Shown here piece after piece: positions 1-64,000 of a DNA stretch of 64,000 nucleotides. Each line of letters opens with the position of its first letter. The stretch's first letter is position 1. The notes under the pieces are model-generated. The model searched no databases and had not been told where the DNA came from. It was given only the letters and a program-made list of their open reading frames with translations. Position numbers and translations under genes: made by a program. The DNA is from a virus, in IMG/VR virus record IMGVR_UViG_2917587430_000001, positions 25,228 through 89,227 of that record. One strand, given 5' to 3'.

Positions 1-525
1 GTAACGGGTTCTCAGTTAATTGAGAATACTGCCGCTGGTGGCCCGCTGAGCCTCATCAAACTAGATGAGGTCATTGATCAGGTTGACGGAGCAACGCACC
101 TGGCAATGAGCAAGTCTATGCGCCGATTGCTGACGGCTGCGGCTCGTGACCCACAGGTGAGTGGACACATCAATTACGAGCAAAATCAGTTTGGTCAAAA
201 AGTCATGTACTACCAGGGTTTGCGAATCCTAATTCTAGACTATGACAACACCGGCGCGGACATCATGCCTTGGAACGAGGCTAGCGGTGACAGCAGCGCT
301 CTAGATTGCAGCTCAATCTATTGCCTCAGCTTTGGCGAAATGATGGTTTCTGGCATTCAGGGCAAGGTCAACGGGCGCTACGGCATTCAAGTGAAGGACA
401 TGGGCGAACTGCAAGAGAAGCCCGCTTTCAGAACTCGCGTGGAGTGGGATAACGCGATCACCGTTAAGCACGGACGCTCTGTTGCCCGTTTGCGCGGTAT
501 CAAGAACGCTCCTGTTGTGGCGTAA
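1..525 (+). CDS. Major capsid protein, C-terminal part (ORF open from window edge)
   Basis: Frame open from base 1 (VTGSQLIENTAAGGPLSLIKLDEVIDQVD...). C-terminus GELQEKPAFRTRVEWDNAITVKHGRSVARLRGIKNA resembles a widespread phage major capsid family. Confidence 0.75.
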   Translation, partial: VTGSQLIENTAAGGPLSLIKLDEVIDQVDGATHLAMSKSMRRLLTAAARDPQVSGHINYEQNQFGQKVMYYQGLRILILDYDNTGADIMPWNEASGDSSALDCSSIYCLSFGEMMVSGIQGKVNGRYGIQVKDMGELQEKPAFRTRVEWDNAITVKHGRSVARLRGIKNAPVVA

Positions 526-611
526 GAGGTTTTGCCTCGTCCCACCTCGACTGACCTCTTCACACCTCTTTTGACCTCTTGAAAACTCGTTTAACGAGGA
601 GAACCTAACTC

Positions 612-1019
612 ATGTCCCGTTCAACTATTGCGAACCGTCGCTCGGCTCAGTTTGATAAGGAGCTGGAGCTGCGGGATTACTCCAAAGTCGCTCTGGCTGC
701 GTCTGCACCGGAGGCGGCGATCGCCTTCCCTGCTACGAAGCAAATGACTTATCGCTGCATTGTCAATGTAGGCAGCCACACAGGTTATGTCGCTGGCACT
801 GCTCAGTGGAATATTGCCGTTGAAGCGTCTGCCGATAACGTCAGCTTTAAACCTGTTGGCTCTGTCGCCACAACTGGGGCGATCGCCGGTCTTGAGATTG
901 CTTTATCTGGCTCGTCTGTTGAGAGTGTGGTTCCGAACGCTGCTTACATTCGCGTTACCGCCACCAAAGTAGGCGCACCTGGAAACCTAACTTATGGCGC
1001 ATTTTTAGCGCTGTCCTGA
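612..1019 (+). CDS. Putative capsid accessory/decoration protein (beta-rich)
   Basis: Directly follows the capsid gene; RBS GAGGAG upstream; Ala/Val/Gly-rich beta-strand pattern. Confidence 0.5.
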   Translation: MSRSTIANRRSAQFDKELELRDYSKVALAASAPEAAIAFPATKQMTYRCIVNVGSHTGYVAGTAQWNIAVEASADNVSFKPVGSVATTGAIAGLEIALSGSSVESVVPNAAYIRVTATKVGAPGNLTYGAFLALS

Positions 1020-1020
1020 C

Positions 1021-1314
1021 ATGAAACAGGCAGATCCATTTCGCATTTATCGCGGCGGCGAATCTCGCATGGTTCATGGGGTGGACTTCCCGGCTTGGGA
1101 AGCCCAGGGTTGGAGCCGTGAGCCTCAAGCAAGTGCAGAGGAATCTATCAATGCCCAGTCTGATGATGTGGCTCAAAATGCTGGCAAGGAAGTTGTTGAG
1201 ACAACTGCTGAAACAGCTAATCCGGTGGGGACTGAAGCAAGCGCTGAGGAAGACACTGAGGCACCTCAAACGCAACGTCGCACCCGCCGCACCTCCCCAA
1301 CCTCTAACCCCTAA
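1021..1314 (+). CDS. Hypothetical acidic phage protein
   Basis: Operon position, 1 bp after the previous stop. Confidence 0.55.
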   Translation: MKQADPFRIYRGGESRMVHGVDFPAWEAQGWSREPQASAEESINAQSDDVAQNAGKEVVETTAETANPVGTEASAEEDTEAPQTQRRTRRTSPTSNP

Positions 1315-1323
1315 CCTCCAAAA

Positions 1324-1959
1324 ATGATCCCTGCCAACCTCAACCTATTCATTCCGCAGGGCGCAGATTGCAGCCTGACTATCACTGTGCTTCAAGGAGA
1401 GCCAATGAAAGCTGCGACAGATGTCGCAGCAGATTCACTCTCAATTCCCCTTGTGAAACCTATAACGGCTGCTCTGCCCCTCGGAACTCGGTTGATGTTT
1501 GGGGAGGCGATCGCCGAGCTTTCTGCACCTGCACCAATCGGCACTAAAGCATTGCCTATTACTGGGCTGCTATTACCGATTTCCAGGAATGCGATCGGAC
1601 AAATCGTAGCTGATCTAACTGGCTGCTCTGCCCGTTCGCAAATCAAGCGGAAACCTGGTACTCCGGCGATCGCCATCTTTACTCCCTGGTTCGACCCAGA
1701 CCCGCTCACGGGGCTATTCAGCCTGTCTCTGACCAATCAACAAACCAGCGCCCTACCTGCCAACTTGCCTCCCGGCACATCGTTGACGGAAGAGGAGTTG
1801 CAGGAGCGCAGACCACAGCCCACAGACTATTTTTGGGACGTGGAATTGGTTTACCCCAATGCCAAAGTTGAACGCCCTATGAATGGGTTGGTGCTGGTTA
1901 GCGCTGAGGTGACAACGCCTCTGATACCCCCCGAACCGGAAGAGGCAATAGCTCCATGA
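1324..1959 (+). CDS. Putative virion structural protein (beta-sandwich-like)
   Basis: Motifs LFIPQGAD...ARSQIK...LSLTNQQT...YFWDVEL are typical of phage structural beta-sandwich proteins; operon context. Confidence 0.5.
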   Translation: MIPANLNLFIPQGADCSLTITVLQGEPMKAATDVAADSLSIPLVKPITAALPLGTRLMFGEAIAELSAPAPIGTKALPITGLLLPISRNAIGQIVADLTGCSARSQIKRKPGTPAIAIFTPWFDPDPLTGLFSLSLTNQQTSALPANLPPGTSLTEEELQERRPQPTDYFWDVELVYPNAKVERPMNGLVLVSAEVTTPLIPPEPEEAIAP

Positions 1960-2402
1960 CTTACTCAATTCGCCAAGCCACGACTGTAGTGGTGAAGCCT
2001 GTCACCGTGAATGCGGTGGTGAGTCAGCCGAGCCAAGTAACTGCGGTGAGGGTGAATGCAGGCTTGCCCGGTCGTTCTGGTTCGGGGGGTGGAAGCATCA
2101 AGATCCCATTTTCTTGGGGTGACGCTTCGCCAAAAGCGGTTTATGAGGTGGAAGGGAACGGCACCGTCTTCAGAGCTTCAATTGTGATTCAGACTCCATT
2201 TGACGGAGTTGGAGCATCGCTGAGATTGGGAGATGGCGAAGTGGGCGATCGCCTAATTCGAGCCGATCAAAACCTTCCGTCTCAAGCTGGAGAGTACGCC
2301 ACTAGCCCAGGCATCACTTATATGACATCAACCTTCATCCTGCTAGAAATCACGCCAGGAGAAGGCAATCAAGGTTCAGGATTTGTTCTTCTGGAGATTT
2401 AA
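1956..2402 (+). CDS. Hypothetical virion-associated protein
   Basis: ATGA overlap with the upstream gene; structural operon. Confidence 0.55.
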   Translation: MTYSIRQATTVVVKPVTVNAVVSQPSQVTAVRVNAGLPGRSGSGGGSIKIPFSWGDASPKAVYEVEGNGTVFRASIVIQTPFDGVGASLRLGDGEVGDRLIRADQNLPSQAGEYATSPGITYMTSTFILLEITPGEGNQGSGFVLLEI

Positions 2403-2404
2403 CA

Positions 2405-3106
2405 ATGGGAATTTGGCAAGACTTTGTAGGAACAACAGAAGCCTTATTCAGAGTTGGTCTGACAGGTTTCTCGCTCAAAAACAACGGTGGCAACGTCGTT
2501 GTCCGCAACTCAGGCGACACAGCCGATGCAGAACTGACAGCTTCTCAGGTCAAAGTGAGTGGCGACAGCATTGTAATCAACAGTGACGCAGCTAATGCTG
2601 GCAACGATCGGAGCCTCACCTTGCAACGGGCAACTTCAGGTATGACGGGAGCCTTAACAGTCATCCTTCCAGCACTGACAGGAGCTGACGGACAGGTGTT
2701 GGCTAAGAAGGCCGGCTCGCCTGCTGGAGTGCTTGAGCTTGAACTCATCTCAGCAGCTAACACGGCTTTGAACACTGCCAATGACACGACAGCTTTGGCG
2801 TTTGGTTCTGCTGCAACCGTGCCTATGTTCACGTTGCCAGCGAACGCAATTATTCAAAGCGTCGAAACGGTTGTAGACGTGACGTTCAACGGCACCCCTT
2901 CAATCAGCGTTGGCATCAGCGGCAACGCTAGCAAGTATGTTGCTTCGACTCAAGTTGATCTCAAGGCAGCTGCAAGAACATCGTTTGTGGTTCACCCCGC
3001 CATTGCTCCAAGCGCTAACCCTGAGAACCTTGAGATTGCCTACTCAGCCGGGGGAGCAACCGCTGGAGCGGCACGGGTGATTGTCGCTTACACAATCCCA
3101 GCCTAG
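2405..3106 (+). CDS. Putative virion/fibre protein
   Basis: Ala/Thr/Gly/Ser-rich; N-terminus resembles that of the next ORF. Confidence 0.55.
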   Translation: MGIWQDFVGTTEALFRVGLTGFSLKNNGGNVVVRNSGDTADAELTASQVKVSGDSIVINSDAANAGNDRSLTLQRATSGMTGALTVILPALTGADGQVLAKKAGSPAGVLELELISAANTALNTANDTTALAFGSAATVPMFTLPANAIIQSVETVVDVTFNGTPSISVGISGNASKYVASTQVDLKAAARTSFVVHPAIAPSANPENLEIAYSAGGATAGAARVIVAYTIPA

Positions 3107-3120
3107 TGAGCGTGTAACTC

Positions 3121-4284
3121 ATGTTCTTTACCGACCTGATAGGGATCTTTGCCAATAGCCTACAGCTAGGCTTTGGTGGGGCAAGAGTTAAGAGCAACGG
3201 TGGCGCGATCGAGGCTCGGAATGCTGCTGACTCTGCCCTAGCTCCAGTTGTCGCTGACTCCTACAGGTATCTGCCGATCGTTCAACCTGCGACTCCCGCC
3301 AGTGGCATCGTTGAGTTTGCTGAACTGTCTAACGGCTTGCTGCGACTCAAAACCATTGACTCTACTGGCTTCATCACCGTTGACGGTCGGGACGTTACAT
3401 TAATTGTTCGCAACACAACCGCTGCAACTATCAACAAGGGTCAACCTGTCTATAGAACGGGTGCAAGCGGGGGAGTCCCAACGGTTGGGCTAGCACAAGC
3501 AAATGCCTTGACGACCGCTCCAGCATTAGGACTGGCGGCTGAGACGATCGCTGCCAATGGGTTTGGGCGGATCATGATTCTGGGATTGCTGGAAGGGGTC
3601 AACACTTTGGGCATGACCGAGGGAGGCACCGCTTACCTCAGTTCAACAACAGCGGGAGCCTTGACCACGACCAAGCCGAGTTTTCCAACCCTGCAACAAC
3701 GCTTAGGCTCGGTGGTAACAGTCAGTAATGGCATGGGTCGAGTCCAGGTCAGAATCCAAGGACTCGACAATGAGGAAGAGGGTTCGATCAACCCGTCCTG
3801 GCATATTGGCAATAACACCGCAGGTGTCAAATCTCTGCAATATCACAACGGCTTCACGCAGTCGCTCAACGCAAACCCGACTGCGAACCGGACAAATACC
3901 CTGCCCAACAAGGACGGAACACTCGCAACGTTGTCGGACGCGATCGCCCCTATCACCTCCAGCGATTTTTTGACCTGGCACGAGGGGCACGTTACAGCGG
4001 TTGCGCCCACAACATATCGAACTATTTTCTCGCTGACGGGAGCCGTCGATCTAGTTGGAGGTGCAATCTACAGTGCTGCACCTGGCTTCCGTCTGACAAT
4101 CGACGGAAGCCAGGTAATCAACCGTACTGTCATTTCCGCTGGAAGAGTTGGGACATCGGGCATGGGGGAACCTTTTGGAGTCATAGCTATCCCTCCTGCA
4201 AGAGCAGCATTCACAATGATTTTGGAACTTTATAACACCTCTGGGGCGATCCGCGACTTCGGTTGGAAGGTAGTGACACGATGA
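3121..4284 (+). CDS. Putative tail-fibre/virion appendage protein
   Basis: Central segment PVYRTG...ALGLAAETIAANGFGRIMILG...AYLSSTTAGALTTTKP is typical of phage fibre/cement-like domains. Confidence 0.55.
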   Translation: MFFTDLIGIFANSLQLGFGGARVKSNGGAIEARNAADSALAPVVADSYRYLPIVQPATPASGIVEFAELSNGLLRLKTIDSTGFITVDGRDVTLIVRNTTAATINKGQPVYRTGASGGVPTVGLAQANALTTAPALGLAAETIAANGFGRIMILGLLEGVNTLGMTEGGTAYLSSTTAGALTTTKPSFPTLQQRLGSVVTVSNGMGRVQVRIQGLDNEEEGSINPSWHIGNNTAGVKSLQYHNGFTQSLNANPTANRTNTLPNKDGTLATLSDAIAPITSSDFLTWHEGHVTAVAPTTYRTIFSLTGAVDLVGGAIYSAAPGFRLTIDGSQVINRTVISAGRVGTSGMGEPFGVIAIPPARAAFTMILELYNTSGAIRDFGWKVVTR

Positions 4285-4745
4285 GTTATCACATTGTTCG
4301 AGTCCTGAATGGGCAAGTGATTGGCACCCTTTCTCCTGTCAGCGACCCTGAAGCCTACCAGTGGGATGAAAGTGAGGTAGTTGAAGTTTTTGACAATCAG
4401 GAAGCGTTTGATGTTCGGCTAGAGCAACTACGGCAAGCCGCAGAGCCAAAGCCTGAAGACTTGCCGAGGTGGGATGACTTCCAAAATCTCATGTTGATGA
4501 ACAGCAACTATCTAAGGATTGTTGGAGCCAGCTCAGCTACGCTTGTCTACAACTCCACACTGATTTGGATTTTAGGGGAGATCGGGAAGCATCCCGAACG
4601 ACTCCCACACTTGATAAACGTGTGGAACGCGATCGCTTACATCGCACGGCCGACCCCTGAAGAAATCGAATCGCTCAACAAGGTTTGTGTGGCGACAAAC
4701 ATGCGGTTCTGGTTGAACGAGCGCGGCTTTATGGTTGCCGTTTAG
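4281..4745 (+). CDS. Hypothetical protein, last gene of the virion operon
   Basis: ATG at 4281 overlaps the upstream stop (ATGA). Confidence 0.55.
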   Translation: MSYHIVRVLNGQVIGTLSPVSDPEAYQWDESEVVEVFDNQEAFDVRLEQLRQAAEPKPEDLPRWDDFQNLMLMNSNYLRIVGASSATLVYNSTLIWILGEIGKHPERLPHLINVWNAIAYIARPTPEEIESLNKVCVATNMRFWLNERGFMVAV

Positions 4746-6864
4746 CCTGCAACTGACGTTCAATTTTGTCGATCTTCCGCTCTAGGGCGTTTACCTTACG
4801 GCGACGTTCTAGCCGCTCCTGCCACTCCTGATATTGAGGGTCAGCTTCAGTGCCCAAATGCAAGCGCTTAACGGGTTTGCCATCCTTCTCAAAGATGGCT
4901 TTCTCAGCCCTGATGCGCTTGTAGATAAATGGTTTTTTCTCACCTGAAGCCAGTTTTTTGTAGGTGGTGTAGTTTTCCATCCAACAGCCCGTGGGAGCGA
5001 TCGCCCCTTCCCGCCGAACCTTATCCAACTCGGCTAGCAGATCCCGGCGCTGGTTCTCAAGTTTGGGATCAGAATTTTTTACTTTTGAATACCCCTCTTC
5101 TAGTGACTTTCTAAACTTGTCATTTTCAACCTTTAAGGCAAATAGAGATTCAGTTGTAGCCCTTGCGTGGAGCCGGAGCGAGCTTCGAGGATAGGCAAAG
5201 TGTAGCCCATCATAAACAATCTCAACTTCAAAAGTTGGGAGTATGCGCGAGACGATGACAACCTTTTCATACAGGTCATCATCTGCCACAACTTGAACCC
5301 AGTCCCCAGGCTCTAATGTGACTGTTAAAGACTCATCTTGAAATGGCTTGATGGGTTGAATGTAGGGATCTGGTTCGGGGGGTATCGTTTCTTCCTCAAA
5401 GGGTTCTCTGAGAGAAAGATAGCGAGCAAGGCTACAGCGAGGGGCTGGTTCGTGAATTAGTTTAATGCGGTCTGGGTGAACGCAATCCCAAGCTTTTACT
5501 CCATTTGAGATCTCTCGGTCAAAGTGGATGTGTTCAATTGGGATGCCCTCACGGTCATAACGGTTGCGCTCTCGCACAACGCCTTGAACAGTAATCCAAC
5601 AACTGAGCCCTTCAGCATCAAAACCTATAATCTCTGCCTCAATTGAGTCACCCGCTTTCAGTTCGGGGGGTATGGGTGCCACATATAGGGAATCACTCTG
5701 CTGGTCATCACCAGCCGCCGAGCTTGCAGCCGGTAGAGGTACTTTCTCGCCATCCCCTGCGAGATTTGGAGTTTCTCGGCGATCGCCTTCGTCGTCAGTC
5801 CTGGGTTGCTCTGAACCAATTTGAGAATGTTTGCGCCCGGAGGTGTTGTCTCTACGGGTTGTCGCTTGTGTCGTGGAACTCCCATTAGCCTGTATGCATG
5901 TGTGCTTGTCTACAACCTTAAGTAGCGCAGTAGCACCCCAATTGCCCTCAGCCACATCGCCGTCAAATGTGACTAGCACAGGAGTTTTGCGGTCTTTTCT
6001 GAAGCCTGTAACTCTGCCGTATCGGCTGCCAGGTCGGTGCGCCGGGGTGATGCGATCGCCTACTGCCAACTCCTCAACAGATACGGGAACGAACTGCAAA
6101 TCGGATTCAGGCTGGGGCTTTCGCTGGCTCAGCCAAAGCACTTTTCCCAGCCTTGCCTGCTGGTAGGTGCCCAGTTTTTCAAGCTCGATTCTGATCGTCT
6201 CTGAGATAGCGATCGCCTGCTCCTGCAACTGCTGAAGCCGTTGCCACGCCGCGTCGTCGGGGCAACAGAACTTTCCTTGCTGGCTGGTAGGCTGCTCATA
6301 GGTGCCCTGCTGAAGCCGCATCATCACAGCAGAGTGTTTGACGATGGGGTAGCGCTCGACCCTAGAGACACCCCACCAGCCCAGATAGTTCGGGACACCC
6401 CACGAGGGTGAATCCGGGTCTTCAGCCAGAATTACCGTCGGCGTGAGTGGGTTAGGAGCCTTCTTCAGTCCGCCCGCTTCTTTCAGCCGGGTTGAGTAGG
6501 CTCCGAGGCTGCGGAGATGTTTGGCGATCGCCTCCAGTGCTGCCTGAAACTCACCGTGCAACCGCACCGCCGTTGCCCATGACTGCTCCTCGGGCAGGCA
6601 GTAGACGAAACTGTGATCAGCGTTGAATTCTGGCTTGTTGTATGTGACTCGCTTGGGGTACATATCAACAGACACCCCCCGAACCAAGCGCACTGATTGC
6701 GGCGTGGCATAGCCGACAGGAAGACGTTCTATCACTGGAGCTTGGTAGGGGTCGAGGCGATCGCCAATCACCAGGCAGTGAGAGACAACTGGCTTAACCT
6801 TTCCTGGCTTGATGGGTAGGGCAAGCTGGTCGCCTTCGTAAGGAATTACTCTGCACGTCACCAT
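4729..6864 (-). CDS. Large mosaic hypothetical protein with KOW/SH3-like modules and a basic C-terminal domain
   Basis: Long ORF; likely start 6864 after GGAGGAG; KOW-like segments LAVGDRI... and LEPGDWVQV... Confidence 0.65.
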   Translation of the reverse strand: MVTCRVIPYEGDQLALPIKPGKVKPVVSHCLVIGDRLDPYQAPVIERLPVGYATPQSVRLVRGVSVDMYPKRVTYNKPEFNADHSFVYCLPEEQSWATAVRLHGEFQAALEAIAKHLRSLGAYSTRLKEAGGLKKAPNPLTPTVILAEDPDSPSWGVPNYLGWWGVSRVERYPIVKHSAVMMRLQQGTYEQPTSQQGKFCCPDDAAWQRLQQLQEQAIAISETIRIELEKLGTYQQARLGKVLWLSQRKPQPESDLQFVPVSVEELAVGDRITPAHRPGSRYGRVTGFRKDRKTPVLVTFDGDVAEGNWGATALLKVVDKHTCIQANGSSTTQATTRRDNTSGRKHSQIGSEQPRTDDEGDRRETPNLAGDGEKVPLPAASSAAGDDQQSDSLYVAPIPPELKAGDSIEAEIIGFDAEGLSCWITVQGVVRERNRYDREGIPIEHIHFDREISNGVKAWDCVHPDRIKLIHEPAPRCSLARYLSLREPFEEETIPPEPDPYIQPIKPFQDESLTVTLEPGDWVQVVADDDLYEKVVIVSRILPTFEVEIVYDGLHFAYPRSSLRLHARATTESLFALKVENDKFRKSLEEGYSKVKNSDPKLENQRRDLLAELDKVRREGAIAPTGCWMENYTTYKKLASGEKKPFIYKRIRAEKAIFEKDGKPVKRLHLGTEADPQYQEWQERLERRRKVNALERKIDKIERQLQAKRQP
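5658..5885 (-). CDS. Winged-HTH protein nested in an alternative frame
   Basis: ILKLVQSNPGLTTKAIAEKLQISQGMARKYLYRLQARRLV fits the wHTH pattern. Confidence 0.45.
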   Translation of the reverse strand: MGVPRHKRQPVETTPPGANILKLVQSNPGLTTKAIAEKLQISQGMARKYLYRLQARRLVMTSRVIPYMWHPYPPN

Positions 6865-6868
6865 AAAA

Positions 6869-7513
6869 TCACTCCTCCTTTGCCCGTCGCATGGTGAGGC
6901 TGATGCGTCCGGGAGACTGCATTTCAAGATCTGCGGGGCAGGTGTTTGGCAAGATTTCAGTGATGCCGTGATATGCCAACCGTGAATGACCACTCATCAC
7001 TAACAAGTCACCAGACCGCAGCTCAATGTCTTTGTAGGGCGGGTCACGGTGGGCCACATTGCCCAAGCGAAACATGCCACTGTCGCCCAGGCTGACGGTG
7101 ACAATCGGGCTACCTGCGTCGATTAGCGGCTGATCTTCGCTCTTGTCTTGATGTAGCCCCAAACTAGAGCCGAGAGGAAACATATTGACAATGCCCGTGT
7201 CAGGCGTGAACGGCAGGTATCGTTGCAGATTGGTGTCGATTAGCGCCTGCACCGCCATGAGGATAAACTCGCCAGGAACAGGCACTCGCGCTTCGTAGTA
7301 CTCGTAGGGTCGCCATTGAAGCCCGATGCAGGCGATCGGGTGCTTCATGGGCGTTCCGTTGAGCATCTTGGGTGTGTACCACCCTTTTCTGGTGCAGTGC
7401 CTCAGCAGAGTCAGCACGGCGTTTTGCTGGTCGATTGGCAGCCAATCTGGGACGTGCCACACGCCGGGAGCTATCTGCTCCTGTGAGCGGGGAATCAGGT
7501 CAAGCTGATTCAT
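6869..7513 (-). CDS. alkB: AlkB-family 2OG-Fe(II) dioxygenase
   Basis: HxD (LGLHQD), distal H (YHGI), terminal R (RISLTMR), PIVTVSLG and LRSGDLLVMSG motifs. Confidence 0.9.
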   Translation of the reverse strand: MNQLDLIPRSQEQIAPGVWHVPDWLPIDQQNAVLTLLRHCTRKGWYTPKMLNGTPMKHPIACIGLQWRPYEYYEARVPVPGEFILMAVQALIDTNLQRYLPFTPDTGIVNMFPLGSSLGLHQDKSEDQPLIDAGSPIVTVSLGDSGMFRLGNVAHRDPPYKDIELRSGDLLVMSGHSRLAYHGITEILPNTCPADLEMQSPGRISLTMRRAKEE

Positions 7514-8153
7514 GGCGATCGCCCCCTTCAAACAATTCTTCTAATTGCCGTCGCTGACGAAAACCTTGAAATTCAGCAATCATCGGATAGGCTTCTTCTA
7601 CACTGATGCCGATTCGCTCCATCAGAAACCAGCGGAAATAGGCATCGCTCTCGGCCGCTTCAGCGGTTTCAATCAACCCAATGGCGTGATTGAGTGCCTG
7701 TACTGTTTCCCACTGGCACTTTTCGCCATACCAAAACACGTTGATTAAAGCCTTGCGGGTTTTCAGTCCAAAAATGACTTCAATCCCTTCGATTAGGGGC
7801 GATCGCCCTTCTTTAAGAAACTCGCGCAAGTGAGCAGATGTCACGAGCGCTTCATTTTCTGCCTGCGCTAAGTGCTGCGAATAGCTAATACCAAAGCCTT
7901 TTGGCGGTTGCTGCTGAGCCGAAGATCTGTACATTTGAACAAATCCTTTGACAATTGCAGCTTCTCCTTCGGCATAACCGATAGCCTGAAATATTGCTTG
8001 CGCTCTAGCTCTAGCCTCAGTCAAAGAGAGCAGCCCATTTTGCTGATTAAGCTGCCAGTAGATTGCCGGTTGGTAATTGTCAGCCCTAAACCAAGCATTG
8101 GTGAATATGATATTCGGCTCAATGTCCGGCATCAGTGGAAGTGAGTCAGTCAT
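7500..8153 (-). CDS. Hypothetical phage protein
   Basis: Overlapping early-operon gene. Confidence 0.6.
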   Translation of the reverse strand: MTDSLPLMPDIEPNIIFTNAWFRADNYQPAIYWQLNQQNGLLSLTEARARAQAIFQAIGYAEGEAAIVKGFVQMYRSSAQQQPPKGFGISYSQHLAQAENEALVTSAHLREFLKEGRSPLIEGIEVIFGLKTRKALINVFWYGEKCQWETVQALNHAIGLIETAEAAESDAYFRWFLMERIGISVEEAYPMIAEFQGFRQRRQLEELFEGGDRHESA

Positions 8154-8422
8154 TGGCGATCGCCCCCTCTCACCAAAATCTCAGGGATTTCTGCCCAGCC
8201 AAGTATTTCAAAATCTCCGTCTAACTCAGTAAAGCAATCGCCACACCAGTTCCAACCCACAAGTTGCCACTTGTCGTCACCTGTATTCGCAAGATTGTTG
8301 AATCCAATCGTTGTGAAAATTTCTTCATCTTCCAGGCGATGCTCGCAGTCCTCGGTAACTTTGACTCGCAGGAGCAGGAGACTGCCATCTTTAGGGGCAT
8401 TGTGCGGATATTCCTTAACCAT
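8150..8422 (-). CDS. Hypothetical phage protein
   Basis: Overlapping operon; W-rich motif WQLVGWNW...LGWAEIP. Confidence 0.55.
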   Translation of the reverse strand: MVKEYPHNAPKDGSLLLLRVKVTEDCEHRLEDEEIFTTIGFNNLANTGDDKWQLVGWNWCGDCFTELDGDFEILGWAEIPEILVRGGDRQ

Positions 8423-8693
8423 TACGATCGCCTCCCTCTACATCTTTAGGGCGTATTTTGCTGGCTACTTCTAACGCATCTTGAAGAGATCGGGGCTGAG
8501 CTTCAAGAACCGCTGCAAGCTGCCTTCCTGCCATAGCTGCAAAACCTGCTTGCTCATCCGTTTGCCCATAAGTGACAATGTTGAGATTGTGTCCTTGCTC
8601 ATCTGGTTTGGGGAACCGAGCTATCAAAACCAATTCACCTGCCCCGTACTCTTCAGCAATTCTTTTTAGTGCTTCAACAGGTATTTTCTTCAC
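8415..8693 (-). CDS. Hypothetical phage protein
   Basis: Overlapping operon gene. Confidence 0.55.
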   Translation of the reverse strand: MKKIPVEALKRIAEEYGAGELVLIARFPKPDEQGHNLNIVTYGQTDEQAGFAAMAGRQLAAVLEAQPRSLQDALEVASKIRPKDVEGGDRNG

Positions 8694-8983
8694 TGGCGAT
8701 CGCCTCCACCTTTACTCACTCGCTGTCTTTGCCAACTTAAGAACAAGTCCATGACTTCCTGAGCTTCCTCGGCTGAACAATGTACGGCTGCAACAATGCC
8801 ATCGCAGCCAGGGCGAATCTCTAAATGACCTTGCCTGACCTCACCCGGCTTAAGCCCTAACCCGTTACCAGGCGGAAACATGGGGATGAGCAGCGGCATT
8901 CCAGCTTCACTTGCTGCCTTGTGCAACACCTCAGCGGAGGTTGCTATAGGGTTGTTGCCCTGTTTTCCAAAACCTTTACTCAT
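8690..8983 (-). CDS. Hypothetical phage protein
   Basis: Likely start 8983, overlapping the upstream stop. Confidence 0.5.
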   Translation of the reverse strand: MSKGFGKQGNNPIATSAEVLHKAASEAGMPLLIPMFPPGNGLGLKPGEVRQGHLEIRPGCDGIVAAVHCSAEEAQEVMDLFLSWQRQRVSKGGGDRQ

Positions 8984-9260
8984 TAGCGATCGCCTCATTA
9001 ATACTTGTCTGCTCCGCTTCCAATGCCTGGGTGTAGGCATCTAGAAGGGCAAGTGCCGCTTCAACATCCGAGCTCATGAAAGGCTCTACATCATCTGCCC
9101 GATACAACATTGCAGTCCACACAGGAGAACCATCTGCACTGTGGCGACTCAACTCCAGAATCAAAACCCAGTCAGGTCTAGCAGCGATCGCCTCCTGAAG
9201 ACACCACTGGAGATGCTCATACTTTTCCAGTTCTGCCCATTCGTTAAAAATCTCCAGCAT
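8976..9260 (-). CDS. Hypothetical phage protein
   Basis: Likely start 9260 after GGAGG. Confidence 0.5.
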   Translation of the reverse strand: MLEIFNEWAELEKYEHLQWCLQEAIAARPDWVLILELSRHSADGSPVWTAMLYRADDVEPFMSSDVEAALALLDAYTQALEAEQTSINEAIANE

Positions 9261-10404
9261 CAGACACCTCCAGAGACACACGAATTAGCTGCCCTGACTC
9301 ATAGCGCACTTCCCAATGTGGGTTTTGGTCTACTAGCCACTTCACCTGGTTAGGGTCAGCCGGGTAAGTCGGGCCGCCCTTGAGCCGACGCTCCAGTGCA
9401 GCAAACAAGTCCTCTAACCGATTCTCGTCATAAAGTCTGTTGAGGTTTTGACTTGCCTGCTGCCACTCCTCAAGCTGGCGGTCACGGAGTGCTGCATCAG
9501 GAGTTTTTCCAGGTTTAACTTTGGATGGGGACTTCTTTAGTCCTGATTCAATTTCATACTCTTCATAAAACCTAGAACCATCGTTTTGAATCTTGGTAAG
9601 AGCGTAGTCTTCTATCGAATCAATTTTTTTTCTTTGGGATTTGACTCTGCGGGTGCTGTAGTCCTCTGTACGTTTGAGCATGTAGTTCCAGAACTCTGGA
9701 AGATCTTTTTGTAGAGACTCAATGGTGGCCGCACTCCATTGATAAGAGGTGGTATCAACAGAACGGGAAATACTCTTTGTTCCTTCTGGCTCGGAATTTG
9801 AAGTTTTTTTAACACCTTTCTCTCTCTCAGTTTTTAAACCGATCTGATTTAAAGATCTAGAAAGATCTATAGGAGAGCCGGAGTCCTTGCTGCTACTGAC
9901 TTCTAGAGGTTGAGGTGTCAAATTTAGCTGACAAAGTGTCAAATCCTCTGTAGAAGAGTCGGCTTTTTTTGACACCGTGTCAGAAGAGTTTGACACTTGA
10001 TCATCATCAGGGGTGTCAAATTTTTTTGACACCTGTCGGGATTTTTTGACACTTAAGTTTCGTCCTCTCCATTTCTCAATCCTGAAACTCCAAAGTCCAG
10101 CAGACTCAATTTCTGCTTGGGCTGTGTTGATGCTTTGCCTGGTAACACCAAGCCTTAGAGCAAGCTCTCCTTGGTTTGGCATATCAATGTAGCGATCGCC
10201 AAATGGATATAGTGCATTCAGGTAATTGAGCAACCGGTATGAGGTTTTAGATAGGTTCGCGTCCGTTGCCTTAATCAATGCCTCACAAAGATTTTGGCAA
10301 TACAATTCAGCTTCAATTACTGCCTGTTCTTGCGCCTTGAAATCCTCTAAAACGGTTTCTTCCCACGCCTGTTTATCTGCCTCGGAGCTAAACTTTCTAG
10401 GCAT
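9244..10404 (-). CDS. Putative replication initiator (lambda O/replisome-organiser type, N-terminal wHTH)
   Basis: wHTH (LSKTSYRLLNYL...PNQGELALRLGVTRQSINTAQAEIESAGL), low-complexity linker carrying internal repeats, position downstream of the switch. Confidence 0.7.
   Translation of the reverse strand: MPRKFSSEADKQAWEETVLEDFKAQEQAVIEAELYCQNLCEALIKATDANLSKTSYRLLNYLNALYPFGDRYIDMPNQGELALRLGVTRQSINTAQAEIESAGLWSFRIEKWRGRNLSVKKSRQVSKKFDTPDDDQVSNSSDTVSKKADSSTEDLTLCQLNLTPQPLEVSSSKDSGSPIDLSRSLNQIGLKTEREKGVKKTSNSEPEGTKSISRSVDTTSYQWSAATIESLQKDLPEFWNYMLKRTEDYSTRRVKSQRKKIDSIEDYALTKIQNDGSRFYEEYEIESGLKKSPSKVKPGKTPDAALRDRQLEEWQQASQNLNRLYDENRLEDLFAALERRLKGGPTYPADPNQVKWLVDQNPHWEVRYESGQLIRVSLEVSDAGDF
9915..10052. 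repeat. Iteron-like TGACAC/GTGTCA cluster, candidate replication origin
   Basis: Eight exact copies (9915, 9936, 9970, 9977, 9991, 10013, 10027, 10047) plus one near-copy, flanked by A/T tracts, inside the rep gene. Confidence 0.7.
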
Positions 10405-10553
10405 CGCTGCTCACCTCCTCAAAGGTGACAGCAACATCTAGAACATCTTGTTCCGACAGGACTAGTTGATTGGTCAGCTTTAATTCATGTGTCATAATTG
10501 AAGCAAGTATTCGATAAACAACAAAACCCCGAACTGTTGACGCAGTTGCGGGG

Positions 10554-10817
10554 TTATTTTTTTGCCAAAGCCTTAGATTCAAGGACTTCCGCAATCAATT
10601 CCTTGAGTAAGGAATCTTTGTATTGTTGCCATTCACCTCTGGGGTTTAACCATTCGGCTTTGACAATTTGTGCGATCGCATATCCCGCACTCTGCAAGTC
10701 TTCCAAAGCATCTTCCAGGTATCTGTAATTGCCTCTAAGCTGCTGTGGATTGCTCCACAAAGCAGACCTTAAAAGCAACCGAAATTCAGTTGGTTGGATG
10801 TCTGGAAGCGTGTGCAT
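10554..10817 (-). CDS. Hypothetical protein
   Basis: ORF in the leftward operon. Confidence 0.5.
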   Translation of the reverse strand: MHTLPDIQPTEFRLLLRSALWSNPQQLRGNYRYLEDALEDLQSAGYAIAQIVKAEWLNPRGEWQQYKDSLLKELIAEVLESKALAKK

Positions 10818-10867
10818 AGTGCGGAAATGATGAGGTGAATAAAGTGAGCTTTATATCCACTTGCGAT

Positions 10868-10891
10868 CTCAACGAGATCCCCGCAAGGGGT
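10868..10891 (+). repeat. 24-nt SDR5-like element inserted in a HIP1 site
   Basis: GCGAT[CTCAACGAGATCCCCGCAAGGGGT]CGC; removing the insert restores GCGATCGC. Confidence 0.7.
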
Positions 10892-11081
10892 CGCTCGTTA
10901 ACCCAACCAAGTTTTGAAACTCGGCGCGTTGAGCTTCGGGAATTTCAGATAAGATTGCGACTGCCCGACCTTGAAGCCTGCGGCAGTAGGAAGGCATCGC
11001 AGGATTCAGGGCCGCAAGCTTGCAATAGAAGCGGTAGCTATCCGCGTGGGCAGATAGCCAAGAGTTGGGTTTGACAGGCAT
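10869..11081 (-). CDS. Small hypothetical protein
   Basis: Starts 3 bp after the upstream stop; the product is not recognised. Confidence 0.35.
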   Translation of the reverse strand: MPVKPNSWLSAHADSYRFYCKLAALNPAMPSYCRRLQGRAVAILSEIPEAQRAEFQNLVGLTSDPLRGSR

Positions 11082-11084
11082 TCG

Positions 11085-11426
11085 TCATCTCCCCAGCGCT
11101 TTGTAGACGACTTCAAACGCTGGTGGGGAAGATTCTGTCTGGTAGTAAAGTTTTAGGGATTGAAGCCACTCTAAGTCGAGCTTGGCGATCGCCGCTAACT
11201 TGGGCAGCAATGCCATAATTACAGCGTGATTTTCAGGAACGGGAAGCCGCTCATTCTCAAGCTTTGAGAGCCACACAAAATCAACTTGAAGTTGAGCTGC
11301 AAACTCTCTCTGAGAAAGCCTTAATTTCCTACGGGCATTTTTAAAAGTTCGGTTGATTGTAACGGCGTTTTGTGCCGAACAATCCTGACGAGCACCATCG
11401 TCAGGTGATACAAATAGAGTATCCAT
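11085..11426 (-). CDS. XRE-family HTH regulator
   Basis: FKNARRKLRLSQREFAAQLQVDFVWLSKLENE. Confidence 0.8.
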   Translation of the reverse strand: MDTLFVSPDDGARQDCSAQNAVTINRTFKNARRKLRLSQREFAAQLQVDFVWLSKLENERLPVPENHAVIMALLPKLAAIAKLDLEWLQSLKLYYQTESSPPAFEVVYKALGR

Positions 11427-11544
11427 CGCAATTTTTTCCTTTTGCGTGTGGGTTTGCACAATGTGCCTGTCAGCTTGGGGAAGTAGGCGGCACAGCATTT
11501 TGAAGAGGGGCGACGCATTGGTAGTGCGATCGCCTCTCTGCTAT

Positions 11545-11805
11545 TCAGGCATTGTCAGGCTGGGCTTTAAATTGCTTGAACCGTTCCAGCATTGCTTGAA
11601 GCTGTTCGGGGTCAAGGTTTTTTTCTGCCTCTGCCTGCATGAAGATAGCCAAGTCAATCCAATCCTGCATTGTTAATGCTTCGCCATACAAAGTCGGCGA
11701 AAGAGCGGATTGTGCTTTAGCCAGAATGTGTGTTTTATTCGAGACGTAAGGGCGTTTGGAAGTAGACACTTCTTGCCCAATGTTAAGAACTAGAGTTTGA
11801 GGCAT
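11545..11805 (-). CDS. Hypothetical protein, first gene of the leftward early operon
   Basis: Divergent from 11924. Confidence 0.45.
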   Translation of the reverse strand: MPQTLVLNIGQEVSTSKRPYVSNKTHILAKAQSALSPTLYGEALTMQDWIDLAIFMQAEAEKNLDPEQLQAMLERFKQFKAQPDNA

Positions 11806-11824
11806 GGTATTTTTTGCCGTATGA

Positions 11825-11882
11825 GTGTCTTAGACACCTTAGACACCTTAACAAAAAATAGACTATTTGGACACTTTAGACA
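11825..11882. promoter_or_regulatory. Operator-like repeats in the divergent promoter region
   Basis: Palindrome GTGTCTTAGACAC (11825-11837) plus further (T)TAGACAC/GGACAC half-sites. Confidence 0.55.
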
Positions 11883-11923
11883 AGAGTTGGGTAATCTTAA
11901 GTAAGATTCGGGAAATCAACGAA

Positions 11924-12286
11924 ATGAAGATTGTTGCGGTAGATGTGTCTGAGGCGCAAATCACTTACACCCCGGAAGGGATTCAACGCTTGGCAAAGGC
12001 AATTAAAGCCACGCTGAAGCTGCGCGGCTGGTCAGAACGAGAACTTCATCGCCAGATGCAAGCCGCAGGTTCTACGATCGCCCTTGGCACAGTTAACCGC
12101 TATGCCAAAGGTCGTCCAATCAACCCTAAAAACGAGGTGCTAAGGGAAATTGCTCCGTTTATTTATCGGGTTGTCAGCATTGACGGAGATAGCGTTGAAG
12201 TTGATCCATCTCGAACTTATGCAGATGACTGGATTGCGTTTGCCAAGATCGGCTCAACTGAGTTTTCTAACTCGAATTCCCATTGA
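11924..12286 (+). CDS. HTH repressor-like protein (CI-like position)
   Basis: LKLRGWSERELHRQMQ...ALGTVNRYAKG XRE-like HTH; divergent from the early operon. Confidence 0.65.
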   Translation: MKIVAVDVSEAQITYTPEGIQRLAKAIKATLKLRGWSERELHRQMQAAGSTIALGTVNRYAKGRPINPKNEVLREIAPFIYRVVSIDGDSVEVDPSRTYADDWIAFAKIGSTEFSNSNSH

Positions 12287-12514
12287 GTCAATAGCCAGGT
12301 GCGTATCTGGCACTTCAACATCTTCAATTAGCGCTGCTAACTCCAAAAAATCTTGGTCTACGAAATCTTTTCCCGCTTCAACTGCTTCGTTTGCCGTTTG
12401 GTAGGTCGCCCAGTCTGTATAGGACTGGAAATCATCGGGGGAGAAGCAATGTGCTTCGTATCCTTGGCAAATGGGTACAGCGAAGATTAACCAGCCTCGA
12501 TACAGTATGAACAC
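12254..12514 (-). CDS. Hypothetical protein, paralogue of the C-terminal part of 30524..30952
   Basis: Shared YRGW...C.SP...DW..Y.....A..AG...D pattern. Confidence 0.5.
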   Translation of the reverse strand: MFILYRGWLIFAVPICQGYEAHCFSPDDFQSYTDWATYQTANEAVEAGKDFVDQDFLELAALIEDVEVPDTHLAIDSMGIRVRKLS

Positions 12515-12592
12515 GCAAACCTGATGGAGATACCAGCGATCTTTTCTAGTTGTAGCTTGCAGCTTTAAGGTTTGACTCCGTGTTTTTGCGGG

Positions 12593-12781
12593 TTATTGGG
12601 TACGCGATAACCAACCTTCAAGAAGTTCCTGTACGACTTCTGAGATTTCCCTATCCTCTTGAAAGCAACGGATTTTCATGTCTGTATATACTTTTTTGGT
12701 GATATAAGCCGAAATTTGAACGTAATTAGGGTCTGACTTTTTTCCTCTAGGTCTACCCGGTTTGCGTCTCGGCTTATTCAT
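12593..12781 (-). CDS. Ribbon-helix-helix (ParG/CopG-like) protein
   Basis: GRPRGKKSDPNYVQISAYI...EISEVVQELLEGW, typical of cyanobacterial plasmid RHH proteins. Confidence 0.7.
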   Translation of the reverse strand: MNKPRRKPGRPRGKKSDPNYVQISAYITKKVYTDMKIRCFQEDREISEVVQELLEGWLSRTQ

Positions 12782-12944
12782 TCGGTCTACACGTTGAACT
12801 CTTCAGCATTTCAGCGTGTCAGACTGTCAGCCCATTGGCTTATCGCGATTCTGAATTTCTAGACTTTCGCATACGCGAAAAATAAAAGCCCCACCAGTGG
12901 CGGGGCTTAAGCATCTACTGCTGTTAGTGTTCCCTCGGTCAAGT

Positions 12945-14024
12945 TTAGGAAGCGATCGCCTCCTGAACTTTGACTTCCTCCTTGCCCTGCATCTCTTTTG
13001 CGGTGGAGATGAACTCAGCCCGCATTTTGGGTGTGGGCTTTGTGGAGTAGGTGTTTAAGATTTTCTCAAGGCAGTGTTCGGCGTAGGACAGTTCTGAATC
13101 TTCACTGGGTGGCTCTAGCGGAAGTTCAGAAATCTGCTCGACCATTTCGATTCGCTTGCCATCATCCCAGCCCTGAGCTTCCAGGAACTTACCAATGGTG
13201 CGGTTGCGGGAGTTGGCTTTCTGGAAGTTTTTGAAGCGGGGCACGCCGCGTCTGCGTCCTCGTTTTGGCGAGGCAGTTTCAGTTTCTTCGGCTTGCAGTT
13301 CGGGGGGTGTCTCAACTTTGCCATTCGTAGCGATTGGCGCAGCGGTCTCTCCTAAGCCCATCAGCATCGCCTTCTGTTGGGCAATGATTTGCTGAGTCTG
13401 AGTTTGAACCCAATAATCAACCCAGGCGGCGATCGCCTCTTCTGTGGCTTTGTAGCTGCCTGTGTCGGGGTCGAAAGCAACGAGCTGCCCCAAGGATTGA
13501 ATTTGAGCTGCAATTTGTTCAAGCGGCTGGTGGCTGCGCTCTGCGTAGGGGGCTAGAGTTTTGAGAGTCGGGATGGTTAACGGTATTGCTGATTGAACTG
13601 TCTTAGACGTATTAGACGGAGCAGGGGCGATCGCCTGTTGGTCCTGAAGAGTTGCTGTTGCCATATTTACAAGTTCCAAACTTTTGATTTCTAGTTTAAG
13701 TGGATCTTGCAAAACTAGTTCAGGCAGGCGGGTAGCAGCGCTATAAATCAGGTCGTTTTCGCAGTAAAAGGCAATCGAGCTAGCGGCGCAAATATACCAG
13801 GCTTGCAGGCGCAAATCGACCAGGTTAGCTTCAATTACTGCCCTGAATTCAGCGGAGAAAATAACAATCAAACCCCGGTCTAACCCACTGAGAAATAGAG
13901 AGCAACCTCCCAAAACTTTAGGAAACTCAGCCTGATATCGGGCAACTCGAAAGGTGTCGAGTTCTCCCAGGTCGAGCTGGTCTAGCTCTGGAGTAAAGTT
14001 TGGTTCGGGGGGTGTGGGTTCCAT
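12945..14024 (-). CDS. Hypothetical protein (359 aa)
   Basis: Long ORF with backbone-like composition. Confidence 0.6.
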   Translation of the reverse strand: MEPTPPEPNFTPELDQLDLGELDTFRVARYQAEFPKVLGGCSLFLSGLDRGLIVIFSAEFRAVIEANLVDLRLQAWYICAASSIAFYCENDLIYSAATRLPELVLQDPLKLEIKSLELVNMATATLQDQQAIAPAPSNTSKTVQSAIPLTIPTLKTLAPYAERSHQPLEQIAAQIQSLGQLVAFDPDTGSYKATEEAIAAWVDYWVQTQTQQIIAQQKAMLMGLGETAAPIATNGKVETPPELQAEETETASPKRGRRRGVPRFKNFQKANSRNRTIGKFLEAQGWDDGKRIEMVEQISELPLEPPSEDSELSYAEHCLEKILNTYSTKPTPKMRAEFISTAKEMQGKEEVKVQEAIAS

Positions 14025-14068
14025 AGGTATGTGTGCGAACTGCGATCGCCCTATAGTTCCTACGGTAT

Positions 14069-14452
14069 CTACAAGCCTGTCCTGGAGCCGTTTCGCCCTC
14101 CTAGCACGGCATCTCCTGTCCCGGGTTTGCGATTCTGACCTCCCAGCACAGCATCTCCAGCTTGGGGGTGAGGATCAAACATAGACGGACGATTATTCTG
14201 TTCGATCGCCTCCTTAAGCTGCCTCAAAAGCTTTTCCCCATGAACCGCTCGAAAATAGTGCAGTCCACCTAGTTGGTTGCGGTAGCGATGCAGCATTTTC
14301 TCTAAAAAGGCTAACTGCTTCTCTGTCAGCGACTTTTCCGGTTCCTCAATGGCGATCGCTGCCATGTGACGGGCAAATCGCTTCTCATAGCTCCCAGGCA
14401 GGAAAACGCAGCCTGCGAGAGCCTTTGATACTTCAAGCTGTGCTGGTGTCAT
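14069..14452 (-). CDS. Hypothetical protein
   Basis: Operon gene; C-terminal GDAVLGG duplication. Confidence 0.55.
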   Translation of the reverse strand: MTPAQLEVSKALAGCVFLPGSYEKRFARHMAAIAIEEPEKSLTEKQLAFLEKMLHRYRNQLGGLHYFRAVHGEKLLRQLKEAIEQNNRPSMFDPHPQAGDAVLGGQNRKPGTGDAVLGGRNGSRTGL

Positions 14453-14732
14453 GGCGATCGCTCCTCCAGTGCGCCCAGTCCAAAGGGGTAAAACCTTTGA
14501 TATTCCAAACTAATGCAATACTGCATTGATGAAAACTGAGTTCGTAATCTAGCTGCTCTTCCACAGCGTAGGCAATGTTCTGTAGCCGTCTATCAAGCAA
14601 TTCGTTTGCGGTGTCCCAGATAAATGGGTCTTCCAAAGAAATGTTCTGACCCTCAAGAATTGTCTTTTGCTCATAGATTGCAGATGCCAAAGCTGCAATG
14701 GCGTTTTTATATTGTGGACTCCAATCAGTCAT
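14433..14732 (-). CDS. Hypothetical protein
   Basis: Operon gene. Confidence 0.5.
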   Translation of the reverse strand: MTDWSPQYKNAIAALASAIYEQKTILEGQNISLEDPFIWDTANELLDRRLQNIAYAVEEQLDYELSFHQCSIALVWNIKGFTPLDWAHWRSDRHDTSTA

Positions 14733-14776
14733 AGGCGATCGCCCAAAGTATTCGAACTGGAGACCTAAACACCAAT

Positions 14777-15748
14777 CTAATTCGCTTGCTGTCTACAATT
14801 CTCCCAATAGACTTGAGCAGCAAGGTTGCATTCTAAAATTTTTTGAGGATCTATCATGCAAGGTGGAGATACAGCTAGGTGGGAAACGTGGAGCTTCAAC
14901 ACAGGACTACTCAGCCCATCCATACCAACTTTTTCAAAAAAAATCTTCTTCCGAATACACCACTCATTTAATTTGACTATAGTTTCAAGGTCTTGCAGTC
15001 TAGTTGACCAGTAGTATGCAAGAGCATGAGGTCTTGGAAATCCATTTTGTTGATCCACAAATTTCATGGTTTCAATCATCGGAATTCCTGTGCCGGTATG
15101 TAGAAAGTCGTTTAGGAGTCGATGGACAAGAGCATACGCTTCTGGATCAAGGGTTGCTGCATGTCTTTCGAGAATATGTTCCGCTCTAGAACGAAACTCC
15201 TTGTCGTTCTGTTCCAACCATTTCCACCAGGTTCGAGGCGGAGCAACATTTGGTTGACTATCTAAGTCAAGACACATTCTTATTGCATCAATTGATTCCA
15301 GGGAAAATAACTGTTCTACCGTTAACGGTGGTGGTGTTTGCGGGACGTGACGGTTAGAAGGGTCGTTCCATAGAGCGATTAGCAACGGTGGAAGGGTTTG
15401 AGGAACAGATTCATAGAAAGCACTGTTCCAAAATCTAATGATTAATCCGACCAGTCTTGCCACATCTTCATAGGCGGCAACTTGAAGTGGCAGTGTCCTG
15501 CGTTGCTCTTGTCGCCGAATTAACTGATCCACAAAAACGATCGTTACGACAATACCCATTACCTCAGTGAATGCGTTTAACCCAAACTCTGACCATCCTG
15601 GGACACCTATCTTCCAAATCAGAAGACAGATAGTAGCTAGGACTATAAGCGGAACTGTCAGTTCACGGGTTTCTACAATTGGTGTCGCAAGAAGTTTTAG
15701 CCAGTCTTTAACGCTCAACAATGTGTGCCTCAAAAACCTTCTGAGCAT
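14777..15748 (-). CDS. AT-rich accessory membrane protein (two N-terminal TM segments)
   Basis: Hydrophobic segments LTVPLIVLATICLLIW and GIVVTIVFVD; compositionally foreign. Confidence 0.65.
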   Translation of the reverse strand: MLRRFLRHTLLSVKDWLKLLATPIVETRELTVPLIVLATICLLIWKIGVPGWSEFGLNAFTEVMGIVVTIVFVDQLIRRQEQRRTLPLQVAAYEDVARLVGLIIRFWNSAFYESVPQTLPPLLIALWNDPSNRHVPQTPPPLTVEQLFSLESIDAIRMCLDLDSQPNVAPPRTWWKWLEQNDKEFRSRAEHILERHAATLDPEAYALVHRLLNDFLHTGTGIPMIETMKFVDQQNGFPRPHALAYYWSTRLQDLETIVKLNEWCIRKKIFFEKVGMDGLSSPVLKLHVSHLAVSPPCMIDPQKILECNLAAQVYWENCRQQAN

Positions 15749-15891
15749 GTGTAGAGCCTTGCTTTATAGTAGATATTCCTTTGATTTTAGCTAAGTAGCA
15801 TTCAGCCTGTATTGATTCTGATGAAGGATGCAAAATGGCTAACTTATTCATGTTTTGCCATTATGTTCAACCTTCTCGTACCAGTCATTGA

Positions 15892-16917
15892 CTAAATCAA
15901 TCCAGCTAGCAGGTCAGTCATCTCCCCTTGAGCATTCTTGCGGTTGTCATCATACTTAAGCAGCGTGTCTAGGTTGGAATGTCGGCTCAACTTTTGCACC
16001 GATCTAACATTGCCATCGCTCTGGTCTAGGGCTGCTGTGATACCGCTGTGGCGGCACCGGTGCGGCGAGAAAATCTTCTTAATGCCTGCCTTCTCTGCAA
16101 ACTCATACCTGACCAAGTAATACAATCCATCGCCAGTTAACCGATGTCCAAAGTGGGCACGGTCAACGGCAATAAATAGCGGTGAGCGAGGTTCATAGGG
16201 GCTGCGTTCCTGACGTGCTTCTAGCCAGTCGGCGATCGCCTCAGAACCTAAACTGCTAATTGAAATCTTCTCTTTCTGAGTTCCCTTGCCCTTACCCAGA
16301 ATGGATAGACTGCGGGTGTCTGGGTCAAAGTCGCCCGTGTCAGCAGCGCAGATTTCATTGCGGCGCAGAACGTTGTCCCACAGCAGCCGAAGCAATGCAT
16401 AATCTCGCTTGCCTTTGAGGGTAGAGCGATCAGGAATTTCAAACAGACGCTTGAATGCATCAGACTCAATGCCTGTAGTATCTCGATAAGACGTGACCTT
16501 TTCAGATTGAACTTCTTCTAAGCTCCAACTGCATTTTCCAATCTTCTGAGCATACTTGACCAACGCTTTAACCGCTGAGATACGAGTATTCACAGTCGAT
16601 TCAGCTTTACCTTGCTCCATCAGATGGGCTTTGTACCCTAGAACAAGTTGAATGGCAGTGAATCGCTCAAGCTTCAGAAATTGCTCAATCAGTTGCGGTG
16701 AGGGTTCTTGGTTAGCAATGTGTTGAAAGAACATCGCCAGCCCCTTAGCGTAGGTGCGGCGAGTGTTAGGGCTGCGTTTATCCCTTAGCAATTCCTCCAT
16801 AATGTCTCGGTCAACAATCTGGATGAAGGGACTTGAAGCAGCAGTTTTAACTAAATTCGTTGCCACGTCAGGAGGCTCCATAAGTACTGGTAGTACTAAA
16901 GTTCCACCATGCCGCAA
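15892..16917 (-). CDS. Tyrosine recombinase (XerC-like, cyanobacterial plasmid/phage type)
   Basis: Catalytic R (LRRNE), K (LGKG), HxxR (HRCRH), H (SRH) and Y (LKYD). Confidence 0.92.
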   Translation of the reverse strand: MRHGGTLVLPVLMEPPDVATNLVKTAASSPFIQIVDRDIMEELLRDKRSPNTRRTYAKGLAMFFQHIANQEPSPQLIEQFLKLERFTAIQLVLGYKAHLMEQGKAESTVNTRISAVKALVKYAQKIGKCSWSLEEVQSEKVTSYRDTTGIESDAFKRLFEIPDRSTLKGKRDYALLRLLWDNVLRRNEICAADTGDFDPDTRSLSILGKGKGTQKEKISISSLGSEAIADWLEARQERSPYEPRSPLFIAVDRAHFGHRLTGDGLYYLVRYEFAEKAGIKKIFSPHRCRHSGITAALDQSDGNVRSVQKLSRHSNLDTLLKYDDNRKNAQGEMTDLLAGLI

Positions 16918-16932
16918 GTTGATGTTAAAGTC

Positions 16933-16964
16933 TAGCTACTGATAATAAAAGTTTCCGGTAGCTA
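16933..16964. other. Candidate recombination (lox/dif-like) site
   Basis: TAGCTACTGATAA-TAAAAG-TTTCCGGTAGCTA: 13-bp imperfect inverted arms, 6-bp spacer, just upstream of the recombinase. Confidence 0.5.
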
Positions 16965-17044
16965 AAATCAGCCATGTCTCAAGTTGTACTCTGCGACCTC
17001 TGCGGCAAGTCCTGTCAGAGGTGATGTGTTCTGTGATATCTGCC

Positions 17045-17316
17045 AAGCTTCCTGCTACGAGAAACATCGGAAGTTTCAATCCCAGTGGAAGACTTCGGAT
17101 GATTCAACAACTGAGACTGAGGTGTGCGATCGCTGTGTTAGGTCAAGGTTAAAGCCGCTAATCAAGCTTGAAACGGTGGCTGCTGTAAATGGCGATCGCC
17201 CAAAGCTGTTCAAAGGTTACTACAAGGCCTTTAGCCTGCCAAGCTCCTTAGAACTTTGCACTCAAACAGATAATTCTCAAATGCATACCTCTATGAACAG
17301 GTTGAGGCGGCACAAC
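17045..17316 (-). repeat. attI-platform repeat, copy A (5' part)
   Basis: Reverse complement aligns with 35248-35490 (GTTGTGCC.CCTCAACCTGTTCATAGAGGTATGCATTTGA...). Confidence 0.85.
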
Positions 17317-17395
17317 GGCGACATTCACCGGCTGCCAGCAACCTTTCAATCCTAGCCGATCGCTCTCCACAGTCCGGTGCAATGAAGGGTTAGGA
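17310..17395 (-). other. attC site
   Basis: TCCTAAC-CCTTCATTGCACCGGAC...GCAGCCGGTGAATGTCGCC-GTTGTGC. Confidence 0.85.
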
Positions 17396-17412
17396 TGCGG
17401 CAATTCACCAAA

Positions 17413-17850
17413 CTACATTTGGTCATACCCTGAAATGCCCTTCCTCTTACAAAACTGTACTGGATGCAGCAAGTATTCCCGTAACTCCGGATCTTCGTTG
17501 ATGTCTGTGAAACCCTTGATAATTTTGATGTGTGGAAGCGCAGCAACAACATCCTCAAAGACAGCGTTAGCCTCACGGTTGAAGGCAATGCATACCTGTT
17601 GCTGCCAAAGAGAAGGGAGCATTTGATACACGGGATTAAGATATGAGGAGTACCAGCTACCAAGATTTGTAATCTTCTGTATAAGCTCCTCAGATAAACC
17701 GAGTTTTTTTATGTCTTCAAGATTCAAGTAATGATTCCGTTCTTTATCAATCAACTCGCAAGAATAGTCATAGAGAGAGAACGTCAAGGTTTTATGTTCT
17801 TTCACGTAGCTTCTGGTTCTAAACAGAGGTATCAGAATTTTAACCTTCAA
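17413..17850 (-). CDS. Gene cassette: hypothetical protein
   Basis: Lies between two attC sites; TTG start. Confidence 0.65.
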   Translation of the reverse strand: MKVKILIPLFRTRSYVKEHKTLTFSLYDYSCELIDKERNHYLNLEDIKKLGLSEELIQKITNLGSWYSSYLNPVYQMLPSLWQQQVCIAFNREANAVFEDVVAALPHIKIIKGFTDINEDPELREYLLHPVQFCKRKGISGYDQM

Positions 17851-17877
17851 GACTATTCTTCTTACCAGGACACAGCA

Positions 17878-17964
17878 GCCTAACGATCGCGTTCAGCGGC
17901 TGCAAATAATATCGAACTCAGCACCAAAAGCTGTCCTCATTCCGTTGCAACGCACTGGTTAGGT
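17878..17964 (-). other. attC site
   Basis: ACCTAAC-CAGTGCGTTGCAACGG...GCCGCTGAACGCGATC-GTTAGGC; the upstream gene's stop lies in the inverse core. Confidence 0.9.
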
Positions 17965-18552
17965 TGCATTCCTCTGCCCCTGCTTGAGAACCCACAACAA
18001 CCCTGTTCCTTGAATCATGCCTGCTACTATTCCTCCTCTAATAGCAGCCCGCAGCCAATCAGAGCTCTCAGGAATTGTGGGATTATTAAAGAAGGCTGGT
18101 GATGCCAAAATTTGGATTAGCAGAAAGCTAGGAAGGCTGATACTGGCAGCAAGAGAGTCGATAACAATTAGCAACTGCGCTTGGCGATACCTCCTAAGTA
18201 CAAGGTATTGCCCACAGCCAAGCAAAGCACCACTGACAGCGTAGCCAATGCTGAGATTCAACTGTAAAGGTAGGGGTTCGGCAAACAGAAAAACACTGGA
18301 CAATACAAACCCCAACCAGAGACATAAAACGCCCCCAAGAGCTGTAACAGGAATCCACCAGACTGCTTGTCTTAATCTTTGACGAAGGACGAACCATTGC
18401 AAAATACCTAGCAGAAGCGATCCGGTAAAAATGCAGTGACGCAGATCAGAAAGGGGCAAGTTCAGGCTTGCATAGACGGGTAAGACAAAGCCCAACAAGG
18501 TTGTAATTACCCACAGAACTAAAAAGTACCAATAAGGGCGTTGCCTAACCAT
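17959..18552 (-). CDS. Gene cassette: multi-TM membrane protein
   Basis: Repeated G..QW/Y.VLR helices; TAA lies inside attC R''. Confidence 0.75.
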   Translation of the reverse strand: MVRQRPYWYFLVLWVITTLLGFVLPVYASLNLPLSDLRHCIFTGSLLLGILQWFVLRQRLRQAVWWIPVTALGGVLCLWLGFVLSSVFLFAEPLPLQLNLSIGYAVSGALLGCGQYLVLRRYRQAQLLIVIDSLAASISLPSFLLIQILASPAFFNNPTIPESSDWLRAAIRGGIVAGMIQGTGLLWVLKQGQRNAT

Positions 18553-18597
18553 ATATCGCGCCTAGTTAAAAGCAATTGCTGAACAACAACTTCTGCG

Positions 18598-18683
18598 ACC
18601 TAACGGCAGAGTTGAACGGCGGCAACCAACTTCTGCATCATAAACGATCGCCCCTGCTCCGCCGTTCCAACGCAGTGTTCGAC
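18598..18683 (-). other. attC site
   Basis: GTCGAAC-ACTGCGTTGGAACGGCGG...GCCGCCGTTCAACTCTGCC-GTTAGGT. Confidence 0.9.
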
Positions 18684-18786
18684 CATATTCAACAGGTTTG
18701 AGTTGATTTTACTTGCTTTCACTGATTGGTGTTCTTACAGAATTGGGTAGAGTTTTAAGCATAATTCAGTAGCAGGATTAACATCA

Positions 18787-19389
18787 ATGCCTCGTGTCAA
18801 ATGGTTGCTTCTAGGGCTATCTGGTCTCCTGTTAATTGGGTGTTGGCAGATGACTAACACCAATTATGGAAGATTGGAAGCTTTACTTGCTGCCCATCAG
18901 TGGCAGGAAGCTGACCAGCAGACGACTGATATCATCTTGAGAGAGTCTAATTGGGGAATCTCCACCTGGAAGATGTGGGGAGTCGCCCTACTATCAGGCA
19001 AGCTCACGGGTTGGTATGAACCCATCAAACAGTATCCCTGTCATGACCTCGAAATACTTGACAATCTCTGGTTAAAGCACAGTGATGGGCGATTTGGGCT
19101 GAGTGTTCAGCAGCAGATCTTTAAACGTATTGCTACACAATCTAACGATGAGTTTAGAACCTATGATGCCTTTATGGATGAGGTGGCTTGGGATCAACCT
19201 GATCGTTCAAGCAGCACCCCCATCGGGCATTTTCCATCAGAGGATTGGGTTCAAGCTACAACTTACGGTAAAGGAGAACCTTGGATGCTCAGTGCAGTGT
19301 ATATGTACGATCGCATCGAAGAATGCCAGATATCTCAGCCATCTTCGATGAGTCAAACAGATAATGCTAGTAAACCGCCCCAGAGATAA
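18787..19389 (+). CDS. Gene cassette (inverted): GUN4-domain lipoprotein
   Basis: LAAHQWQEADQQT...PCHDLEILDNLWLKHSDGRFGLSVQQQIF...W...PIGHFP; lipobox-like LLIGC. Confidence 0.85.
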   Translation: MPRVKWLLLGLSGLLLIGCWQMTNTNYGRLEALLAAHQWQEADQQTTDIILRESNWGISTWKMWGVALLSGKLTGWYEPIKQYPCHDLEILDNLWLKHSDGRFGLSVQQQIFKRIATQSNDEFRTYDAFMDEVAWDQPDRSSSTPIGHFPSEDWVQATTYGKGEPWMLSAVYMYDRIEECQISQPSSMSQTDNASKPPQR

Positions 19390-19396
19390 CCTTGCG

Positions 19397-19735
19397 GTCG
19401 AACTATTAATTAGACGGAACGATTCTGCCGATCCACCCAGCTTCGGAGAATAGGCAGAATAATTCTGTATATCACTCCAAAACAGGTGGATCGACAGAAT
19501 GATTCTACATAATAGACTGATTTGGGTGGATCTGCAGAATCGTTCCAAATGGAATCAATTCAGTGGAATACAGACCACGAACGTAGGCAAACCTGAAAAC
19601 CTAAGTCTGGGTAAGGGGAGGTCTGGCAGGGTTAAAGCAACTGAACCGTCATTTGCCTGCAAGAAGCACTTGAAGCTTCAGTCTCAGTGGAAAACTTTAG
19701 ATGACTCGACAACTGAAATCAAGGTACGCGCTCGC
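19397..19735 (-). repeat. attI-platform repeat, copy B, with attI-like site at 19397-19415
   Basis: Near-identical to 33225-33552; ends GTCTAAT-TAATA-GTTCGAC. Confidence 0.85.
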
Positions 19736-19739
19736 CCCC

Positions 19740-20234
19740 TCAACCAAATCCTTTTTTCTTATTCTTGCCCCTACCCTTCTTCTTAAAATCAATCGTCTCA
19801 AACGGAGCTGCTCCTAAACTCGGCTTCTGCCAGCCGTCCAGATCCCAAATCTTATAGAACGGAGTATGCTCAATGTCCAGACGTTGGCTGATGGCTTGAG
19901 TTAAAGCTTCCAGGTTCTGAAACATTAAACCTGCGATGTCACGTAGAGAATAAGCCAGATGAATGCTAGCCTCTGACCGCTCCGGCTCTGCTGACTTGGC
20001 ACGGAACCTAAACCCTTGCTCCTCAATTGAGATCATTGACCACTTAGGGAAGTTCAGTTTGAACTCTGCATGAGTGGATGAAGCCAGCCCATAAAAAGCA
20101 GCGATGCCATACTTCTTACAAATCGCATCAATCTCGGCGGCAGCTTCTTTGAGTTTGGGATCTGACTGAGGAAGATTCTCCAATGGGTCACTCATCATCA
20201 CTCCTCGAGTCTTTAACTTGGCGAACTGCATCAT
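19740..20234 (-). CDS. Hypothetical protein
   Basis: ORF; the start may be ~20198. Confidence 0.55.
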   Translation of the reverse strand: MMQFAKLKTRGVMMSDPLENLPQSDPKLKEAAAEIDAICKKYGIAAFYGLASSTHAEFKLNFPKWSMISIEEQGFRFRAKSAEPERSEASIHLAYSLRDIAGLMFQNLEALTQAISQRLDIEHTPFYKIWDLDGWQKPSLGAAPFETIDFKKKGRGKNKKKGFG

Positions 20235-20505
20235 TAAAAATTTCAGTTCCAGTTCGGGGGAAACTCATTTCTTGAAGTGGAAACCAGCCTGACCACTTTG
20301 CCTCTAAACTGGCAAGCTGTGACGGGATTGCATCAGGATGCTCGGCGAGAAACAGAATGTGCTTAGTTGCAGCCTGCCACGCGACCTGAATAGCCGGTGG
20401 TAAGTCCTCCCAGTTGGGCATCGTCTCCCCCCGATAGTTTTTGTTTCCAACGCTGTGCCCATAGGCGCGATAGGCACTAGCTGCAATGATTGAATCTTGG
20501 CTCAT
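20188..20505 (-). CDS. Hypothetical protein
   Basis: AYRAYG...MPNWEDLPPAIQVAWQAA motif seen in small phage proteins. Confidence 0.55.
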   Translation of the reverse strand: MSQDSIIAASAYRAYGHSVGNKNYRGETMPNWEDLPPAIQVAWQAATKHILFLAEHPDAIPSQLASLEAKWSGWFPLQEMSFPRTGTEIFNDAVRQVKDSRSDDE

Positions 20506-20548
20506 AGTGAGTGCGGGAATTTTATGGTGCTACTTCTTTCTAGCGCAC

Positions 20549-21163
20549 ATGAGCATTTTATTTCCCATTCATGAGACGTTTCAGCAGACTCTTCAGGGGG
20601 AAGGGTTTTGGGCTGGAACACCAGTTGATTTCATTCGGCTATCTGGCTGCCCTGTGTCATGCCACTTTTGCGATACAGGTTATGCCGATGGCGGCAAAGA
20701 TACCCCCCGAACCATGCGATCGCTCGACGAATTAATCGCTGAGCTAAAATCCCCGTTTGTGGTGATTTCTGGTGGTGAACCCTTCATCCATTCCAACCTG
20801 CCGGAGCTGGTCAAAGCCCTCGAGTTCAACGGTAAACGAGTGGCGATCGAAACCTCTGGAGCATTCTGGCAAGAGCTGCCCGAGTCAGTTTGGGTTACGG
20901 TTTCACCCAAGGAACACATCAGCCCTAAATATCCAGTTGATGAGCGCTGGTGGCGACGTGCCAACGAAATTAAGTTAGTCATTTCCAGTGGTCAGGAAGT
21001 GTGGTTCTACCGTCCCAAATTGGCTAAAACCACTTGCTCTATCTTCCTCCAGCCGGAGTGGGGCGATCGCGAGAAAACCTTGCCGCTGGTAATGGATTTG
21101 CTCCAGCGCTACACCAACTGTCGCCTCAGCCTACAACTTCACAAGTTTCTCGGAATTCAATAA
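20549..21163 (+). CDS. queE: 7-carboxy-7-deazaguanine synthase (radical SAM)
   Basis: ETFQQTLQGEG...FIRLSGCPVSCHFCDT (CxxxCxxC), ISGGEP, IETSG, TVSPK, LQPEW, SLQLHK. Confidence 0.93.
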   Translation: MSILFPIHETFQQTLQGEGFWAGTPVDFIRLSGCPVSCHFCDTGYADGGKDTPRTMRSLDELIAELKSPFVVISGGEPFIHSNLPELVKALEFNGKRVAIETSGAFWQELPESVWVTVSPKEHISPKYPVDERWWRRANEIKLVISSGQEVWFYRPKLAKTTCSIFLQPEWGDREKTLPLVMDLLQRYTNCRLSLQLHKFLGIQ

Positions 21164-21615
21164 TGAACCCCCAATTTCACTACCCAAAGCATCTACAGGG
21201 CACTGCTGCACCTTATCTGGAGGCGATCGCCTCAACCCAAGGCAGAGTACCAACCACGTTCCAATACCAGATCAGCACAGCCATTCGCCGCAAACACTGC
21301 AATCCGCCGATCTGGACTGACACTCACTTTCATAACTTCCAAATCACACTTCATCTCCAGGCAGTTCGGGGGGTGAGTGCGATGTATGGCATCGACATGA
21401 TTGAAGTTGAAATGCTGCTGAAGGCATGGGCAGAAGCATTGCCTGAAGTGGTCAATGAACACCCGCTCTGCATTGGCGGAACGACTGAGGATCTGTGCCT
21501 CTATTTTGCTCGAATCGAGCTAGACCCTCACATTCAACTGCTGCGCGTAGACGTGGCAGAAACCCCAGAACGTATTACCAGCCTTCCAATACTGCAAACG
21601 ACCTCTCTTAACTGA
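21163..21615 (+). CDS. Divergent QueD-like (T-fold) protein
   Basis: HCNP...HFHNFQIT, GIDM, TTEDL and VAETP parallel the QueD motifs HGHNY/IDF/PTxEN/ETP; translationally coupled to queE. Confidence 0.65.
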   Translation: MNPQFHYPKHLQGTAAPYLEAIASTQGRVPTTFQYQISTAIRRKHCNPPIWTDTHFHNFQITLHLQAVRGVSAMYGIDMIEVEMLLKAWAEALPEVVNEHPLCIGGTTEDLCLYFARIELDPHIQLLRVDVAETPERITSLPILQTTSLN

Positions 21616-21766
21616 GGGAACGTTACCGCAGATTTAGCATCTACTGCGAGGTTCGACAAGTGATTGAATTCAAAACCCTAACGGCAGGGGTGATTTTGGG
21701 CGCTATCTTTGCGATCGCCCATCTGCCAACTCCCGTTCCCTTCACAGTGGCAGGGAGGCTCTAGTA

Positions 21767-22645
21767 GTGGCTAAGAAGTTTTTGCCTACAGTGGTCTGGG
21801 TGCCAATCGACCAGATCACACCCTATATCCACAACAACAAACAGCACCCACAGAGCCAGATTGATAAGCTGGCGAGCTGCATCATTGAGTATGGTTTTGA
21901 TGTGCCCATCGTCGTGGATGAGGATAACGTCATTCTCAAAGGGCACGGGCGACGGATGGCAGCGCTGAAGCTGGGGCTAACTGAAGTTCCGGTGATTAAG
22001 CGAACTGACCTTACGCCAGCGCAAAAGAAAGCCTGCCGCATTGCTGACAATAAGGTTGCAGAATCCCCTTGGGATTTTGAGGCGTTGAAGTTGGAGATGG
22101 CAGCGCTGGATGAAATGAACTTTGATCTGCAGATGACAGGCTTCAGTCTGGAGGAATGCAGCAGTCTGTTTGACTTGGGAGTGATAGACTTCCAGGGCAA
22201 ACAAATCTTTGGTGAGGATGGGCCACCAACACCCCCCGAACCAGACACATCGCATGAGCTAGATGAGGGGCGATCGCCACAGTTCAGCAGGCAAGACGCT
22301 CACGACGACGATGATCAGTCAGAGCTGGAGCGATCGGACGGCTCATTGCTGGAACTGGTAGAGATTGTGATCGCAGAGCCACGCCACCAGGTTCAACGAG
22401 GTCAGGTCTGGCAGCTTGGCAACCATGTCCTGGTAGTCGCCGATGTCCTCACTGGCTGGCAGTCCTGGAAAGATTACCTCTCCGGCGATGCCATCTTTGC
22501 CCCATATCCTGGTCCGTTCGTGCCACTAACCGTCAAGGGTGAGGAACGACGGCTGGTGATGGTGCAGCCAGACGAGTACATTGCTGGGCACATCCTTGAC
22601 CAATATGAGAACGTCAAGGGGGCTGGTAGTGTCCAGCGGGGTTAA
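21767..22645 (+). CDS. ParB/Srx N-terminal domain protein
   Basis: ITPYIHNNKQH...IDKLASCIIEYGFDVPIVVDEDNVILKGHGRRMAALKLG...RIADNK. Confidence 0.85.
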   Translation: MAKKFLPTVVWVPIDQITPYIHNNKQHPQSQIDKLASCIIEYGFDVPIVVDEDNVILKGHGRRMAALKLGLTEVPVIKRTDLTPAQKKACRIADNKVAESPWDFEALKLEMAALDEMNFDLQMTGFSLEECSSLFDLGVIDFQGKQIFGEDGPPTPPEPDTSHELDEGRSPQFSRQDAHDDDDQSELERSDGSLLELVEIVIAEPRHQVQRGQVWQLGNHVLVVADVLTGWQSWKDYLSGDAIFAPYPGPFVPLTVKGEERRLVMVQPDEYIAGHILDQYENVKGAGSVQRG

Positions 22646-23567
22646 GCGCACCGGTGGGGGAACCTTTGACCCTGCTGAGGAGAATGTTTATTTTCTGGCA
22701 TCTGGAGTAGGACGGCTGGCGATCGCCGAGCCGGTCTATGACCACTTGCTGATTGCTGTGAACGAGCTGGAGGGTGAAGGAGCTCTCCAGCAGATTGAGC
22801 AGTGGTGTGACAGCGGCAAAAAGCTGTTCATCGACTCCGGCATCTTTCACCTGACCCAAGAGCACGCCAAGGCACACCGCTGCTCAATGGATCAGGCACT
22901 TGCCATGCCACCCGACGAGATTGACGGCTTCAAAGAACTGTTGGAGCGCTACGTCGAAATCTACAGGCGACTGGGAGATAAGTGCTGGGGCTTTATTGAG
23001 CTAGACCAGGGCGGACGGGAGAACAAGATTAAGACCAGGGCAATGCTGGAGGAGATGGGCTGCAAACCCATTCCGGTCTATCACCCATTCAACGATGGTT
23101 GGGACTACTTTGACTACCTTGCTGAGCGCTATGACCGCATCTGTTTCGGCAACGTGGTGCAGGCTGATCGGGAGACTCGGAAACGGTTTGTCGCCACTGC
23201 CTGGGAACGACACCGCAAGTATCCTCACCTCTGGATTCATCTGCTGGGGCTGACCCCAAACGAATGGCTCAACGCGATGCCAATCAACTCCGGCGACTCC
23301 TCAAGCTGGCTCTCCTGCGTTCGCTGGTCAAGTGGCTATCGGGAGCGCTGCGCGGGCAAAGCTCTCGGAGACATGCCCCGAAACTTCATGTATGCCTACG
23401 GTGCGGATAAGGACAGTCCCAGAGGCAATAACAAGGCTGTAGCGGCAGCCGCCTATGGGTCATTCATGCAGCAACGTAACTGGCGATCGCATCTCAACAG
23501 CTTAAAGAAACTGGGTTGTCAGATTTACCCCAACCCAGTCTCAGAGCAGCCCCCTACTACTGATTAG
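22581..23567 (+). CDS. DpdA/TGT-like guanine transglycosylase (true start probably a little downstream)
   Basis: FIDSG, IPVYH, HLLG and DSSSW motifs of phage TGT-like TIM barrels; adjacent to que genes. Confidence 0.7.
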   Translation: MLGTSLTNMRTSRGLVVSSGVKRTGGGTFDPAEENVYFLASGVGRLAIAEPVYDHLLIAVNELEGEGALQQIEQWCDSGKKLFIDSGIFHLTQEHAKAHRCSMDQALAMPPDEIDGFKELLERYVEIYRRLGDKCWGFIELDQGGRENKIKTRAMLEEMGCKPIPVYHPFNDGWDYFDYLAERYDRICFGNVVQADRETRKRFVATAWERHRKYPHLWIHLLGLTPNEWLNAMPINSGDSSSWLSCVRWSSGYRERCAGKALGDMPRNFMYAYGADKDSPRGNNKAVAAAAYGSFMQQRNWRSHLNSLKKLGCQIYPNPVSEQPPTTD

Positions 23568-23609
23568 TATGGCTCGACATCAATGCTGAAAGTTGTGCAA
23601 AGGCAGTTA

Positions 23610-24086
23610 TTATTCGTACTCTTGCTCACTGTATCTGAACTCAAATATGCGTTTAGCAATTAATTGCATTTTGAGATCAGCTCCCAGATAGTCTCCGCCT
23701 CGGACATCTTGAGAGTTTGCCGTTCCCTGAACATCACTTATCCAGTCCAGCCCCCGTCGATGATTGAATGAATACCAGCTAGAAATTTGTAAGTCCACTG
23801 CATTTTGAAACTGAGCAGATAAAACATTCAGCTCTTGAACATTAGATGCATCAGTTTCTACTTCAACGGACAAAGTTATACGTTGAGTAACTAAGATTCG
23901 CTCGGGGACAGATTGTCCACTAATCTTGCTAACCATCTCCCCCAACTTAAAGTTGATCTTCAGCGCTTTGCCAGTCAACTGAAATCGACTTTGATAACGT
24001 TCGTGTTGCAACGCCCTTTCAAGTCGTGGAATTAATCCAGCATCACCATCAAGCAAAAGTTTACGGACTGTTAGTTGCTCAGCCAT
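23610..24086 (-). CDS. Hypothetical protein, possibly tail-completion-like
   Basis: Length and beta-strand pattern only. Confidence 0.4.
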   Translation of the reverse strand: MAEQLTVRKLLLDGDAGLIPRLERALQHERYQSRFQLTGKALKINFKLGEMVSKISGQSVPERILVTQRITLSVEVETDASNVQELNVLSAQFQNAVDLQISSWYSFNHRRGLDWISDVQGTANSQDVRGGDYLGADLKMQLIAKRIFEFRYSEQEYE

Positions 24087-24388
24087 TGCCTTGCTCTTTC
24101 AAAACATCTTTCTGCTGTCCGCATTGTATCTACAAGACGATCGTCTAGAGAGGTTTGGTCTTTGCCACCTCGTTAAACGAGACTTGCCCTCGCGAACCGA
24201 CAAAACTCACACAAAAAAACGTGCGATCGCCTGTCGGTTTTAGTTAACAAATTAGGGGTAAAACGACCCATTAGGCAAAACGCTTACCTGTTTACAAATC
24301 AGGGCGAATTCGACAAATCGTTTACCTAGCACATGCATGTCAACACCCTGCCGCAAAGGGAACACTCGCTCAAACATCTGAACTCATC

Positions 24389-24754
24389 ATGATTGCAACT
24401 ACTACTGTTCCAACCGTCTCAATGACCACAGCGATCGCCCGCTTCCAGGTTCCCGGTTTCCATTGCTGGGCTGGGGCAAGTGGCGATCGCCAATACTTGG
24501 CTGACCGTCACCGTCACCTGTTTCATATCGAAGCTCGAATTGAATTATTTGGAGATGATCGGGAAGTCGAGTTTCACGACTTCTTGGACTTCTGCCGCGC
24601 TAACTTCCCAGGTGGAGAGATGGGAGGTCAGAGCTGTGAGCAGATGGCTGAGGATTTAATTGAGAAGATTGGCGATCGCTACCCAGGAAGATGGATTCAA
24701 GTGTCTGTTTTTGAAGATGGGGAAGTTGGGGCTGAAGTTAGCCAGTTGCCGTAG
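24389..24754 (+). CDS. Second, phage-type QueD-like T-fold protein
   Basis: GFHCW...YLADRHRHLFHIEARI...DREVEFH...SCEQMA...VSVFEDGEVGA. Confidence 0.7.
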   Translation: MIATTTVPTVSMTTAIARFQVPGFHCWAGASGDRQYLADRHRHLFHIEARIELFGDDREVEFHDFLDFCRANFPGGEMGGQSCEQMAEDLIEKIGDRYPGRWIQVSVFEDGEVGAEVSQLP

Positions 24755-24989
24755 GCAACCAGGTTTCATCAAAGAACTGACTTTGAGAAATCGGCTCTAA
24801 GCTCTTTCCCCAAACTCCAGCAGAAAACTTGCACTCACTAAGATCAGCATTCCGCAATTGCTGTATCACTTGCGATCGCTCACCTTGGAAGTCTGGCATC
24901 TGTTCACCAACGGCATTGAACACTGCCACCATGCCGTTGGTGAACAAAATTACTTCTTTGGGCGCGTTATCTGCGATCGGGTTGGTCAT
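24738..24989 (-). CDS. Hypothetical protein
   Basis: VILFTNGMVAVFNAVGEQMPDFQG motif. Confidence 0.55.
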   Translation of the reverse strand: MTNPIADNAPKEVILFTNGMVAVFNAVGEQMPDFQGERSQVIQQLRNADLSECKFSAGVWGKSLEPISQSQFFDETWLPTATG

Positions 24990-25237
24990 TCTACCTCTTC
25001 AGCACGCTTAATTGCTCGCAAGCTTTTCAAGCCTTCGATTGCACCTGTTAAACCTTCAACTGTGTTTCTAATCACCTCTCCACCTTGAGCGCCTTGCGCT
25101 TCAGATTGCAAAACACTGATTAATTGCTTTTGCTGCTCAATTAGTTGAGAGATTGAGATTTCAGGAGTTGCCATCGAATTACCAAGGTAGACTAAGGACA
25201 ATTTAACTTGGAAAACTTGGATTAGGGGCGATCGCAT
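24986..25237 (-). CDS. Hypothetical coiled-coil protein
   Basis: Operon gene; start uncertain. Confidence 0.4.
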   Translation of the reverse strand: MRSPLIQVFQVKLSLVYLGNSMATPEISISQLIEQQKQLISVLQSEAQGAQGGEVIRNTVEGLTGAIEGLKSLRAIKRAEEVE

Positions 25238-25309
25238 CTAATCAACAGTAGCAAAACTGATTTAACGTTACTTCTAGATAGTTAAAACAAGTCAAATTTC
25301 AAGAGGGCG

Positions 25310-25669
25310 ATGTTTATGAGTTTATCTAATGCATTACCTACAGAAGCTCGACCCAGAGTATACGTTTGGACAATATTGATTTGCATTAACGAAACCATAG
25401 GTTACGGCGCTTTCTCTACTGTCATGCCATACCCTCCAACTAAAGGAAATACTATTGAGTTTCGTGACACTCCAGAAGGAAACTTTTCGGGGACTATTTT
25501 CGATGTTGAGGAAGTAGTCAAATTTCAATCCTGTGAGACAGAACAACTAGACCCTAGTTTTGAGATTAGAAAAGCAATTGAAGTTTTACCCTCAGCAATT
25601 CAATTTCGAGTCTTCGTTGAGGTGAAATTCTCAAGTGAATTAACCAAGCAGGGAATTCCTAAGCTTTAG
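25310..25669 (+). CDS. AT-rich accessory hypothetical protein
   Basis: Opposite strand to its neighbours; HIP1 at 25228 and 25738. Confidence 0.5.
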   Translation: MFMSLSNALPTEARPRVYVWTILICINETIGYGAFSTVMPYPPTKGNTIEFRDTPEGNFSGTIFDVEEVVKFQSCETEQLDPSFEIRKAIEVLPSAIQFRVFVEVKFSSELTKQGIPKL

Positions 25670-25744
25670 AAACCCTCTAGCTTTTAACTCTTTCTCAACT
25701 GCTTCTCTGATTAAAGCTTGAGCCTCAATTGAAGAGAGCGATCG

Positions 25745-26053
25745 CTAAACTTCATCTGCATCTGGCTCTTGCGGCTGCAACTTGCCTAGAGCAATAAGAT
25801 GCGCCTCTACCGCTTCTCTAATTAGTCGGTGGCGTTCCTCCGAGTTCATTGCATCCAAGACTGCGTAAACATCTTCTGGATAGCGAGTGCTGACAACTTT
25901 TTTGCTCAGCAATCGTCCCAGGCGATCGCGCCTAGTATTTAACCGCTCTTTCCCAGGGGCACCAGCACCGGGGCGAACGCCGCCATGTCCATCTTTTTTG
26001 GTTCGTTTGACCATTCGACTGCCGAGTCTACGGCTAGGCACATACAGTTTCAT
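25745..26053 (-). CDS. Small DNA-binding (RHH-like) protein
   Basis: HGGVRPGAGAPG AT-hook-like motif, followed by VSTRYPEDVYAVL...LIREAV. Confidence 0.5.
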   Translation of the reverse strand: MKLYVPSRRLGSRMVKRTKKDGHGGVRPGAGAPGKERLNTRRDRLGRLLSKKVVSTRYPEDVYAVLDAMNSEERHRLIREAVEAHLIALGKLQPQEPDADEV

Positions 26054-26111
26054 CTACTGCCTCATGGTATCAAGTGTAGTGTCAACACTAAACAAAATTG
26101 GCAAAATGCTT

Positions 26112-26372
26112 TCATGCACGACTGTTCCACCAATCTATTAGAGATTTTGGATCATCCATGCTGTTTGCAACATTGCATGAACAACAGAAGATTGAATAGA
26201 GATGATATGGCTGGCTAACTTCCACTCCCTTGAGATGAATAGAGGTTTTGATGTCGTCACTTCCACAGAACGGGCAGAGCTTCAGTGTCTCGGATTCAAG
26301 AAGTTCATACAAAACATCGTCCTGCTGGGATATCGATTCAAAAGGAATTTCTCTGCTCATAATCACTCCCAT
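26112..26372 (-). CDS. Lar-family restriction alleviation protein
   Basis: LKLCPFCGS...IFCCSCN...LIDWWNSRA. Confidence 0.8.
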   Translation of the reverse strand: MGVIMSREIPFESISQQDDVLYELLESETLKLCPFCGSDDIKTSIHLKGVEVSQPYHLYSIFCCSCNVANSMDDPKSLIDWWNSRA

Positions 26373-26737
26373 TCGATAAGAACTCCCTCGAAGGGAAGTG
26401 TATAGCTAGGACTCATGCTGTCGGCTCCGTAGAAGAACTTTTGGAACTCTTCCAAACTTGCAAATCCATCGGCGATCGCCAGCTCCGTCTGTTGCTCCAC
26501 AGTCAAGGGCTGACCGCCTAACTCAACAGAGCCTCTATCAATTTTGATTGGAGTTACGCAGGTGCAGATTGGATCAGGTGCCCACAATTTGCGGCAGTGG
26601 CGCGTTCTCATGCCCGTGTAAAGCTGTAGCGCTTCTCCTGGTCTGGGGTTGCGCTTGCGGTTGGGTCTGATGGTTTGACGTTTAAAGCGAGTTTCGATCG
26701 GGTCAACGAATCGAGCTTTGAAGTTATAGGCGACCAT
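26363..26737 (-). CDS. ASCH/PUA-like phage protein
   Basis: NFKARFVDPI...KRQTIR...PGEALQLYTGMR...LAIADGF. Confidence 0.7.
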   Translation of the reverse strand: MVAYNFKARFVDPIETRFKRQTIRPNRKRNPRPGEALQLYTGMRTRHCRKLWAPDPICTCVTPIKIDRGSVELGGQPLTVEQQTELAIADGFASLEEFQKFFYGADSMSPSYTLPFEGVLIEWE

Positions 26738-26816
26738 TTTTTAAGCCTCAAAGGAAGCGATCGCCACTCCTCATTGAAGTGGCGATCGCTGTATCAGAAG
26801 TTAGTTAGCAAACATC

Positions 26817-27074
26817 TCACTCACCACATGAACATGGGTTAGGGCTGTCCACGTAACCAAAAGCGAAATGTTGTCCCGGCGAGTAGTGTTGAATTTGCCC
26901 TTTGTCATCGCAAGGTAATTCTTTTAGCTTTGCAACGTAGCCAGCAAGGTAATACCGATTATTGAATCGGGGGAGCTGGGCAAATGCTGCATCGTTCGAC
27001 CCATCTAGATAGAGTTTCAGGGCGATCGCATTCGGCTTCTTGCACGGTTGCGCTGATTGATTGGTCTGTATCAT
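26817..27074 (-). CDS. Hypothetical protein
   Basis: ORF in operon. Confidence 0.45.
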   Translation of the reverse strand: MIQTNQSAQPCKKPNAIALKLYLDGSNDAAFAQLPRFNNRYYLAGYVAKLKELPCDDKGQIQHYSPGQHFAFGYVDSPNPCSCGE

Positions 27075-27149
27075 GATGATGAAAGCTCCATCGCTAGGTG
27101 GTATACCCCTGCTCTTCCGCCAAGAATCAGCAGGGGTTAAACATTTGAA

Positions 27150-27698
27150 TTAATGAACGTAAACGCCAACAAGCTGCTGCATGAACTGCTGTTGGCGTTT
27201 TGCCTTGCTGCCCATCCAGAGGCTATTGAGCTGGGTTTCAGCCTGAGTCTTCTTGCCTTCCCAGTTGAAATATTCAGTGACCGAGTTGAGCAGTCCCCAG
27301 GCTGTGTTGTAGGCACTGTTGAGTGAAGCGCCTTTCGCTTCACCCTGGAAAAGTCTCAGGCAGGTCTGGATAAGCGCAGGCTGGTTCTGCACTGGTTTAG
27401 TCGGATCACCAAAGGCGCTAATTAGGTGCAAGGTTGCCTCTTCGACGGTGATAATCGTCTCTGCCAGTTGCTCTGACTGAGTTTCAAACTCACGGAAGTT
27501 GCTTTTGGCAGACTCCAATACCTCGGTGACGCGATCGCTATTCCACTCGTTAACGTGGGAGATCACTTTGCCATTCAAGCGAACCGGGACGGTCAGACCA
27601 TTGCCGCAGATGTTTCGCAGGGTCATCAGGTCAACGCGATGACCTTTGCCTTGCTCATGGAATCCAGTCAGCAGAATTTTGCCGTAGACCTCTGCCAG
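27150..27698 (-). pseudogene. 5'-truncated DUF932/DUF945-like phage protein
   Basis: Open frame LAEVYGKILLTGFH...LRNICGNGL...TAWGLLNSVTEY...LWMG; the N-terminal half is missing, directly downstream of tnpB. Confidence 0.65.
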
Positions 27699-27723
27699 CT
27701 AGCTACCTTCCCAAAAGATTGGA

Positions 27724-29589
27724 TCACTCCGACTCCCAAAGTTCAAGCTGTATATGGTCTTCTGGCAGCCTCTTCAAGGATCTCCTTTTGGGACGGTCTA
27801 CCCCGGTTTTTGCTAACTGTGAGCTGACTACAGGTGTCACCAGTTCACTTGGGTCAGAGGTTGCAAGCACCCCCATACCTCCCCTTGCCTGCGTCTTCCC
27901 ACTCGTAGCGGGGTTTCGGTCAGTTCTAGGGGCAACAGAGTCAGCAACAACGGCTGATTCCTGCAAGTCCGAAGACTTGTACCCTTTGGCTGAATCCTCA
28001 GCAGGTTCACAGACGGCAGAACCGTCAGGCGTAGGCATACGCAAGCCTTGTCGAATTGCCGGGGCAAGTCGCAAGGTTCTGTTTTGGGCGGGCTTAATTG
28101 CGCCACACGCCCCGTAGAGGACAGAGCTAAGGAAGTTGCAACCTCCTACTCCATCCCGATCGCCCAACCACCCACAGCCACCTTTACGAGGATTGCAGTA
28201 GTAGACGCGGTTGCGTGGCTTGTGCCTGCGACCGCAGTTTGGGCAAACTTGTGACGACCGTGCTTCGCTGGCTGTCTCTGTTCCTTCGCCGCCAGCTAAC
28301 AGCAACTTCTCGTCTAAATATTTTACTTGGGTTGGCATTTCCCAAAGGTTGTTTCGACCAACTTGCTTGATCCGACGCTTGCCCTTCTTCCTGGTCTTTG
28401 GCAGTGTCTTCAAGTCACCTACATAAACCTTGCCAACTTTATTTTCAACGCACCAATTAACGGCTGCACGGGTGACGCAATGGTTAGCGTAGGTCAATCT
28501 GACCCGGTAATAATCAGCCGCTTTATGCTGAGAGCGAAGCAACCGCATTTCTCTGCGGCTCCGCTTCTTTAGTCCTAAGTCCTTACGCCGTTGCCGAATA
28601 ATCCGAAACGCATATTTGATATCAGATCCCCGGCGCTTCAACCCCTGACGCTGCCGTTCGTTGTCCCGCTCCTGCAATTCTCGATAGGTTGCTTTTTCGT
28701 CAGGCGATAGGTATTGACGGATTTGACCCTTTAAAACCCGCGATCGCTTGCGGTTGATGCCTCGATAACGCCCATCGCGTTCGCGCTTGAGGGCACAGAT
28801 ATTCTTGCCGCTGATAGTCGCTGTAGTGCCATCCTTCAGAGCCAACACCATTGCTCGTTTCTGCCCAAAGTCAACGGCTGCAACTTCAATTAGTTCAGGG
28901 TTTGGTTCAACTGGTAATTTACGGGTGATGTGCAGGCAGAACCGACCACTGCGAGAGCGAGTAATCTTTACATCACCATCAATCGAAATGTTTAGAAGCT
29001 CTGGTACGCGCAGCTTCAACACGTAGGGCTTTGCGCCTAGAATCAGGCGATCGCCCGAGCGTTTCACCAATTGATTTGTAAAAAACAGAGTGTGCAGACC
29101 TTTGTACCGCCTGGGAAGTTGAGCGTTTGTATCCCCGTTCTTTCGGTGGGTGAAATAGCTAGCAATATTCGCTTCAAAGTCCTGAGTTAATACCACTTTT
29201 GACTGAGCCGGAATTCCATAGTCAGGTTTGGCATTCTTCTCGGTAGCAACGACTAACCGCTCCTTCCCTTTATCCTTTCCCTGTTTAGCGGGTTTGTTGA
29301 CTAACTGCCGAGGGTAAATACTTGATTGCTGAGTGATTAGAGTAATAATCAACTCATCTGCCCAACCTTTACGCCGAATATCAACGTAAGGATCAACCTC
29401 CCAGGCAGGCTGATCCGGATACTCTTCTCTAGCTTGTTTATAGGCACTTTGCTTGTAAGCCAAATGATCGATCAGCAGGTTGTAGATCATCGCACTCGAT
29501 CGCATCATCCCGTACAGCAGTTGCCGCTGCTGTGGTTTAGGATGAAACTCGATTTTTAACGTGCGGGTTTGATAGTGCTGGCTGGTCAT
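27724..29589 (-). CDS. tnpB: TnpB-family RNA-guided nuclease (621 aa)
   Basis: AAVDFG (RuvC-I), YVGDL, SEARSSQVCPNCG...C...CGW zinc finger, DRD (RuvC-III). Confidence 0.85.
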   Translation of the reverse strand: MTSQHYQTRTLKIEFHPKPQQRQLLYGMMRSSAMIYNLLIDHLAYKQSAYKQAREEYPDQPAWEVDPYVDIRRKGWADELIITLITQQSSIYPRQLVNKPAKQGKDKGKERLVVATEKNAKPDYGIPAQSKVVLTQDFEANIASYFTHRKNGDTNAQLPRRYKGLHTLFFTNQLVKRSGDRLILGAKPYVLKLRVPELLNISIDGDVKITRSRSGRFCLHITRKLPVEPNPELIEVAAVDFGQKRAMVLALKDGTTATISGKNICALKRERDGRYRGINRKRSRVLKGQIRQYLSPDEKATYRELQERDNERQRQGLKRRGSDIKYAFRIIRQRRKDLGLKKRSRREMRLLRSQHKAADYYRVRLTYANHCVTRAAVNWCVENKVGKVYVGDLKTLPKTRKKGKRRIKQVGRNNLWEMPTQVKYLDEKLLLAGGEGTETASEARSSQVCPNCGRRHKPRNRVYYCNPRKGGCGWLGDRDGVGGCNFLSSVLYGACGAIKPAQNRTLRLAPAIRQGLRMPTPDGSAVCEPAEDSAKGYKSSDLQESAVVADSVAPRTDRNPATSGKTQARGGMGVLATSDPSELVTPVVSSQLAKTGVDRPKRRSLKRLPEDHIQLELWESE

Positions 29590-29628
29590 ATCTGCAAAAG
29601 TGCATGGAGTGCTGAATGTTAGTTGCTG

Positions 29629-29814
29629 CTACTTGGTAGCGAGTCGCCGTTGTGCTTGCAGTTCTCGAATGAAGTCAGGAAATCGCTGGGCTAGCACGAC
29701 GTTCTCAATCAAGAAGCGGCGATCGTCATTTACTGCTAGCCCTATTTCCGCAACTAAGTTGGTCAAATCTTCGATGCTCATTGCTTCGAGCTGTTCAATC
29801 GTGTAGATGGTCAT
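29629..29814 (-). CDS. Small helical (HeH/Rho-N-like) protein, paralogue of 40724..40909
   Basis: YT..QLEAM...L..LV...DRRFLIENV..QRFPD is shared between the two. Confidence 0.65.
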   Translation of the reverse strand: MTIYTIEQLEAMSIEDLTNLVAEIGLAVNDDRRFLIENVVLAQRFPDFIRELQAQRRLATK

Positions 29815-29894
29815 TTCAGAAACCTAGTTAAGTTGAAATACTTCTAAATCAGGAAGAGGCAATCGCTTACGGGTGTCTTTTCAAGACCGCCCTC

Positions 29895-30479
29895 TCAACT
29901 CCCCTTCTCCTTTACATGCCTGGAAACCAGTGCTCTCTTCACGCCTGGGTCATAGAGATACAGCCCTAATCCAAATCGACAGCAGGCACGACGAAACGCT
30001 TGAGACTCGCTGTTGGTATTGCTGCTACCAAACTGCGTTCCCTCTAGCGCCTCATCACCTGTGCTAGCGCGAGAGATTGGTCCCTCTTCACAAAGCAGCG
30101 TAATTTCATAGCCCAACACATAGCGGCTGCCCTGCGGCATGTGAATTAACTGCCCAGTCCATCCAGGGCTGATGTAATCCAAAATTAGGTTGCAATCATA
30201 CCAATGCAGGTATGGAATGTAATTCAACTTTCCTGACTTTTTATCCTTCTTCTCAAGCCAGTTAATAAACGCCCAAGGAAGCGGCTTTGACAAGTCAGCT
30301 AGAACGTCAATGAACGGGCGACGAAACCCTAAAGTTTGCCCCTGAGTAATCAACCGTCGCAGATCAGAGCGAGTTTCAGGGATGACAGGTAAAACTTTGG
30401 ACGTGGTTTGAGATGTGGTTTGCATGGCGGTTGAGATAAGGCGATCGCCCCTTGGTTGGATAGATGGGCGATCGCTCAT
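29895..30479 (-). CDS. Rad52/Rad22-family single-strand annealing protein
   Basis: YLHW...ILDYISPGW...SRASTG...NSESQAFRRACCRFGLGLYLYD. Confidence 0.85.
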   Translation of the reverse strand: MSDRPSIQPRGDRLISTAMQTTSQTTSKVLPVIPETRSDLRRLITQGQTLGFRRPFIDVLADLSKPLPWAFINWLEKKDKKSGKLNYIPYLHWYDCNLILDYISPGWTGQLIHMPQGSRYVLGYEITLLCEEGPISRASTGDEALEGTQFGSSNTNSESQAFRRACCRFGLGLYLYDPGVKRALVSRHVKEKGS

Positions 30480-30523
30480 TTATCAGGTCTGTAGTAAGCG
30501 GTGCTGATAGGCAAGTTGCATCG

Positions 30524-30952
30524 TTACACCGCTGTTAAGTTGAAATACTCGTGAACATCAATCAAACCTGCCTCCAAGAAGTCCGCCAAAACGTCACTTA
30601 AAAGCATCCGAGTAGCGTCTAAGTCAATGTATTGCCGTCCTGCAATCAGAGCCGATTGGTAGTCCTGATAGAACCTCCAATCACCGCAGCGATCGCCTTC
30701 TGGAGAACGACAGAGGGGTCTAAATCCTTCTTGCTCTTGCTCCACTTCAACTTGCCAACCTCGATAAAAATCGACTGGAAGATTGCAAGCTGAAATAGGA
30801 GACTGAGCGAACTCCCAGAACTTGAGAATGCAGAGGTCAGAAGGCAGGTCGTGACCTAGCGTTGCCTGGTCATATAGCGGACAGTAGCCGACGTTTGAAG
30901 TGCGGCTTGACTCTTGCCAGAATGGGCATTGTGAACAATTTTGAGGCTCCAT
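30524..30952 (-). CDS. Hypothetical protein with N-terminal Cys motif
   Basis: CSQCPFW...GYC; C-terminus paralogous to 12254..12514. Confidence 0.55.
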   Translation of the reverse strand: MEPQNCSQCPFWQESSRTSNVGYCPLYDQATLGHDLPSDLCILKFWEFAQSPISACNLPVDFYRGWQVEVEQEQEGFRPLCRSPEGDRCGDWRFYQDYQSALIAGRQYIDLDATRMLLSDVLADFLEAGLIDVHEYFNLTAV

Positions 30953-30976
30953 AACTCTCCATCTAAATAAGTTGAA

Positions 30977-31000
30977 CCCCTACCCGAAAGCAGGTAGGGG
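30977..31000. terminator. Stem-loop, putative terminator
   Basis: CCCCTACC-CGAAAGCA-GGTAGGGG. Confidence 0.45.
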
Positions 31001-31252
31001 AAGAACGGTTTAGTCGATAGAGAGCCGAAGGGTTTTGCCGTCTTTGCAGCTTAAAACCGCAACAGAAGGACGCTTGCCGACACCAGGAATGATTTGGACA
31101 AGAGACTTTTGAGCGGATTCAGAAGTTTGTGCAATCATTAGAGAAATCCTTAACGAAGGTTGGATTTGAGAGAGGGGGGTCGTTTCTTTGGACGGAGGCG
31201 ATCGCCCTCTCTCTTTGTTTATTATTGCATATCGTATGTACGATTGCACCAA

Positions 31253-31311
31253 TATTGCATACGAAAAACTGATTAGCTAGATATCAGTTAATCAGTTTTT
31301 CGTATGCAATA
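31253..31311. repeat. Perfect 23-bp inverted repeat in a divergent intergenic region
   Basis: TATTGCATACGAAAAACTGATTA-13 nt-TAATCAGTTTTTCGTATGCAATA. Confidence 0.85.
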
Positions 31312-31378
31312 GTATGTACGTTTTCCCCAAAATTGTGTCACATTGAGTTTGTATTGTTCAATGGGTAAGGAAACCTGT

Positions 31379-31624
31379 ATGACAGAGATCATTGTGGGAA
31401 GAGCCAAAAAGCCAGCTAAGCGGCAGAATTACAAGATTTCGTATGAGTTACTGGCTGGGTTGAAGGGCGTGGCGATTTTGGAGGATCGTAGCGATACTGC
31501 TCAATTAGAAAGATGGATTAGAGAAGGAGTAGATCGTTGGCGATTAGAAAACCCTTCTAAAACAGAAAAGCTTGACGAGTTGATATCTAGCTTCTTAGCT
31601 AACGAGGGTGCTGAGGAGGGCTGA
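31379..31624 (+). CDS. RHH-like regulator
   Basis: KRQNYKISYELLAGLKGVAILEDRSDTAQLERWIREG. Confidence 0.6.
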   Translation: MTEIIVGRAKKPAKRQNYKISYELLAGLKGVAILEDRSDTAQLERWIREGVDRWRLENPSKTEKLDELISSFLANEGAEEG

Positions 31625-31712
31625 CAGCCTGCAACATCCGTTGCATCACTAGTACGTTGATGGGCGATCGCTCCCACCTCCCACTCAATCACTAACTCTA
31701 AGAGGCAGTCCT

Positions 31713-32024
31713 ATGAAATTGCTGCAAAAGAGCAGATCTTCACTCTGCTCCAAATCGTTATGTCTAAACTCTGATTTGCCGCCTCAAGTTCCACCTCCCA
31801 AATTCCGCTTCTGGCAGAAGGTTCGAGCTAAAGACCGCTGTGGGCACATAACGGGGATGGAATACATCGACACCCATGTTGCTCTAATAGATTTGTTAGA
31901 CACGCACGGCTGGTTCTACACCGTGAACTCTCTCTACGGTTGCACTACTGCCGAGATGCTTAAAGCTAAGCACGAGCCAACTCTGAGTATTGCTGAGTCC
32001 GAACTTGAAGCAGTGGAGGACTAG
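31713..32024 (+). CDS. Small SH3/KOW-like barrel protein
   Basis: PKFRFWQKV...GHITGMEY; tandem paralogue of the next gene. Confidence 0.55.
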   Translation: MKLLQKSRSSLCSKSLCLNSDLPPQVPPPKFRFWQKVRAKDRCGHITGMEYIDTHVALIDLLDTHGWFYTVNSLYGCTTAEMLKAKHEPTLSIAESELEAVED

Positions 32025-32029
32025 CAGAG

Positions 32030-32314
32030 ATGACTCAGTATCGAACACTGCTCACAACTGAATTTCCATCCAACATTCCACTACCCAAATTCCGATTATT
32101 TCAACGAGTTCGGTTTGAAGACCGCCCTAACTGCAAGCTAGTCGGTGAAATCGTTGGCATGGAGTACGTCACGTCCGACGCTCGCAAGATTGAAGATTTT
32201 GAACAGGAAGGCTGGACGTATCGAATCAAGACAGATGAAGCCGCAAACCCTAACCCCGCAGGCGCGCACATTTTTGCCTGGGAAGAAGACGTTGAGCTAC
32301 TGAAAGAGCAATAA
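32030..32314 (+). CDS. Small SH3/KOW-like barrel protein
   Basis: PKFRLFQRV...GEIVGMEY...GWTY. Confidence 0.6.
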   Translation: MTQYRTLLTTEFPSNIPLPKFRLFQRVRFEDRPNCKLVGEIVGMEYVTSDARKIEDFEQEGWTYRIKTDEAANPNPAGAHIFAWEEDVELLKEQ

Positions 32315-32319
32315 ATACT

Positions 32320-32706
32320 ATGATCAAGCGAATTAGTTCAGTTGCATTGATAGCGACTTTGACGTTCTCTGCCATGCCAGCAAAGGCGAATCCGGCACTA
32401 GTAGCGGCTCCGGCTATTTGTGCCACTGGAATCGGCTGCATTTTAATAGGAACCGCCATTATTGGTGGAGTAGCCTATTACGTCTGGCAAAATAGTCAAA
32501 CAGGTGAACAGTACCACATGCCTATTGAAGATCCTGAAGAGACTGCTCAGGAGTGGGATGAACCAATTATTGCAAGAGATCCAGAAGAAGCAAATCGGGA
32601 GTGTCAGGCTAGAGCAAGACAATACGGAGTGGAGCTTTCCAGGGTTCAGCCACCAAGACAGGTCAGGCGGGGACAGAACCAACAATATCGCTGTTGGTTT
32701 ATATAA
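32320..32706 (+). CDS. Secreted/membrane protein with signal peptide
   Basis: MIKR+hydrophobic+AKA signal; Gly/Ile-rich helix with two Cys. Confidence 0.6.
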   Translation: MIKRISSVALIATLTFSAMPAKANPALVAAPAICATGIGCILIGTAIIGGVAYYVWQNSQTGEQYHMPIEDPEETAQEWDEPIIARDPEEANRECQARARQYGVELSRVQPPRQVRRGQNQQYRCWFI

Positions 32707-32731
32707 TCAATCCAAAGGAGATAAACCTAAG

Positions 32732-33064
32732 ATGATCAACCTCGAAAGCATTCAAACCTCGAAACTCCCAATTGGAGCAAAGGCTGGACAAATTGTATTA
32801 CTGGTCGATTTGACTCAGACACCTAATCCCATAGAAACCCTGGATCTACTCAAATCTACAGGGTATGAACCTCAATTAAGATTTTGTGTCTTTGCAACTG
32901 GATTGCACATTGTTGCGGTCTTAAAGAACGAACAGTTCGATCCCAGTCAACCTATTGATGACGAGTATTTAATGGACGAATGGATTGAACTGGTTGAGAA
33001 AATCAACCCTGACGCTGTAAGGCTATGGAGAGGACATCCCAAACCACAGCCCTCACTCGTATAG
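32732..33064 (+). CDS. Hypothetical protein
   Basis: ATG 32732 with GGAG upstream. Confidence 0.55.
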   Translation: MINLESIQTSKLPIGAKAGQIVLLVDLTQTPNPIETLDLLKSTGYEPQLRFCVFATGLHIVAVLKNEQFDPSQPIDDEYLMDEWIELVEKINPDAVRLWRGHPKPQPSLV

Positions 33065-33102
33065 AAAAGCGTAGTTGATTAAACTCCTATTCTCCTCATA
33101 AT

Positions 33103-33141
33103 GCCTCCTAGAAACTCTAACTCAAAAACTAGGAGGCGTTT
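33103..33141 (+). terminator. Putative intrinsic terminator
   Basis: GCCTCCTAG...CTAGGAGGC followed by GTTT. Confidence 0.45.
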
Positions 33142-33155
33142 GTGCTCCTTTGCTG

Positions 33156-33552
33156 GCGATTGCCCTTTACAGCAGCCACCGTTTCAAACTCGATTAGCAA
33201 CTTCAACCTTGATTCAACACAGCGATCGCACACCTTGATTTCAGTTGTCGAGTCATCTAAAGCTTTCCACTGAAACTTCAAGTGCTTTTTGCAGACAAAT
33301 GATGGTTCAGTTGCTAACCCTGCCAGACCTCCCCTTACCCAGACTTAGGTTTTCAGGTTTGCCTACTTTCGTGGTCTGCATTCCACTGAGTTGATTCTAT
33401 TTGGAACGATTCTACAGATCCACCCAAATTAGTCTATTATGCAGAATAATTCTGTCGATCCACCTGTTTTGGAGTGATATACAGAATCATTCTGCCTATT
33501 CTCCGAAACTGGGTAGATAGGTAGAATCGTTCCGTCTAATCAATAGTTAGCT
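33156..33552 (+). repeat. attI-platform repeat, copy C, with attI-like site at 33534-33552
   Basis: Ends GTCTAAT-CAATA-GTTAGCT; begins at degenerate HIP1 GCGATTGC. Confidence 0.85.
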
Positions 33553-33635
33553 GTCTAGTTTCCTACATGAATCAGACAAAGAACTGTGAGGGTGTAGCAA
33601 CAGTTAGTACGTGAATTTTGAGGAAGGCTACTGAG

Positions 33636-34469
33636 ATGTCCAAATGGTATGAAAAGCTGGTACAGGAAACCTATCAAGCCCTTCTCGATCAAGAATCACA
33701 CATCAAGAACATAGTTGTGCAGCACGATGTCAAGTTGACTGGCAAAAGTGGTGCTTCTCACCAGATTGATGTCTATTGGGAATTCAGGATAGCCGATACC
33801 ATCTATCGGACATGTATTGAGTGCAGGAATTATACATCAAACATCAAAAAAAGTAGAGTTGTAGAATTCAAAGGTATTTTAGACGATATAGGTAACGCGA
33901 ACGGAATTATTGTAACTAGGGTCGGTTTTCAAGAAGGGGCTTTAACCTATGCCGAACATCACGGGGTTCGACTACTTCTTATTAATCCCGTGCTGCAAAG
34001 AATAGACGTGAACGTGCATATGGTTATTCCCCAGATAAGTAACATAGGATTTTTGTTCGATTCTTCTCACGCAAAGTTCGTTTTAGAAGCAGCAGGAGTT
34101 GATACCACAAGTATCTTATTGGAGTTAAACGCTTTAGCTAAAGACATTTATCTGTATGATGCCAATGGAAATAAAACACGTAATTTGTCGACAGTGTTAT
34201 CACAGCCTATAGGTAAAGTTGGTCAAATTGTTGTCGATCTTGATAATGAATATCTGGAAACATCGCATGGATTGATAAAACTCAATTCAATTAGTTTTGA
34301 GCGACAGGAAGAGATGGTCGAGAATAAAATTACAATTGGTGGTGGTGAAGATGTTGCTAAGACATTAATCCAAGATGTTCTCGAAAATACATCCAAGTAT
34401 CTTTTCAAGGATGGTGCTGTAGGCAGCGAATCTCGAAGAGACAAATTGTTGCCGCAACAGAACAGATAA
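33636..34469 (+). CDS. Gene cassette: Mrr-cat-like PD-(D/E)xK restriction endonuclease
   Basis: YEKLV...HQIDV...IECRNY...VVEF...GIIVTRVGFQEGA. Confidence 0.85.
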   Translation: MSKWYEKLVQETYQALLDQESHIKNIVVQHDVKLTGKSGASHQIDVYWEFRIADTIYRTCIECRNYTSNIKKSRVVEFKGILDDIGNANGIIVTRVGFQEGALTYAEHHGVRLLLINPVLQRIDVNVHMVIPQISNIGFLFDSSHAKFVLEAAGVDTTSILLELNALAKDIYLYDANGNKTRNLSTVLSQPIGKVGQIVVDLDNEYLETSHGLIKLNSISFERQEEMVENKITIGGGEDVAKTLIQDVLENTSKYLFKDGAVGSESRRDKLLPQQNR

Positions 34470-35254
34470 TCGGGTCGCCGGAGGGTTTTCCCCTCCAGCT
34501 CCCACAGCACCCCGCATGCGGCTCCGCACGGGGCGCTTCCTCAAAGAGGTTTAGACGGTTTGGTTCCGAAGAACCAATGTCCAGGGCTGGTTACGCAATT
34601 AAGCGCCGACTATTTAGCTCCCCCATCCGGGTTCATCGCCACGTCGAGCTTTACGACTCCTCCCCGCTCTCTGAAGTTCGGCCCTTCACCGTGTCTCATC
34701 CATTACGATGAGCGTTTGGCTACTATGGCTTCTGCTGACTTCTGCTCAATTACACAGGGCGTTTCCATACCTGTGCGCTGTCTGCTTTTCCTTAGGGTTC
34801 TGTGGCTACCTAACCGTTTCCAGTTAGACCTCAATCAGACTCCCGTAGAAGCTTAGACCGCCATTTGAGCAGATCTCCCCGGATAAGAACGTGAACTGTC
34901 CCTGCACAACCGCGTCATTTACTGCGTTCCCTGAACCAGGGGGCTTCGTTGTGTTGTGCCAACTTGCCCTAGGACTATCTCAGCCTTCTATGACGTTTCT
35001 GTTCGTCGGCTCACAGGTTTGCCTCCAGCTTCCTTCAGACATTCCCTCGCGAGTTTGCCCTTGCTCTTGGCTAGTGGTTGTCGTTACTCGGCTCCAATAC
35101 TTTCGAGCATTTGAACGCTGGTTCCACCACAGAGGACTTTCACCTCATAAGTTCACGCCCATGCCGGGCGTACACAACCCGATTGGAGCGGGCTACCGAG
35201 AGATATTGGTGGTGATGAAAAGGTTTTAATAGCCGCTCAATCGGAACGTTGTGC
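34464..35254 (+). other. attC site interrupted by the intron
   Basis: Splicing out restores AGATAAC-AACCCGATTGGAGCGGGCTA...TAGCCGCTCAATCGGAAC-GTTGTGC. Confidence 0.85.
34469..35173 (-). mobile_element. ORF-less group IIC-attC intron (705 nt)
   Basis: 5' GTACGCCCGGCATGGGCGTG...GAGGTGAAAGTCCTC; domain V/VI GAAGCGCCCCGTGCGGAGCCGCATGCGGGGTGCTG...GACCCGAT; target TTGT/TA; no RT ORF. Confidence 0.85.
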
Positions 35255-35714
35255 CACCTCAACCTGTTCATAGAGGTATGCATTTGAAAATTATCTGTTT
35301 GAGTGCAAAGTTCTAAGGATCTTGGCAGGCTAAAGACGTGGTAGTAACCTTTGAACAGCTTTGGGCGATCGCCCTTTACGTTTCAAACTCAATTAGCAAC
35401 TTCAACCTTGATTCAACATAGCGATCGCACACCTTAATTTCAGTTGTCGAGTCATCCAAAGTTTTTCACTAAGACTGAAGCTTCAAGCGCTTCTTGCAGG
35501 TTCAGGTGCTTTAACCCTGCCAGACTTTCCCTTGCTCTTACCCAGTCCTAGGTTGTCAGGTTTGCCTACGTTCATGGTCTGCATTCCACTTAGTTGATTT
35601 CATTTGGAAGGATTCTGCCGATCCAGCTAGATCGTTTATTATTCAGAATCATTCTGTCGATCCACCTGTTTTGGAGTGATATACAGAATCGTTCCGTCTA
35701 ATCAATAGTTAGAC
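35248..35714 (+). repeat. attI-platform repeat, copy D (complete), with attI-like site at 35696-35714
   Basis: Runs from attC core GTTGTGC to GTCTAAT-CAATA-GTTAGAC. Confidence 0.85.
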
Positions 35715-36101
35715 CACTAGATTTCGGTTGAAGCGGTTCTTTAGAGATATCTGTGGGTGTATCTGACTTTTCTCTGACCTTTTGCTGACTTTGCACGGCT
35801 GCCAAAGTCAATTTGTGAAGGTTAGGGTAGATTCAATTTCAAGTGTTGTGCCAAATCATTCTGCCTGTCACCCTCTATGGGATCTTAGACGGAATAGTTC
35901 TATCTACATAATAGATAGAAGCCCATTACTAGAGGTGAAATTGCTAAGTAGCTTTAGGCTGATTTACTTCAAATCTTCCGGTTTCCAATCCATGAACAGA
36001 GGAAGTTCGGTTAAGTGTATCAGGTTACGTGCACAAAGCAAGGATCAATCGACATTCAAAGCAAGTTTTCCTACAGTCGTTCAACCAGCATAGAGAGCAT
36101 T

Positions 36102-36686
36102 ATGAGAACTTCTCCACTACGCCTTCTTCAAGACCCTACAGTTGTTGTGTTAGCTGCTGGACACGGGGGCAGCGATCCAGGTGCTGTTAACTTGCCTCAT
36201 AAAGAGCGTGATCAAGCAATTACTATCACTGATCAAACTGCTGATCTACTTCGAGGGCAAGGTGTGGAAGTTGAGATCGCACCGCATGATGAAGATACTG
36301 AGAGATCAATTCAATGGGTCAATAGAAACTTTAGTTTTGGCGATGCTTGGGTTTTGGAATTGCATCGTGACTCGGCAAGTGGACTAGATCTAGACGATGC
36401 CTCGCGGCGCTGCGGAATTTATTATGGTACATCTGAAAGTAGCAAGGATATAGGCAATTTTGTCCGTAGTTCCTTCATCCTAAATGGTACTCATCCCAAT
36501 TCTTGGGCACGCCCTGATACAGCATCAAACTTTGGAAGACTAGGTTGGATTCGTCAAACGCGACCGGTTGCTCACCTGCTAGAGTTGGGCTTTATGCAGG
36601 GTAAAAATGACGATGCTCATCTTAGCTGGTTAGCAAAAGTCGCGGCTACAACCATCATGGAAGCTTTTACCGGGCGTTCTTTTTAG
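36102..36686 (+). CDS. N-acetylmuramoyl-L-alanine amidase (Amidase_3)
   Basis: LAAGHGGSDPGAV...ERD...LELHRDS...LLELGF. Confidence 0.85.
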   Translation: MRTSPLRLLQDPTVVVLAAGHGGSDPGAVNLPHKERDQAITITDQTADLLRGQGVEVEIAPHDEDTERSIQWVNRNFSFGDAWVLELHRDSASGLDLDDASRRCGIYYGTSESSKDIGNFVRSSFILNGTHPNSWARPDTASNFGRLGWIRQTRPVAHLLELGFMQGKNDDAHLSWLAKVAATTIMEAFTGRSF

Positions 36687-36777
36687 TAACTGTTGATTAG
36701 AACAGTTAAGCTGCTTCAACCTAGAGAAGCCAACACTTGAAATCTACCTGATGTGAAGGGTTAAAGAGGAGAAATTT

Positions 36778-37539
36778 TTGTCTATTTGGAAAGTTAATAC
36801 TGATTCACTCAACCTGCGGAGCAGCCCTGAAAAGACGAATGACAACATCATTCGAGCACTTCCACTTGCTCAAGAGGTTAAAGTTCTTACTGGAACACCC
36901 GCAGACCGATGGTGGAGAGTTGAAACTGTAGTAGAAGGAGCATCACTCACGGGATTTGTGAGTTCAGCTTTTCTACGCCAACCTTTAAGTGCAGCAAAAG
37001 AAGCGTTGATCAGCGCAGCCGTAACAGAGTGGTTGCGATTTAAGTTAGGCAGTGGGTTAGAAACTAAAGACCCTTACTATAAATACATTGGAGAATATTG
37101 GAGAGCACTCGATTTGCCTCATGATGGGCGAGATACAGAAATATATTGGTCGGCAGCATTTATATCCTTTGTTGCTCGTAAAGCAGGATACGAAAACTTC
37201 AAATTCTCGATCGCTCATCATTCCTATATCCGCGACTCTATAGAAAAGCGTATTTCTGGCGATACGAATTCTTCATTCTGGGGCTTTAGGCTAAACGAAC
37301 ATAAGCCCCAACTGGGTGACTTGGTGTGTCTATGGAGAGGTACACCTGTAATATTTGATGATCTCCCATCCGAATTTTCAAGTCACTGTGACATTATTGT
37401 TGATGTTCGTGACACAGAAGTTCGAGCCTTAGGTGGCAATGTTGGAGATTCGGTTTCAATGAACACCTTTCAACTCGATTTAGATGGCTTCCTAAAACCC
37501 ACTGGGAGAGTGTTTGCAATATTACGCAATAACGAATAG
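36778..37539 (+). CDS. SH3b + DUF2272 (CHAP/NlpC-like) protein
   Basis: LNLRSSP SH3; WSAAFISFV...H..YI...PQLGDLVC...SHCDIIV...GGNVGDSV. Confidence 0.8.
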   Translation: MSIWKVNTDSLNLRSSPEKTNDNIIRALPLAQEVKVLTGTPADRWWRVETVVEGASLTGFVSSAFLRQPLSAAKEALISAAVTEWLRFKLGSGLETKDPYYKYIGEYWRALDLPHDGRDTEIYWSAAFISFVARKAGYENFKFSIAHHSYIRDSIEKRISGDTNSSFWGFRLNEHKPQLGDLVCLWRGTPVIFDDLPSEFSSHCDIIVDVRDTEVRALGGNVGDSVSMNTFQLDLDGFLKPTGRVFAILRNNE

Positions 37540-37641
37540 GAGTTTTTCGCTAAATCTGGTTTAGGCTTACACTGATTCTTTCTCAATGCTTGTTAGGACT
37601 TGAACCGAGTTTTACAGTGGCTTTCTTTAGGAGATGAAGTG

Positions 37642-38541
37642 ATGAACCGATTTAGAGTAATAGCCGATGGATTAAATTTACGTTCAGCCCCTACAACTGG
37701 GGGTAACGTGATAGCAGTTCTCCCCAAAAATCAAATCGTTACTAAGCTTGTAGTAGCTAGCAACGATAATTGGTGGAAAGTAGCAACGACCTTGAATGGA
37801 GGAAGTTTAGAAGGTTTTGTCGCTCATCGTTTTCTTACTTCAGATACAGCGTTTTCTGTAGAAAGCTTTGATTTACCCAATCCTGCTGATGGCGATCGCG
37901 GTTCGCCACTGACTCTTTGGGCGACATTCTACAACGTGCATACAGCACAGGGTTCCTCGGGTGGAAATCCTTTGCTTGATTTAGCGGGTAGCAGTTTGGG
38001 ACCTACACTTTCGGATAGGGATTGGTGTAACGCAGCTGTAGAAGGCACTGTAAGAATCCTGGATGCCAGTAGTAATGTGGTAGGAACTTATAACTTTGCT
38101 GGAAGAGGTTCTACAGAGCAGGTTAACTGTTCCCGATTCTTTCCCGGACTGTCTTCCAGCATAATTACAGGTACCAATAGGGCGCGATTTAAAGTTTCTA
38201 AAGGTGCGTATGGAGAGGGAACCAGAGGATTTACACTAGTTCCCTACCGTACAGTAGCGGTTGATGACACTTTCATCCCGATTGGCTCTGCTGTTTTTAT
38301 TCCAGAAGCAAGGGGGAAAACTGTGCTGCTGCCATCAGGTAGAAGTGTTACTCATGATGGCTACTTCTTTGCTGCAGATGTTGGAGGAGCAATTAAGGAC
38401 AATCATATTGATGTCTTCTTAGGAGTGTCTACAGCAAATCCTTTCGCATTCATCCAAAGTAGAAGAGATCGTACTTTTTCTGCATTCCTAATTAGGAATA
38501 GCCAAACGGTTGGAACTTTAGAAGCATTACATAGAGTTTAG
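37642..38541 (+). CDS. SH3b + 3D-domain (MltA-like) protein
   Basis: LNLRSAP SH3; VAVDDTFIPIGS...AADVGGAIKDNHIDVF (three Asp). Confidence 0.85.
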   Translation: MNRFRVIADGLNLRSAPTTGGNVIAVLPKNQIVTKLVVASNDNWWKVATTLNGGSLEGFVAHRFLTSDTAFSVESFDLPNPADGDRGSPLTLWATFYNVHTAQGSSGGNPLLDLAGSSLGPTLSDRDWCNAAVEGTVRILDASSNVVGTYNFAGRGSTEQVNCSRFFPGLSSSIITGTNRARFKVSKGAYGEGTRGFTLVPYRTVAVDDTFIPIGSAVFIPEARGKTVLLPSGRSVTHDGYFFAADVGGAIKDNHIDVFLGVSTANPFAFIQSRRDRTFSAFLIRNSQTVGTLEALHRV

Positions 38542-38582
38542 ATAGATTTGGATTGTCACTAGCAAAGCTGTTGCGCCAAGCG

Positions 38583-38667
38583 CTCTAAATTCCAATGCAC
38601 CGGAACAAAGTCAAATGATCAGTGAGTTGCAGAAGTTGTCTGTGTCCGGTGATTGGAACCGTTAGCT
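38583..38667 (+). other. attC site
   Basis: CTCTAAA-TTCCAATGCACCGGAAC...GTCCGGTGATTGGAACC-GTTAGCT. Confidence 0.8.
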
Positions 38668-38720
38668 AGCTTGAGTAAATGAGAAAATTCTATGAAAGAT
38701 TATAGTCAACATTATTCAAG

Positions 38721-39818
38721 CTAAAAGATTGAACCCTGCCAAACTTCCTCAGGGTCGTTCTTTCCCTTGCGTCTGCGCTTCTTGATGGGTTCAAATCGCC
38801 ACTGGTTCTCTGCGTCGTGTTCTGTCCCTGCCAGATATTCAGCCGCAGCGGGATTCTGATCGGCGGTCGCAGTCATGGAGTCCGAGGTAGCTTCACTGTC
38901 GCCATGAAGCAGTTCAGAATCTAGGAACGGCAGTGGCTTGACCAGCCAGGGAGCGTAGAGATAGCCGTTAACTAGGGCAGCTTTAATTACCGTGTCGTTG
39001 ATGTCCTGCCCATACAGCCTCAGTGAGTAGTTGGAGGCAGTCAGCAGCAAGCGACCGGTACCCAAGCATGGATCGCATACCGTCTCCAGTCGCGAATCGT
39101 GGCGACCCCTTGCGGGTATCTCTGCGAGATCGCCAGAGATGACATCATGCATCAACACCTGGGTCATCAGGATGCAGACGGGCATGGGAGTTGGGTAAAA
39201 CCCTGAGCGCTTGCCGAAATGGTTGATTGCCAGGATGTCTCCCAAATAGTCGTGAGGGTAGGCAGTCAGCAGATTCAGATTGAACATCTGATAGAGCCTC
39301 ATGCTGGCTCCGCTACATCCGCTCGGTTCATCGGGCAGGTCATAGCCTGGGTGACCAAACCCAAACAGTAGCCAGTCGAGGAAATAGTTCATGTATGTCC
39401 AGCTCGACCAACCTTGCCAACCCCCCGAACCGCAATTAGTAACGAGGTCTAAGCAGCGCTCCAAATGCTTGTGCCCTTGCTGGTCAAATAAATGGCGACT
39501 GTGTTCATCTGTTGCCCATTCGATTTTGGGAATCGGGCGATCGCCTAGTTTCTGAGTCTCCATCAACTCAACCCAGTAGACCCAGCGCTGCCACGTCAGT
39601 TCATCGGCTCGAAGTAGGTAGGGAAGGAGCCAGCCCCGTTCCAAGTTGCGCTGTAAGTTGGGGTCAAGCTTGTATTTCTGCCGCGCTTTAAGCTGCTCCC
39701 TAAGTTCTGCGCGAAACCATGACAATCTATCCCGTGACTCTTCCTGAGCCGGGATGCTATCGCTGTTCATTATTGAAGTTGCCTTAAATCTTGTTGCTTG
39801 ATAGGTGGCGATCGCCAT
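38721..39818 (-). CDS. N-6 DNA methylase-like protein (SAM-binding part only)
   Basis: GFYPTP...VCDPCLGTGRLL...LYGQDIN; no NPPY/F motif visible. Confidence 0.7.
   Translation of the reverse strand: MAIATYQATRFKATSIMNSDSIPAQEESRDRLSWFRAELREQLKARQKYKLDPNLQRNLERGWLLPYLLRADELTWQRWVYWVELMETQKLGDRPIPKIEWATDEHSRHLFDQQGHKHLERCLDLVTNCGSGGWQGWSSWTYMNYFLDWLLFGFGHPGYDLPDEPSGCSGASMRLYQMFNLNLLTAYPHDYLGDILAINHFGKRSGFYPTPMPVCILMTQVLMHDVISGDLAEIPARGRHDSRLETVCDPCLGTGRLLLTASNYSLRLYGQDINDTVIKAALVNGYLYAPWLVKPLPFLDSELLHGDSEATSDSMTATADQNPAAAEYLAGTEHDAENQWRFEPIKKRRRKGKNDPEEVWQGSIF
39105..39128 (-). repeat. 24-nt SDR5-like element inserted in a HIP1 site (in frame within the CDS)
   Basis: GCGAT[CTCGCAGAGATACCCGCAAGGGGT]CGC. 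Confidence 0.7.
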
Positions 39819-39921
39819 CCAGAGCGCAGCGCTTCACTCTGGTGGGTTCATGTGGCTAGGCACAACGTCTCGCTTGCGATCAAAGGCTTTACACCACCCT
39901 TGATGGCGATCGCCAAACTTG

Positions 39922-40677
39922 TTAAGCGGACATCCGAGCTTCAGCAGTCTCTACGGTGTCTGCCTTCTTGAAGCTAAATGCCAGGTTGTAGAGTTCAGTC
40001 CAGTTCAGTTCTCCAGCATCGTAGGCAGTCCGGATTTTGCTGGAAGCCTCATACAACTCATACGCCTTAGCAATCACTTTGGTGTAGTGAGCCGACTTGC
40101 CCACAGTTTCCCCGGCTGCTTTGGTGTCACCGTTGCAGCGGACTACTGCCTCATAAACTTCTCTGGCTTGAGCCAACTTCTCTGCCGGGTCAGTAATCCG
40201 AGGTGTTCCGGTTCGGGGGGTGCCACCTCTGCGAGTTTTGGCAGGTTGGGCAATGGCGATCGCGGTCAGCAATTGCTTGAAGGCTCCAAAATTCTCTAGC
40301 AGGTAAGTTGCTTCGGCACAGCTCCCTACATTGGCATTCTCATCCAGGTAGAGGATCAAGCGTTGTTCATAGGTCAAGTCAGACTTTTGCTCCTCAGCCT
40401 CCAGCTCCGGTTCGGGGGGTGCTACCTCTTCAACTTCGACTTCAACAGCAGCTTCAGAATCATCATCTGTAGCAATTGCCATTTGCTCAAAGTCTTCTTC
40501 ATCGTCAGATTCAACCTGATCTTCAACCTGCCCTTGAGCAAACAGAATCCAGTCAATTAACTGTGCTTTCGTGTCGCTTGGCTCAAACTCAATCTCCAGT
40601 CCAGCAGCAATGTTCTGGAGTTTGGGTTTGGTCATTTCACGGGTGGTCAGTTGGTCGCGAGTGTAGGTGGTAGTCAT
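39922..40677 (-). CDS. Hypothetical protein with N-terminal HeH/Rho-N-like domain, acidic linker and C-terminal HTH-like region
   Basis: YTRDQL...KPKLQNIA...DTKAQLIDWIL. Confidence 0.6.
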   Translation of the reverse strand: MTTTYTRDQLTTREMTKPKLQNIAAGLEIEFEPSDTKAQLIDWILFAQGQVEDQVESDDEEDFEQMAIATDDDSEAAVEVEVEEVAPPEPELEAEEQKSDLTYEQRLILYLDENANVGSCAEATYLLENFGAFKQLLTAIAIAQPAKTRRGGTPRTGTPRITDPAEKLAQAREVYEAVVRCNGDTKAAGETVGKSAHYTKVIAKAYELYEASSKIRTAYDAGELNWTELYNLAFSFKKADTVETAEARMSA

Positions 40678-40723
40678 TGTTTTGCCTTGATTAATGTCTA
40701 GTGAGTTAACGGTCAAGCGGTCA

Positions 40724-40909
40724 TCAGTTAGCACGTTGGCGGTCAGCTTTTAGCTGTTGAATGTAATCCGGGAAGCGTTGACCCAACAACACGTTCTCAA
40801 TCAGGAAGCGGCGATCGCCTTTGGTCGATAAACACAGCTCAGAAACGAGCTTGGTCAGTTCTTCGGTGGTCATCGCTTCAAGTTGTTGAACGGTGTAGTT
40901 GGTAATCAT
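40724..40909 (-). CDS. Small helical protein, paralogue of 29629..29814
   Basis: High visible identity to 29629..29814. Confidence 0.65.
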   Translation of the reverse strand: MITNYTVQQLEAMTTEELTKLVSELCLSTKGDRRFLIENVLLGQRFPDYIQQLKADRQRAN

Positions 40910-41757
40910 CTCAGTGCCTCGTTTGCTTGTGATGCCCCTATCCTCACCAGCTTTTTTGGTAGTGTCAGCAGCAATCCAAGTGTTTTACGATTCGAGTTAC
41001 TGACAGGTTTTAAGTCACTCCATCAGCTAGGCGAATCAGAGTTTTCAGGCATCAAAAAGAGCGCTCGACAGCAGAAGTCAGGCGCTCAATATGAGGAGTA
41101 TTGAAAACCAAATTAACTGACATTCAAGAATGCCAAAGCCAATTCTCCAAGTTGGACAGGCCTTCTGATTCAGTGCCTTGGCATATCTGTTCTTAGTGAT
41201 CCGCCAGTTGTGTACTTCACTTTCCTCCAACTTCCAACTTTCTGTCGGATCGCTTTCACACCTTTCGTATCAAGGTTCTTAGGGGTTGAGAGAGCAGGGC
41301 GATCGCAATTTAAGTCGGATGAAGCCGACTTAAATTGGAAAGATGTCGGTCTTGTCGGAGAAATTCAGTTTTTTATCGCCTTTACGGGGTGCAGTTAAAC
41401 GAGACTTGTCGCCTCACTAAATGTGTAGAGAGATCAGAGGCCCTAAGTTAAACTTTGCCGTCTTTAGGGGCACTTGAAAGGGATCGGATACGGCTTGAGG
41501 ATCATCGTGGGAAAGGAAGTAGTTGAGGAATTCCCTCACATTTAACAATGATGTGGGCGATCGCCCATACTCTTCACCCCAGATATCCGCGTGTGGATTC
41601 CCCTCACTGTCATGCCAGATGCCCTGGCTCTTAAAGTACTGAATGCCAGCGTAGGGAATGCCCAGCATCAGGACAGCGGCGATCGCCCAGTTGCGCGCTG
41701 TTAAGGTTGGAAGACTGAAGTATAGATAGTGTTTGGGAACCCTATAGTATACAGGCA

Positions 41758-41842
41758 CCCCAACTCTACGTTGGAGCCGACGAACACCGTTGGCCCGACG
41801 ACGCGAATAAGCGGCATTCGCGGCTCAACTCCGCTGTTATGC
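41758..41842 (+). other. attC site
   Basis: CCCCAAC-TCTACGTTGGAGCCGAC...GCGGCTCAACTCCGCT-GTTATGC. Confidence 0.85.
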
Positions 41843-42124
41843 CGCTTATTCCTTGCTGGGGCACAGCTGAAAGATTTTCTGGAGGCGTTGAGGATTGGGG
41901 GACTATAGGGTTAGTGGTGCAAGAGCTAAAGATGGTTGTTCAGGGGCATCGGCCATTGAGTATTAGTGTTATCTATAATACAGTTTGAGCGATGAGTATT
42001 GAGGGGTTGATGCATTAGCCTGTGGTGCCCCTGTACTACACAGTTGTCGTTTCATAGCACAATGTTGCAAAATGAGAGAAATTCGGTTTGCCGAGTGATT
42101 TTTTACACCCTCACCCTTGCGCTT

Positions 42125-43135
42125 ATGTCAGAAGATTCCCAGCGTAACTCTGCTTTCAATGCTGCTGTGAGTTCAAAAGTTCATCACGCTCAACTAAACG
42201 ATACTGGCAAGTACACACCAGAAAAGTTAGGGCATCTGTACAGAGGTGGTATACGTACTGGTGCAGGGCGAACCGAAGCGCAAGCTCAACAAATGTTAGA
42301 CAAAATCCCACCTTCTCAGAGGGCTGGAGTTGATGGTCAATCCGCTGCTGCTAAAGTCAAAGAATATTTAGCTGATAAGGATGCTAGTCATATAAAACCA
42401 CATAGTAAAGGTGGTTCAAGTCATCCAGATAATATCAAATGGGAAGGTAAAACTGCTAATCGTGCTCGTGGCGATCAACACATGACCAGCCAAGAGCAAA
42501 GACAACTAAATGTTAAGGCACAAGCTGATAACATACGTGGAGCATTGAAAGCTGGTGTAGAGGCTGCGTCCAAAGGAGCAGTAATTGGTGCAGTAACAAC
42601 GGCTCCTTTCTCTATGCTTAGAAATGCATTGCGAGTTGTACGAGGTGAAATGTCAGCTCAAGATGCTGCTCTAGAAACTGTAAAAGAAACTGCTGTTGGT
42701 GGGGGAGTTGGAGCTACAACAGCATTTACGGTTACGGCGGTAGCATCTGCTTGTCCTCCTATTGCTGTTGCATTAACAGCTATGTCACCAGTTTTACTTG
42801 CTGCTGGTGGTGTTGGAATGGTATGTGAGTTTTTCAAGATTCTTGGTGACCATAAGCAGCAGGTGAAAGAGTATTATTCATCATTGACTCAGAGAGAACT
42901 GCAATATCTCCAGGATGTTGAGAGTGAACTTCTGTACGAACACTCTAAGAATTCAGAGTTTCTGAATAAGTCCGCAGAATTAAACGCTGAGATTACACAC
43001 AGACCTATCGAGTCTGGTGTAGAAGGTGCATTAAAGCGATATCTTGAGTCTGCTGCAATTGCTAAAGCTTTGGGAGCTACACCAATCGGTAATAAGCAGT
43101 TGCCTGTTTCAAAAAAAACTTTGCCCTCAGCTTAA
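42125..43135 (+). CDS. Gene cassette: HNH-like nuclease domain plus Gly/Ala-rich membrane hairpin
   Basis: DASHIKPHSKGGSSHPDNIKWEGKTANRARG; hydrophobic GAVIGAV...AGGVGMV. Confidence 0.6.
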   Translation: MSEDSQRNSAFNAAVSSKVHHAQLNDTGKYTPEKLGHLYRGGIRTGAGRTEAQAQQMLDKIPPSQRAGVDGQSAAAKVKEYLADKDASHIKPHSKGGSSHPDNIKWEGKTANRARGDQHMTSQEQRQLNVKAQADNIRGALKAGVEAASKGAVIGAVTTAPFSMLRNALRVVRGEMSAQDAALETVKETAVGGGVGATTAFTVTAVASACPPIAVALTAMSPVLLAAGGVGMVCEFFKILGDHKQQVKEYYSSLTQRELQYLQDVESELLYEHSKNSEFLNKSAELNAEITHRPIESGVEGALKRYLESAAIAKALGATPIGNKQLPVSKKTLPSA

Positions 43136-43159
43136 TAATTTTAGGATTGGTAAATACTT

Positions 43160-43651
43160 ATGTTTTTTCTGCTTCCTTTAGTTGGTGCGGCAGTTGGTGC
43201 AGCAGTTGGTGCTCTTGTTACTCATGCTAGCGGCGAGAAAGATAGACAGGCGGCAGAGCATCATAGAAAAGTTGCTAATGACTTGACCAACAAATTCTCA
43301 AATTTAGAGAAAAGATACAGCGAATATGCCGATAAGAGTAAGAGTCAAATTGATGACTTGACCAGGCAACACGCTTTAGATGAAGCAGAGAAAGATCTTC
43401 TGCGTTTAGCCATCAGGTTGCAGCAGAGCTTGTATATGCTTATGTGGGATATAGATAATAAGCCTACATATGATGCTTTGATAGATTTTGAACAAGCTGT
43501 TGAGGCAACTAACAGAGTTTTATCCGAGTTAAGCGAGGAGAAAATTCAAATCCCAAGTAAGTACTTTTCTCGCAACCTGACACGGGTTAAGAGGCGTGAA
43601 AAGCTCGCTGAAACGAGGCAGAAGAAAATAGAAAGTAGCAGCGCGGCATAG
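43160..43651 (+). CDS. Gene cassette: membrane-anchored coiled-coil partner protein
   Basis: MFFLLPLVGAAVGAAVGALV; the stop lies in attC R''. Confidence 0.7.
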   Translation: MFFLLPLVGAAVGAAVGALVTHASGEKDRQAAEHHRKVANDLTNKFSNLEKRYSEYADKSKSQIDDLTRQHALDEAEKDLLRLAIRLQQSLYMLMWDIDNKPTYDALIDFEQAVEATNRVLSELSEEKIQIPSKYFSRNLTRVKRREKLAETRQKKIESSSAA

Positions 43652-43732
43652 CAATTCGGGTGCAGCGGATTGACCGAAGCCGCTTGGGTTAGATGCAAAG
43701 ACCTCGGCAACCGCTGACCCGACTCGTTAGGT
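43646..43732 (+). other. attC site
   Basis: GCATAGC-AATTCGGGTGCAGCGGATTG...CAACCGCTGACCCGACTC-GTTAGGT. Confidence 0.85.
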
Positions 43733-43790
43733 GGAATTTGAGACATCAATTAGAACATTAAATACCTCTAAAGTTGAGGCTAGTACAAAA

Positions 43791-45635
43791 ATGTTAAAAG
43801 ACAAAGCGGTGATCATTATCGCAGTATCAAAATATGCTGGTACTTATGACAATCTTCCAGGGGCAATAACAAGTGCTAGGAGACTGCGTGAATGGGCTGA
43901 ACAGTCTGACGAAGACTGTAAATATAAAGTTCTTTATCTAGCTGATGACGTCTTTGAGAAGATTGACGTTCAACTCGTGCGCGAACAAGTTAGCCAATTT
44001 GTTAACAGTAACTTCATAGATCGACTCATCGTCTATTTCGCTGGACATGGCATTGTTCGCTCAGCTGGTGACCAGTTTTGGCTTCTTACCAATGCGGCGC
44101 AGGATCTACGAGAAGGAATTGATGTAGAAGCCTTTAGGCGGGGTTTACTAAAATGCAATATTGGTAATGCTGATTTTGCAGGTCAATTGTGCATTATTGG
44201 TGATGCCTGTCGAAATACTGGGCGAGATGCTATCGAATTTTACGGTGATCCAATTCTGACTTCGACAGCAAAGAGGAATAGTCGTATTCAGCTTGATAAG
44301 TTTCTGTCCACAGGGCTTGGCAATTACTCATTCCAAATCAATCAAATTGGTAGTCAAAGTGCGTACTGTCTGTTTTCGGAGGTGATGCTGAGTGCCTTGC
44401 GAGGCGAAGTTAAGGAAGCAATTGACACGGAAGACCATCGATTCAAACCAGTTATCACAAATCATAAACTAGCTGAATATTTAGAGAAAGAGGTCAGAAG
44501 TCGTGCTGCTGCAATTGGAGAGGAGATGGAGCCTGATCTGCTTACTGGAATCCATCCTCCCCATAACTTCTACAAAAGATTAAAGGAACCGATTTCTGAT
44601 GTAATAGCTAGTTCGCAAGATTCGCAACTGGCGGCAGCAATCCAAATGGCAATACATGATCCCCATCCAGAAAGCAGTAATGAGAAACTTACAGCAGCTC
44701 AAGAAGGTCGTAAACAAACTCTTTTGGGATTGAAAGACCGTATTAAATTGAACTATTCCCGACTATCAATCAGAGTTAGACGTCGTTTCGATCCTAATAA
44801 TCCTAATTTTTTAACTGTTAGTGATTTTCGCCCAAACTTTATAGCTGTACCTCGTAGTGCAACGGTTGAAGTGGCACATCGGGAAGAAACACTCTATGAG
44901 ATACTAGCGTTTAACTGTTACGATTCGCCTATTTTAATCCACCAAGATGGACAATGGATAATTATTCCTAATTACCTCAATGTTGTTGCTGTCATATCTC
45001 GCAATTTACCTGGCGACATCTTATTCTTTAAGACTGGACATTTTACTAAACGAGATGAAGTGTGGGATACATATTTAAGTGATTTTTCAAATCTTGCTGG
45101 CAGTGTTCCATTACGCGCCGCAGAGGCTAAAAAATTTGCAGATAGGGTTAGAGTGGGAAAAGAGGAATATCCTCATCAAGCAGTGACAGCAGGATATCTT
45201 TATGAATTTTCCAACGACTACGATAATATTGCTAGAACTGCACATTATATGGCTAGAAACACAGATTCGGTGCCATTCGATCTAGCACTACTATGTGCAG
45301 ACAAAATATGGTGGAGTAAAGAAAATGGCAGGTTGGTCGCATTTGCAGATCTGCCAGCCGTTGAACCCTCACAACCGAGTGAGCAAAAGGATAATCGCCC
45401 CTATTATGCTAGACGTGAATTTGCGGCACACAAGAATGTCCAACTTTGGGGAATTACACCAATCTTTCGTCAGGGTTGGAGTTTTATGCAGACTGAACTA
45501 TACCTTGATATTCCAGACAAGATCAGGTTAATTAGCGAAAATATGATTGGGAGATCGGCAGCAAGCTTAACAGATGAGGGACTTAGAATGTTTCTTAAAG
45601 CCTTTGACTATCGAGTTATTGAGATTGACACCTAA
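43791..45635 (+). CDS. Gene cassette: caspase-family (C14) peptidase with uncharacterised C-terminal domain
   Basis: VIIIAVSKY...LPGA...VYFAGHG...IIGDACR (His-Cys dyad). Confidence 0.85.
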   Translation: MLKDKAVIIIAVSKYAGTYDNLPGAITSARRLREWAEQSDEDCKYKVLYLADDVFEKIDVQLVREQVSQFVNSNFIDRLIVYFAGHGIVRSAGDQFWLLTNAAQDLREGIDVEAFRRGLLKCNIGNADFAGQLCIIGDACRNTGRDAIEFYGDPILTSTAKRNSRIQLDKFLSTGLGNYSFQINQIGSQSAYCLFSEVMLSALRGEVKEAIDTEDHRFKPVITNHKLAEYLEKEVRSRAAAIGEEMEPDLLTGIHPPHNFYKRLKEPISDVIASSQDSQLAAAIQMAIHDPHPESSNEKLTAAQEGRKQTLLGLKDRIKLNYSRLSIRVRRRFDPNNPNFLTVSDFRPNFIAVPRSATVEVAHREETLYEILAFNCYDSPILIHQDGQWIIIPNYLNVVAVISRNLPGDILFFKTGHFTKRDEVWDTYLSDFSNLAGSVPLRAAEAKKFADRVRVGKEEYPHQAVTAGYLYEFSNDYDNIARTAHYMARNTDSVPFDLALLCADKIWWSKENGRLVAFADLPAVEPSQPSEQKDNRPYYARREFAAHKNVQLWGITPIFRQGWSFMQTELYLDIPDKIRLISENMIGRSAASLTDEGLRMFLKAFDYRVIEIDT

Positions 45636-45691
45636 CAACTAATACATCAACGAAACATTCTACCTTTCAATACTATTTGGAGCATTTGTTA

Positions 45692-46597
45692 ATGACAACA
45701 GTTCTTTTAATTCACGGCATTAATAATCAGGGTAATTCAAAGGATAACATTGAAAAAACGTGGAGTTATGCCCTTAGAAGCAGTGCTGCTACCGCAGGAC
45801 TAACGATACCTGATGATGTGAAATTTATTGCAGCGTTCTATGGCGACGTACTCTTTAACGAAACAGAATCCTGGAACAAGAACAAACCTACTTCAAGTCC
45901 TATGAGTGTCGAATCTCCGGACGAAGATTATGCGGATGATGAAGTTGCGGCTTTATATCTTGAATTCCAGCAAAAATATGGTATCGGCGATGAGCAAGTT
46001 TCTCGGGAACTTGAGGCTGAAGATAATCTTCAAGCTCAAAAGCGCATGGCTAAAGGAATTCATAAGAGGTGGTTAAAGGCGATAGCGAAAGCTTTGGAAA
46101 CGGTACTTCCTTCAAAGGGTAAACGAGTAGCAGCAGCTTTTATAAGTCAAGCTGCCGCATATCTTCATAAGCCCGGTTTAAAGGAAAAAGTTGACGATCT
46201 CGTTATGACCCAAGTGATAGACGGACTACCAAAAGATGAAAAGGTTGTTATTATTAGTCATTCCCTTGGCACTATTGTAGCTTATGACTTAATGCGCCGT
46301 CTTAGGCATCAAGTAAAGGTTGGGTTGCTGCTAACTGCCGGTTCACCTCTTGGGATTGAGATAGTCAAACGTAGGCTGGGTACACCGCTTATCTGCCTTC
46401 CAAATGTAGATAAATGGGTAAATATATCAGATGATGAAGACTTTGTTGCCTTCCAAACAAAGCTAACTAGTACGACTTTTGGATGTGATAAGATTGTAAA
46501 TATTGATCAGTTAGATAATGGCGATGAAGATGCACACGATATTCTGAAATATCTTGCACATGATATTGTCGCAAAAGAAATTGTGTTGAATCTCTAA
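45692..46597 (+). CDS. Alpha/beta-hydrolase (lipase-like)
   Basis: LIHGI...ISHSLG nucleophile elbow, LTAGSPL, W.N..D.EDFV, terminal AH...YL. Confidence 0.85.
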   Translation: MTTVLLIHGINNQGNSKDNIEKTWSYALRSSAATAGLTIPDDVKFIAAFYGDVLFNETESWNKNKPTSSPMSVESPDEDYADDEVAALYLEFQQKYGIGDEQVSRELEAEDNLQAQKRMAKGIHKRWLKAIAKALETVLPSKGKRVAAAFISQAAAYLHKPGLKEKVDDLVMTQVIDGLPKDEKVVIISHSLGTIVAYDLMRRLRHQVKVGLLLTAGSPLGIEIVKRRLGTPLICLPNVDKWVNISDDEDFVAFQTKLTSTTFGCDKIVNIDQLDNGDEDAHDILKYLAHDIVAKEIVLNL

Positions 46598-46657
46598 CTG
46601 GACAAACAAATTAGTCGATTGTGAACATTTAGTTTGACATTTCCACTACACTATTCC

Positions 46658-46743
46658 ACCTAACCCTTACATGCACCGGACGGACTGGACACCTCTGGCT
46701 TCGTTTAAGTGACATCTGACGCCGTTGATGTCCGCCGTTAGCA
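46658..46743 (+). other. attC site
   Basis: ACCTAAC-CCTTACATGCACCGGACG...GACGCCGTTGATGTCCGCC-GTTAGCA. Confidence 0.85.
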
Positions 46744-47205
46744 GTTAACATCATTGCCGAAAATGACCCTTCTCGGCATTGTTTGATTCAATGCCCATAT
46801 CAAAAGCCTCTTTCAGACATAGATTTAGGCTTTACTACTTACAGTACTCAATGGTCATTTTCGGCAGAGTTAAGCTGTTCAGACGTGGAAGGGGCAATCG
46901 CTCTATCTTCTACTGATACCTACCCATAAAAACGGGTAGCTTCCCGACTATCTCAAAGCCAAAGGAGGCGGGATGATACATCCATATCAAAGCCGCCGAC
47001 CACGCTTTACAAGGTCGGCATATAGAAAAACAAAGCCCTGACCGGTAAGGTTAGGGCTTATTGTTTTGGTCAACGTCTTAAATAGCGTGACTAGGGCAGC
47101 AGGGCGATCGCCCAACTCCTTCTCAATAAAGCCGATTGGGTCATTGGTGTCCCGTGTCACCATTGCCGCAACTCCAGCTCACCCCTAGCCCGAATTTGAT
47201 CCCCT

Positions 47206-47724
47206 TCAAGCGACAGCAAGGACATTGCGTGGGTTCTCTCCAGCGGCTAATCTCTCAAGCTGCTCATCTGAGAGATTTGAATAATCAATTTTGACGTTGA
47301 GCTTGGTTTCCTCCTTCTCACCTAGAGCAGTTTTTCCAATCTTTTGAAGTCGCTCTAGCGCCTTGGCTAACTCATCCAACTGTTTGGGAGATGGTAGATC
47401 ATTGCCTTTTGCCACTCCTTCAGTTGCTTCTTTAAGTTGCATGAAAACAAGATTCAAGCCGCCTTTCGCAAGTTCATAGCACTGGGCATCCCATGCAGCT
47501 AAGTCGCCCGCTAAAGCAGTCGATTTGTGTTCCTGGCGTTTATCTGAAACAGTTTGAACAAAACGCTCAGCCTCAACTTTCCAATGCTCTTTAGCTGCTT
47601 TTTCCCGCAGATATGAGGGCGAACAGGTATACTTCGCAGCCAATTGCTCTAAGGTTGGACGAGACTTCTCATCCGGAGCCTGGACGTATTCATCTTTGAT
47701 GACCTGCCAGTTGTGCTTCGCCAC
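47206..47724 (-). CDS. Terminase small subunit-like protein
   Basis: HNWQVIKDEYV...TLEQLAAKY...LREKAAKEHW HTH; C-terminal DYSNLSDEQLERLA. Confidence 0.65.
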   Translation of the reverse strand: MAKHNWQVIKDEYVQAPDEKSRPTLEQLAAKYTCSPSYLREKAAKEHWKVEAERFVQTVSDKRQEHKSTALAGDLAAWDAQCYELAKGGLNLVFMQLKEATEGVAKGNDLPSPKQLDELAKALERLQKIGKTALGEKEETKLNVKIDYSNLSDEQLERLAAGENPRNVLAVA

Positions 47725-48238
47725 TTTCCCTCAGCTTCCTGCAATTTCCGACTTTCTGTCGGATCGTTCCCACGCCTTGTGGGGTGGGGTTTTCACGGAC
47801 ATGGAAAAGGGTAGGGCGATCGCATTCAAGTCGGTTAAAGGCAACTGTTCTGGTAAAAATGCTGATCTTGCCAAAGATCTTTAACTTTCTGAAGTTATAA
47901 AGGGAACACCAGATCTTCATCGACCAGTGCAACAGATGGCAAAAATCTTTTCAAGGCGAACTGAGGAACAGGAAAAATTTCGTCAGGATCTATGCTTGGT
48001 TATTCAATCTGAAGAAGAGCGCAGGATTCAAGAGCAGTCTGCTGAACGTCTTGTCATGCCTATGACTTTAAGTACGTGGGAAGACGACTGGAAGAGTTGA
48101 TTTCAAGCTGCTTACCGGCAGTATAACGATTCACTCGGGTTGGATCTAAGGGTTTAACATTGCGGAAGCTAACATATCAGCTTCATTCAGAAGGAGCTGG
48201 GCGAGTAGCTGACGGAAGAACAGCGGGCGATCGCGGCG

Positions 48239-48329
48239 GTATAACATATTTCCTGTTGCGCCCGACCATTGAAAAGTTATCGGTAGATTATTCGAGGTTG
48301 TCTACAGTGGGTTAAGCGGAACGTTAGAC
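48239..48329 (+). other. attC site (degenerate)
   Basis: GTATAAC...TTGCGCCCGACCATTG...CAGTGGGTTAAGCGGAAC-GTTAGAC. Confidence 0.6.
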
Positions 48330-48433
48330 CACAAGATCTCGGTTGGAATGGTGCTGTAACCGCTCTAAGTATCAATAGGGAAACCGCTCTAAGTGCTAGC
48401 TTTGAATGGATGATTGCAATAAGGAAAAATTAG

Positions 48434-48931
48434 GTGTCAAAAGGCATCCCTGCAAAGCTTAAAAAGGTTTCAGTTAAACTCCCATTTGGTATTGGTGGAG
48501 CAGAATGGGAAGCCGACTCGACAGAACGCAAAGCGGCTTGGGCGATTTATGTTGAGTTAGTTACTCGCATCGCTGTTCAAGACCTTGATAAAGACCAAGG
48601 ACTTTTGCGAGAGTTGCTAAACTCGCTACATAGTTTGTTTGGTATTACACGTCAAATCCTGCGGGAAGCTGGTCCAGATGTTGGTGCATCATACGAATCA
48701 GTTGGGGGTACAGCAATTACTGTCCTTAACAGAGGACTACGCCCTTTTTTGTCTACATGGCATCCTGCACTTCAGGCATGGGAGGCGCAACGCCCTGTAA
48801 ATCTTAGTCCAAAAGAGCATGAGAAGAATTGGATTCATGAACCTAAATTACGTAGTGAATTAAAATCCCTTAATCTAGATTTAGAGCAATATGCTAATGC
48901 GTTAGCAGAGATAGCTGGAGTTAAGTGTTGA
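48434..48931 (+). CDS. Gene cassette: conserved-looking helical hypothetical protein
   Basis: ERKAAWAIYVELVTRIA...LNRGLRPFLSTWHP; co-cassette with SIR2-TIR. Confidence 0.7.
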   Translation: MSKGIPAKLKKVSVKLPFGIGGAEWEADSTERKAAWAIYVELVTRIAVQDLDKDQGLLRELLNSLHSLFGITRQILREAGPDVGASYESVGGTAITVLNRGLRPFLSTWHPALQAWEAQRPVNLSPKEHEKNWIHEPKLRSELKSLNLDLEQYANALAEIAGVKC

Positions 48932-49018
48932 TAGGCTAGTAGGCGCTTGACAACCTCTCAGAATAGTTAAAGATGGTATTAATCACATTATTAGAATTAG
49001 TAATTTATCTTTAGCAGA

Positions 49019-50266
49019 ATGAATGAGCTAATCATACAAAGACTAAAAAGAAAGTCACGCGGAAATCAAGTGGCAATCGCAGTCAGCAGTTCGCTGTCAG
49101 AAGAAAAATTTTCTATTCCAAGTCTAGCGAAAAAAATAATTAGCCACTGCAATTTAGAATTTGAAGTTCAGGAATTGACACAATATTTCAAAGTATGGAA
49201 CGCCCTGATTGAAGAAGCTGAGAAAAAAGTAAGTAGAGATTATTTGGTTAAATTGGTGAGAGATTTCGTATCCACCGCAGAGCCTCTTCCGGTGCATTAT
49301 AAAATTGCATCACTACCTATTTCAAACTTTATAGATGCTACTTTCGATCGATCACTGTATAAAGCTCTTATTCAATTGAATAAAAATCCAATCATTCATG
49401 ATTGGAATCATCAATCTATTGGGGCATGGAAGCAAAGTAATCCAAATCAACCCAGTATATTCTTCTTGTTCTGCAATTTAAGTCCACCTCATCCTTGGCA
49501 TGGAGTCTATGAACCCATCAGTAGAGCTGGCAGTAGGGGTGATCAAATTCAGATAATGAATATTGCAGAGATGCTCAATGATAAAGACTTGATTCTCGCA
49601 GGATTTACCTCTCACGAGGCAGAATTTACCCTACACTTATCTTCATTAATCAGTTCTTGCAATAAAGTAGTTAATTGTCTTGATTATATTGATGATTCTA
49701 CTTACTGGTGTCAAAGAGGGGTTTGCATCCTTAATAAGGAAGCTGAGCAAGTAATCGATTACTTACTTCCCTATGAGATGGGTGAGTACACGTTTTGGGA
49801 TATGCCTATACCGAGGAGAGAAATAATGGATGTAGTGCGAGACAAGCAGTATGACTGCTTTATCAGTCATTTCAGTGGCGATAAACCTTTTGCAAAGAGA
49901 TTATCTCAAGATCTTGAGATGCGTGGTCTTTATGTCTGGGTTGACGAGAACGAAATTGATATTGGGGATTCTCTTTCAGATAAAATTCAAGATGGTTTAG
50001 GAAGCTCATATTCGTTTGCAATTATCCTATCCAATGAATCCATTTCTAGACCTTGGGTCAAGGAAGAATTAAGAGCAGCATATGCTTTAAGATTAGCGGG
50101 AGAATCTAAGATACTGCCAATTTTGTACAAGGAATGTGATATTCCTATACTTCTGAAAGACTACAGATATGCAGATTTTAGAAGTGAAGGTCGGTATCAT
50201 GAGGAGATTCCTACTTTGGAACGCTCTATTAGAAATGCTATGCGCCAAGCGAGGGGCAAGAAATAG
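49019..50266 (+). CDS. Gene cassette: SIR2-like + TIR domain protein
   Basis: LPISNFIDATFDRSLYKAL (SIR2-like); YDCFISH..DK..A.RL..DL..RGL.VW.D...WVKEEL (TIR with catalytic Glu). Confidence 0.8.
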   Translation: MNELIIQRLKRKSRGNQVAIAVSSSLSEEKFSIPSLAKKIISHCNLEFEVQELTQYFKVWNALIEEAEKKVSRDYLVKLVRDFVSTAEPLPVHYKIASLPISNFIDATFDRSLYKALIQLNKNPIIHDWNHQSIGAWKQSNPNQPSIFFLFCNLSPPHPWHGVYEPISRAGSRGDQIQIMNIAEMLNDKDLILAGFTSHEAEFTLHLSSLISSCNKVVNCLDYIDDSTYWCQRGVCILNKEAEQVIDYLLPYEMGEYTFWDMPIPRREIMDVVRDKQYDCFISHFSGDKPFAKRLSQDLEMRGLYVWVDENEIDIGDSLSDKIQDGLGSSYSFAIILSNESISRPWVKEELRAAYALRLAGESKILPILYKECDIPILLKDYRYADFRSEGRYHEEIPTLERSIRNAMRQARGKK

Positions 50267-50300
50267 TTGACGCAGTTCTATAGTTTCATAAGCTCAGGCG

Positions 50301-50386
50301 TTCTAACAATTTAAATGCAGGCGGACGTTGAAAGCCACTCTGCTTAGTTCGAGGTTACTTGCCGTCACTGATTCAAACCGTTAGCC
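50301..50386 (+). other. attC site
   Basis: TTCTAAC-AATTTAAATGCAGGCGGACG...CCGTCACTGATTCAAACC-GTTAGCC. Confidence 0.8.
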
Positions 50387-50599
50387 TGTTTTGTTCCGCA
50401 TTGAAGGCAGTATTTATTAGCTAGCAAACGTAAACCGCGTCGAAGCCAGCAGGCGGGCGATCGCTACTTCCTAGTTTGGATTCTTTGATTCGTTTAATTG
50501 TCTAACCGTTGCTTTCAGGGAGAGTTTGCCGATTATAGCTTCGCGCCATTCTTTAATATTGCTTTGAATGAAGAGCAGGAAACACAGATCAAATGTCTT

Positions 50600-50682
50600 C
50601 TAGAACAGCAGAAGCCATCTGCGATGATAACCTTCATCCTCCCACGGCAAGCTTCCATCTGTCCGCTGCATTAAAGTTAGAC
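50600..50682 (-). other. attC site (right arm degenerate)
   Basis: Clear left arm GTCTAAC-TTTAATGCAGCGGAC; probable core GTTCTAG. Confidence 0.5.
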
Positions 50683-50755
50683 TGCCCAACGTGGCATCAG
50701 GCTTCATTAGGTAAAATTGGATGGGGAATCCTAAATGCTCCCTAAGATGAACACT

Positions 50756-50893
50756 CTACAAGCTATTCAGTTTTGTGATTGGCTGGGACTCGTTTGCGAA
50801 GAGCAAGTAACAAATGGCTAGTGTTACACCTAGTACAGCTAATGTTCTACGGATTTTTAGAACGAGGTTGATTTCATCTATGATTTTTTTCAT
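50756..50893 (-). CDS. 45-aa single-TM peptide in a gene cassette
   Basis: Strong RBS AAGGAGGT; MKKIIDEINLVLKIRRTLAVLGVTLAICYLLFANESQPITKLNSL. Confidence 0.55.
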   Translation of the reverse strand: MKKIIDEINLVLKIRRTLAVLGVTLAICYLLFANESQPITKLNSL

Positions 50894-51243
50894 AGTTTTT
50901 TACCTCCTTCGCCCCCATCTGCAGGAGGCAAGCTCTTCGATCTTTTCCGTAGCTTGATCACCACGTACACGATCGGGGTAGCCATTTGCGCCATACCGTT
51001 AGCCTTCGCAACGAAGTCCCTCCCCTCGGAGAGGCTTTTGGCAATCAGAAGCAAGAACTTGGTTCATGATTGCCTTGATTTACAAAATATCACAATCAAA
51101 GAATTGGTCTGAGGTAGGACATCAAGGATCTATTGGTGTGATAACCGAACATTCTCAAAGTCCTCTTCTCATGCTGTTTATGCCAATAAGTCTTGTACCT
51201 TCAGTAGTCAGCCTTTAAGCTACTACCCCAGAGATACCCAGCA

Positions 51244-51328
51244 ATCTAACGTTCGCAATCACCGGACACAGATCACTTTTACTAAAAACAGCATACTTCA
51301 AAGTTTCGATGCATTGTGATTGTTGGGT
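51244..51328 (-). other. attC site
   Basis: ACCCAAC-AATCACAATGCATCGAAAC...GTCCGGTGATTGCGAAC-GTTAGAT. Confidence 0.8.
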
Positions 51329-51345
51329 GGCGGAACACTGTTGTC

Positions 51346-52197
51346 CTATCCGTTCGCCTCTTTTTCAGCGTCTATTTCAAGACGTATGCCCTTGCCAGGG
51401 ATAAATATCAATTTACCGATTGTCTTCCGAGGCGCTCTCCGCTCAAGCTCAGATTTCATCTCGATTTCCAGTTCGCTGACGTGTTCCAACATATGAACGA
51501 GATCTGTTCCAATCTCATACGCGTCGCGATGAAGCTCGGCCCGCGATTCAATAGCCGTCCGGATTTGCAGATCTGGCATACCGGAATGCGCAGCCTTACT
51601 GTTTCGGCGTCTCCCCGCAATTCGCAAGTGATCCTTCAGACAGTGTTCGTATTTGAGGCAATGCCCGTATCTGTGAGCAAGCGAACCCAAAATCGATATC
51701 TTGTGCGCTGGCTTTTTCTCCCGTCGGCACTCTTTACAATCTGTAGCAAGCAACGCACCAAGGCTTGCTTTGAAGTAGTAGTGTTTCGGAATATTTGTAC
51801 AAAAGGCTAGTTGCTTGATGAGCGCTTCACATAACCTCGTGACATAAAGAACTAGCTCATTGTAGATCCGTATCCGTTGAATCTCGGCATCGAGAGCATT
51901 CATGGGCTCTTGGCTCGTTGAGATGGAATGCGAGTCATTAATTACATGACTCATGACTCCGGCGAGAGCCGACGCTTCATAGGTGTGCAGGTTCGTGAAC
52001 GCACCTTCAGCGGTGCGATTTGAGAAAACTTCAAAGGTGCCTTCTTGCTTTAGCCACTTCCGAAATTCAGTTGCAATTGGATAGAAGTTAATGCCGATAA
52101 CGTCGGCGCTGTTCCAAATATAAGCTTCCTTGCGAAACTCCCATTCAAAATGAAATGCCATATCCAGCTGGTCATGATCTGCGTGCTCAATGCCCAA
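51346..52197 (-). CDS. Gene cassette: HEPN-like hypothetical protein with CxxC
   Basis: TTG start after TAAGGAGG; RRNSKAAH and DCKEC. Confidence 0.55.
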   Translation of the reverse strand: MGIEHADHDQLDMAFHFEWEFRKEAYIWNSADVIGINFYPIATEFRKWLKQEGTFEVFSNRTAEGAFTNLHTYEASALAGVMSHVINDSHSISTSQEPMNALDAEIQRIRIYNELVLYVTRLCEALIKQLAFCTNIPKHYYFKASLGALLATDCKECRREKKPAHKISILGSLAHRYGHCLKYEHCLKDHLRIAGRRRNSKAAHSGMPDLQIRTAIESRAELHRDAYEIGTDLVHMLEHVSELEIEMKSELERRAPRKTIGKLIFIPGKGIRLEIDAEKEANG

Positions 52198-52230
52198 GAT
52201 ATCGATCCTCCTTAACAGCGCGTCTTTCCA

Positions 52231-52315
52231 CCCGAAGGTTTGCTTGAGCGGTTGCAAACGACCTTCACCATAAACCAAGCTTTTTCGGCAATCCGCTCCA
52301 GGGGAATTGTTAGCC
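52231..52315 (-). other. attC site (core mutated to CTT)
   Basis: GGCTAAC-AATTCCCCTGGAGCGGATTGC...GCAACCGCTCAAGCAAAC-CTTCGGG. Confidence 0.75.
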
Positions 52316-52380
52316 TGCTGGCAGAGTGAGTTTAGCCAATTCTCAAAACATTTAAAGATTTTACTTTTGCTAGGTTAGAA

Positions 52381-53895
52381 CTAAGAAAATGCTGGCTTTC
52401 CATCACCTTCAGGACCACCTAATGGACAATCAATATCTCTAATTGGATAACCGTAAGTAGAGTAATCGATATAATGATCATTGGCTTCAGTTATTTTTAA
52501 CAATAACCTGTTGAATAAAGAATATAAAGCACCTGAAGTCATCGACAGCCTATGACAGTCCAGAGGCTTATAGCGATGACCATGAGCAGATTTATTACGC
52601 TCTTTTAGTGCTTGTAATTCAACTCGTCCAACTTGAAGAGAGAGAAGATCAAAGAATTTTTCATACTGCATATTAGAGCTTTTTTTGTTTAAATCCTCTA
52701 GTTTTCTCTTTAAAATGTCCAAGTTCTTACTTTCAATAGATTCTTTGTCTAGAGAAGATGTAACTTCATCGAAAGTATCCATTAGTGGCTTTCTAATTTT
52801 TGTCTTCCAAACACTTTTAGGAATTAGTAAAGGCGATAACTCGTTCTCGTTAGCACAGTAGGAATCCCGCAGAGACTCTATCGCAGCACCAAAATGAACA
52901 GCTTGTACATCCAGGGGAGAGGTTAAACCTAGCCATATGAGAAAAAGTGGATATTCAATATTAATAGTTTCCATTTTAGTAGCGACGGAACTTATCATTC
53001 TAGATATTCTTTTCTCATCTAGGTACCATTCTTCTGTAGAGATTCCAAGTGAAACAGGTGGTTTACATGGGTATTTGTAAGCTCTTTCACCTAGTATATA
53101 AATTTCCCTAACAACACACCCAATGCGACCACCATCTTTACTTAGAGATGTTGAACCAACCGAAACTAACTGCCTACCAAGGGTAAAGGATAAGGCAGCT
53201 AAAATAGTTTGTTTTGTATCTTCTGAGGGCAATCTATTTTCGTTTAGGTCTTCAAACTCTACAAAACCTGGTTTATATTTTTGTGGAGCAATATCATCCA
53301 TGGTATGTCCAACTGTAAGTGACCATTTTTGATCACTCATAGTACATTCACATTTGAAATGATCTAGAGAACTATCGAAATTTTTATTAAGATCAAGTTC
53401 AAGTACACCTCCACCACTGCGCTCTCTCTTGAAGGAAGCTGAATGTTCTCTAGTTGTACACCTACTGAAAATGTATCTGTCAGCAGAAAAGTTAACAATC
53501 CACTCAACTTGGGCGACAGCTGGTAACTCACTTTGAAAAATTTCAGCTTCATTAACTTTCGCATGAATGAACAAGGGATCTGTCTCTTCTACTTGTAAAC
53601 TCTTACTCTTATTACTTGTAGAAGTTATTAGTACTCCTCTCAATCGAACTAAAACACCAGTCATAGTTTGTCCGATGGTTTCTTCTGCATAGGAGGGAGC
53701 TTCACCCGGTCGTAAATTTATGTGTTCTTCAAGCGAAAACGAACCCATGCCTTTACCAACCGCTGTCAACCGCAAATCTGCATCTCTTGAAAGGTCTATT
53801 TCAGTAATTTTTTCAGGAAAAGCTCCCCGCTGGATAACCCTGAAGCTTAAGGGAGTAGTTACAGTTTGCCATTCCAGCCAGTCTAAGTTTTCCAT
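52381..53895 (-). CDS. Gene cassette: ApeA-like C-terminal HEPN protein
   Basis: FGAAIESLR...RNKSAHG (RxxxxH) after a beta-rich N-terminus. Confidence 0.65.
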   Translation of the reverse strand: MENLDWLEWQTVTTPLSFRVIQRGAFPEKITEIDLSRDADLRLTAVGKGMGSFSLEEHINLRPGEAPSYAEETIGQTMTGVLVRLRGVLITSTSNKSKSLQVEETDPLFIHAKVNEAEIFQSELPAVAQVEWIVNFSADRYIFSRCTTREHSASFKRERSGGGVLELDLNKNFDSSLDHFKCECTMSDQKWSLTVGHTMDDIAPQKYKPGFVEFEDLNENRLPSEDTKQTILAALSFTLGRQLVSVGSTSLSKDGGRIGCVVREIYILGERAYKYPCKPPVSLGISTEEWYLDEKRISRMISSVATKMETINIEYPLFLIWLGLTSPLDVQAVHFGAAIESLRDSYCANENELSPLLIPKSVWKTKIRKPLMDTFDEVTSSLDKESIESKNLDILKRKLEDLNKKSSNMQYEKFFDLLSLQVGRVELQALKERNKSAHGHRYKPLDCHRLSMTSGALYSLFNRLLLKITEANDHYIDYSTYGYPIRDIDCPLGGPEGDGKPAFS

Positions 53896-53963
53896 TGTAT
53901 TGAAGTTGAACTACACTACTCACCAATAATAATTGGGAGTACTTTTACAAAGGGGTGAAAGCA

Positions 53964-54036
53964 GTCTAACGACTAAGATAAGTGACAATAGATATACTAA
54001 GATTTCTCAATTATTCGTTCCATCAGCTTGTTAGCT
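53964..54036 (-). other. attC site (degenerate)
   Basis: AGCTAAC-AAGCTGATGGAACG...CACTTATCTTAGTC-GTTAGAC. Confidence 0.6.
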
Positions 54037-54053
54037 GGCTGGGCAACACCAAA

Positions 54054-54974
54054 TCACTGATCATCAATCAAATCGCTACACAATTCACAAAACAAATCGA
54101 CATCATCTACTGAATTTATCCAACTAGGATATCTAGAATCATCAATCTCTTTTTCCCACTCGTGCAGAAAAGAAATGTATGGTTGTTCGCATTTAATACA
54201 ATAGTTAATTGCGTATTCTGCCAAACAGTTAAAGCAATGAGCAACCCTAAGATATTTTGCAGTTGGGTCAGGAACAGCAACTGCTTCTTCGTCACAAATT
54301 CCACACGTAAAGTATTGATAATCAATCCATTTTTCTTTTGGGTCTGAAATTGGTATTCCTTCTTTCTCCATGTGTTGGATATAGAACAAATAAGACATAG
54401 ACAGAGTTCGATAAGTACTTTGACTTTCAAGAGCATCAATCTCTCCTCCATCTTCAAAAAGCTCTTCTTTACGGGCTTCGTCAAGTTTATCTAGTTCAGT
54501 TTTAAGGCTCAAGCCTAATTCCTCAGCCACAAACGTATCTAGAAAAATAAAAGCAGTACCTAAAAATTCTTTAACTTCATTTGATTTGAGAGCAGCTTCT
54601 CTATGTTCAATGCAGTTTCTAGCTTTTCGCAAAGCATTTAGTGCCCCACCCAGCTTGTATTTTCCTGATTCTTGACGCTCCGCATACTGAAATAGTGGCA
54701 GCTTGACTTCTCTGACTAAAAGATCGATCGCTTCATCAGAGCCTACTGTACTACCACTTTTTCGGTTTCGATAGATCAATGACTCATCATGTTTAGCCAA
54801 CCTCGCTTTTAGAAAAAGTTCAACAGCGTGAAAAACATGCAGAATCACATATTTCCAATCCGTATTTCTTCTACCGTGAAGATGGTGCTCTACACCATGT
54901 ACAAGAGAATCCATTGCGTTCTCTTCAAGCTTTACGATTAATCTCTGCTGGCTTGAGGTCGTTTCGTTGGTCAT
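54054..54974 (-). CDS. Gene cassette: HEPN-like N-terminus plus zinc ribbons
   Basis: YVILHVFHAVELFLKARL...RNCIEH; C-terminal CxxC pairs. Confidence 0.65.
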   Translation of the reverse strand: MTNETTSSQQRLIVKLEENAMDSLVHGVEHHLHGRRNTDWKYVILHVFHAVELFLKARLAKHDESLIYRNRKSGSTVGSDEAIDLLVREVKLPLFQYAERQESGKYKLGGALNALRKARNCIEHREAALKSNEVKEFLGTAFIFLDTFVAEELGLSLKTELDKLDEARKEELFEDGGEIDALESQSTYRTLSMSYLFYIQHMEKEGIPISDPKEKWIDYQYFTCGICDEEAVAVPDPTAKYLRVAHCFNCLAEYAINYCIKCEQPYISFLHEWEKEIDDSRYPSWINSVDDVDLFCELCSDLIDDQ

Positions 54975-55085
54975 TTCTACTGTGTTACTGATTGATACGA
55001 CAAACTCGCGAGATAATACCTAGTTTTTCAATAACTAATGCAGAATAACTCTCCCAGTTCCGGTATTACCCAGCATTTATCCTTG

Positions 55086-55275
55086 ATGGCACAACATCCT
55101 TCCCCTTGCCTATTAGGTCAGGTACAGCAATCTATCCAACTCAAGCATTTCAGCTTAAAGACTGAGAAATCCTATATTGACTACATCCGCGATTTCATCC
55201 TGTTTCATTACAGCGGCACCTTGAAGGAATGAGGACAGATGGAACTCAAGCCTACTTGGAACTAGCTAGAAGGTT
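55086..55275 (+). pseudogene. intI: Integron integrase 5' remnant, frameshifted and truncated
   Basis: LLGQVQQSIQLKHFSLKTEKSYIDYIRDFILFH, then in a shifted frame RHLEGMRTDGTQAYLELA, matching the IntI N-terminal SAM-like domain. Confidence 0.8.
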
Positions 55276-55495
55276 TGAATACTTTCGAGGTTTAACATCG
55301 AGTTCATCTCATTAGGCAGTTGCTTCAACATACCAGCAGACGCAAATTGCATCAAATCCAGCAGGAGAGCGATCGCCCGTCAAAACGCTGCCTCAAAGAC
55401 CTCTAGTCTTTTGCATTCACTAACTTGAGGAAAGCCGCAGAATTCCCGTAATCCTTGGCGTGGGAACTCTCGGACGGAGTTTCTGAGCGTCTTCT

Positions 55496-58400
55496 GTGGC
55501 AACTACTGTTGGCGAATTAGTGCTGGAGTTGGGCTTAGACCCAACTATTTATAACGAAGGTCTGGAGAACGCGCACAAAGACGCGATCGCCATTGGTCAG
55601 GAGATAGAGGCAAGCTTACGGACATCTCTACCAGTCCTTACGCCCAAAGTTGATGACTCAGCTCTAACGAAACTGAATAAGCATTATGACCTTAAAGAAC
55701 GCCATGCCAAGCAGGTCAACCGCTACCTTTCTCAGAACCCGCTCAAAGTCAAAGTTGATTTCTCTCAACTGAACCAGCTTGAGCGCAAATTAGACAGGCT
55801 TGAGCGACGCAGAACCATTGCCTCAATTAGCACTCAAGCTAGCGGCAGTTCGGGGGGTGACTCTAACTCTCAACTTGCTGAGATGATCGGCAAGGCAGTT
55901 GCACGAAATCTTAGACCGGGTTTGGCAGGACGCGCAGCGGGGTTAGTGGGGAATGTTCTAGCAACTCCCGGCAGGGTAGCTGGCAGAACACTGGCTGGGG
56001 TTGCTGAAGGGTTGATGTTCGGCGTAACGCAGGAGGTCAGCCGCAACTTAGGCAAAGGGTTATCAAAAGCAATTGAGAATAGCCTTTCTAGTTCTGTAGG
56101 CAGTTCAGAGCTATTAGGGGAGAAGGTTGGAGGGGCGATCGCTCAATCAATGGGGCGATCGATGTCCAGCAAGTTTAAGGATTTACCTGAGAACTTAAAC
56201 AACCTGGTAGATGGATTAGAAGTTGACTCTAAGCTAAGGCGTAAGTTCAAGCAAGCGATTACTGAAATAGAAGATTTTCAGAAGCAGGCTGGAGAACTGC
56301 TAACCGAAACTTTGGGCGGACAACCAGCAATTCAACAAGAAGCGTTATATCAGCGTGGAACTCAATCTCGCGATCGCCGGCGCAAAACTCCTATAACTCA
56401 AGACCAGGCAGCAGAAGAGTGGCGCGAGTCGTTACGGACTAGGGATCGGGTACAGGCTTTAGCAGCCACCAGGACAACTAAAAACAGTCAACAACTCCAA
56501 CGCTTGAGGGGTGAATACGGCGGCACTCAGCGACAGTTTGCAGAACTGGAGAACCAGATTCAACAAGCTCAACAGTCTGGTGCTCCAGCCGAAGAAATCG
56601 AAGGGCTGACAACTCAGCTCAGGCGAACTGGAGCTAAGCTGCAAGGCTTGGCTCAAGCAATGCAGAACGTTATTAAGTACCAAGAAACTGTTGATAAGGC
56701 TGTAGTTGAAGCACAACAACGTGTCAGGGCAGGCTATCAACGAGTACAGACTCTAGCTCCAAAACCTCAGCCTAGAACTTATGTAGATTTAGTTCGTCAA
56801 GTCACCGGCAAAGATTTAGCACCAGACAAAATTCCTCAATTGAGGATTGCAGACGCTTCACTCAAAAAATCTGGAGCGCTCAGCCAATACGACCCCGCTC
56901 GAAATGCAATCGAAGTAACTCGTAAAACTTACGAAGCGATTGAGAATAACACCCTCACTCCTCAGCAAGTTGAGATGCTGAAGGAGGAGCTAGAACATGC
57001 TGTAGATTTCGACTTTGGCTCCTTCCGTGGGCTACAAGCTGCCAAACAGAGCCGAGTAGTGGGTAAACCTGTTGTTCCTACTGCTGAGGAGTTTGCTGCG
57101 ATCGCCCCTGGACTAGCTCCCTATGCTCCAGAGCGGAGGGCACTAGAGCTAAATGCCAAAGTCAAAGCCCGTAGAGGCATGACTGCCTATGAACAAGAGT
57201 CTAAGCAAGGACTGTTGCTCAATAATGTCCCAACTCTGGCTTCTAATAAGGAGGCGATCGCTAACCAAAGAACGCAGTTGCAGGCAAAATTGCAACAGAT
57301 TGGAAAAATTAGCGCTCTAACCGGAAACGACCTATCAAAAGCACTTGAGTCTTACAACGGTTTCTTCGATTCACTTCAGCAGAAAATAGAACGAACTGTT
57401 GAAGAAATGCTGTCAGATATTGATGGCTTAGATCAGTCTAAGGTCAACTCTATCGTCCAGAAGATAAAAGGCTATTGGGGAACCGTAGAGGGATTGAATC
57501 AGAAGGTCAATCAACTACTTCAGAAACAAATTGATGATGTTTCTGTTACCTCTAACTATGACGTTTGGACGGGCAAATTAGAGCGTTCTAAAAATTCAGG
57601 CTTATCCAATCAACCTCTAGGAACGGTTGATGATAAGTTTCTAGATCCAAATTTCGATCCGTTTGCGATAGATCGTCCCCCTGTTGCAATTCCCCTTCAG
57701 TTATCCATGCCAGAGGCAGAGCTTGTACCCGTACAGATTCAGCCTAAGCAGTCTCAAGCCATATCTAACACAGGTAAAGGCTTTACAAAACCAGCACAGA
57801 AGACAATTGATGCAACTAATCAAACCATTGCAAAAGTCACTCAAGCTGCTGCTCAAACTACTCAAAGTGCGATCGCTGAAGCCCAGAAGTTAGAAAATGC
57901 TTTCTCTGGCTTGTACAAGGGGTTGCAGGACGCAATCAAGAAGGGGGATGACCAGCTTGTAAAGGCTTACGGCAACGAGCTTAAAGATATGGCAGAGACT
58001 AGCCGCTCTGCCATCAACGCTTTAGTTGAACAAGCTAAACAGTCTGGTGAGGCGTTTGGATCAGAAGCCTTAGCCAAATTGGGAGGAGTGAAAGGTAGGC
58101 TAACTCAGCGCTTCAACTTAGCTCAACGAGGTACGGCAAAATACGAGCGGAAGAGGGCTGCTGAAGGAGAAGACTTAACGGCTCAATCCTTAGACCCAGA
58201 AGCCGCTAGGGGAGTTAACAAAACCCTTCAAACTCTAAAGCGCTCAATCCACAGATCAATTGATACGCTAAATTCTCTAACTGCCAGTCTCGCCAATGTT
58301 GAGCCACAAGAGAGCTTTGGAAAAACCCTTCAGAAAGCAGCGGTTTCGGAGCGTGGCAAAGACCTTTTAGTCAATACTGGCGGATTCATCGCATCTAACC

Positions 58401-61400
58401 TTGCCAGCCAGCAGGGACTGTTGCCAGAACTGGGAGGCGATTTGATTGGAGCACTTGTTACTCGACAAGTCGTTGAAGCTGGCATTGCTGGCAAGGATGC
58501 TTACAGCAAGCTTCAGAACGACGAAACCTTTAAAGCAGCAGATGCTCTGAAGAAGTTTTCGATGATCCTTACCGAGGTCACCGCAAAGCTGCAAAGTTCT
58601 GAATTTGGTGAGGAGCAGAACGGGGCGTTATTTGGTGACATTGCAGGGTTTACTGTCGGCAATTTGATTAAGGAGTTGCCTAAAACCATTGCTCCAGGTC
58701 TACCAGGAATGGATCTGCTAGGTCAGATACCCGGTAGAGGAGCACTGGCAGCTTCTCAGGCAGTTCCAATGCTCTCGAAGATGAGGGCGCAGATTACTCA
58801 GCAATTACAGTCCGGTCAATACAGTGGCGAAGAGTTGAAAGCTCAACGCCTAGACCTCAGCTACAAAGGGCTGAAACCCAATAAGCAGATGAATGATGCC
58901 GAGAGAGTCTTTCTTGAGCACATCATTGAGCTGTTGGACGATGCGATTGTCAAAGCAAGACAATTTGACCTTGCTTTTGGCATGTTAGACGCGCCTTCAA
59001 TGAGGCAGTTTGAAGAGAGCCTTGAGGGAGTAAACGAAGCGCTGGACTCAGACGGCACAAAGATTGTTGCTCAGGTTCAGAAAACTATTGCTGATTACGA
59101 AAGAACTGTTCAAGAGTTAGAGAAAAGCTACGCTGAGCGATTCCAAACCTCACAGGATGACCTTGATGAAACATTCCGCTATCGCGAAGCTTATGCCGAG
59201 TTACTTGGAGATGGACAAGACCCACAGGAGTTAGACCTGGCGATCGTTCCTCCCAGACCACCTGAGGGTGACGGTTTCTTTGGAGCACTGAGAGGAGATC
59301 TTGACGATATTGTTCAACGGCTCGGCGGCTTAAAGAACGCCGCAGGAGTGGCGTTCAAGGCAATCGTTGGGTTTGCGGCAGCTAGCATTGTTCTCCCATT
59401 TTTGACCGAGCTTGCGACCTCTGCTCTGGACGTAGCAACGGAGATGGAAGGGCTAGAGCGTCGGTTTAAGTTTGCCTATGGGTCGATGGCGGAGGGGCGT
59501 GCTGTCATAGCAGAGGTTAGAACCGATGCAAATGCGCTCGGAGCTGACCTGAGACAGGCATTGGAGGGGCGTGCTCAGTTGGCGATCGCTGCGAAGGGTA
59601 CGGCGGCACAAGGCGAAATCGCAGACCAAACAGCCAGAGCAATCACGCAGGCGGGTACTGTGTATGGACTGAACCCAGAGCGACAGCAAAATGCAAATCT
59701 GGCAGTCGCCCAGATGTTTCAAAAATCGGTGATCAGCGCAGAAGAACTGCGTGGGCAGCTCTCGGAGACGGGGCTAGGTAACCCTATTCAGACAATGGCG
59801 GACGCAGTGGGTGTTGACGTTGCTGAGTTGAACAAAATGATGGAAAGACGGGAATTGGTAATCGAAGAGGTATTTCCTAAATTTTCGGCACAACTTAACG
59901 CTGAAACTTCTGTTGCTATTCCTGACCTAGCATCGTCTTCTCAAGCTTCGATCAACCGCTTCAATAACTCAATGTTGAACGTGCAGGAGAGCATTGGTAA
60001 GCCTCTGCTACCTGTTCGCAATACAGGATTAGATGTTCTTGCAAGCAGTATGGATTTAGCGTCCAACTCAGCCGGAACATTGGTGAAGACATTTGGGGCG
60101 ATCGCACTGACCCCAGTTGTCAAAATGTTGTTTGATGTTGCTAAGTCAGCGATCGCCTCAGCTCAAGGAATGACACTGGCTGGAGTTGGAGTTAAAACGC
60201 TTGACTTCAGCATGAAATCGCTTGCTAGCACTGCAAAGTTTGTGAAAGGGGCTTTAGGAGCAGTTGCGCTTCCTGCTGCCATTTTCTTGGCGATCGATGT
60301 CGTTAGCTCTTTTGGCAAAGCCTTCAAGGACGCAGGTGGAGAGGTGCGAGAATTTGCAGAGCAAGGCGTAACCAGTTTGCAAAAATATGACGAAGCTCTA
60401 GCCAATCTACAAAATCGTTCTGGTAGAGGTTTAACACCCCCCGAACTACCACAGCCGACTGGAGTTCAAACCGAGTTTGGCGACACAGGTGAAACACTAA
60501 TGAGTGGACCGCTCGGTGCCTTTGAGCGATTTATTCAGAATGACTCGATTGGCAAGGCGATCGGAACATACATGCCTCTTAGAACGTATGGGCAAGTTCA
60601 GGCGGAGCAACAATCTATTGCCCAAAGCGACTTTTTGCTTAATACCAGCGATACTCGCGGACGACTTTTAGGGGAACTTCAGAGGTATGACCTAAACCCT
60701 GACGGAGAAGGGTTAATTGCTCAAGTTCGAGGCATTGATCAGCAGTTAGAGGAAACCCAGGGACAACGACGGGCACTGTTGCCGGGAGATATAGAAGGAC
60801 GTAGAGCGCTCGACAAGCAAATAGACGAGTTGTTGCAACAGCGTGAAGAACCTGGTCGGCTGTTGGCACAGTTGAAACAGCTAAATTTGAGCAAAATTGA
60901 GCAGCTTCAGCAGCAGATTCAGGCAGCTTCAGCAGCAGGTGACACCGAGTCTTTAAGCAGGCTTCAAAGCGAGTTAGACGCTACTACTGCGGCAGTAGAC
61001 AAGCTCAACGGCTTGATTGGCAAAACTCCTGATGTGCTGGGACGGTTGGCGCGTGGGTTTGCTGAAATTCAGGCTGAGCTGGAACAACTGAACATGGAGC
61101 TGGATCGCAGCGCTGCCTCTAATCGGAAAGCGATCGCCTCTGCCCAAATCTCGGGTGCAACGCCGGGAGAGCTTGAGTTTGCCCGGAGTTTGGCAGATCA
61201 AACCAATATGCGCGGAAGGATAGGCGCGAACCAGTCTGCAATCGATCGGATTCGCAGCACGGTAACAGGTAGTCAGGAAACAATGGATGCTTTGAGTTCT
61301 GTAGGAATCAACTCCATTGACCAGATTAATCCTGCTGACCTGACTGGAAGAATCCAAAACATGGAGGACTCCACTCAAAAGAGTCTGATTGAGCAGGCGA

Positions 61401-63433
61401 TCGCCCAGAAACAGCAGATTGATAGCCTCACTACCCAGAACTTCGATTTGGATGCCCAAGTTCAAGAGAGCCAAGCCGCTGCTGTTGAAAAGCTGAGAAG
61501 CTTGGCAAATCAGGTTTTTGACTTCTTCAGAGGCATTGAGCAAGCCGCACGGGATACTCAATTACAAGCCCAACAGACCGCTCTGCAAATCCAAACTGAG
61601 GCGGCTCAGAGCAGATTGAAAGGGGCACTGATCGGTTTCCAAGACTCGTTCCTCAATGATTTTGTCAACTCGCTGGTTGGCATGATTGAGGCACTGAATA
61701 AGCCGCTCAATGATGCGATCGCCGCTCAGCAGCAAATTCTTTCAGCTCAAAATCAATACTTCCAGCAGATTCAACAGTCGTTCCAACTGGGTCAGCAATT
61801 ACCTAGCAATCAACAAGTGGCAGCGATGGCAGGTGAACAAACTGCCCCGTCTGACCCATTCACCCCACTGCCAGCGGGTCTGCCTATTGCACCAACTAGT
61901 GGGCAGGGACAAGGACGAGGGGTGATTGCCCCCGGTTCACGGCAGTTAGCAGCAGCTGTGCCAGCCATCCCAGTTGGGTCTACTCAGATGACGGCTCCTC
62001 AAATTCAGGGGCAGCTTGGGGCACTGGCGCAACTCGACCCAGTATCGGCGCAAGCATTCAGCCAACAAGGGTTAGACGCTGCGGCAGCGCAGGCAGCGCA
62101 GAACTACCAGGCGCAGGTAGACATGATTAATCAGCAGCTTGCAGCCTCACAGCAGTTTGCTCAGCTTGAGGCAACGATGCAGGCAGACTCAGCCAATCGT
62201 TCCCTGTGGGAGGCAACGCGACGGATTGACGACACGTCGAGGGGCTATACCCGCAGTCTGCAAGACCTATTTGCACGGGGAGAGGTAGAGACACCGCTCA
62301 CCCAAATTCAGGGGACTTTCCGAGGCATGACGCGAGAGTTTGAGGACTCTATGCGCGGCATGGAGGACTTCCGGCGTGGTTTGCAACAGACTGTAGACCA
62401 AGCTGAGATGTTGCAACAGGTCATTCGTGACGGTGTGGCTCAAGGCATCATGCCGCGTGAAATGCTGCAAATGTTGCCGCAGTTGCAACAAATGTCAGAT
62501 GCAGCTAGAGATGACCTGAACGAGCTAGCTGGCACGATGACTGATTATGAGCAAGCCTTTGAACAGGCAGTGCGACGGCAACAGGATGAGTTCAAACGAC
62601 AAGAGGGTGAGCGGCGTTTTCAGGCACGGCAACGGCTTGGAGGATACGACGTACAGATGTATGGCGAACGAGCGCAGCAGGCACGGCTAGGAGGCAACGA
62701 GGGTGTTGCTCGCAGTTTGGAGTATCGGGCTAGATATCTGGAGACGCAAAACCAGTATGAGGGACAGTTCCGGGAACTTCAGGAGTTGCAGCGCACCGGA
62801 CAGATTACCGCTAACGAATTTGAACGGATGGCAGGGGCGTTGCAAGGACTGAACCAGATTTCACTAAGGAACCTGCGAACGGAGGTAGAGAAGACGAACA
62901 ATGAGATTGCAGCTAGTGCTCTATTTGGGGGACAGGGGCAGGATATGAACCGAGGCGATCGCCGTCGAGTGCTGCGGGATGCCCAGGAAGATTTCAGGTT
63001 GGCAGCTAGCACTGGAGAGTTAAACCAGAGTCAACAAAGAGAGTTTCGCGAAGCATTCAGTGCAGTTAACAGCAGCGGGAATGCCTCAGATCAACAGTTG
63101 GTCAGACTGTCCAATCGCTTTCAGGACAATGCTTTCTTCAACGAATTGATGCAGATGACAGGGCGTGGAGATATAACGGCGATCGCCGGCATTTCGGAGC
63201 AAACTGCCTCTACTCGAATGACTGAGACAGCAGATCAAGGTTCGTCAATGATCGAGGCATATCGAGCTGCAAACAGTGGTGTTGAGCAGCGGTTAGACAC
63301 ACTCAACACCAATATTATTCAATTGGCAAACTCGCCGCGATCGCTGACCGTGCAAACTCCAGACCCCATTAGGGATATGGGTCAAATTCTTTCCGAGCAA
63401 AGTAGACAGAAAATGGAGTCGATAGGACTGTGA
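55496..63433 (+). CDS. Tape measure protein (2645 aa)
   Basis: MATTVGELVLELGLD N-terminus; tape-measure motif QMFQKSVISAEELRGQLSE; extended Ala/Gln-rich helices. Confidence 0.88.
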   Translation: MATTVGELVLELGLDPTIYNEGLENAHKDAIAIGQEIEASLRTSLPVLTPKVDDSALTKLNKHYDLKERHAKQVNRYLSQNPLKVKVDFSQLNQLERKLDRLERRRTIASISTQASGSSGGDSNSQLAEMIGKAVARNLRPGLAGRAAGLVGNVLATPGRVAGRTLAGVAEGLMFGVTQEVSRNLGKGLSKAIENSLSSSVGSSELLGEKVGGAIAQSMGRSMSSKFKDLPENLNNLVDGLEVDSKLRRKFKQAITEIEDFQKQAGELLTETLGGQPAIQQEALYQRGTQSRDRRRKTPITQDQAAEEWRESLRTRDRVQALAATRTTKNSQQLQRLRGEYGGTQRQFAELENQIQQAQQSGAPAEEIEGLTTQLRRTGAKLQGLAQAMQNVIKYQETVDKAVVEAQQRVRAGYQRVQTLAPKPQPRTYVDLVRQVTGKDLAPDKIPQLRIADASLKKSGALSQYDPARNAIEVTRKTYEAIENNTLTPQQVEMLKEELEHAVDFDFGSFRGLQAAKQSRVVGKPVVPTAEEFAAIAPGLAPYAPERRALELNAKVKARRGMTAYEQESKQGLLLNNVPTLASNKEAIANQRTQLQAKLQQIGKISALTGNDLSKALESYNGFFDSLQQKIERTVEEMLSDIDGLDQSKVNSIVQKIKGYWGTVEGLNQKVNQLLQKQIDDVSVTSNYDVWTGKLERSKNSGLSNQPLGTVDDKFLDPNFDPFAIDRPPVAIPLQLSMPEAELVPVQIQPKQSQAISNTGKGFTKPAQKTIDATNQTIAKVTQAAAQTTQSAIAEAQKLENAFSGLYKGLQDAIKKGDDQLVKAYGNELKDMAETSRSAINALVEQAKQSGEAFGSEALAKLGGVKGRLTQRFNLAQRGTAKYERKRAAEGEDLTAQSLDPEAARGVNKTLQTLKRSIHRSIDTLNSLTASLANVEPQESFGKTLQKAAVSERGKDLLVNTGGFIASNLASQQGLLPELGGDLIGALVTRQVVEAGIAGKDAYSKLQNDETFKAADALKKFSMILTEVTAKLQSSEFGEEQNGALFGDIAGFTVGNLIKELPKTIAPGLPGMDLLGQIPGRGALAASQAVPMLSKMRAQITQQLQSGQYSGEELKAQRLDLSYKGLKPNKQMNDAERVFLEHIIELLDDAIVKARQFDLAFGMLDAPSMRQFEESLEGVNEALDSDGTKIVAQVQKTIADYERTVQELEKSYAERFQTSQDDLDETFRYREAYAELLGDGQDPQELDLAIVPPRPPEGDGFFGALRGDLDDIVQRLGGLKNAAGVAFKAIVGFAAASIVLPFLTELATSALDVATEMEGLERRFKFAYGSMAEGRAVIAEVRTDANALGADLRQALEGRAQLAIAAKGTAAQGEIADQTARAITQAGTVYGLNPERQQNANLAVAQMFQKSVISAEELRGQLSETGLGNPIQTMADAVGVDVAELNKMMERRELVIEEVFPKFSAQLNAETSVAIPDLASSSQASINRFNNSMLNVQESIGKPLLPVRNTGLDVLASSMDLASNSAGTLVKTFGAIALTPVVKMLFDVAKSAIASAQGMTLAGVGVKTLDFSMKSLASTAKFVKGALGAVALPAAIFLAIDVVSSFGKAFKDAGGEVREFAEQGVTSLQKYDEALANLQNRSGRGLTPPELPQPTGVQTEFGDTGETLMSGPLGAFERFIQNDSIGKAIGTYMPLRTYGQVQAEQQSIAQSDFLLNTSDTRGRLLGELQRYDLNPDGEGLIAQVRGIDQQLEETQGQRRALLPGDIEGRRALDKQIDELLQQREEPGRLLAQLKQLNLSKIEQLQQQIQAASAAGDTESLSRLQSELDATTAAVDKLNGLIGKTPDVLGRLARGFAEIQAELEQLNMELDRSAASNRKAIASAQISGATPGELEFARSLADQTNMRGRIGANQSAIDRIRSTVTGSQETMDALSSVGINSIDQINPADLTGRIQNMEDSTQKSLIEQAIAQKQQIDSLTTQNFDLDAQVQESQAAAVEKLRSLANQVFDFFRGIEQAARDTQLQAQQTALQIQTEAAQSRLKGALIGFQDSFLNDFVNSLVGMIEALNKPLNDAIAAQQQILSAQNQYFQQIQQSFQLGQQLPSNQQVAAMAGEQTAPSDPFTPLPAGLPIAPTSGQGQGRGVIAPGSRQLAAAVPAIPVGSTQMTAPQIQGQLGALAQLDPVSAQAFSQQGLDAAAAQAAQNYQAQVDMINQQLAASQQFAQLEATMQADSANRSLWEATRRIDDTSRGYTRSLQDLFARGEVETPLTQIQGTFRGMTREFEDSMRGMEDFRRGLQQTVDQAEMLQQVIRDGVAQGIMPREMLQMLPQLQQMSDAARDDLNELAGTMTDYEQAFEQAVRRQQDEFKRQEGERRFQARQRLGGYDVQMYGERAQQARLGGNEGVARSLEYRARYLETQNQYEGQFRELQELQRTGQITANEFERMAGALQGLNQISLRNLRTEVEKTNNEIAASALFGGQGQDMNRGDRRRVLRDAQEDFRLAASTGELNQSQQREFREAFSAVNSSGNASDQQLVRLSNRFQDNAFFNELMQMTGRGDITAIAGISEQTASTRMTETADQGSSMIEAYRAANSGVEQRLDTLNTNIIQLANSPRSLTVQTPDPIRDMGQILSEQSRQKMESIGL

Positions 63434-63539
63434 GATATGGACGAGCAGCATCTTCTCATCATTGCCTAACTGGAATTGATAGCTGCAATTTAGAGAAAGA
63501 CATTTAGGCTTAATTATTGGATTGGGTCACCGTTCTTGA

Positions 63540-63622
63540 GCAGAACTTTTCATGTAAGCGGCATGAGTTTTTGAGATATTACCAGCAGTTTTGCGTCCGT
63601 CCGCTGCAAGCGCTGGTTAGAC
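63540..63622 (-). other. attC site
   Basis: GTCTAAC-CAGCGCTTGCAGCGGACG...CATGCCGCTTACATGAAAA-GTTCTGC. Confidence 0.8.
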
Positions 63623-63633
63623 CACGACCTACA

Positions 63634-64000
63634 TCACAAGTGCTTTTGGATATAAGTCGCTGTTGAGTTCTCATGAGGAAATGCCTCTTCTGGAATTTCT
63701 AGATCAAGCGCTCGACACAGCGGCTCCCAGCCGTTACTAGCCTCCCATTCAAGTAGCCTTTGCCCTAAGCCAGAGTTCCGGACAAGCTCATTGTGCCGAT
63801 CAAAAGCTTCGATACAGACTGAGCGATTAGCCAGGTCTAGGGTAAATTTATTCTCAAACAATTCATTGATCATAGAGCGCCACGCACCTTCCGATTTCCT
63901 GATTCTTGGAAAGATCGTTGAACTTGCACTCTGCCACCATAAATCAGCGTCTCTATGGGAAAGAATAATAAGAGAGTTAGGGTAGATAGTACTCAACTCA
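63634..64000 (-). CDS. Gene cassette: P-loop sulfotransferase-family protein, C-terminal part
   Basis: YPNSLIILSHRDADLWWQS...HNELVR...RLLEW...GWEPLCRAL..IPEEAFPHEN; ORF runs off the window. Confidence 0.8.
   Translation of the reverse strand, partial: ELSTIYPNSLIILSHRDADLWWQSASSTIFPRIRKSEGAWRSMINELFENKFTLDLANRSVCIEAFDRHNELVRNSGLGQRLLEWEASNGWEPLCRALDLEIPEEAFPHENSTATYIQKHL

Follow-up and report, generated by a model that had tools for sequence, protein, structure and literature searches.

Arrays of attC sites that lack an integrase have been described both in bacteria and in phages. Of 279 CALINs examined in bacteria, 15 are located near intI pseudogenes (Cury et al. 2016, PMC4889954), and integrons as well as CALINs are present in phages (Qi et al. 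2023, PMC9892861), where each array of the Shewanella prophage M16-3 has its own attI; cyanobacterial phages are not mentioned in that survey of 10,705 phage genomes (PMC9892861). Pseudogenes make up about one third of intI genes, and many have arisen when intI was duplicated within a genome (Nemergut et al. 2008, PMC2426708). Cassettes encoding HEPN proteins are known from integrons (Anantharaman et al. 2013, PMC3710099), and both DUF3644, described as a HEPN family (PMC3710099), and ApeA, a single-gene HEPN anti-phage protein (PMC3710099; bioRxiv 10.64898/2026.01.26.701840), are relevant to the cargo presented below. A recent view considers integron cassettes to be a reservoir of anti-phage genes (bioRxiv 10.1101/2024.07.02.601686).

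The locus analyzed here is a genuine integron remnant in a decayed state, carried by a cyanobacterial phage-like element, the IMG/VR record IMGVR_UViG_2917587430_000001 (113.6 kb in total), of which a stretch of 64,000 nucleotides is referred to as the window (Table 1). It shows the layout of an integron, with the 5' end of intI divergent from a minus-strand cassette array that contains attC sites of a cyanobacterial family. The sequence-only reading had regarded it as a complete integron, which it is not: a functional intI gene and an attI crossover site were both tested for and both are absent. Decay is also apparent from the degenerate R' boxes of attC2 and attC4 and from weak attC hairpins. 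We assign the locus to the class of CALIN-type arrays with an adjoining intI pseudogene. As in the bacterial loci of this class, there are at least 2 attC sites within 4 kb (here 0.6–1.7 kb apart, and with no IntI nearby, which is the definition of a CALIN by Cury et al. 2016), the cassettes lie on one strand, and the intI remnant adjoins them without a functional IntI (PMC4889954). The differences are that there are four copies of the remnant and that the array resides in a phage-like element; moreover, the pseudogene screen of Cury et al. sought the C-terminal domain, whereas the remnant here is made of the N-terminal 62 codons (PMC4889954). The locus likewise resembles the phage-borne attC arrays without integrase of Qi et al. 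2023, but here one element carries several arrays, these are capped by truncated intI/attI sequences, and the attC sites are of the cyanobacterial family (PMC9892861). Unlike the duplicates described by Nemergut et al., every duplicate here is a dead stub and the replicon holds no live copy (PMC2426708). CALINs with an intI pseudogene are thus a known kind in bacteria and phages. It is only the setting that is unusual: for a cyanobacterial phage-like element, such a locus is new.

Table 1. Positions of the features of the integron remnant and of the converging array, in window coordinates.
Feature	Position	Strand	Evidence
TIR-domain cassette of converging plus-strand array	49019-50266	+	Domain search
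Last attC of converging plus-strand array	50298..50389	-	R2 37.7 bits
attC4, degenerate	50590..50688	+	Partial R2 match 50617-50671, 14.3 bits, E 0.26
Cassette 4, small ORFs of 54 aa and 45 aa that overlap	50756..51054	-	No family matches
attC3	51241..51331	+	R2 41.4 bits, E 5e-8; also hairpin scan
Cassette 3 ORF, 283 aa	51346..52197	-	Start and ribosome-binding site, homologues, family alignment, AF2
attC2	52227..52318	+	R2 39.1 bits, E 2e-7
Cassette 2 ORF, 504 aa	52381..53895	-	Atlas, family alignment, AF2, VIA-align
attC1, 79 nt	53961..54039	+ (bottom strand)	R2 32.8 bits, E 7e-6
Cassette 1 ORF, 306 aa	54054..54974	-	PADLOC PDC-S64 E 5.7e-12; DUF3644 E 9.5e-6
Proximal attI remnant, ~48 nt	55038..55085	+	24 intI-upstream regions aligned; 12 attI regions BLASTed; four-copy alignment
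intI stub (copy 2), IntI residues 1 to ~62 of ~322	55086..55275	+	Pfam, NCBIfam, relatives, four-copy alignment
Post-truncation sequence common to stub copies 1-3, ending in a HIP1 site	55276..55378	+	Copy alignment

To characterize the integrase fragment, the stub was compared with family models and with its relatives. Frame 1 from 55086 reads MAQHPSPCLLGQVQQSIQLKHFSLKTEKSYIDYIRDFILFH and is broken by a 1-nt deletion near 55211/55212, after which the +2 frame continues to ...QAYLELA, at approximately residue 62, in agreement with the frameshifted N-terminal IntI fragment proposed earlier. The stub contains neither the catalytic residues nor the IntI-specific domain. It matched Pfam Phage_int_SAM_4 (E 2e-5) and, as its only NCBIfam matches, the integron integrase models NF011946 and TIGR02249 (E 3e-5 and 8.5e-5, respectively), far under the TIGR02249 cut-off of 265 bits because the stub is short. 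Its nearest longer relatives are cyanobacterial proteins of 322 aa that are 63–81% identical over the stub, and the six of them that were scanned scored 476–493 bits against TIGR02249. The sequence comparisons thus place the stub with IntI and not with XerC/D, the family considered as the alternative in the sequence-only reading. No IntI above the cut-off was found in the whole record.

Chromosomal integrons of filamentous cyanobacteria (for example those of Leptolyngbyaceae, Nodosilinea, Halomicronema and relatives) share with this locus the IntI clade, the attC family (R2 33–41 bits here) and the relative orientation of intI and array. They encode a 322-aa IntI preceded by an attI of approximately 290 nt with GGATAACACCC/GGTGTTATCC boxes and a GTTAGGC crossover, whereas only 48 nt and 62 codons are present here. 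To define this attI, 24 cyanobacterial intI-upstream regions were aligned and 12 real attI regions were BLASTed against the record. The attI of the relatives ends in ...TATATA/GTTAGGC, and copy 2 retains only its last ~45–60 nt, in which a single box of the GGATAAC type, AGAATAAC, is left; ~240 nt on the distal side are missing together with the crossover site, and 55038 is the boundary of the homology to copies 3 and 4. The earlier statement that no clean attI could be assigned was therefore correct, since only the proximal ~48 of ~290 nt are left. The real attI queries matched only the four stub copies in the record, and no attI box or crossover motif of the relatives' type was detected anywhere in it. 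An ORF-less 'platform' repeat (window 35248-35714) was considered as the source of the missing attI and discarded, as it has no BLAST similarity to 80 integron loci. The parent integron that the sequence-only reading had suggested looking for was not found either: the nearest attI/intI DNA among 80 cyanobacterial loci is just 68–86% identical.

We next describe the attC sites, which were identified with a covariance model (R2) built from 35 attC sites taken from integron loci in cyanobacterial chromosomes, none of them from this record, by scanning the whole window with filters off. A strict RYYYAAC...GTTRRRY hairpin scan had recovered only attC3 in the region, and covariance models were used instead. 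With R2, three strong sites were detected, all on the plus strand, which is the strand predicted from the stub; elsewhere in the window, R2 scores reach up to 73 bits. With a first model, all matches with E <1e-5 in 67 cyanobacterial intI loci were on the plus strand, and those whose position was checked were upstream of intI. On the top strand, attC1, a short site, has the boxes R'' AGCTAAC and R' GTTAGAC and a weak stem (DNA fold of -8.3 kcal/mol, z -1.8), and attC3 has R'' ACCCAAC and R' GTTAGAT. In attC2, R'' is GGCTAAC, R' is degenerate (CTTCGGGT in place of GTTRRRY), and the DNA fold forms the L stem only; because of this degenerate box, cassettes 2 and 3 are probably fused. In attC4, R'' (GTCTAAC) and the L boxes are recognizable, R' has decayed to GTTCTAG, and the DNA fold gives no hairpin; this site marks the end of the minus-strand array, which converges tail to tail with a plus-strand array at approximately 50390-50590. 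The first six bases of the cassettes are complementary to their own R'' at 5 of 6 positions in cassettes 2 and 4, and also in cassette 1, exactly at the homology boundary, and with a 1-nt insertion in cassette 3. The four minus-strand cassettes separated by attC sites that had been proposed were thus recovered, with three solid attC sites and one degenerate site by sequence, and hence three to four predicted cassettes. As single strands, the four sites fold at -8 to -11 kcal/mol with z of -0.1 to -1.8, no better than shuffles, while five chromosomal attC sites fold at -10 to -18 kcal/mol with the canonical hairpin as the best fold in all five. Judging from these weak predicted folds, recombination of the sites may be poor at present.

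The cassettes probably encode RNA-cutting defence proteins, as suggested by sequence and structure predictions for cassettes 1 to 3, all of which contain a HEPN-type RNx3-5H motif (RNCIEH, RNKSAH and RNSKAAH, respectively), invariant in the families of cassettes 2 and 3. The three putative RNases are DUF3644/PDC-S64-like, ApeA-like, and Cys-rich HEPN-like. In cassette 1, RNCIEH is found at residue 119 of the N-terminal DUF3644/PDC-S64-like domain, which is followed by a Cys-rich, zinc-ribbon-like C-terminal region. The cassette 2 protein has N-terminal beta domains like those of tail tube/Hcp proteins and a C-terminal HEPN-type domain with invariant R433-N434...H438, an arrangement (approximately 300 mostly-beta residues, then a HEPN-type domain with RNxxxH) that is like that of ApeA. 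Its Atlas score to ApeA_NTD1/HEPN_Apea clusters is 0.97–0.98, its AF2 model has a pLDDT of 84.9, the top VIA-align matches of residues 305–472 are HEPN domains (Z 9.5–7.8), and one homologue of 34% identity is linked to ApeA via its source name. However, cassette 2 matches no ApeA model of Pfam or PADLOC: the protein and 19 homologues had no match in Pfam, including the ApeA_NTD1 and HEPN_Apea profiles, the protein had none in PADLOC, and Foldseek found nothing in the PDB at E <=0.001. It can be called ApeA-like at most, on the basis of language-model features, fold and motif. As the longer frame of cassette 3, with 310 aa, would enter attC2, its start was re-set to the TTG at 52197, which follows a ribosome-binding site, AAGGAGG. 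The resulting protein is helical, with invariant R198...H204 (RNSKAAH) and four invariant Cys, and had no match in Pfam; its AF2 model (pLDDT 83.9) gave mostly HEPN domains as top fold matches (Z 8.1–6.8). The HEPN fold matches of cassettes 2 and 3 (Z 8–9.5) are within the range of generic helical bundles. Cassette 4 had no family matches in Pfam or PADLOC; its second ORF has a strong ribosome-binding site, AAGGAGGT, and one hydrophobic helix. Homologues of 283 aa with 87–89% identity to cassette 3 exist, one in Cyanobacteria bacterium FACHB-471, and the cassette was not found in 401 sampled cyanobacterial genomes. No homologue of cassette 2 was found in viral contigs, and none of the cassette proteins in the 80 integron loci.

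The record contains four copies of the stub, and all its IntI pieces are N-terminal (residues 1–57, 1–55, 19–59 and 1–22); no catalytic or C-terminal part of IntI was found anywhere in the 113.6 kb. The truncation point is identical in copies 1 to 3, which share the junction ...AYL.LA/RRFEYF, although every copy has lesions of its own, and copy 2 is homologous to copies 1 and 3 up to ~55378, just after a HIP1 site (GCGATCGC, 55369-55376). These three copies each cap a different cassette array: those beside copies 1 and 3 include attC sites of their own (14538-14627, and 89485, 90526 and 92650, in record coordinates) and have zero cassettes in common with the copy-2 array. Because the three copies share one truncation point and head different arrays, the stub was already broken when it was multiplied. 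Their divergence (K ~0.1–0.2) resembles that of the adjacent lexA-like paralogues (dS 0.20) and is far under that of the two tape-measure genes (dS 0.93), which, together with the shared truncation, indicates that the truncated stub spread after breaking. Cassette content changed, or arrays were swapped, after this multiplication. The stub is therefore a duplicated module and not a unique fossil, and in our judgement the locus as a whole is likely to be best explained as a degenerate integron, with a CALIN-type array of four cassettes, a dead platform as its cap, and a stub that belongs to this duplicated module.

One may ask whether the stub has been retained for a use, as a portable IntI-box array head, as a promoter of cassettes or of the downstream lexA-like or tape-measure genes, or as a homology arm for exchanging entire arrays with integrons of the host or among loci of the element. 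That copies 1 to 3 head arrays speaks for such a use, and so do the lexA-like genes directly downstream of copies 1 and 3 and two paralogous positions at which wholly unlike arrays fill the space from the conserved tape-measure stop codon to the stub. N-terminal stubs also occur in host chromosomes: five cyanobacterial genomes contain 19 N-terminal-only IntI stubs versus 7 full-length genes and nearly no orphan C-terminal pieces, but this locus collection was seeded with N-terminal peptides, a bias that inflates the stub count. Against retention for use, nothing longer than ~20 nt is common to all four copies, no ORF is conserved (copies 2 and 3 each have their own stops or frameshift), divergence among the copies looks neutral, and a simple scan of 54800-55600, which cyanobacterial promoters may escape, detected no sigma-70-like promoter. 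We also rejected the notion that truncation has a fixed hot spot near codon 60, as the chromosomal stubs end at many different codons. We therefore consider a retained function unlikely. Searches for further elements gave no Rfam match in 50000-56000 and nothing useful from a generic repeat finder.

The explanation put forward by the sequence-only reading, a single capture of a host integron piece that was then frozen by deletion of most of intI, leaving a unique and passive relic, is consistent with the layout, with an integrase that is dead and a crossover that is absent, and with the decay of the R' boxes of attC2 and attC4. The integron origin stands; a single capture followed by freezing does not agree with four copies, three of them with one truncation junction and each heading a different array, nor with a copy divergence far lower than that of the tape-measure genes, and this course of events seems quite improbable to us. 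Finally, an assembly artefact, in which host integron DNA or a second related phage was joined via repeated attC or stub sequences, might be suspected in a metagenome-derived record with many internal repeats, two diverged tape-measure modules (85% protein identity) and an architecture not confirmed by any close relative, but it is highly unlikely, since attC arrays lie between phage genes at several separate positions of one contig, the tape-measure genes are both undisrupted and evolve under purifying selection (dN/dS 0.11), and the junctions are unique sequence with no repeat-to-repeat joins. No close relative of the element in which to watch cassette turnover was found in searches of viral and metagenome contigs: for the tape-measure gene, viral contigs gave only 33–37% identity and metagenome contigs nothing; relatives of the lexA-like gene were at most 53% identical, except for a 45-residue fragment at 71%, and none of their loci had an intI stub beside them; and the post-truncation junction of the stub gave only chance 17-mers in viral contigs.

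In the explanation that we prefer, that of a degenerate integron with a duplicated stub, the host element would be temperate and phage-like, and the platform (attI reduced to its last ~48 nt, and intI to its first 62 codons) would derive from the integron family of filamentous cyanobacteria. After a single truncation, the stub would have multiplied in the element until there were four copies, with a different array behind each of three of them. With neither an integrase nor an attI crossover, the locus is unable to recombine on its own, so gain, loss or exchange of cassettes would require IntI supplied in trans by a chromosomal integron of the host, probably acting on the still-intact attC1 and attC3, or ordinary homologous recombination. 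Loss of the R' box from two attC sites has already fixed part of the array. The HEPN-type cargo would most likely serve the lysogen or the phage in abortive infection or exclusion.

With this locus, the range of degenerate integrons and integrase-less attC arrays comes to include a cyanobacterial phage-like element as well as the cyanobacterial attC/attI family, whose attI is now concretely described (approximately 290 nt, with GGATAAC-type boxes and a GTTAGGC crossover). It also shows a dead stub multiplied within one mobile element, with wholly different arrays behind it. Three consecutive HEPN-type putative RNases beside a TIR cassette fit the view of cassettes as an anti-phage reservoir (bioRxiv 10.1101/2024.07.02.601686), and the question is raised whether phages exchange defence cassettes with host integrons using the host integrase alone. 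It is conceivable, if rather doubtful, that the truncated attI-intI stub is a portable 'array head', a shared handle for swapping whole arrays of defence cassettes. If so, arrays would be swapped between host integrons and phage, or between phage loci, via host IntI and/or homologous recombination, and phages would carry integron cargo without carrying an integrase.

The plus strand from window position 55086 encodes MAQHPSPCLLGQVQQSIQLKHFSLKTEKSYIDYIRDFILFH, after which a 1-nt deletion at approximately 55211/55212 moves the sequence to another frame that reads ...QAYLELA, and the whole stub corresponds to residues 1–62 of the approximately 322-aa cyanobacterial IntI consensus. The stub matched Phage_int_SAM_4 in Pfam and only two models in NCBIfam, both of integron integrases. 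Filamentous cyanobacterial proteins annotated as integron integrases are its nearest longer matches (63–81% identical across the stub), and six of them score 476–493 bits with TIGR02249 against a cut-off of 265. Because the best matches are integron integrases and not XerC/D proteins, the fragment is of the IntI type, as the sequence-only reading had proposed. N-terminal-only IntI stubs are common in the likely host group, since 5 filamentous cyanobacterial genomes contain 19 of them, with scattered end points, versus 7 full-length genes; orphan C-terminal pieces are almost absent from the same genomes. attC arrays often lie upstream of these filamentous cyanobacterial stubs, and 2 cyanobacterial IntI cases are internal deletions (residues 1–58 plus 228–314, and 1–63 plus 265–314).

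The IMG/VR virus record is 113,599 bp long, and the window covers its bases 25228–89227. It contains genes for a major tail protein, a phage-type tyrosine integrase, 2 LexA/CI-like repressors and 2 tape-measure proteins, together with numerous HIP1 sites (GCGATCGC), which identify it as a temperate, phage-like cyanobacterial element. Searches of viral and metagenome contigs returned no close relative of the element. The tape-measure paralogues (2653 and 2645 aa, 85% protein identity, dS 0.93) have a dN/dS of 0.11, indicating that both are under purifying selection. Tape-measure gene 2 lies between cassette arrays and lacks upstream tail-chaperone genes. The LexA/CI-like paralogues (212 aa) are 89% identical (dS 0.20), and intI-lexA adjacency was not found among 54 other lexA loci. 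An 83-bp inverted repeat (87% identical; record 6447–6529 and 16916–16998) copies the start region of tape-measure gene 1 just past the first lexA-like gene; between its two arms lie tape-measure gene 1 and its array, stub copy 1 and lexA.

Using TIGR02249 and tblastn, we detected 4 N-terminal IntI pieces in the record and no C-terminal piece. Copies 1–3 have in common the junction ...AYL.LA|RRFEYFRGLTSSSSH* and approximately 100 nt of following sequence that ends at a HIP1 site, and their lesions differ, copy 2 having a frameshift and copy 3 stop codons. Copies 1 and 3 are equivalently placed, in the order tape-measure gene, cassette array, stub and lexA-like gene, with separate attC sites in the two arrays. 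Homology between these 2 modules ends at the tape-measure stop codon and restarts in the stub, and the intervening arrays share nothing. Copy 2 lies directly upstream of tape-measure gene 2, which has copies 2 and 3 on its two sides as direct repeats. Pairwise, the stub copies are 84–90% identical (BLAST blocks), a divergence comparable with the dS of the lexA-like pair and much lower than that of the tape-measure genes. The stub had therefore already been truncated by the time it spread within the element, and the arrays behind its copies have diverged completely since then, via turnover or replacement. Copy 4 and its proximal attI (90 nt of attI and 22 intI codons; record 106792–106952, window 81565–81725) lie 136 nt upstream of a minus-strand gene of 1351 aa with no attC nearby, and are cut on the right by another dispersed repeat, also present at window 27983–28112.

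Features of the four-cassette locus and of the element that carries it
Feature	Window	Record	Strand	Remarks
attC1	53961–54039		+	R2 32.8 bits
attC2	52227–52318		+	R2 39.1 bits
attC3	51241–51331		+	R2 41.4 bits
attC4	50617–50671			Partial R2 match, 14.3 bits
Opposite-strand attC	50298–50389		−	Closes converging plus-strand array with TIR-domain cassette
Cassette 1 start				TTAGTT vs R'' AGCTAA, 5/6
Cassette 2 start				TTAGAC vs GGCTAA, 5/6
Cassette 3 start				TTCGGGT vs ACCCAA, match with one inserted base
Cassette 4 start				TTAGAT vs GTCTAA, 5/6
Stub copy 1		15969–16091		IntI residues 19–59
Stub copy 2		80313–80477		IntI residues 1–55; head of four-cassette array
Stub copy 3		92940–93110		IntI residues 1–57
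Stub copy 4		106887–106952		IntI residues 1–22
Tape-measure gene 1		6505–14466		Full-length
Tape-measure gene 2	55496–63433	80723–88660		Full-length
LexA/CI-like gene, first		16275–16913		Directly 3' of an intI stub, same strand
LexA/CI-like gene, second		93301–93939		Directly 3' of an intI stub, same strand

Alignment of 24 intI-upstream cyanobacterial regions revealed a conserved attI of approximately 290 nt with repeated GGATAACACCC/GGTGTTATCC boxes. Its distal end is ...TATATA|GTTAGGC, past which the loci diverge because the cassettes begin there. When 12 intI-upstream regions were compared with the record by BLAST, these real attI regions matched only the 4 stub copies: approximately 45–60 nt of attI are kept upstream of the ATG in copy 2, approximately 185 nt in copy 3, approximately 90 nt in copy 4 and none in copy 1. 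The attI crossover is absent in all 4 copies, and neither boxes nor a crossover motif of the 290-nt type occur elsewhere in the record. Since copy 2 keeps a partial attI without crossover, the earlier observation that no clean attI could be assigned was right and the description of the locus as a complete integron was wrong. An ORF-less "platform" repeat (window 35248–35714 and other copies) had no BLAST match in any of the 80 cyanobacterial integron loci; if an attI, it would not be of the type paired with the stub's IntI clade.

For the attC sites, we collected 80 cyanobacterial loci in which intI is complete or partial and seeded a first covariance model with 5 obvious sites. Run on 67 of these loci, it gave 68 matches at E up to 1; all those with E <1e-5 were on the intI-coding strand, and the subset checked for position mapped upstream of intI. 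The model was rebuilt as R2 from the 35 best matches, none from this record, and R2 run unfiltered on the whole window detected 13 sites with E <1e-4. Three of these are attC1–3, whose strand agrees with an array of minus-strand cassettes behind a plus-strand intI. In attC4, the R'' (GTCTAAC) and L boxes are kept by eye and R' has decayed. The plus-strand array (window 41755–50389) has 5 minus-strand attC sites (at 41755, 43643, 46655, 48236 and 50298), and its tail meets that of the minus-strand array at approximately 50390–50590, with a HIP1 site at 50457.

On the cassette strand, the first 6 bases of each cassette are complementary, apart from one mismatch or inserted base, to the R'' box of that same cassette, which is a classical mark of cassettes that were circular and opened at G|TT. 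The start of cassette 1 coincides with the onset of homology to the other stub copies (55038/55039), and uninterrupted copies carry GTT at this point, which suggests that an IntI-type event may have taken place at a secondary site within attI. The long ORF call at 51346–52278 is overlapped by attC2; the true start of the cassette 3 ORF is the TTG at 52197, which follows AAGGAGG, and the resulting 283 aa equal the closest homologues in length. Decay is evident in attC2 and attC4, which have no usable R' box. As single-stranded DNA, attC1–4 reach folding energies of −8 to −11 kcal/mol (z −0.1 to −1.8), with a best fold other than the canonical hairpin, whereas 5 chromosomal attC sites fold at −10 to −18 kcal/mol with the canonical hairpin best in 5/5. 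Neither an intact integron integrase nor an attI crossover was found in the record, and a simple sigma-70 scan of window 54800–55600 found no promoter. Mobilisation of the cassettes would presumably occur in trans.

The cassette 1 protein (306 aa) matches the PADLOC candidate PDC-S64 and DUF3644, described as a HEPN family (PMC3710099), and has RNCIEH at residue 119. The cassette 2 protein (504 aa) had no profile match and resembles ApeA-type clusters (Atlas 0.97–0.98), with RN...H invariant across 19 homologues. In its model (pLDDT 84.9), the best matches of the C-terminal domain are HEPN domains (Z 9.5–7.8), with the N-terminal part similar to tail-tube/Hcp proteins (Z approximately 7). In cassette 3, R...AH and 4 Cys are invariant and the top fold matches are mostly HEPN (Z 8.1–6.8). 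Because these Z values are within the generic helical-bundle range, HEPN identity of the cargo proteins is likely, short of proof, and their role is presumably in defence. Cassette 4 contains 2 small overlapping ORFs (54 and 45 aa), candidates for a small membrane toxin or for a pair of peptides. The 45-aa ORF (window 50756–50893, minus strand) encodes a single hydrophobic helix, and its ribosome-binding site (AAGGAGGT) is near-perfect.

CALINs, attC clusters lacking an integron integrase, have been published beside intI pseudogenes (PMC4889954), as have frequent duplication-derived intI pseudogenes (PMC2426708), phage-borne integrons and CALINs (PMC9892861), and defence or HEPN cassette cargo (PMC3710099; bioRxiv 10.1101/2024.07.02.601686). 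The locus, whose structure and origin these analyses establish, is a genuine and well-preserved instance of an already known kind. What is new is its location in a cyanobacterial phage-like element, the fact that an intI stub multiplied when it was already dead, and the description of the attI of this cyanobacterial integron family.
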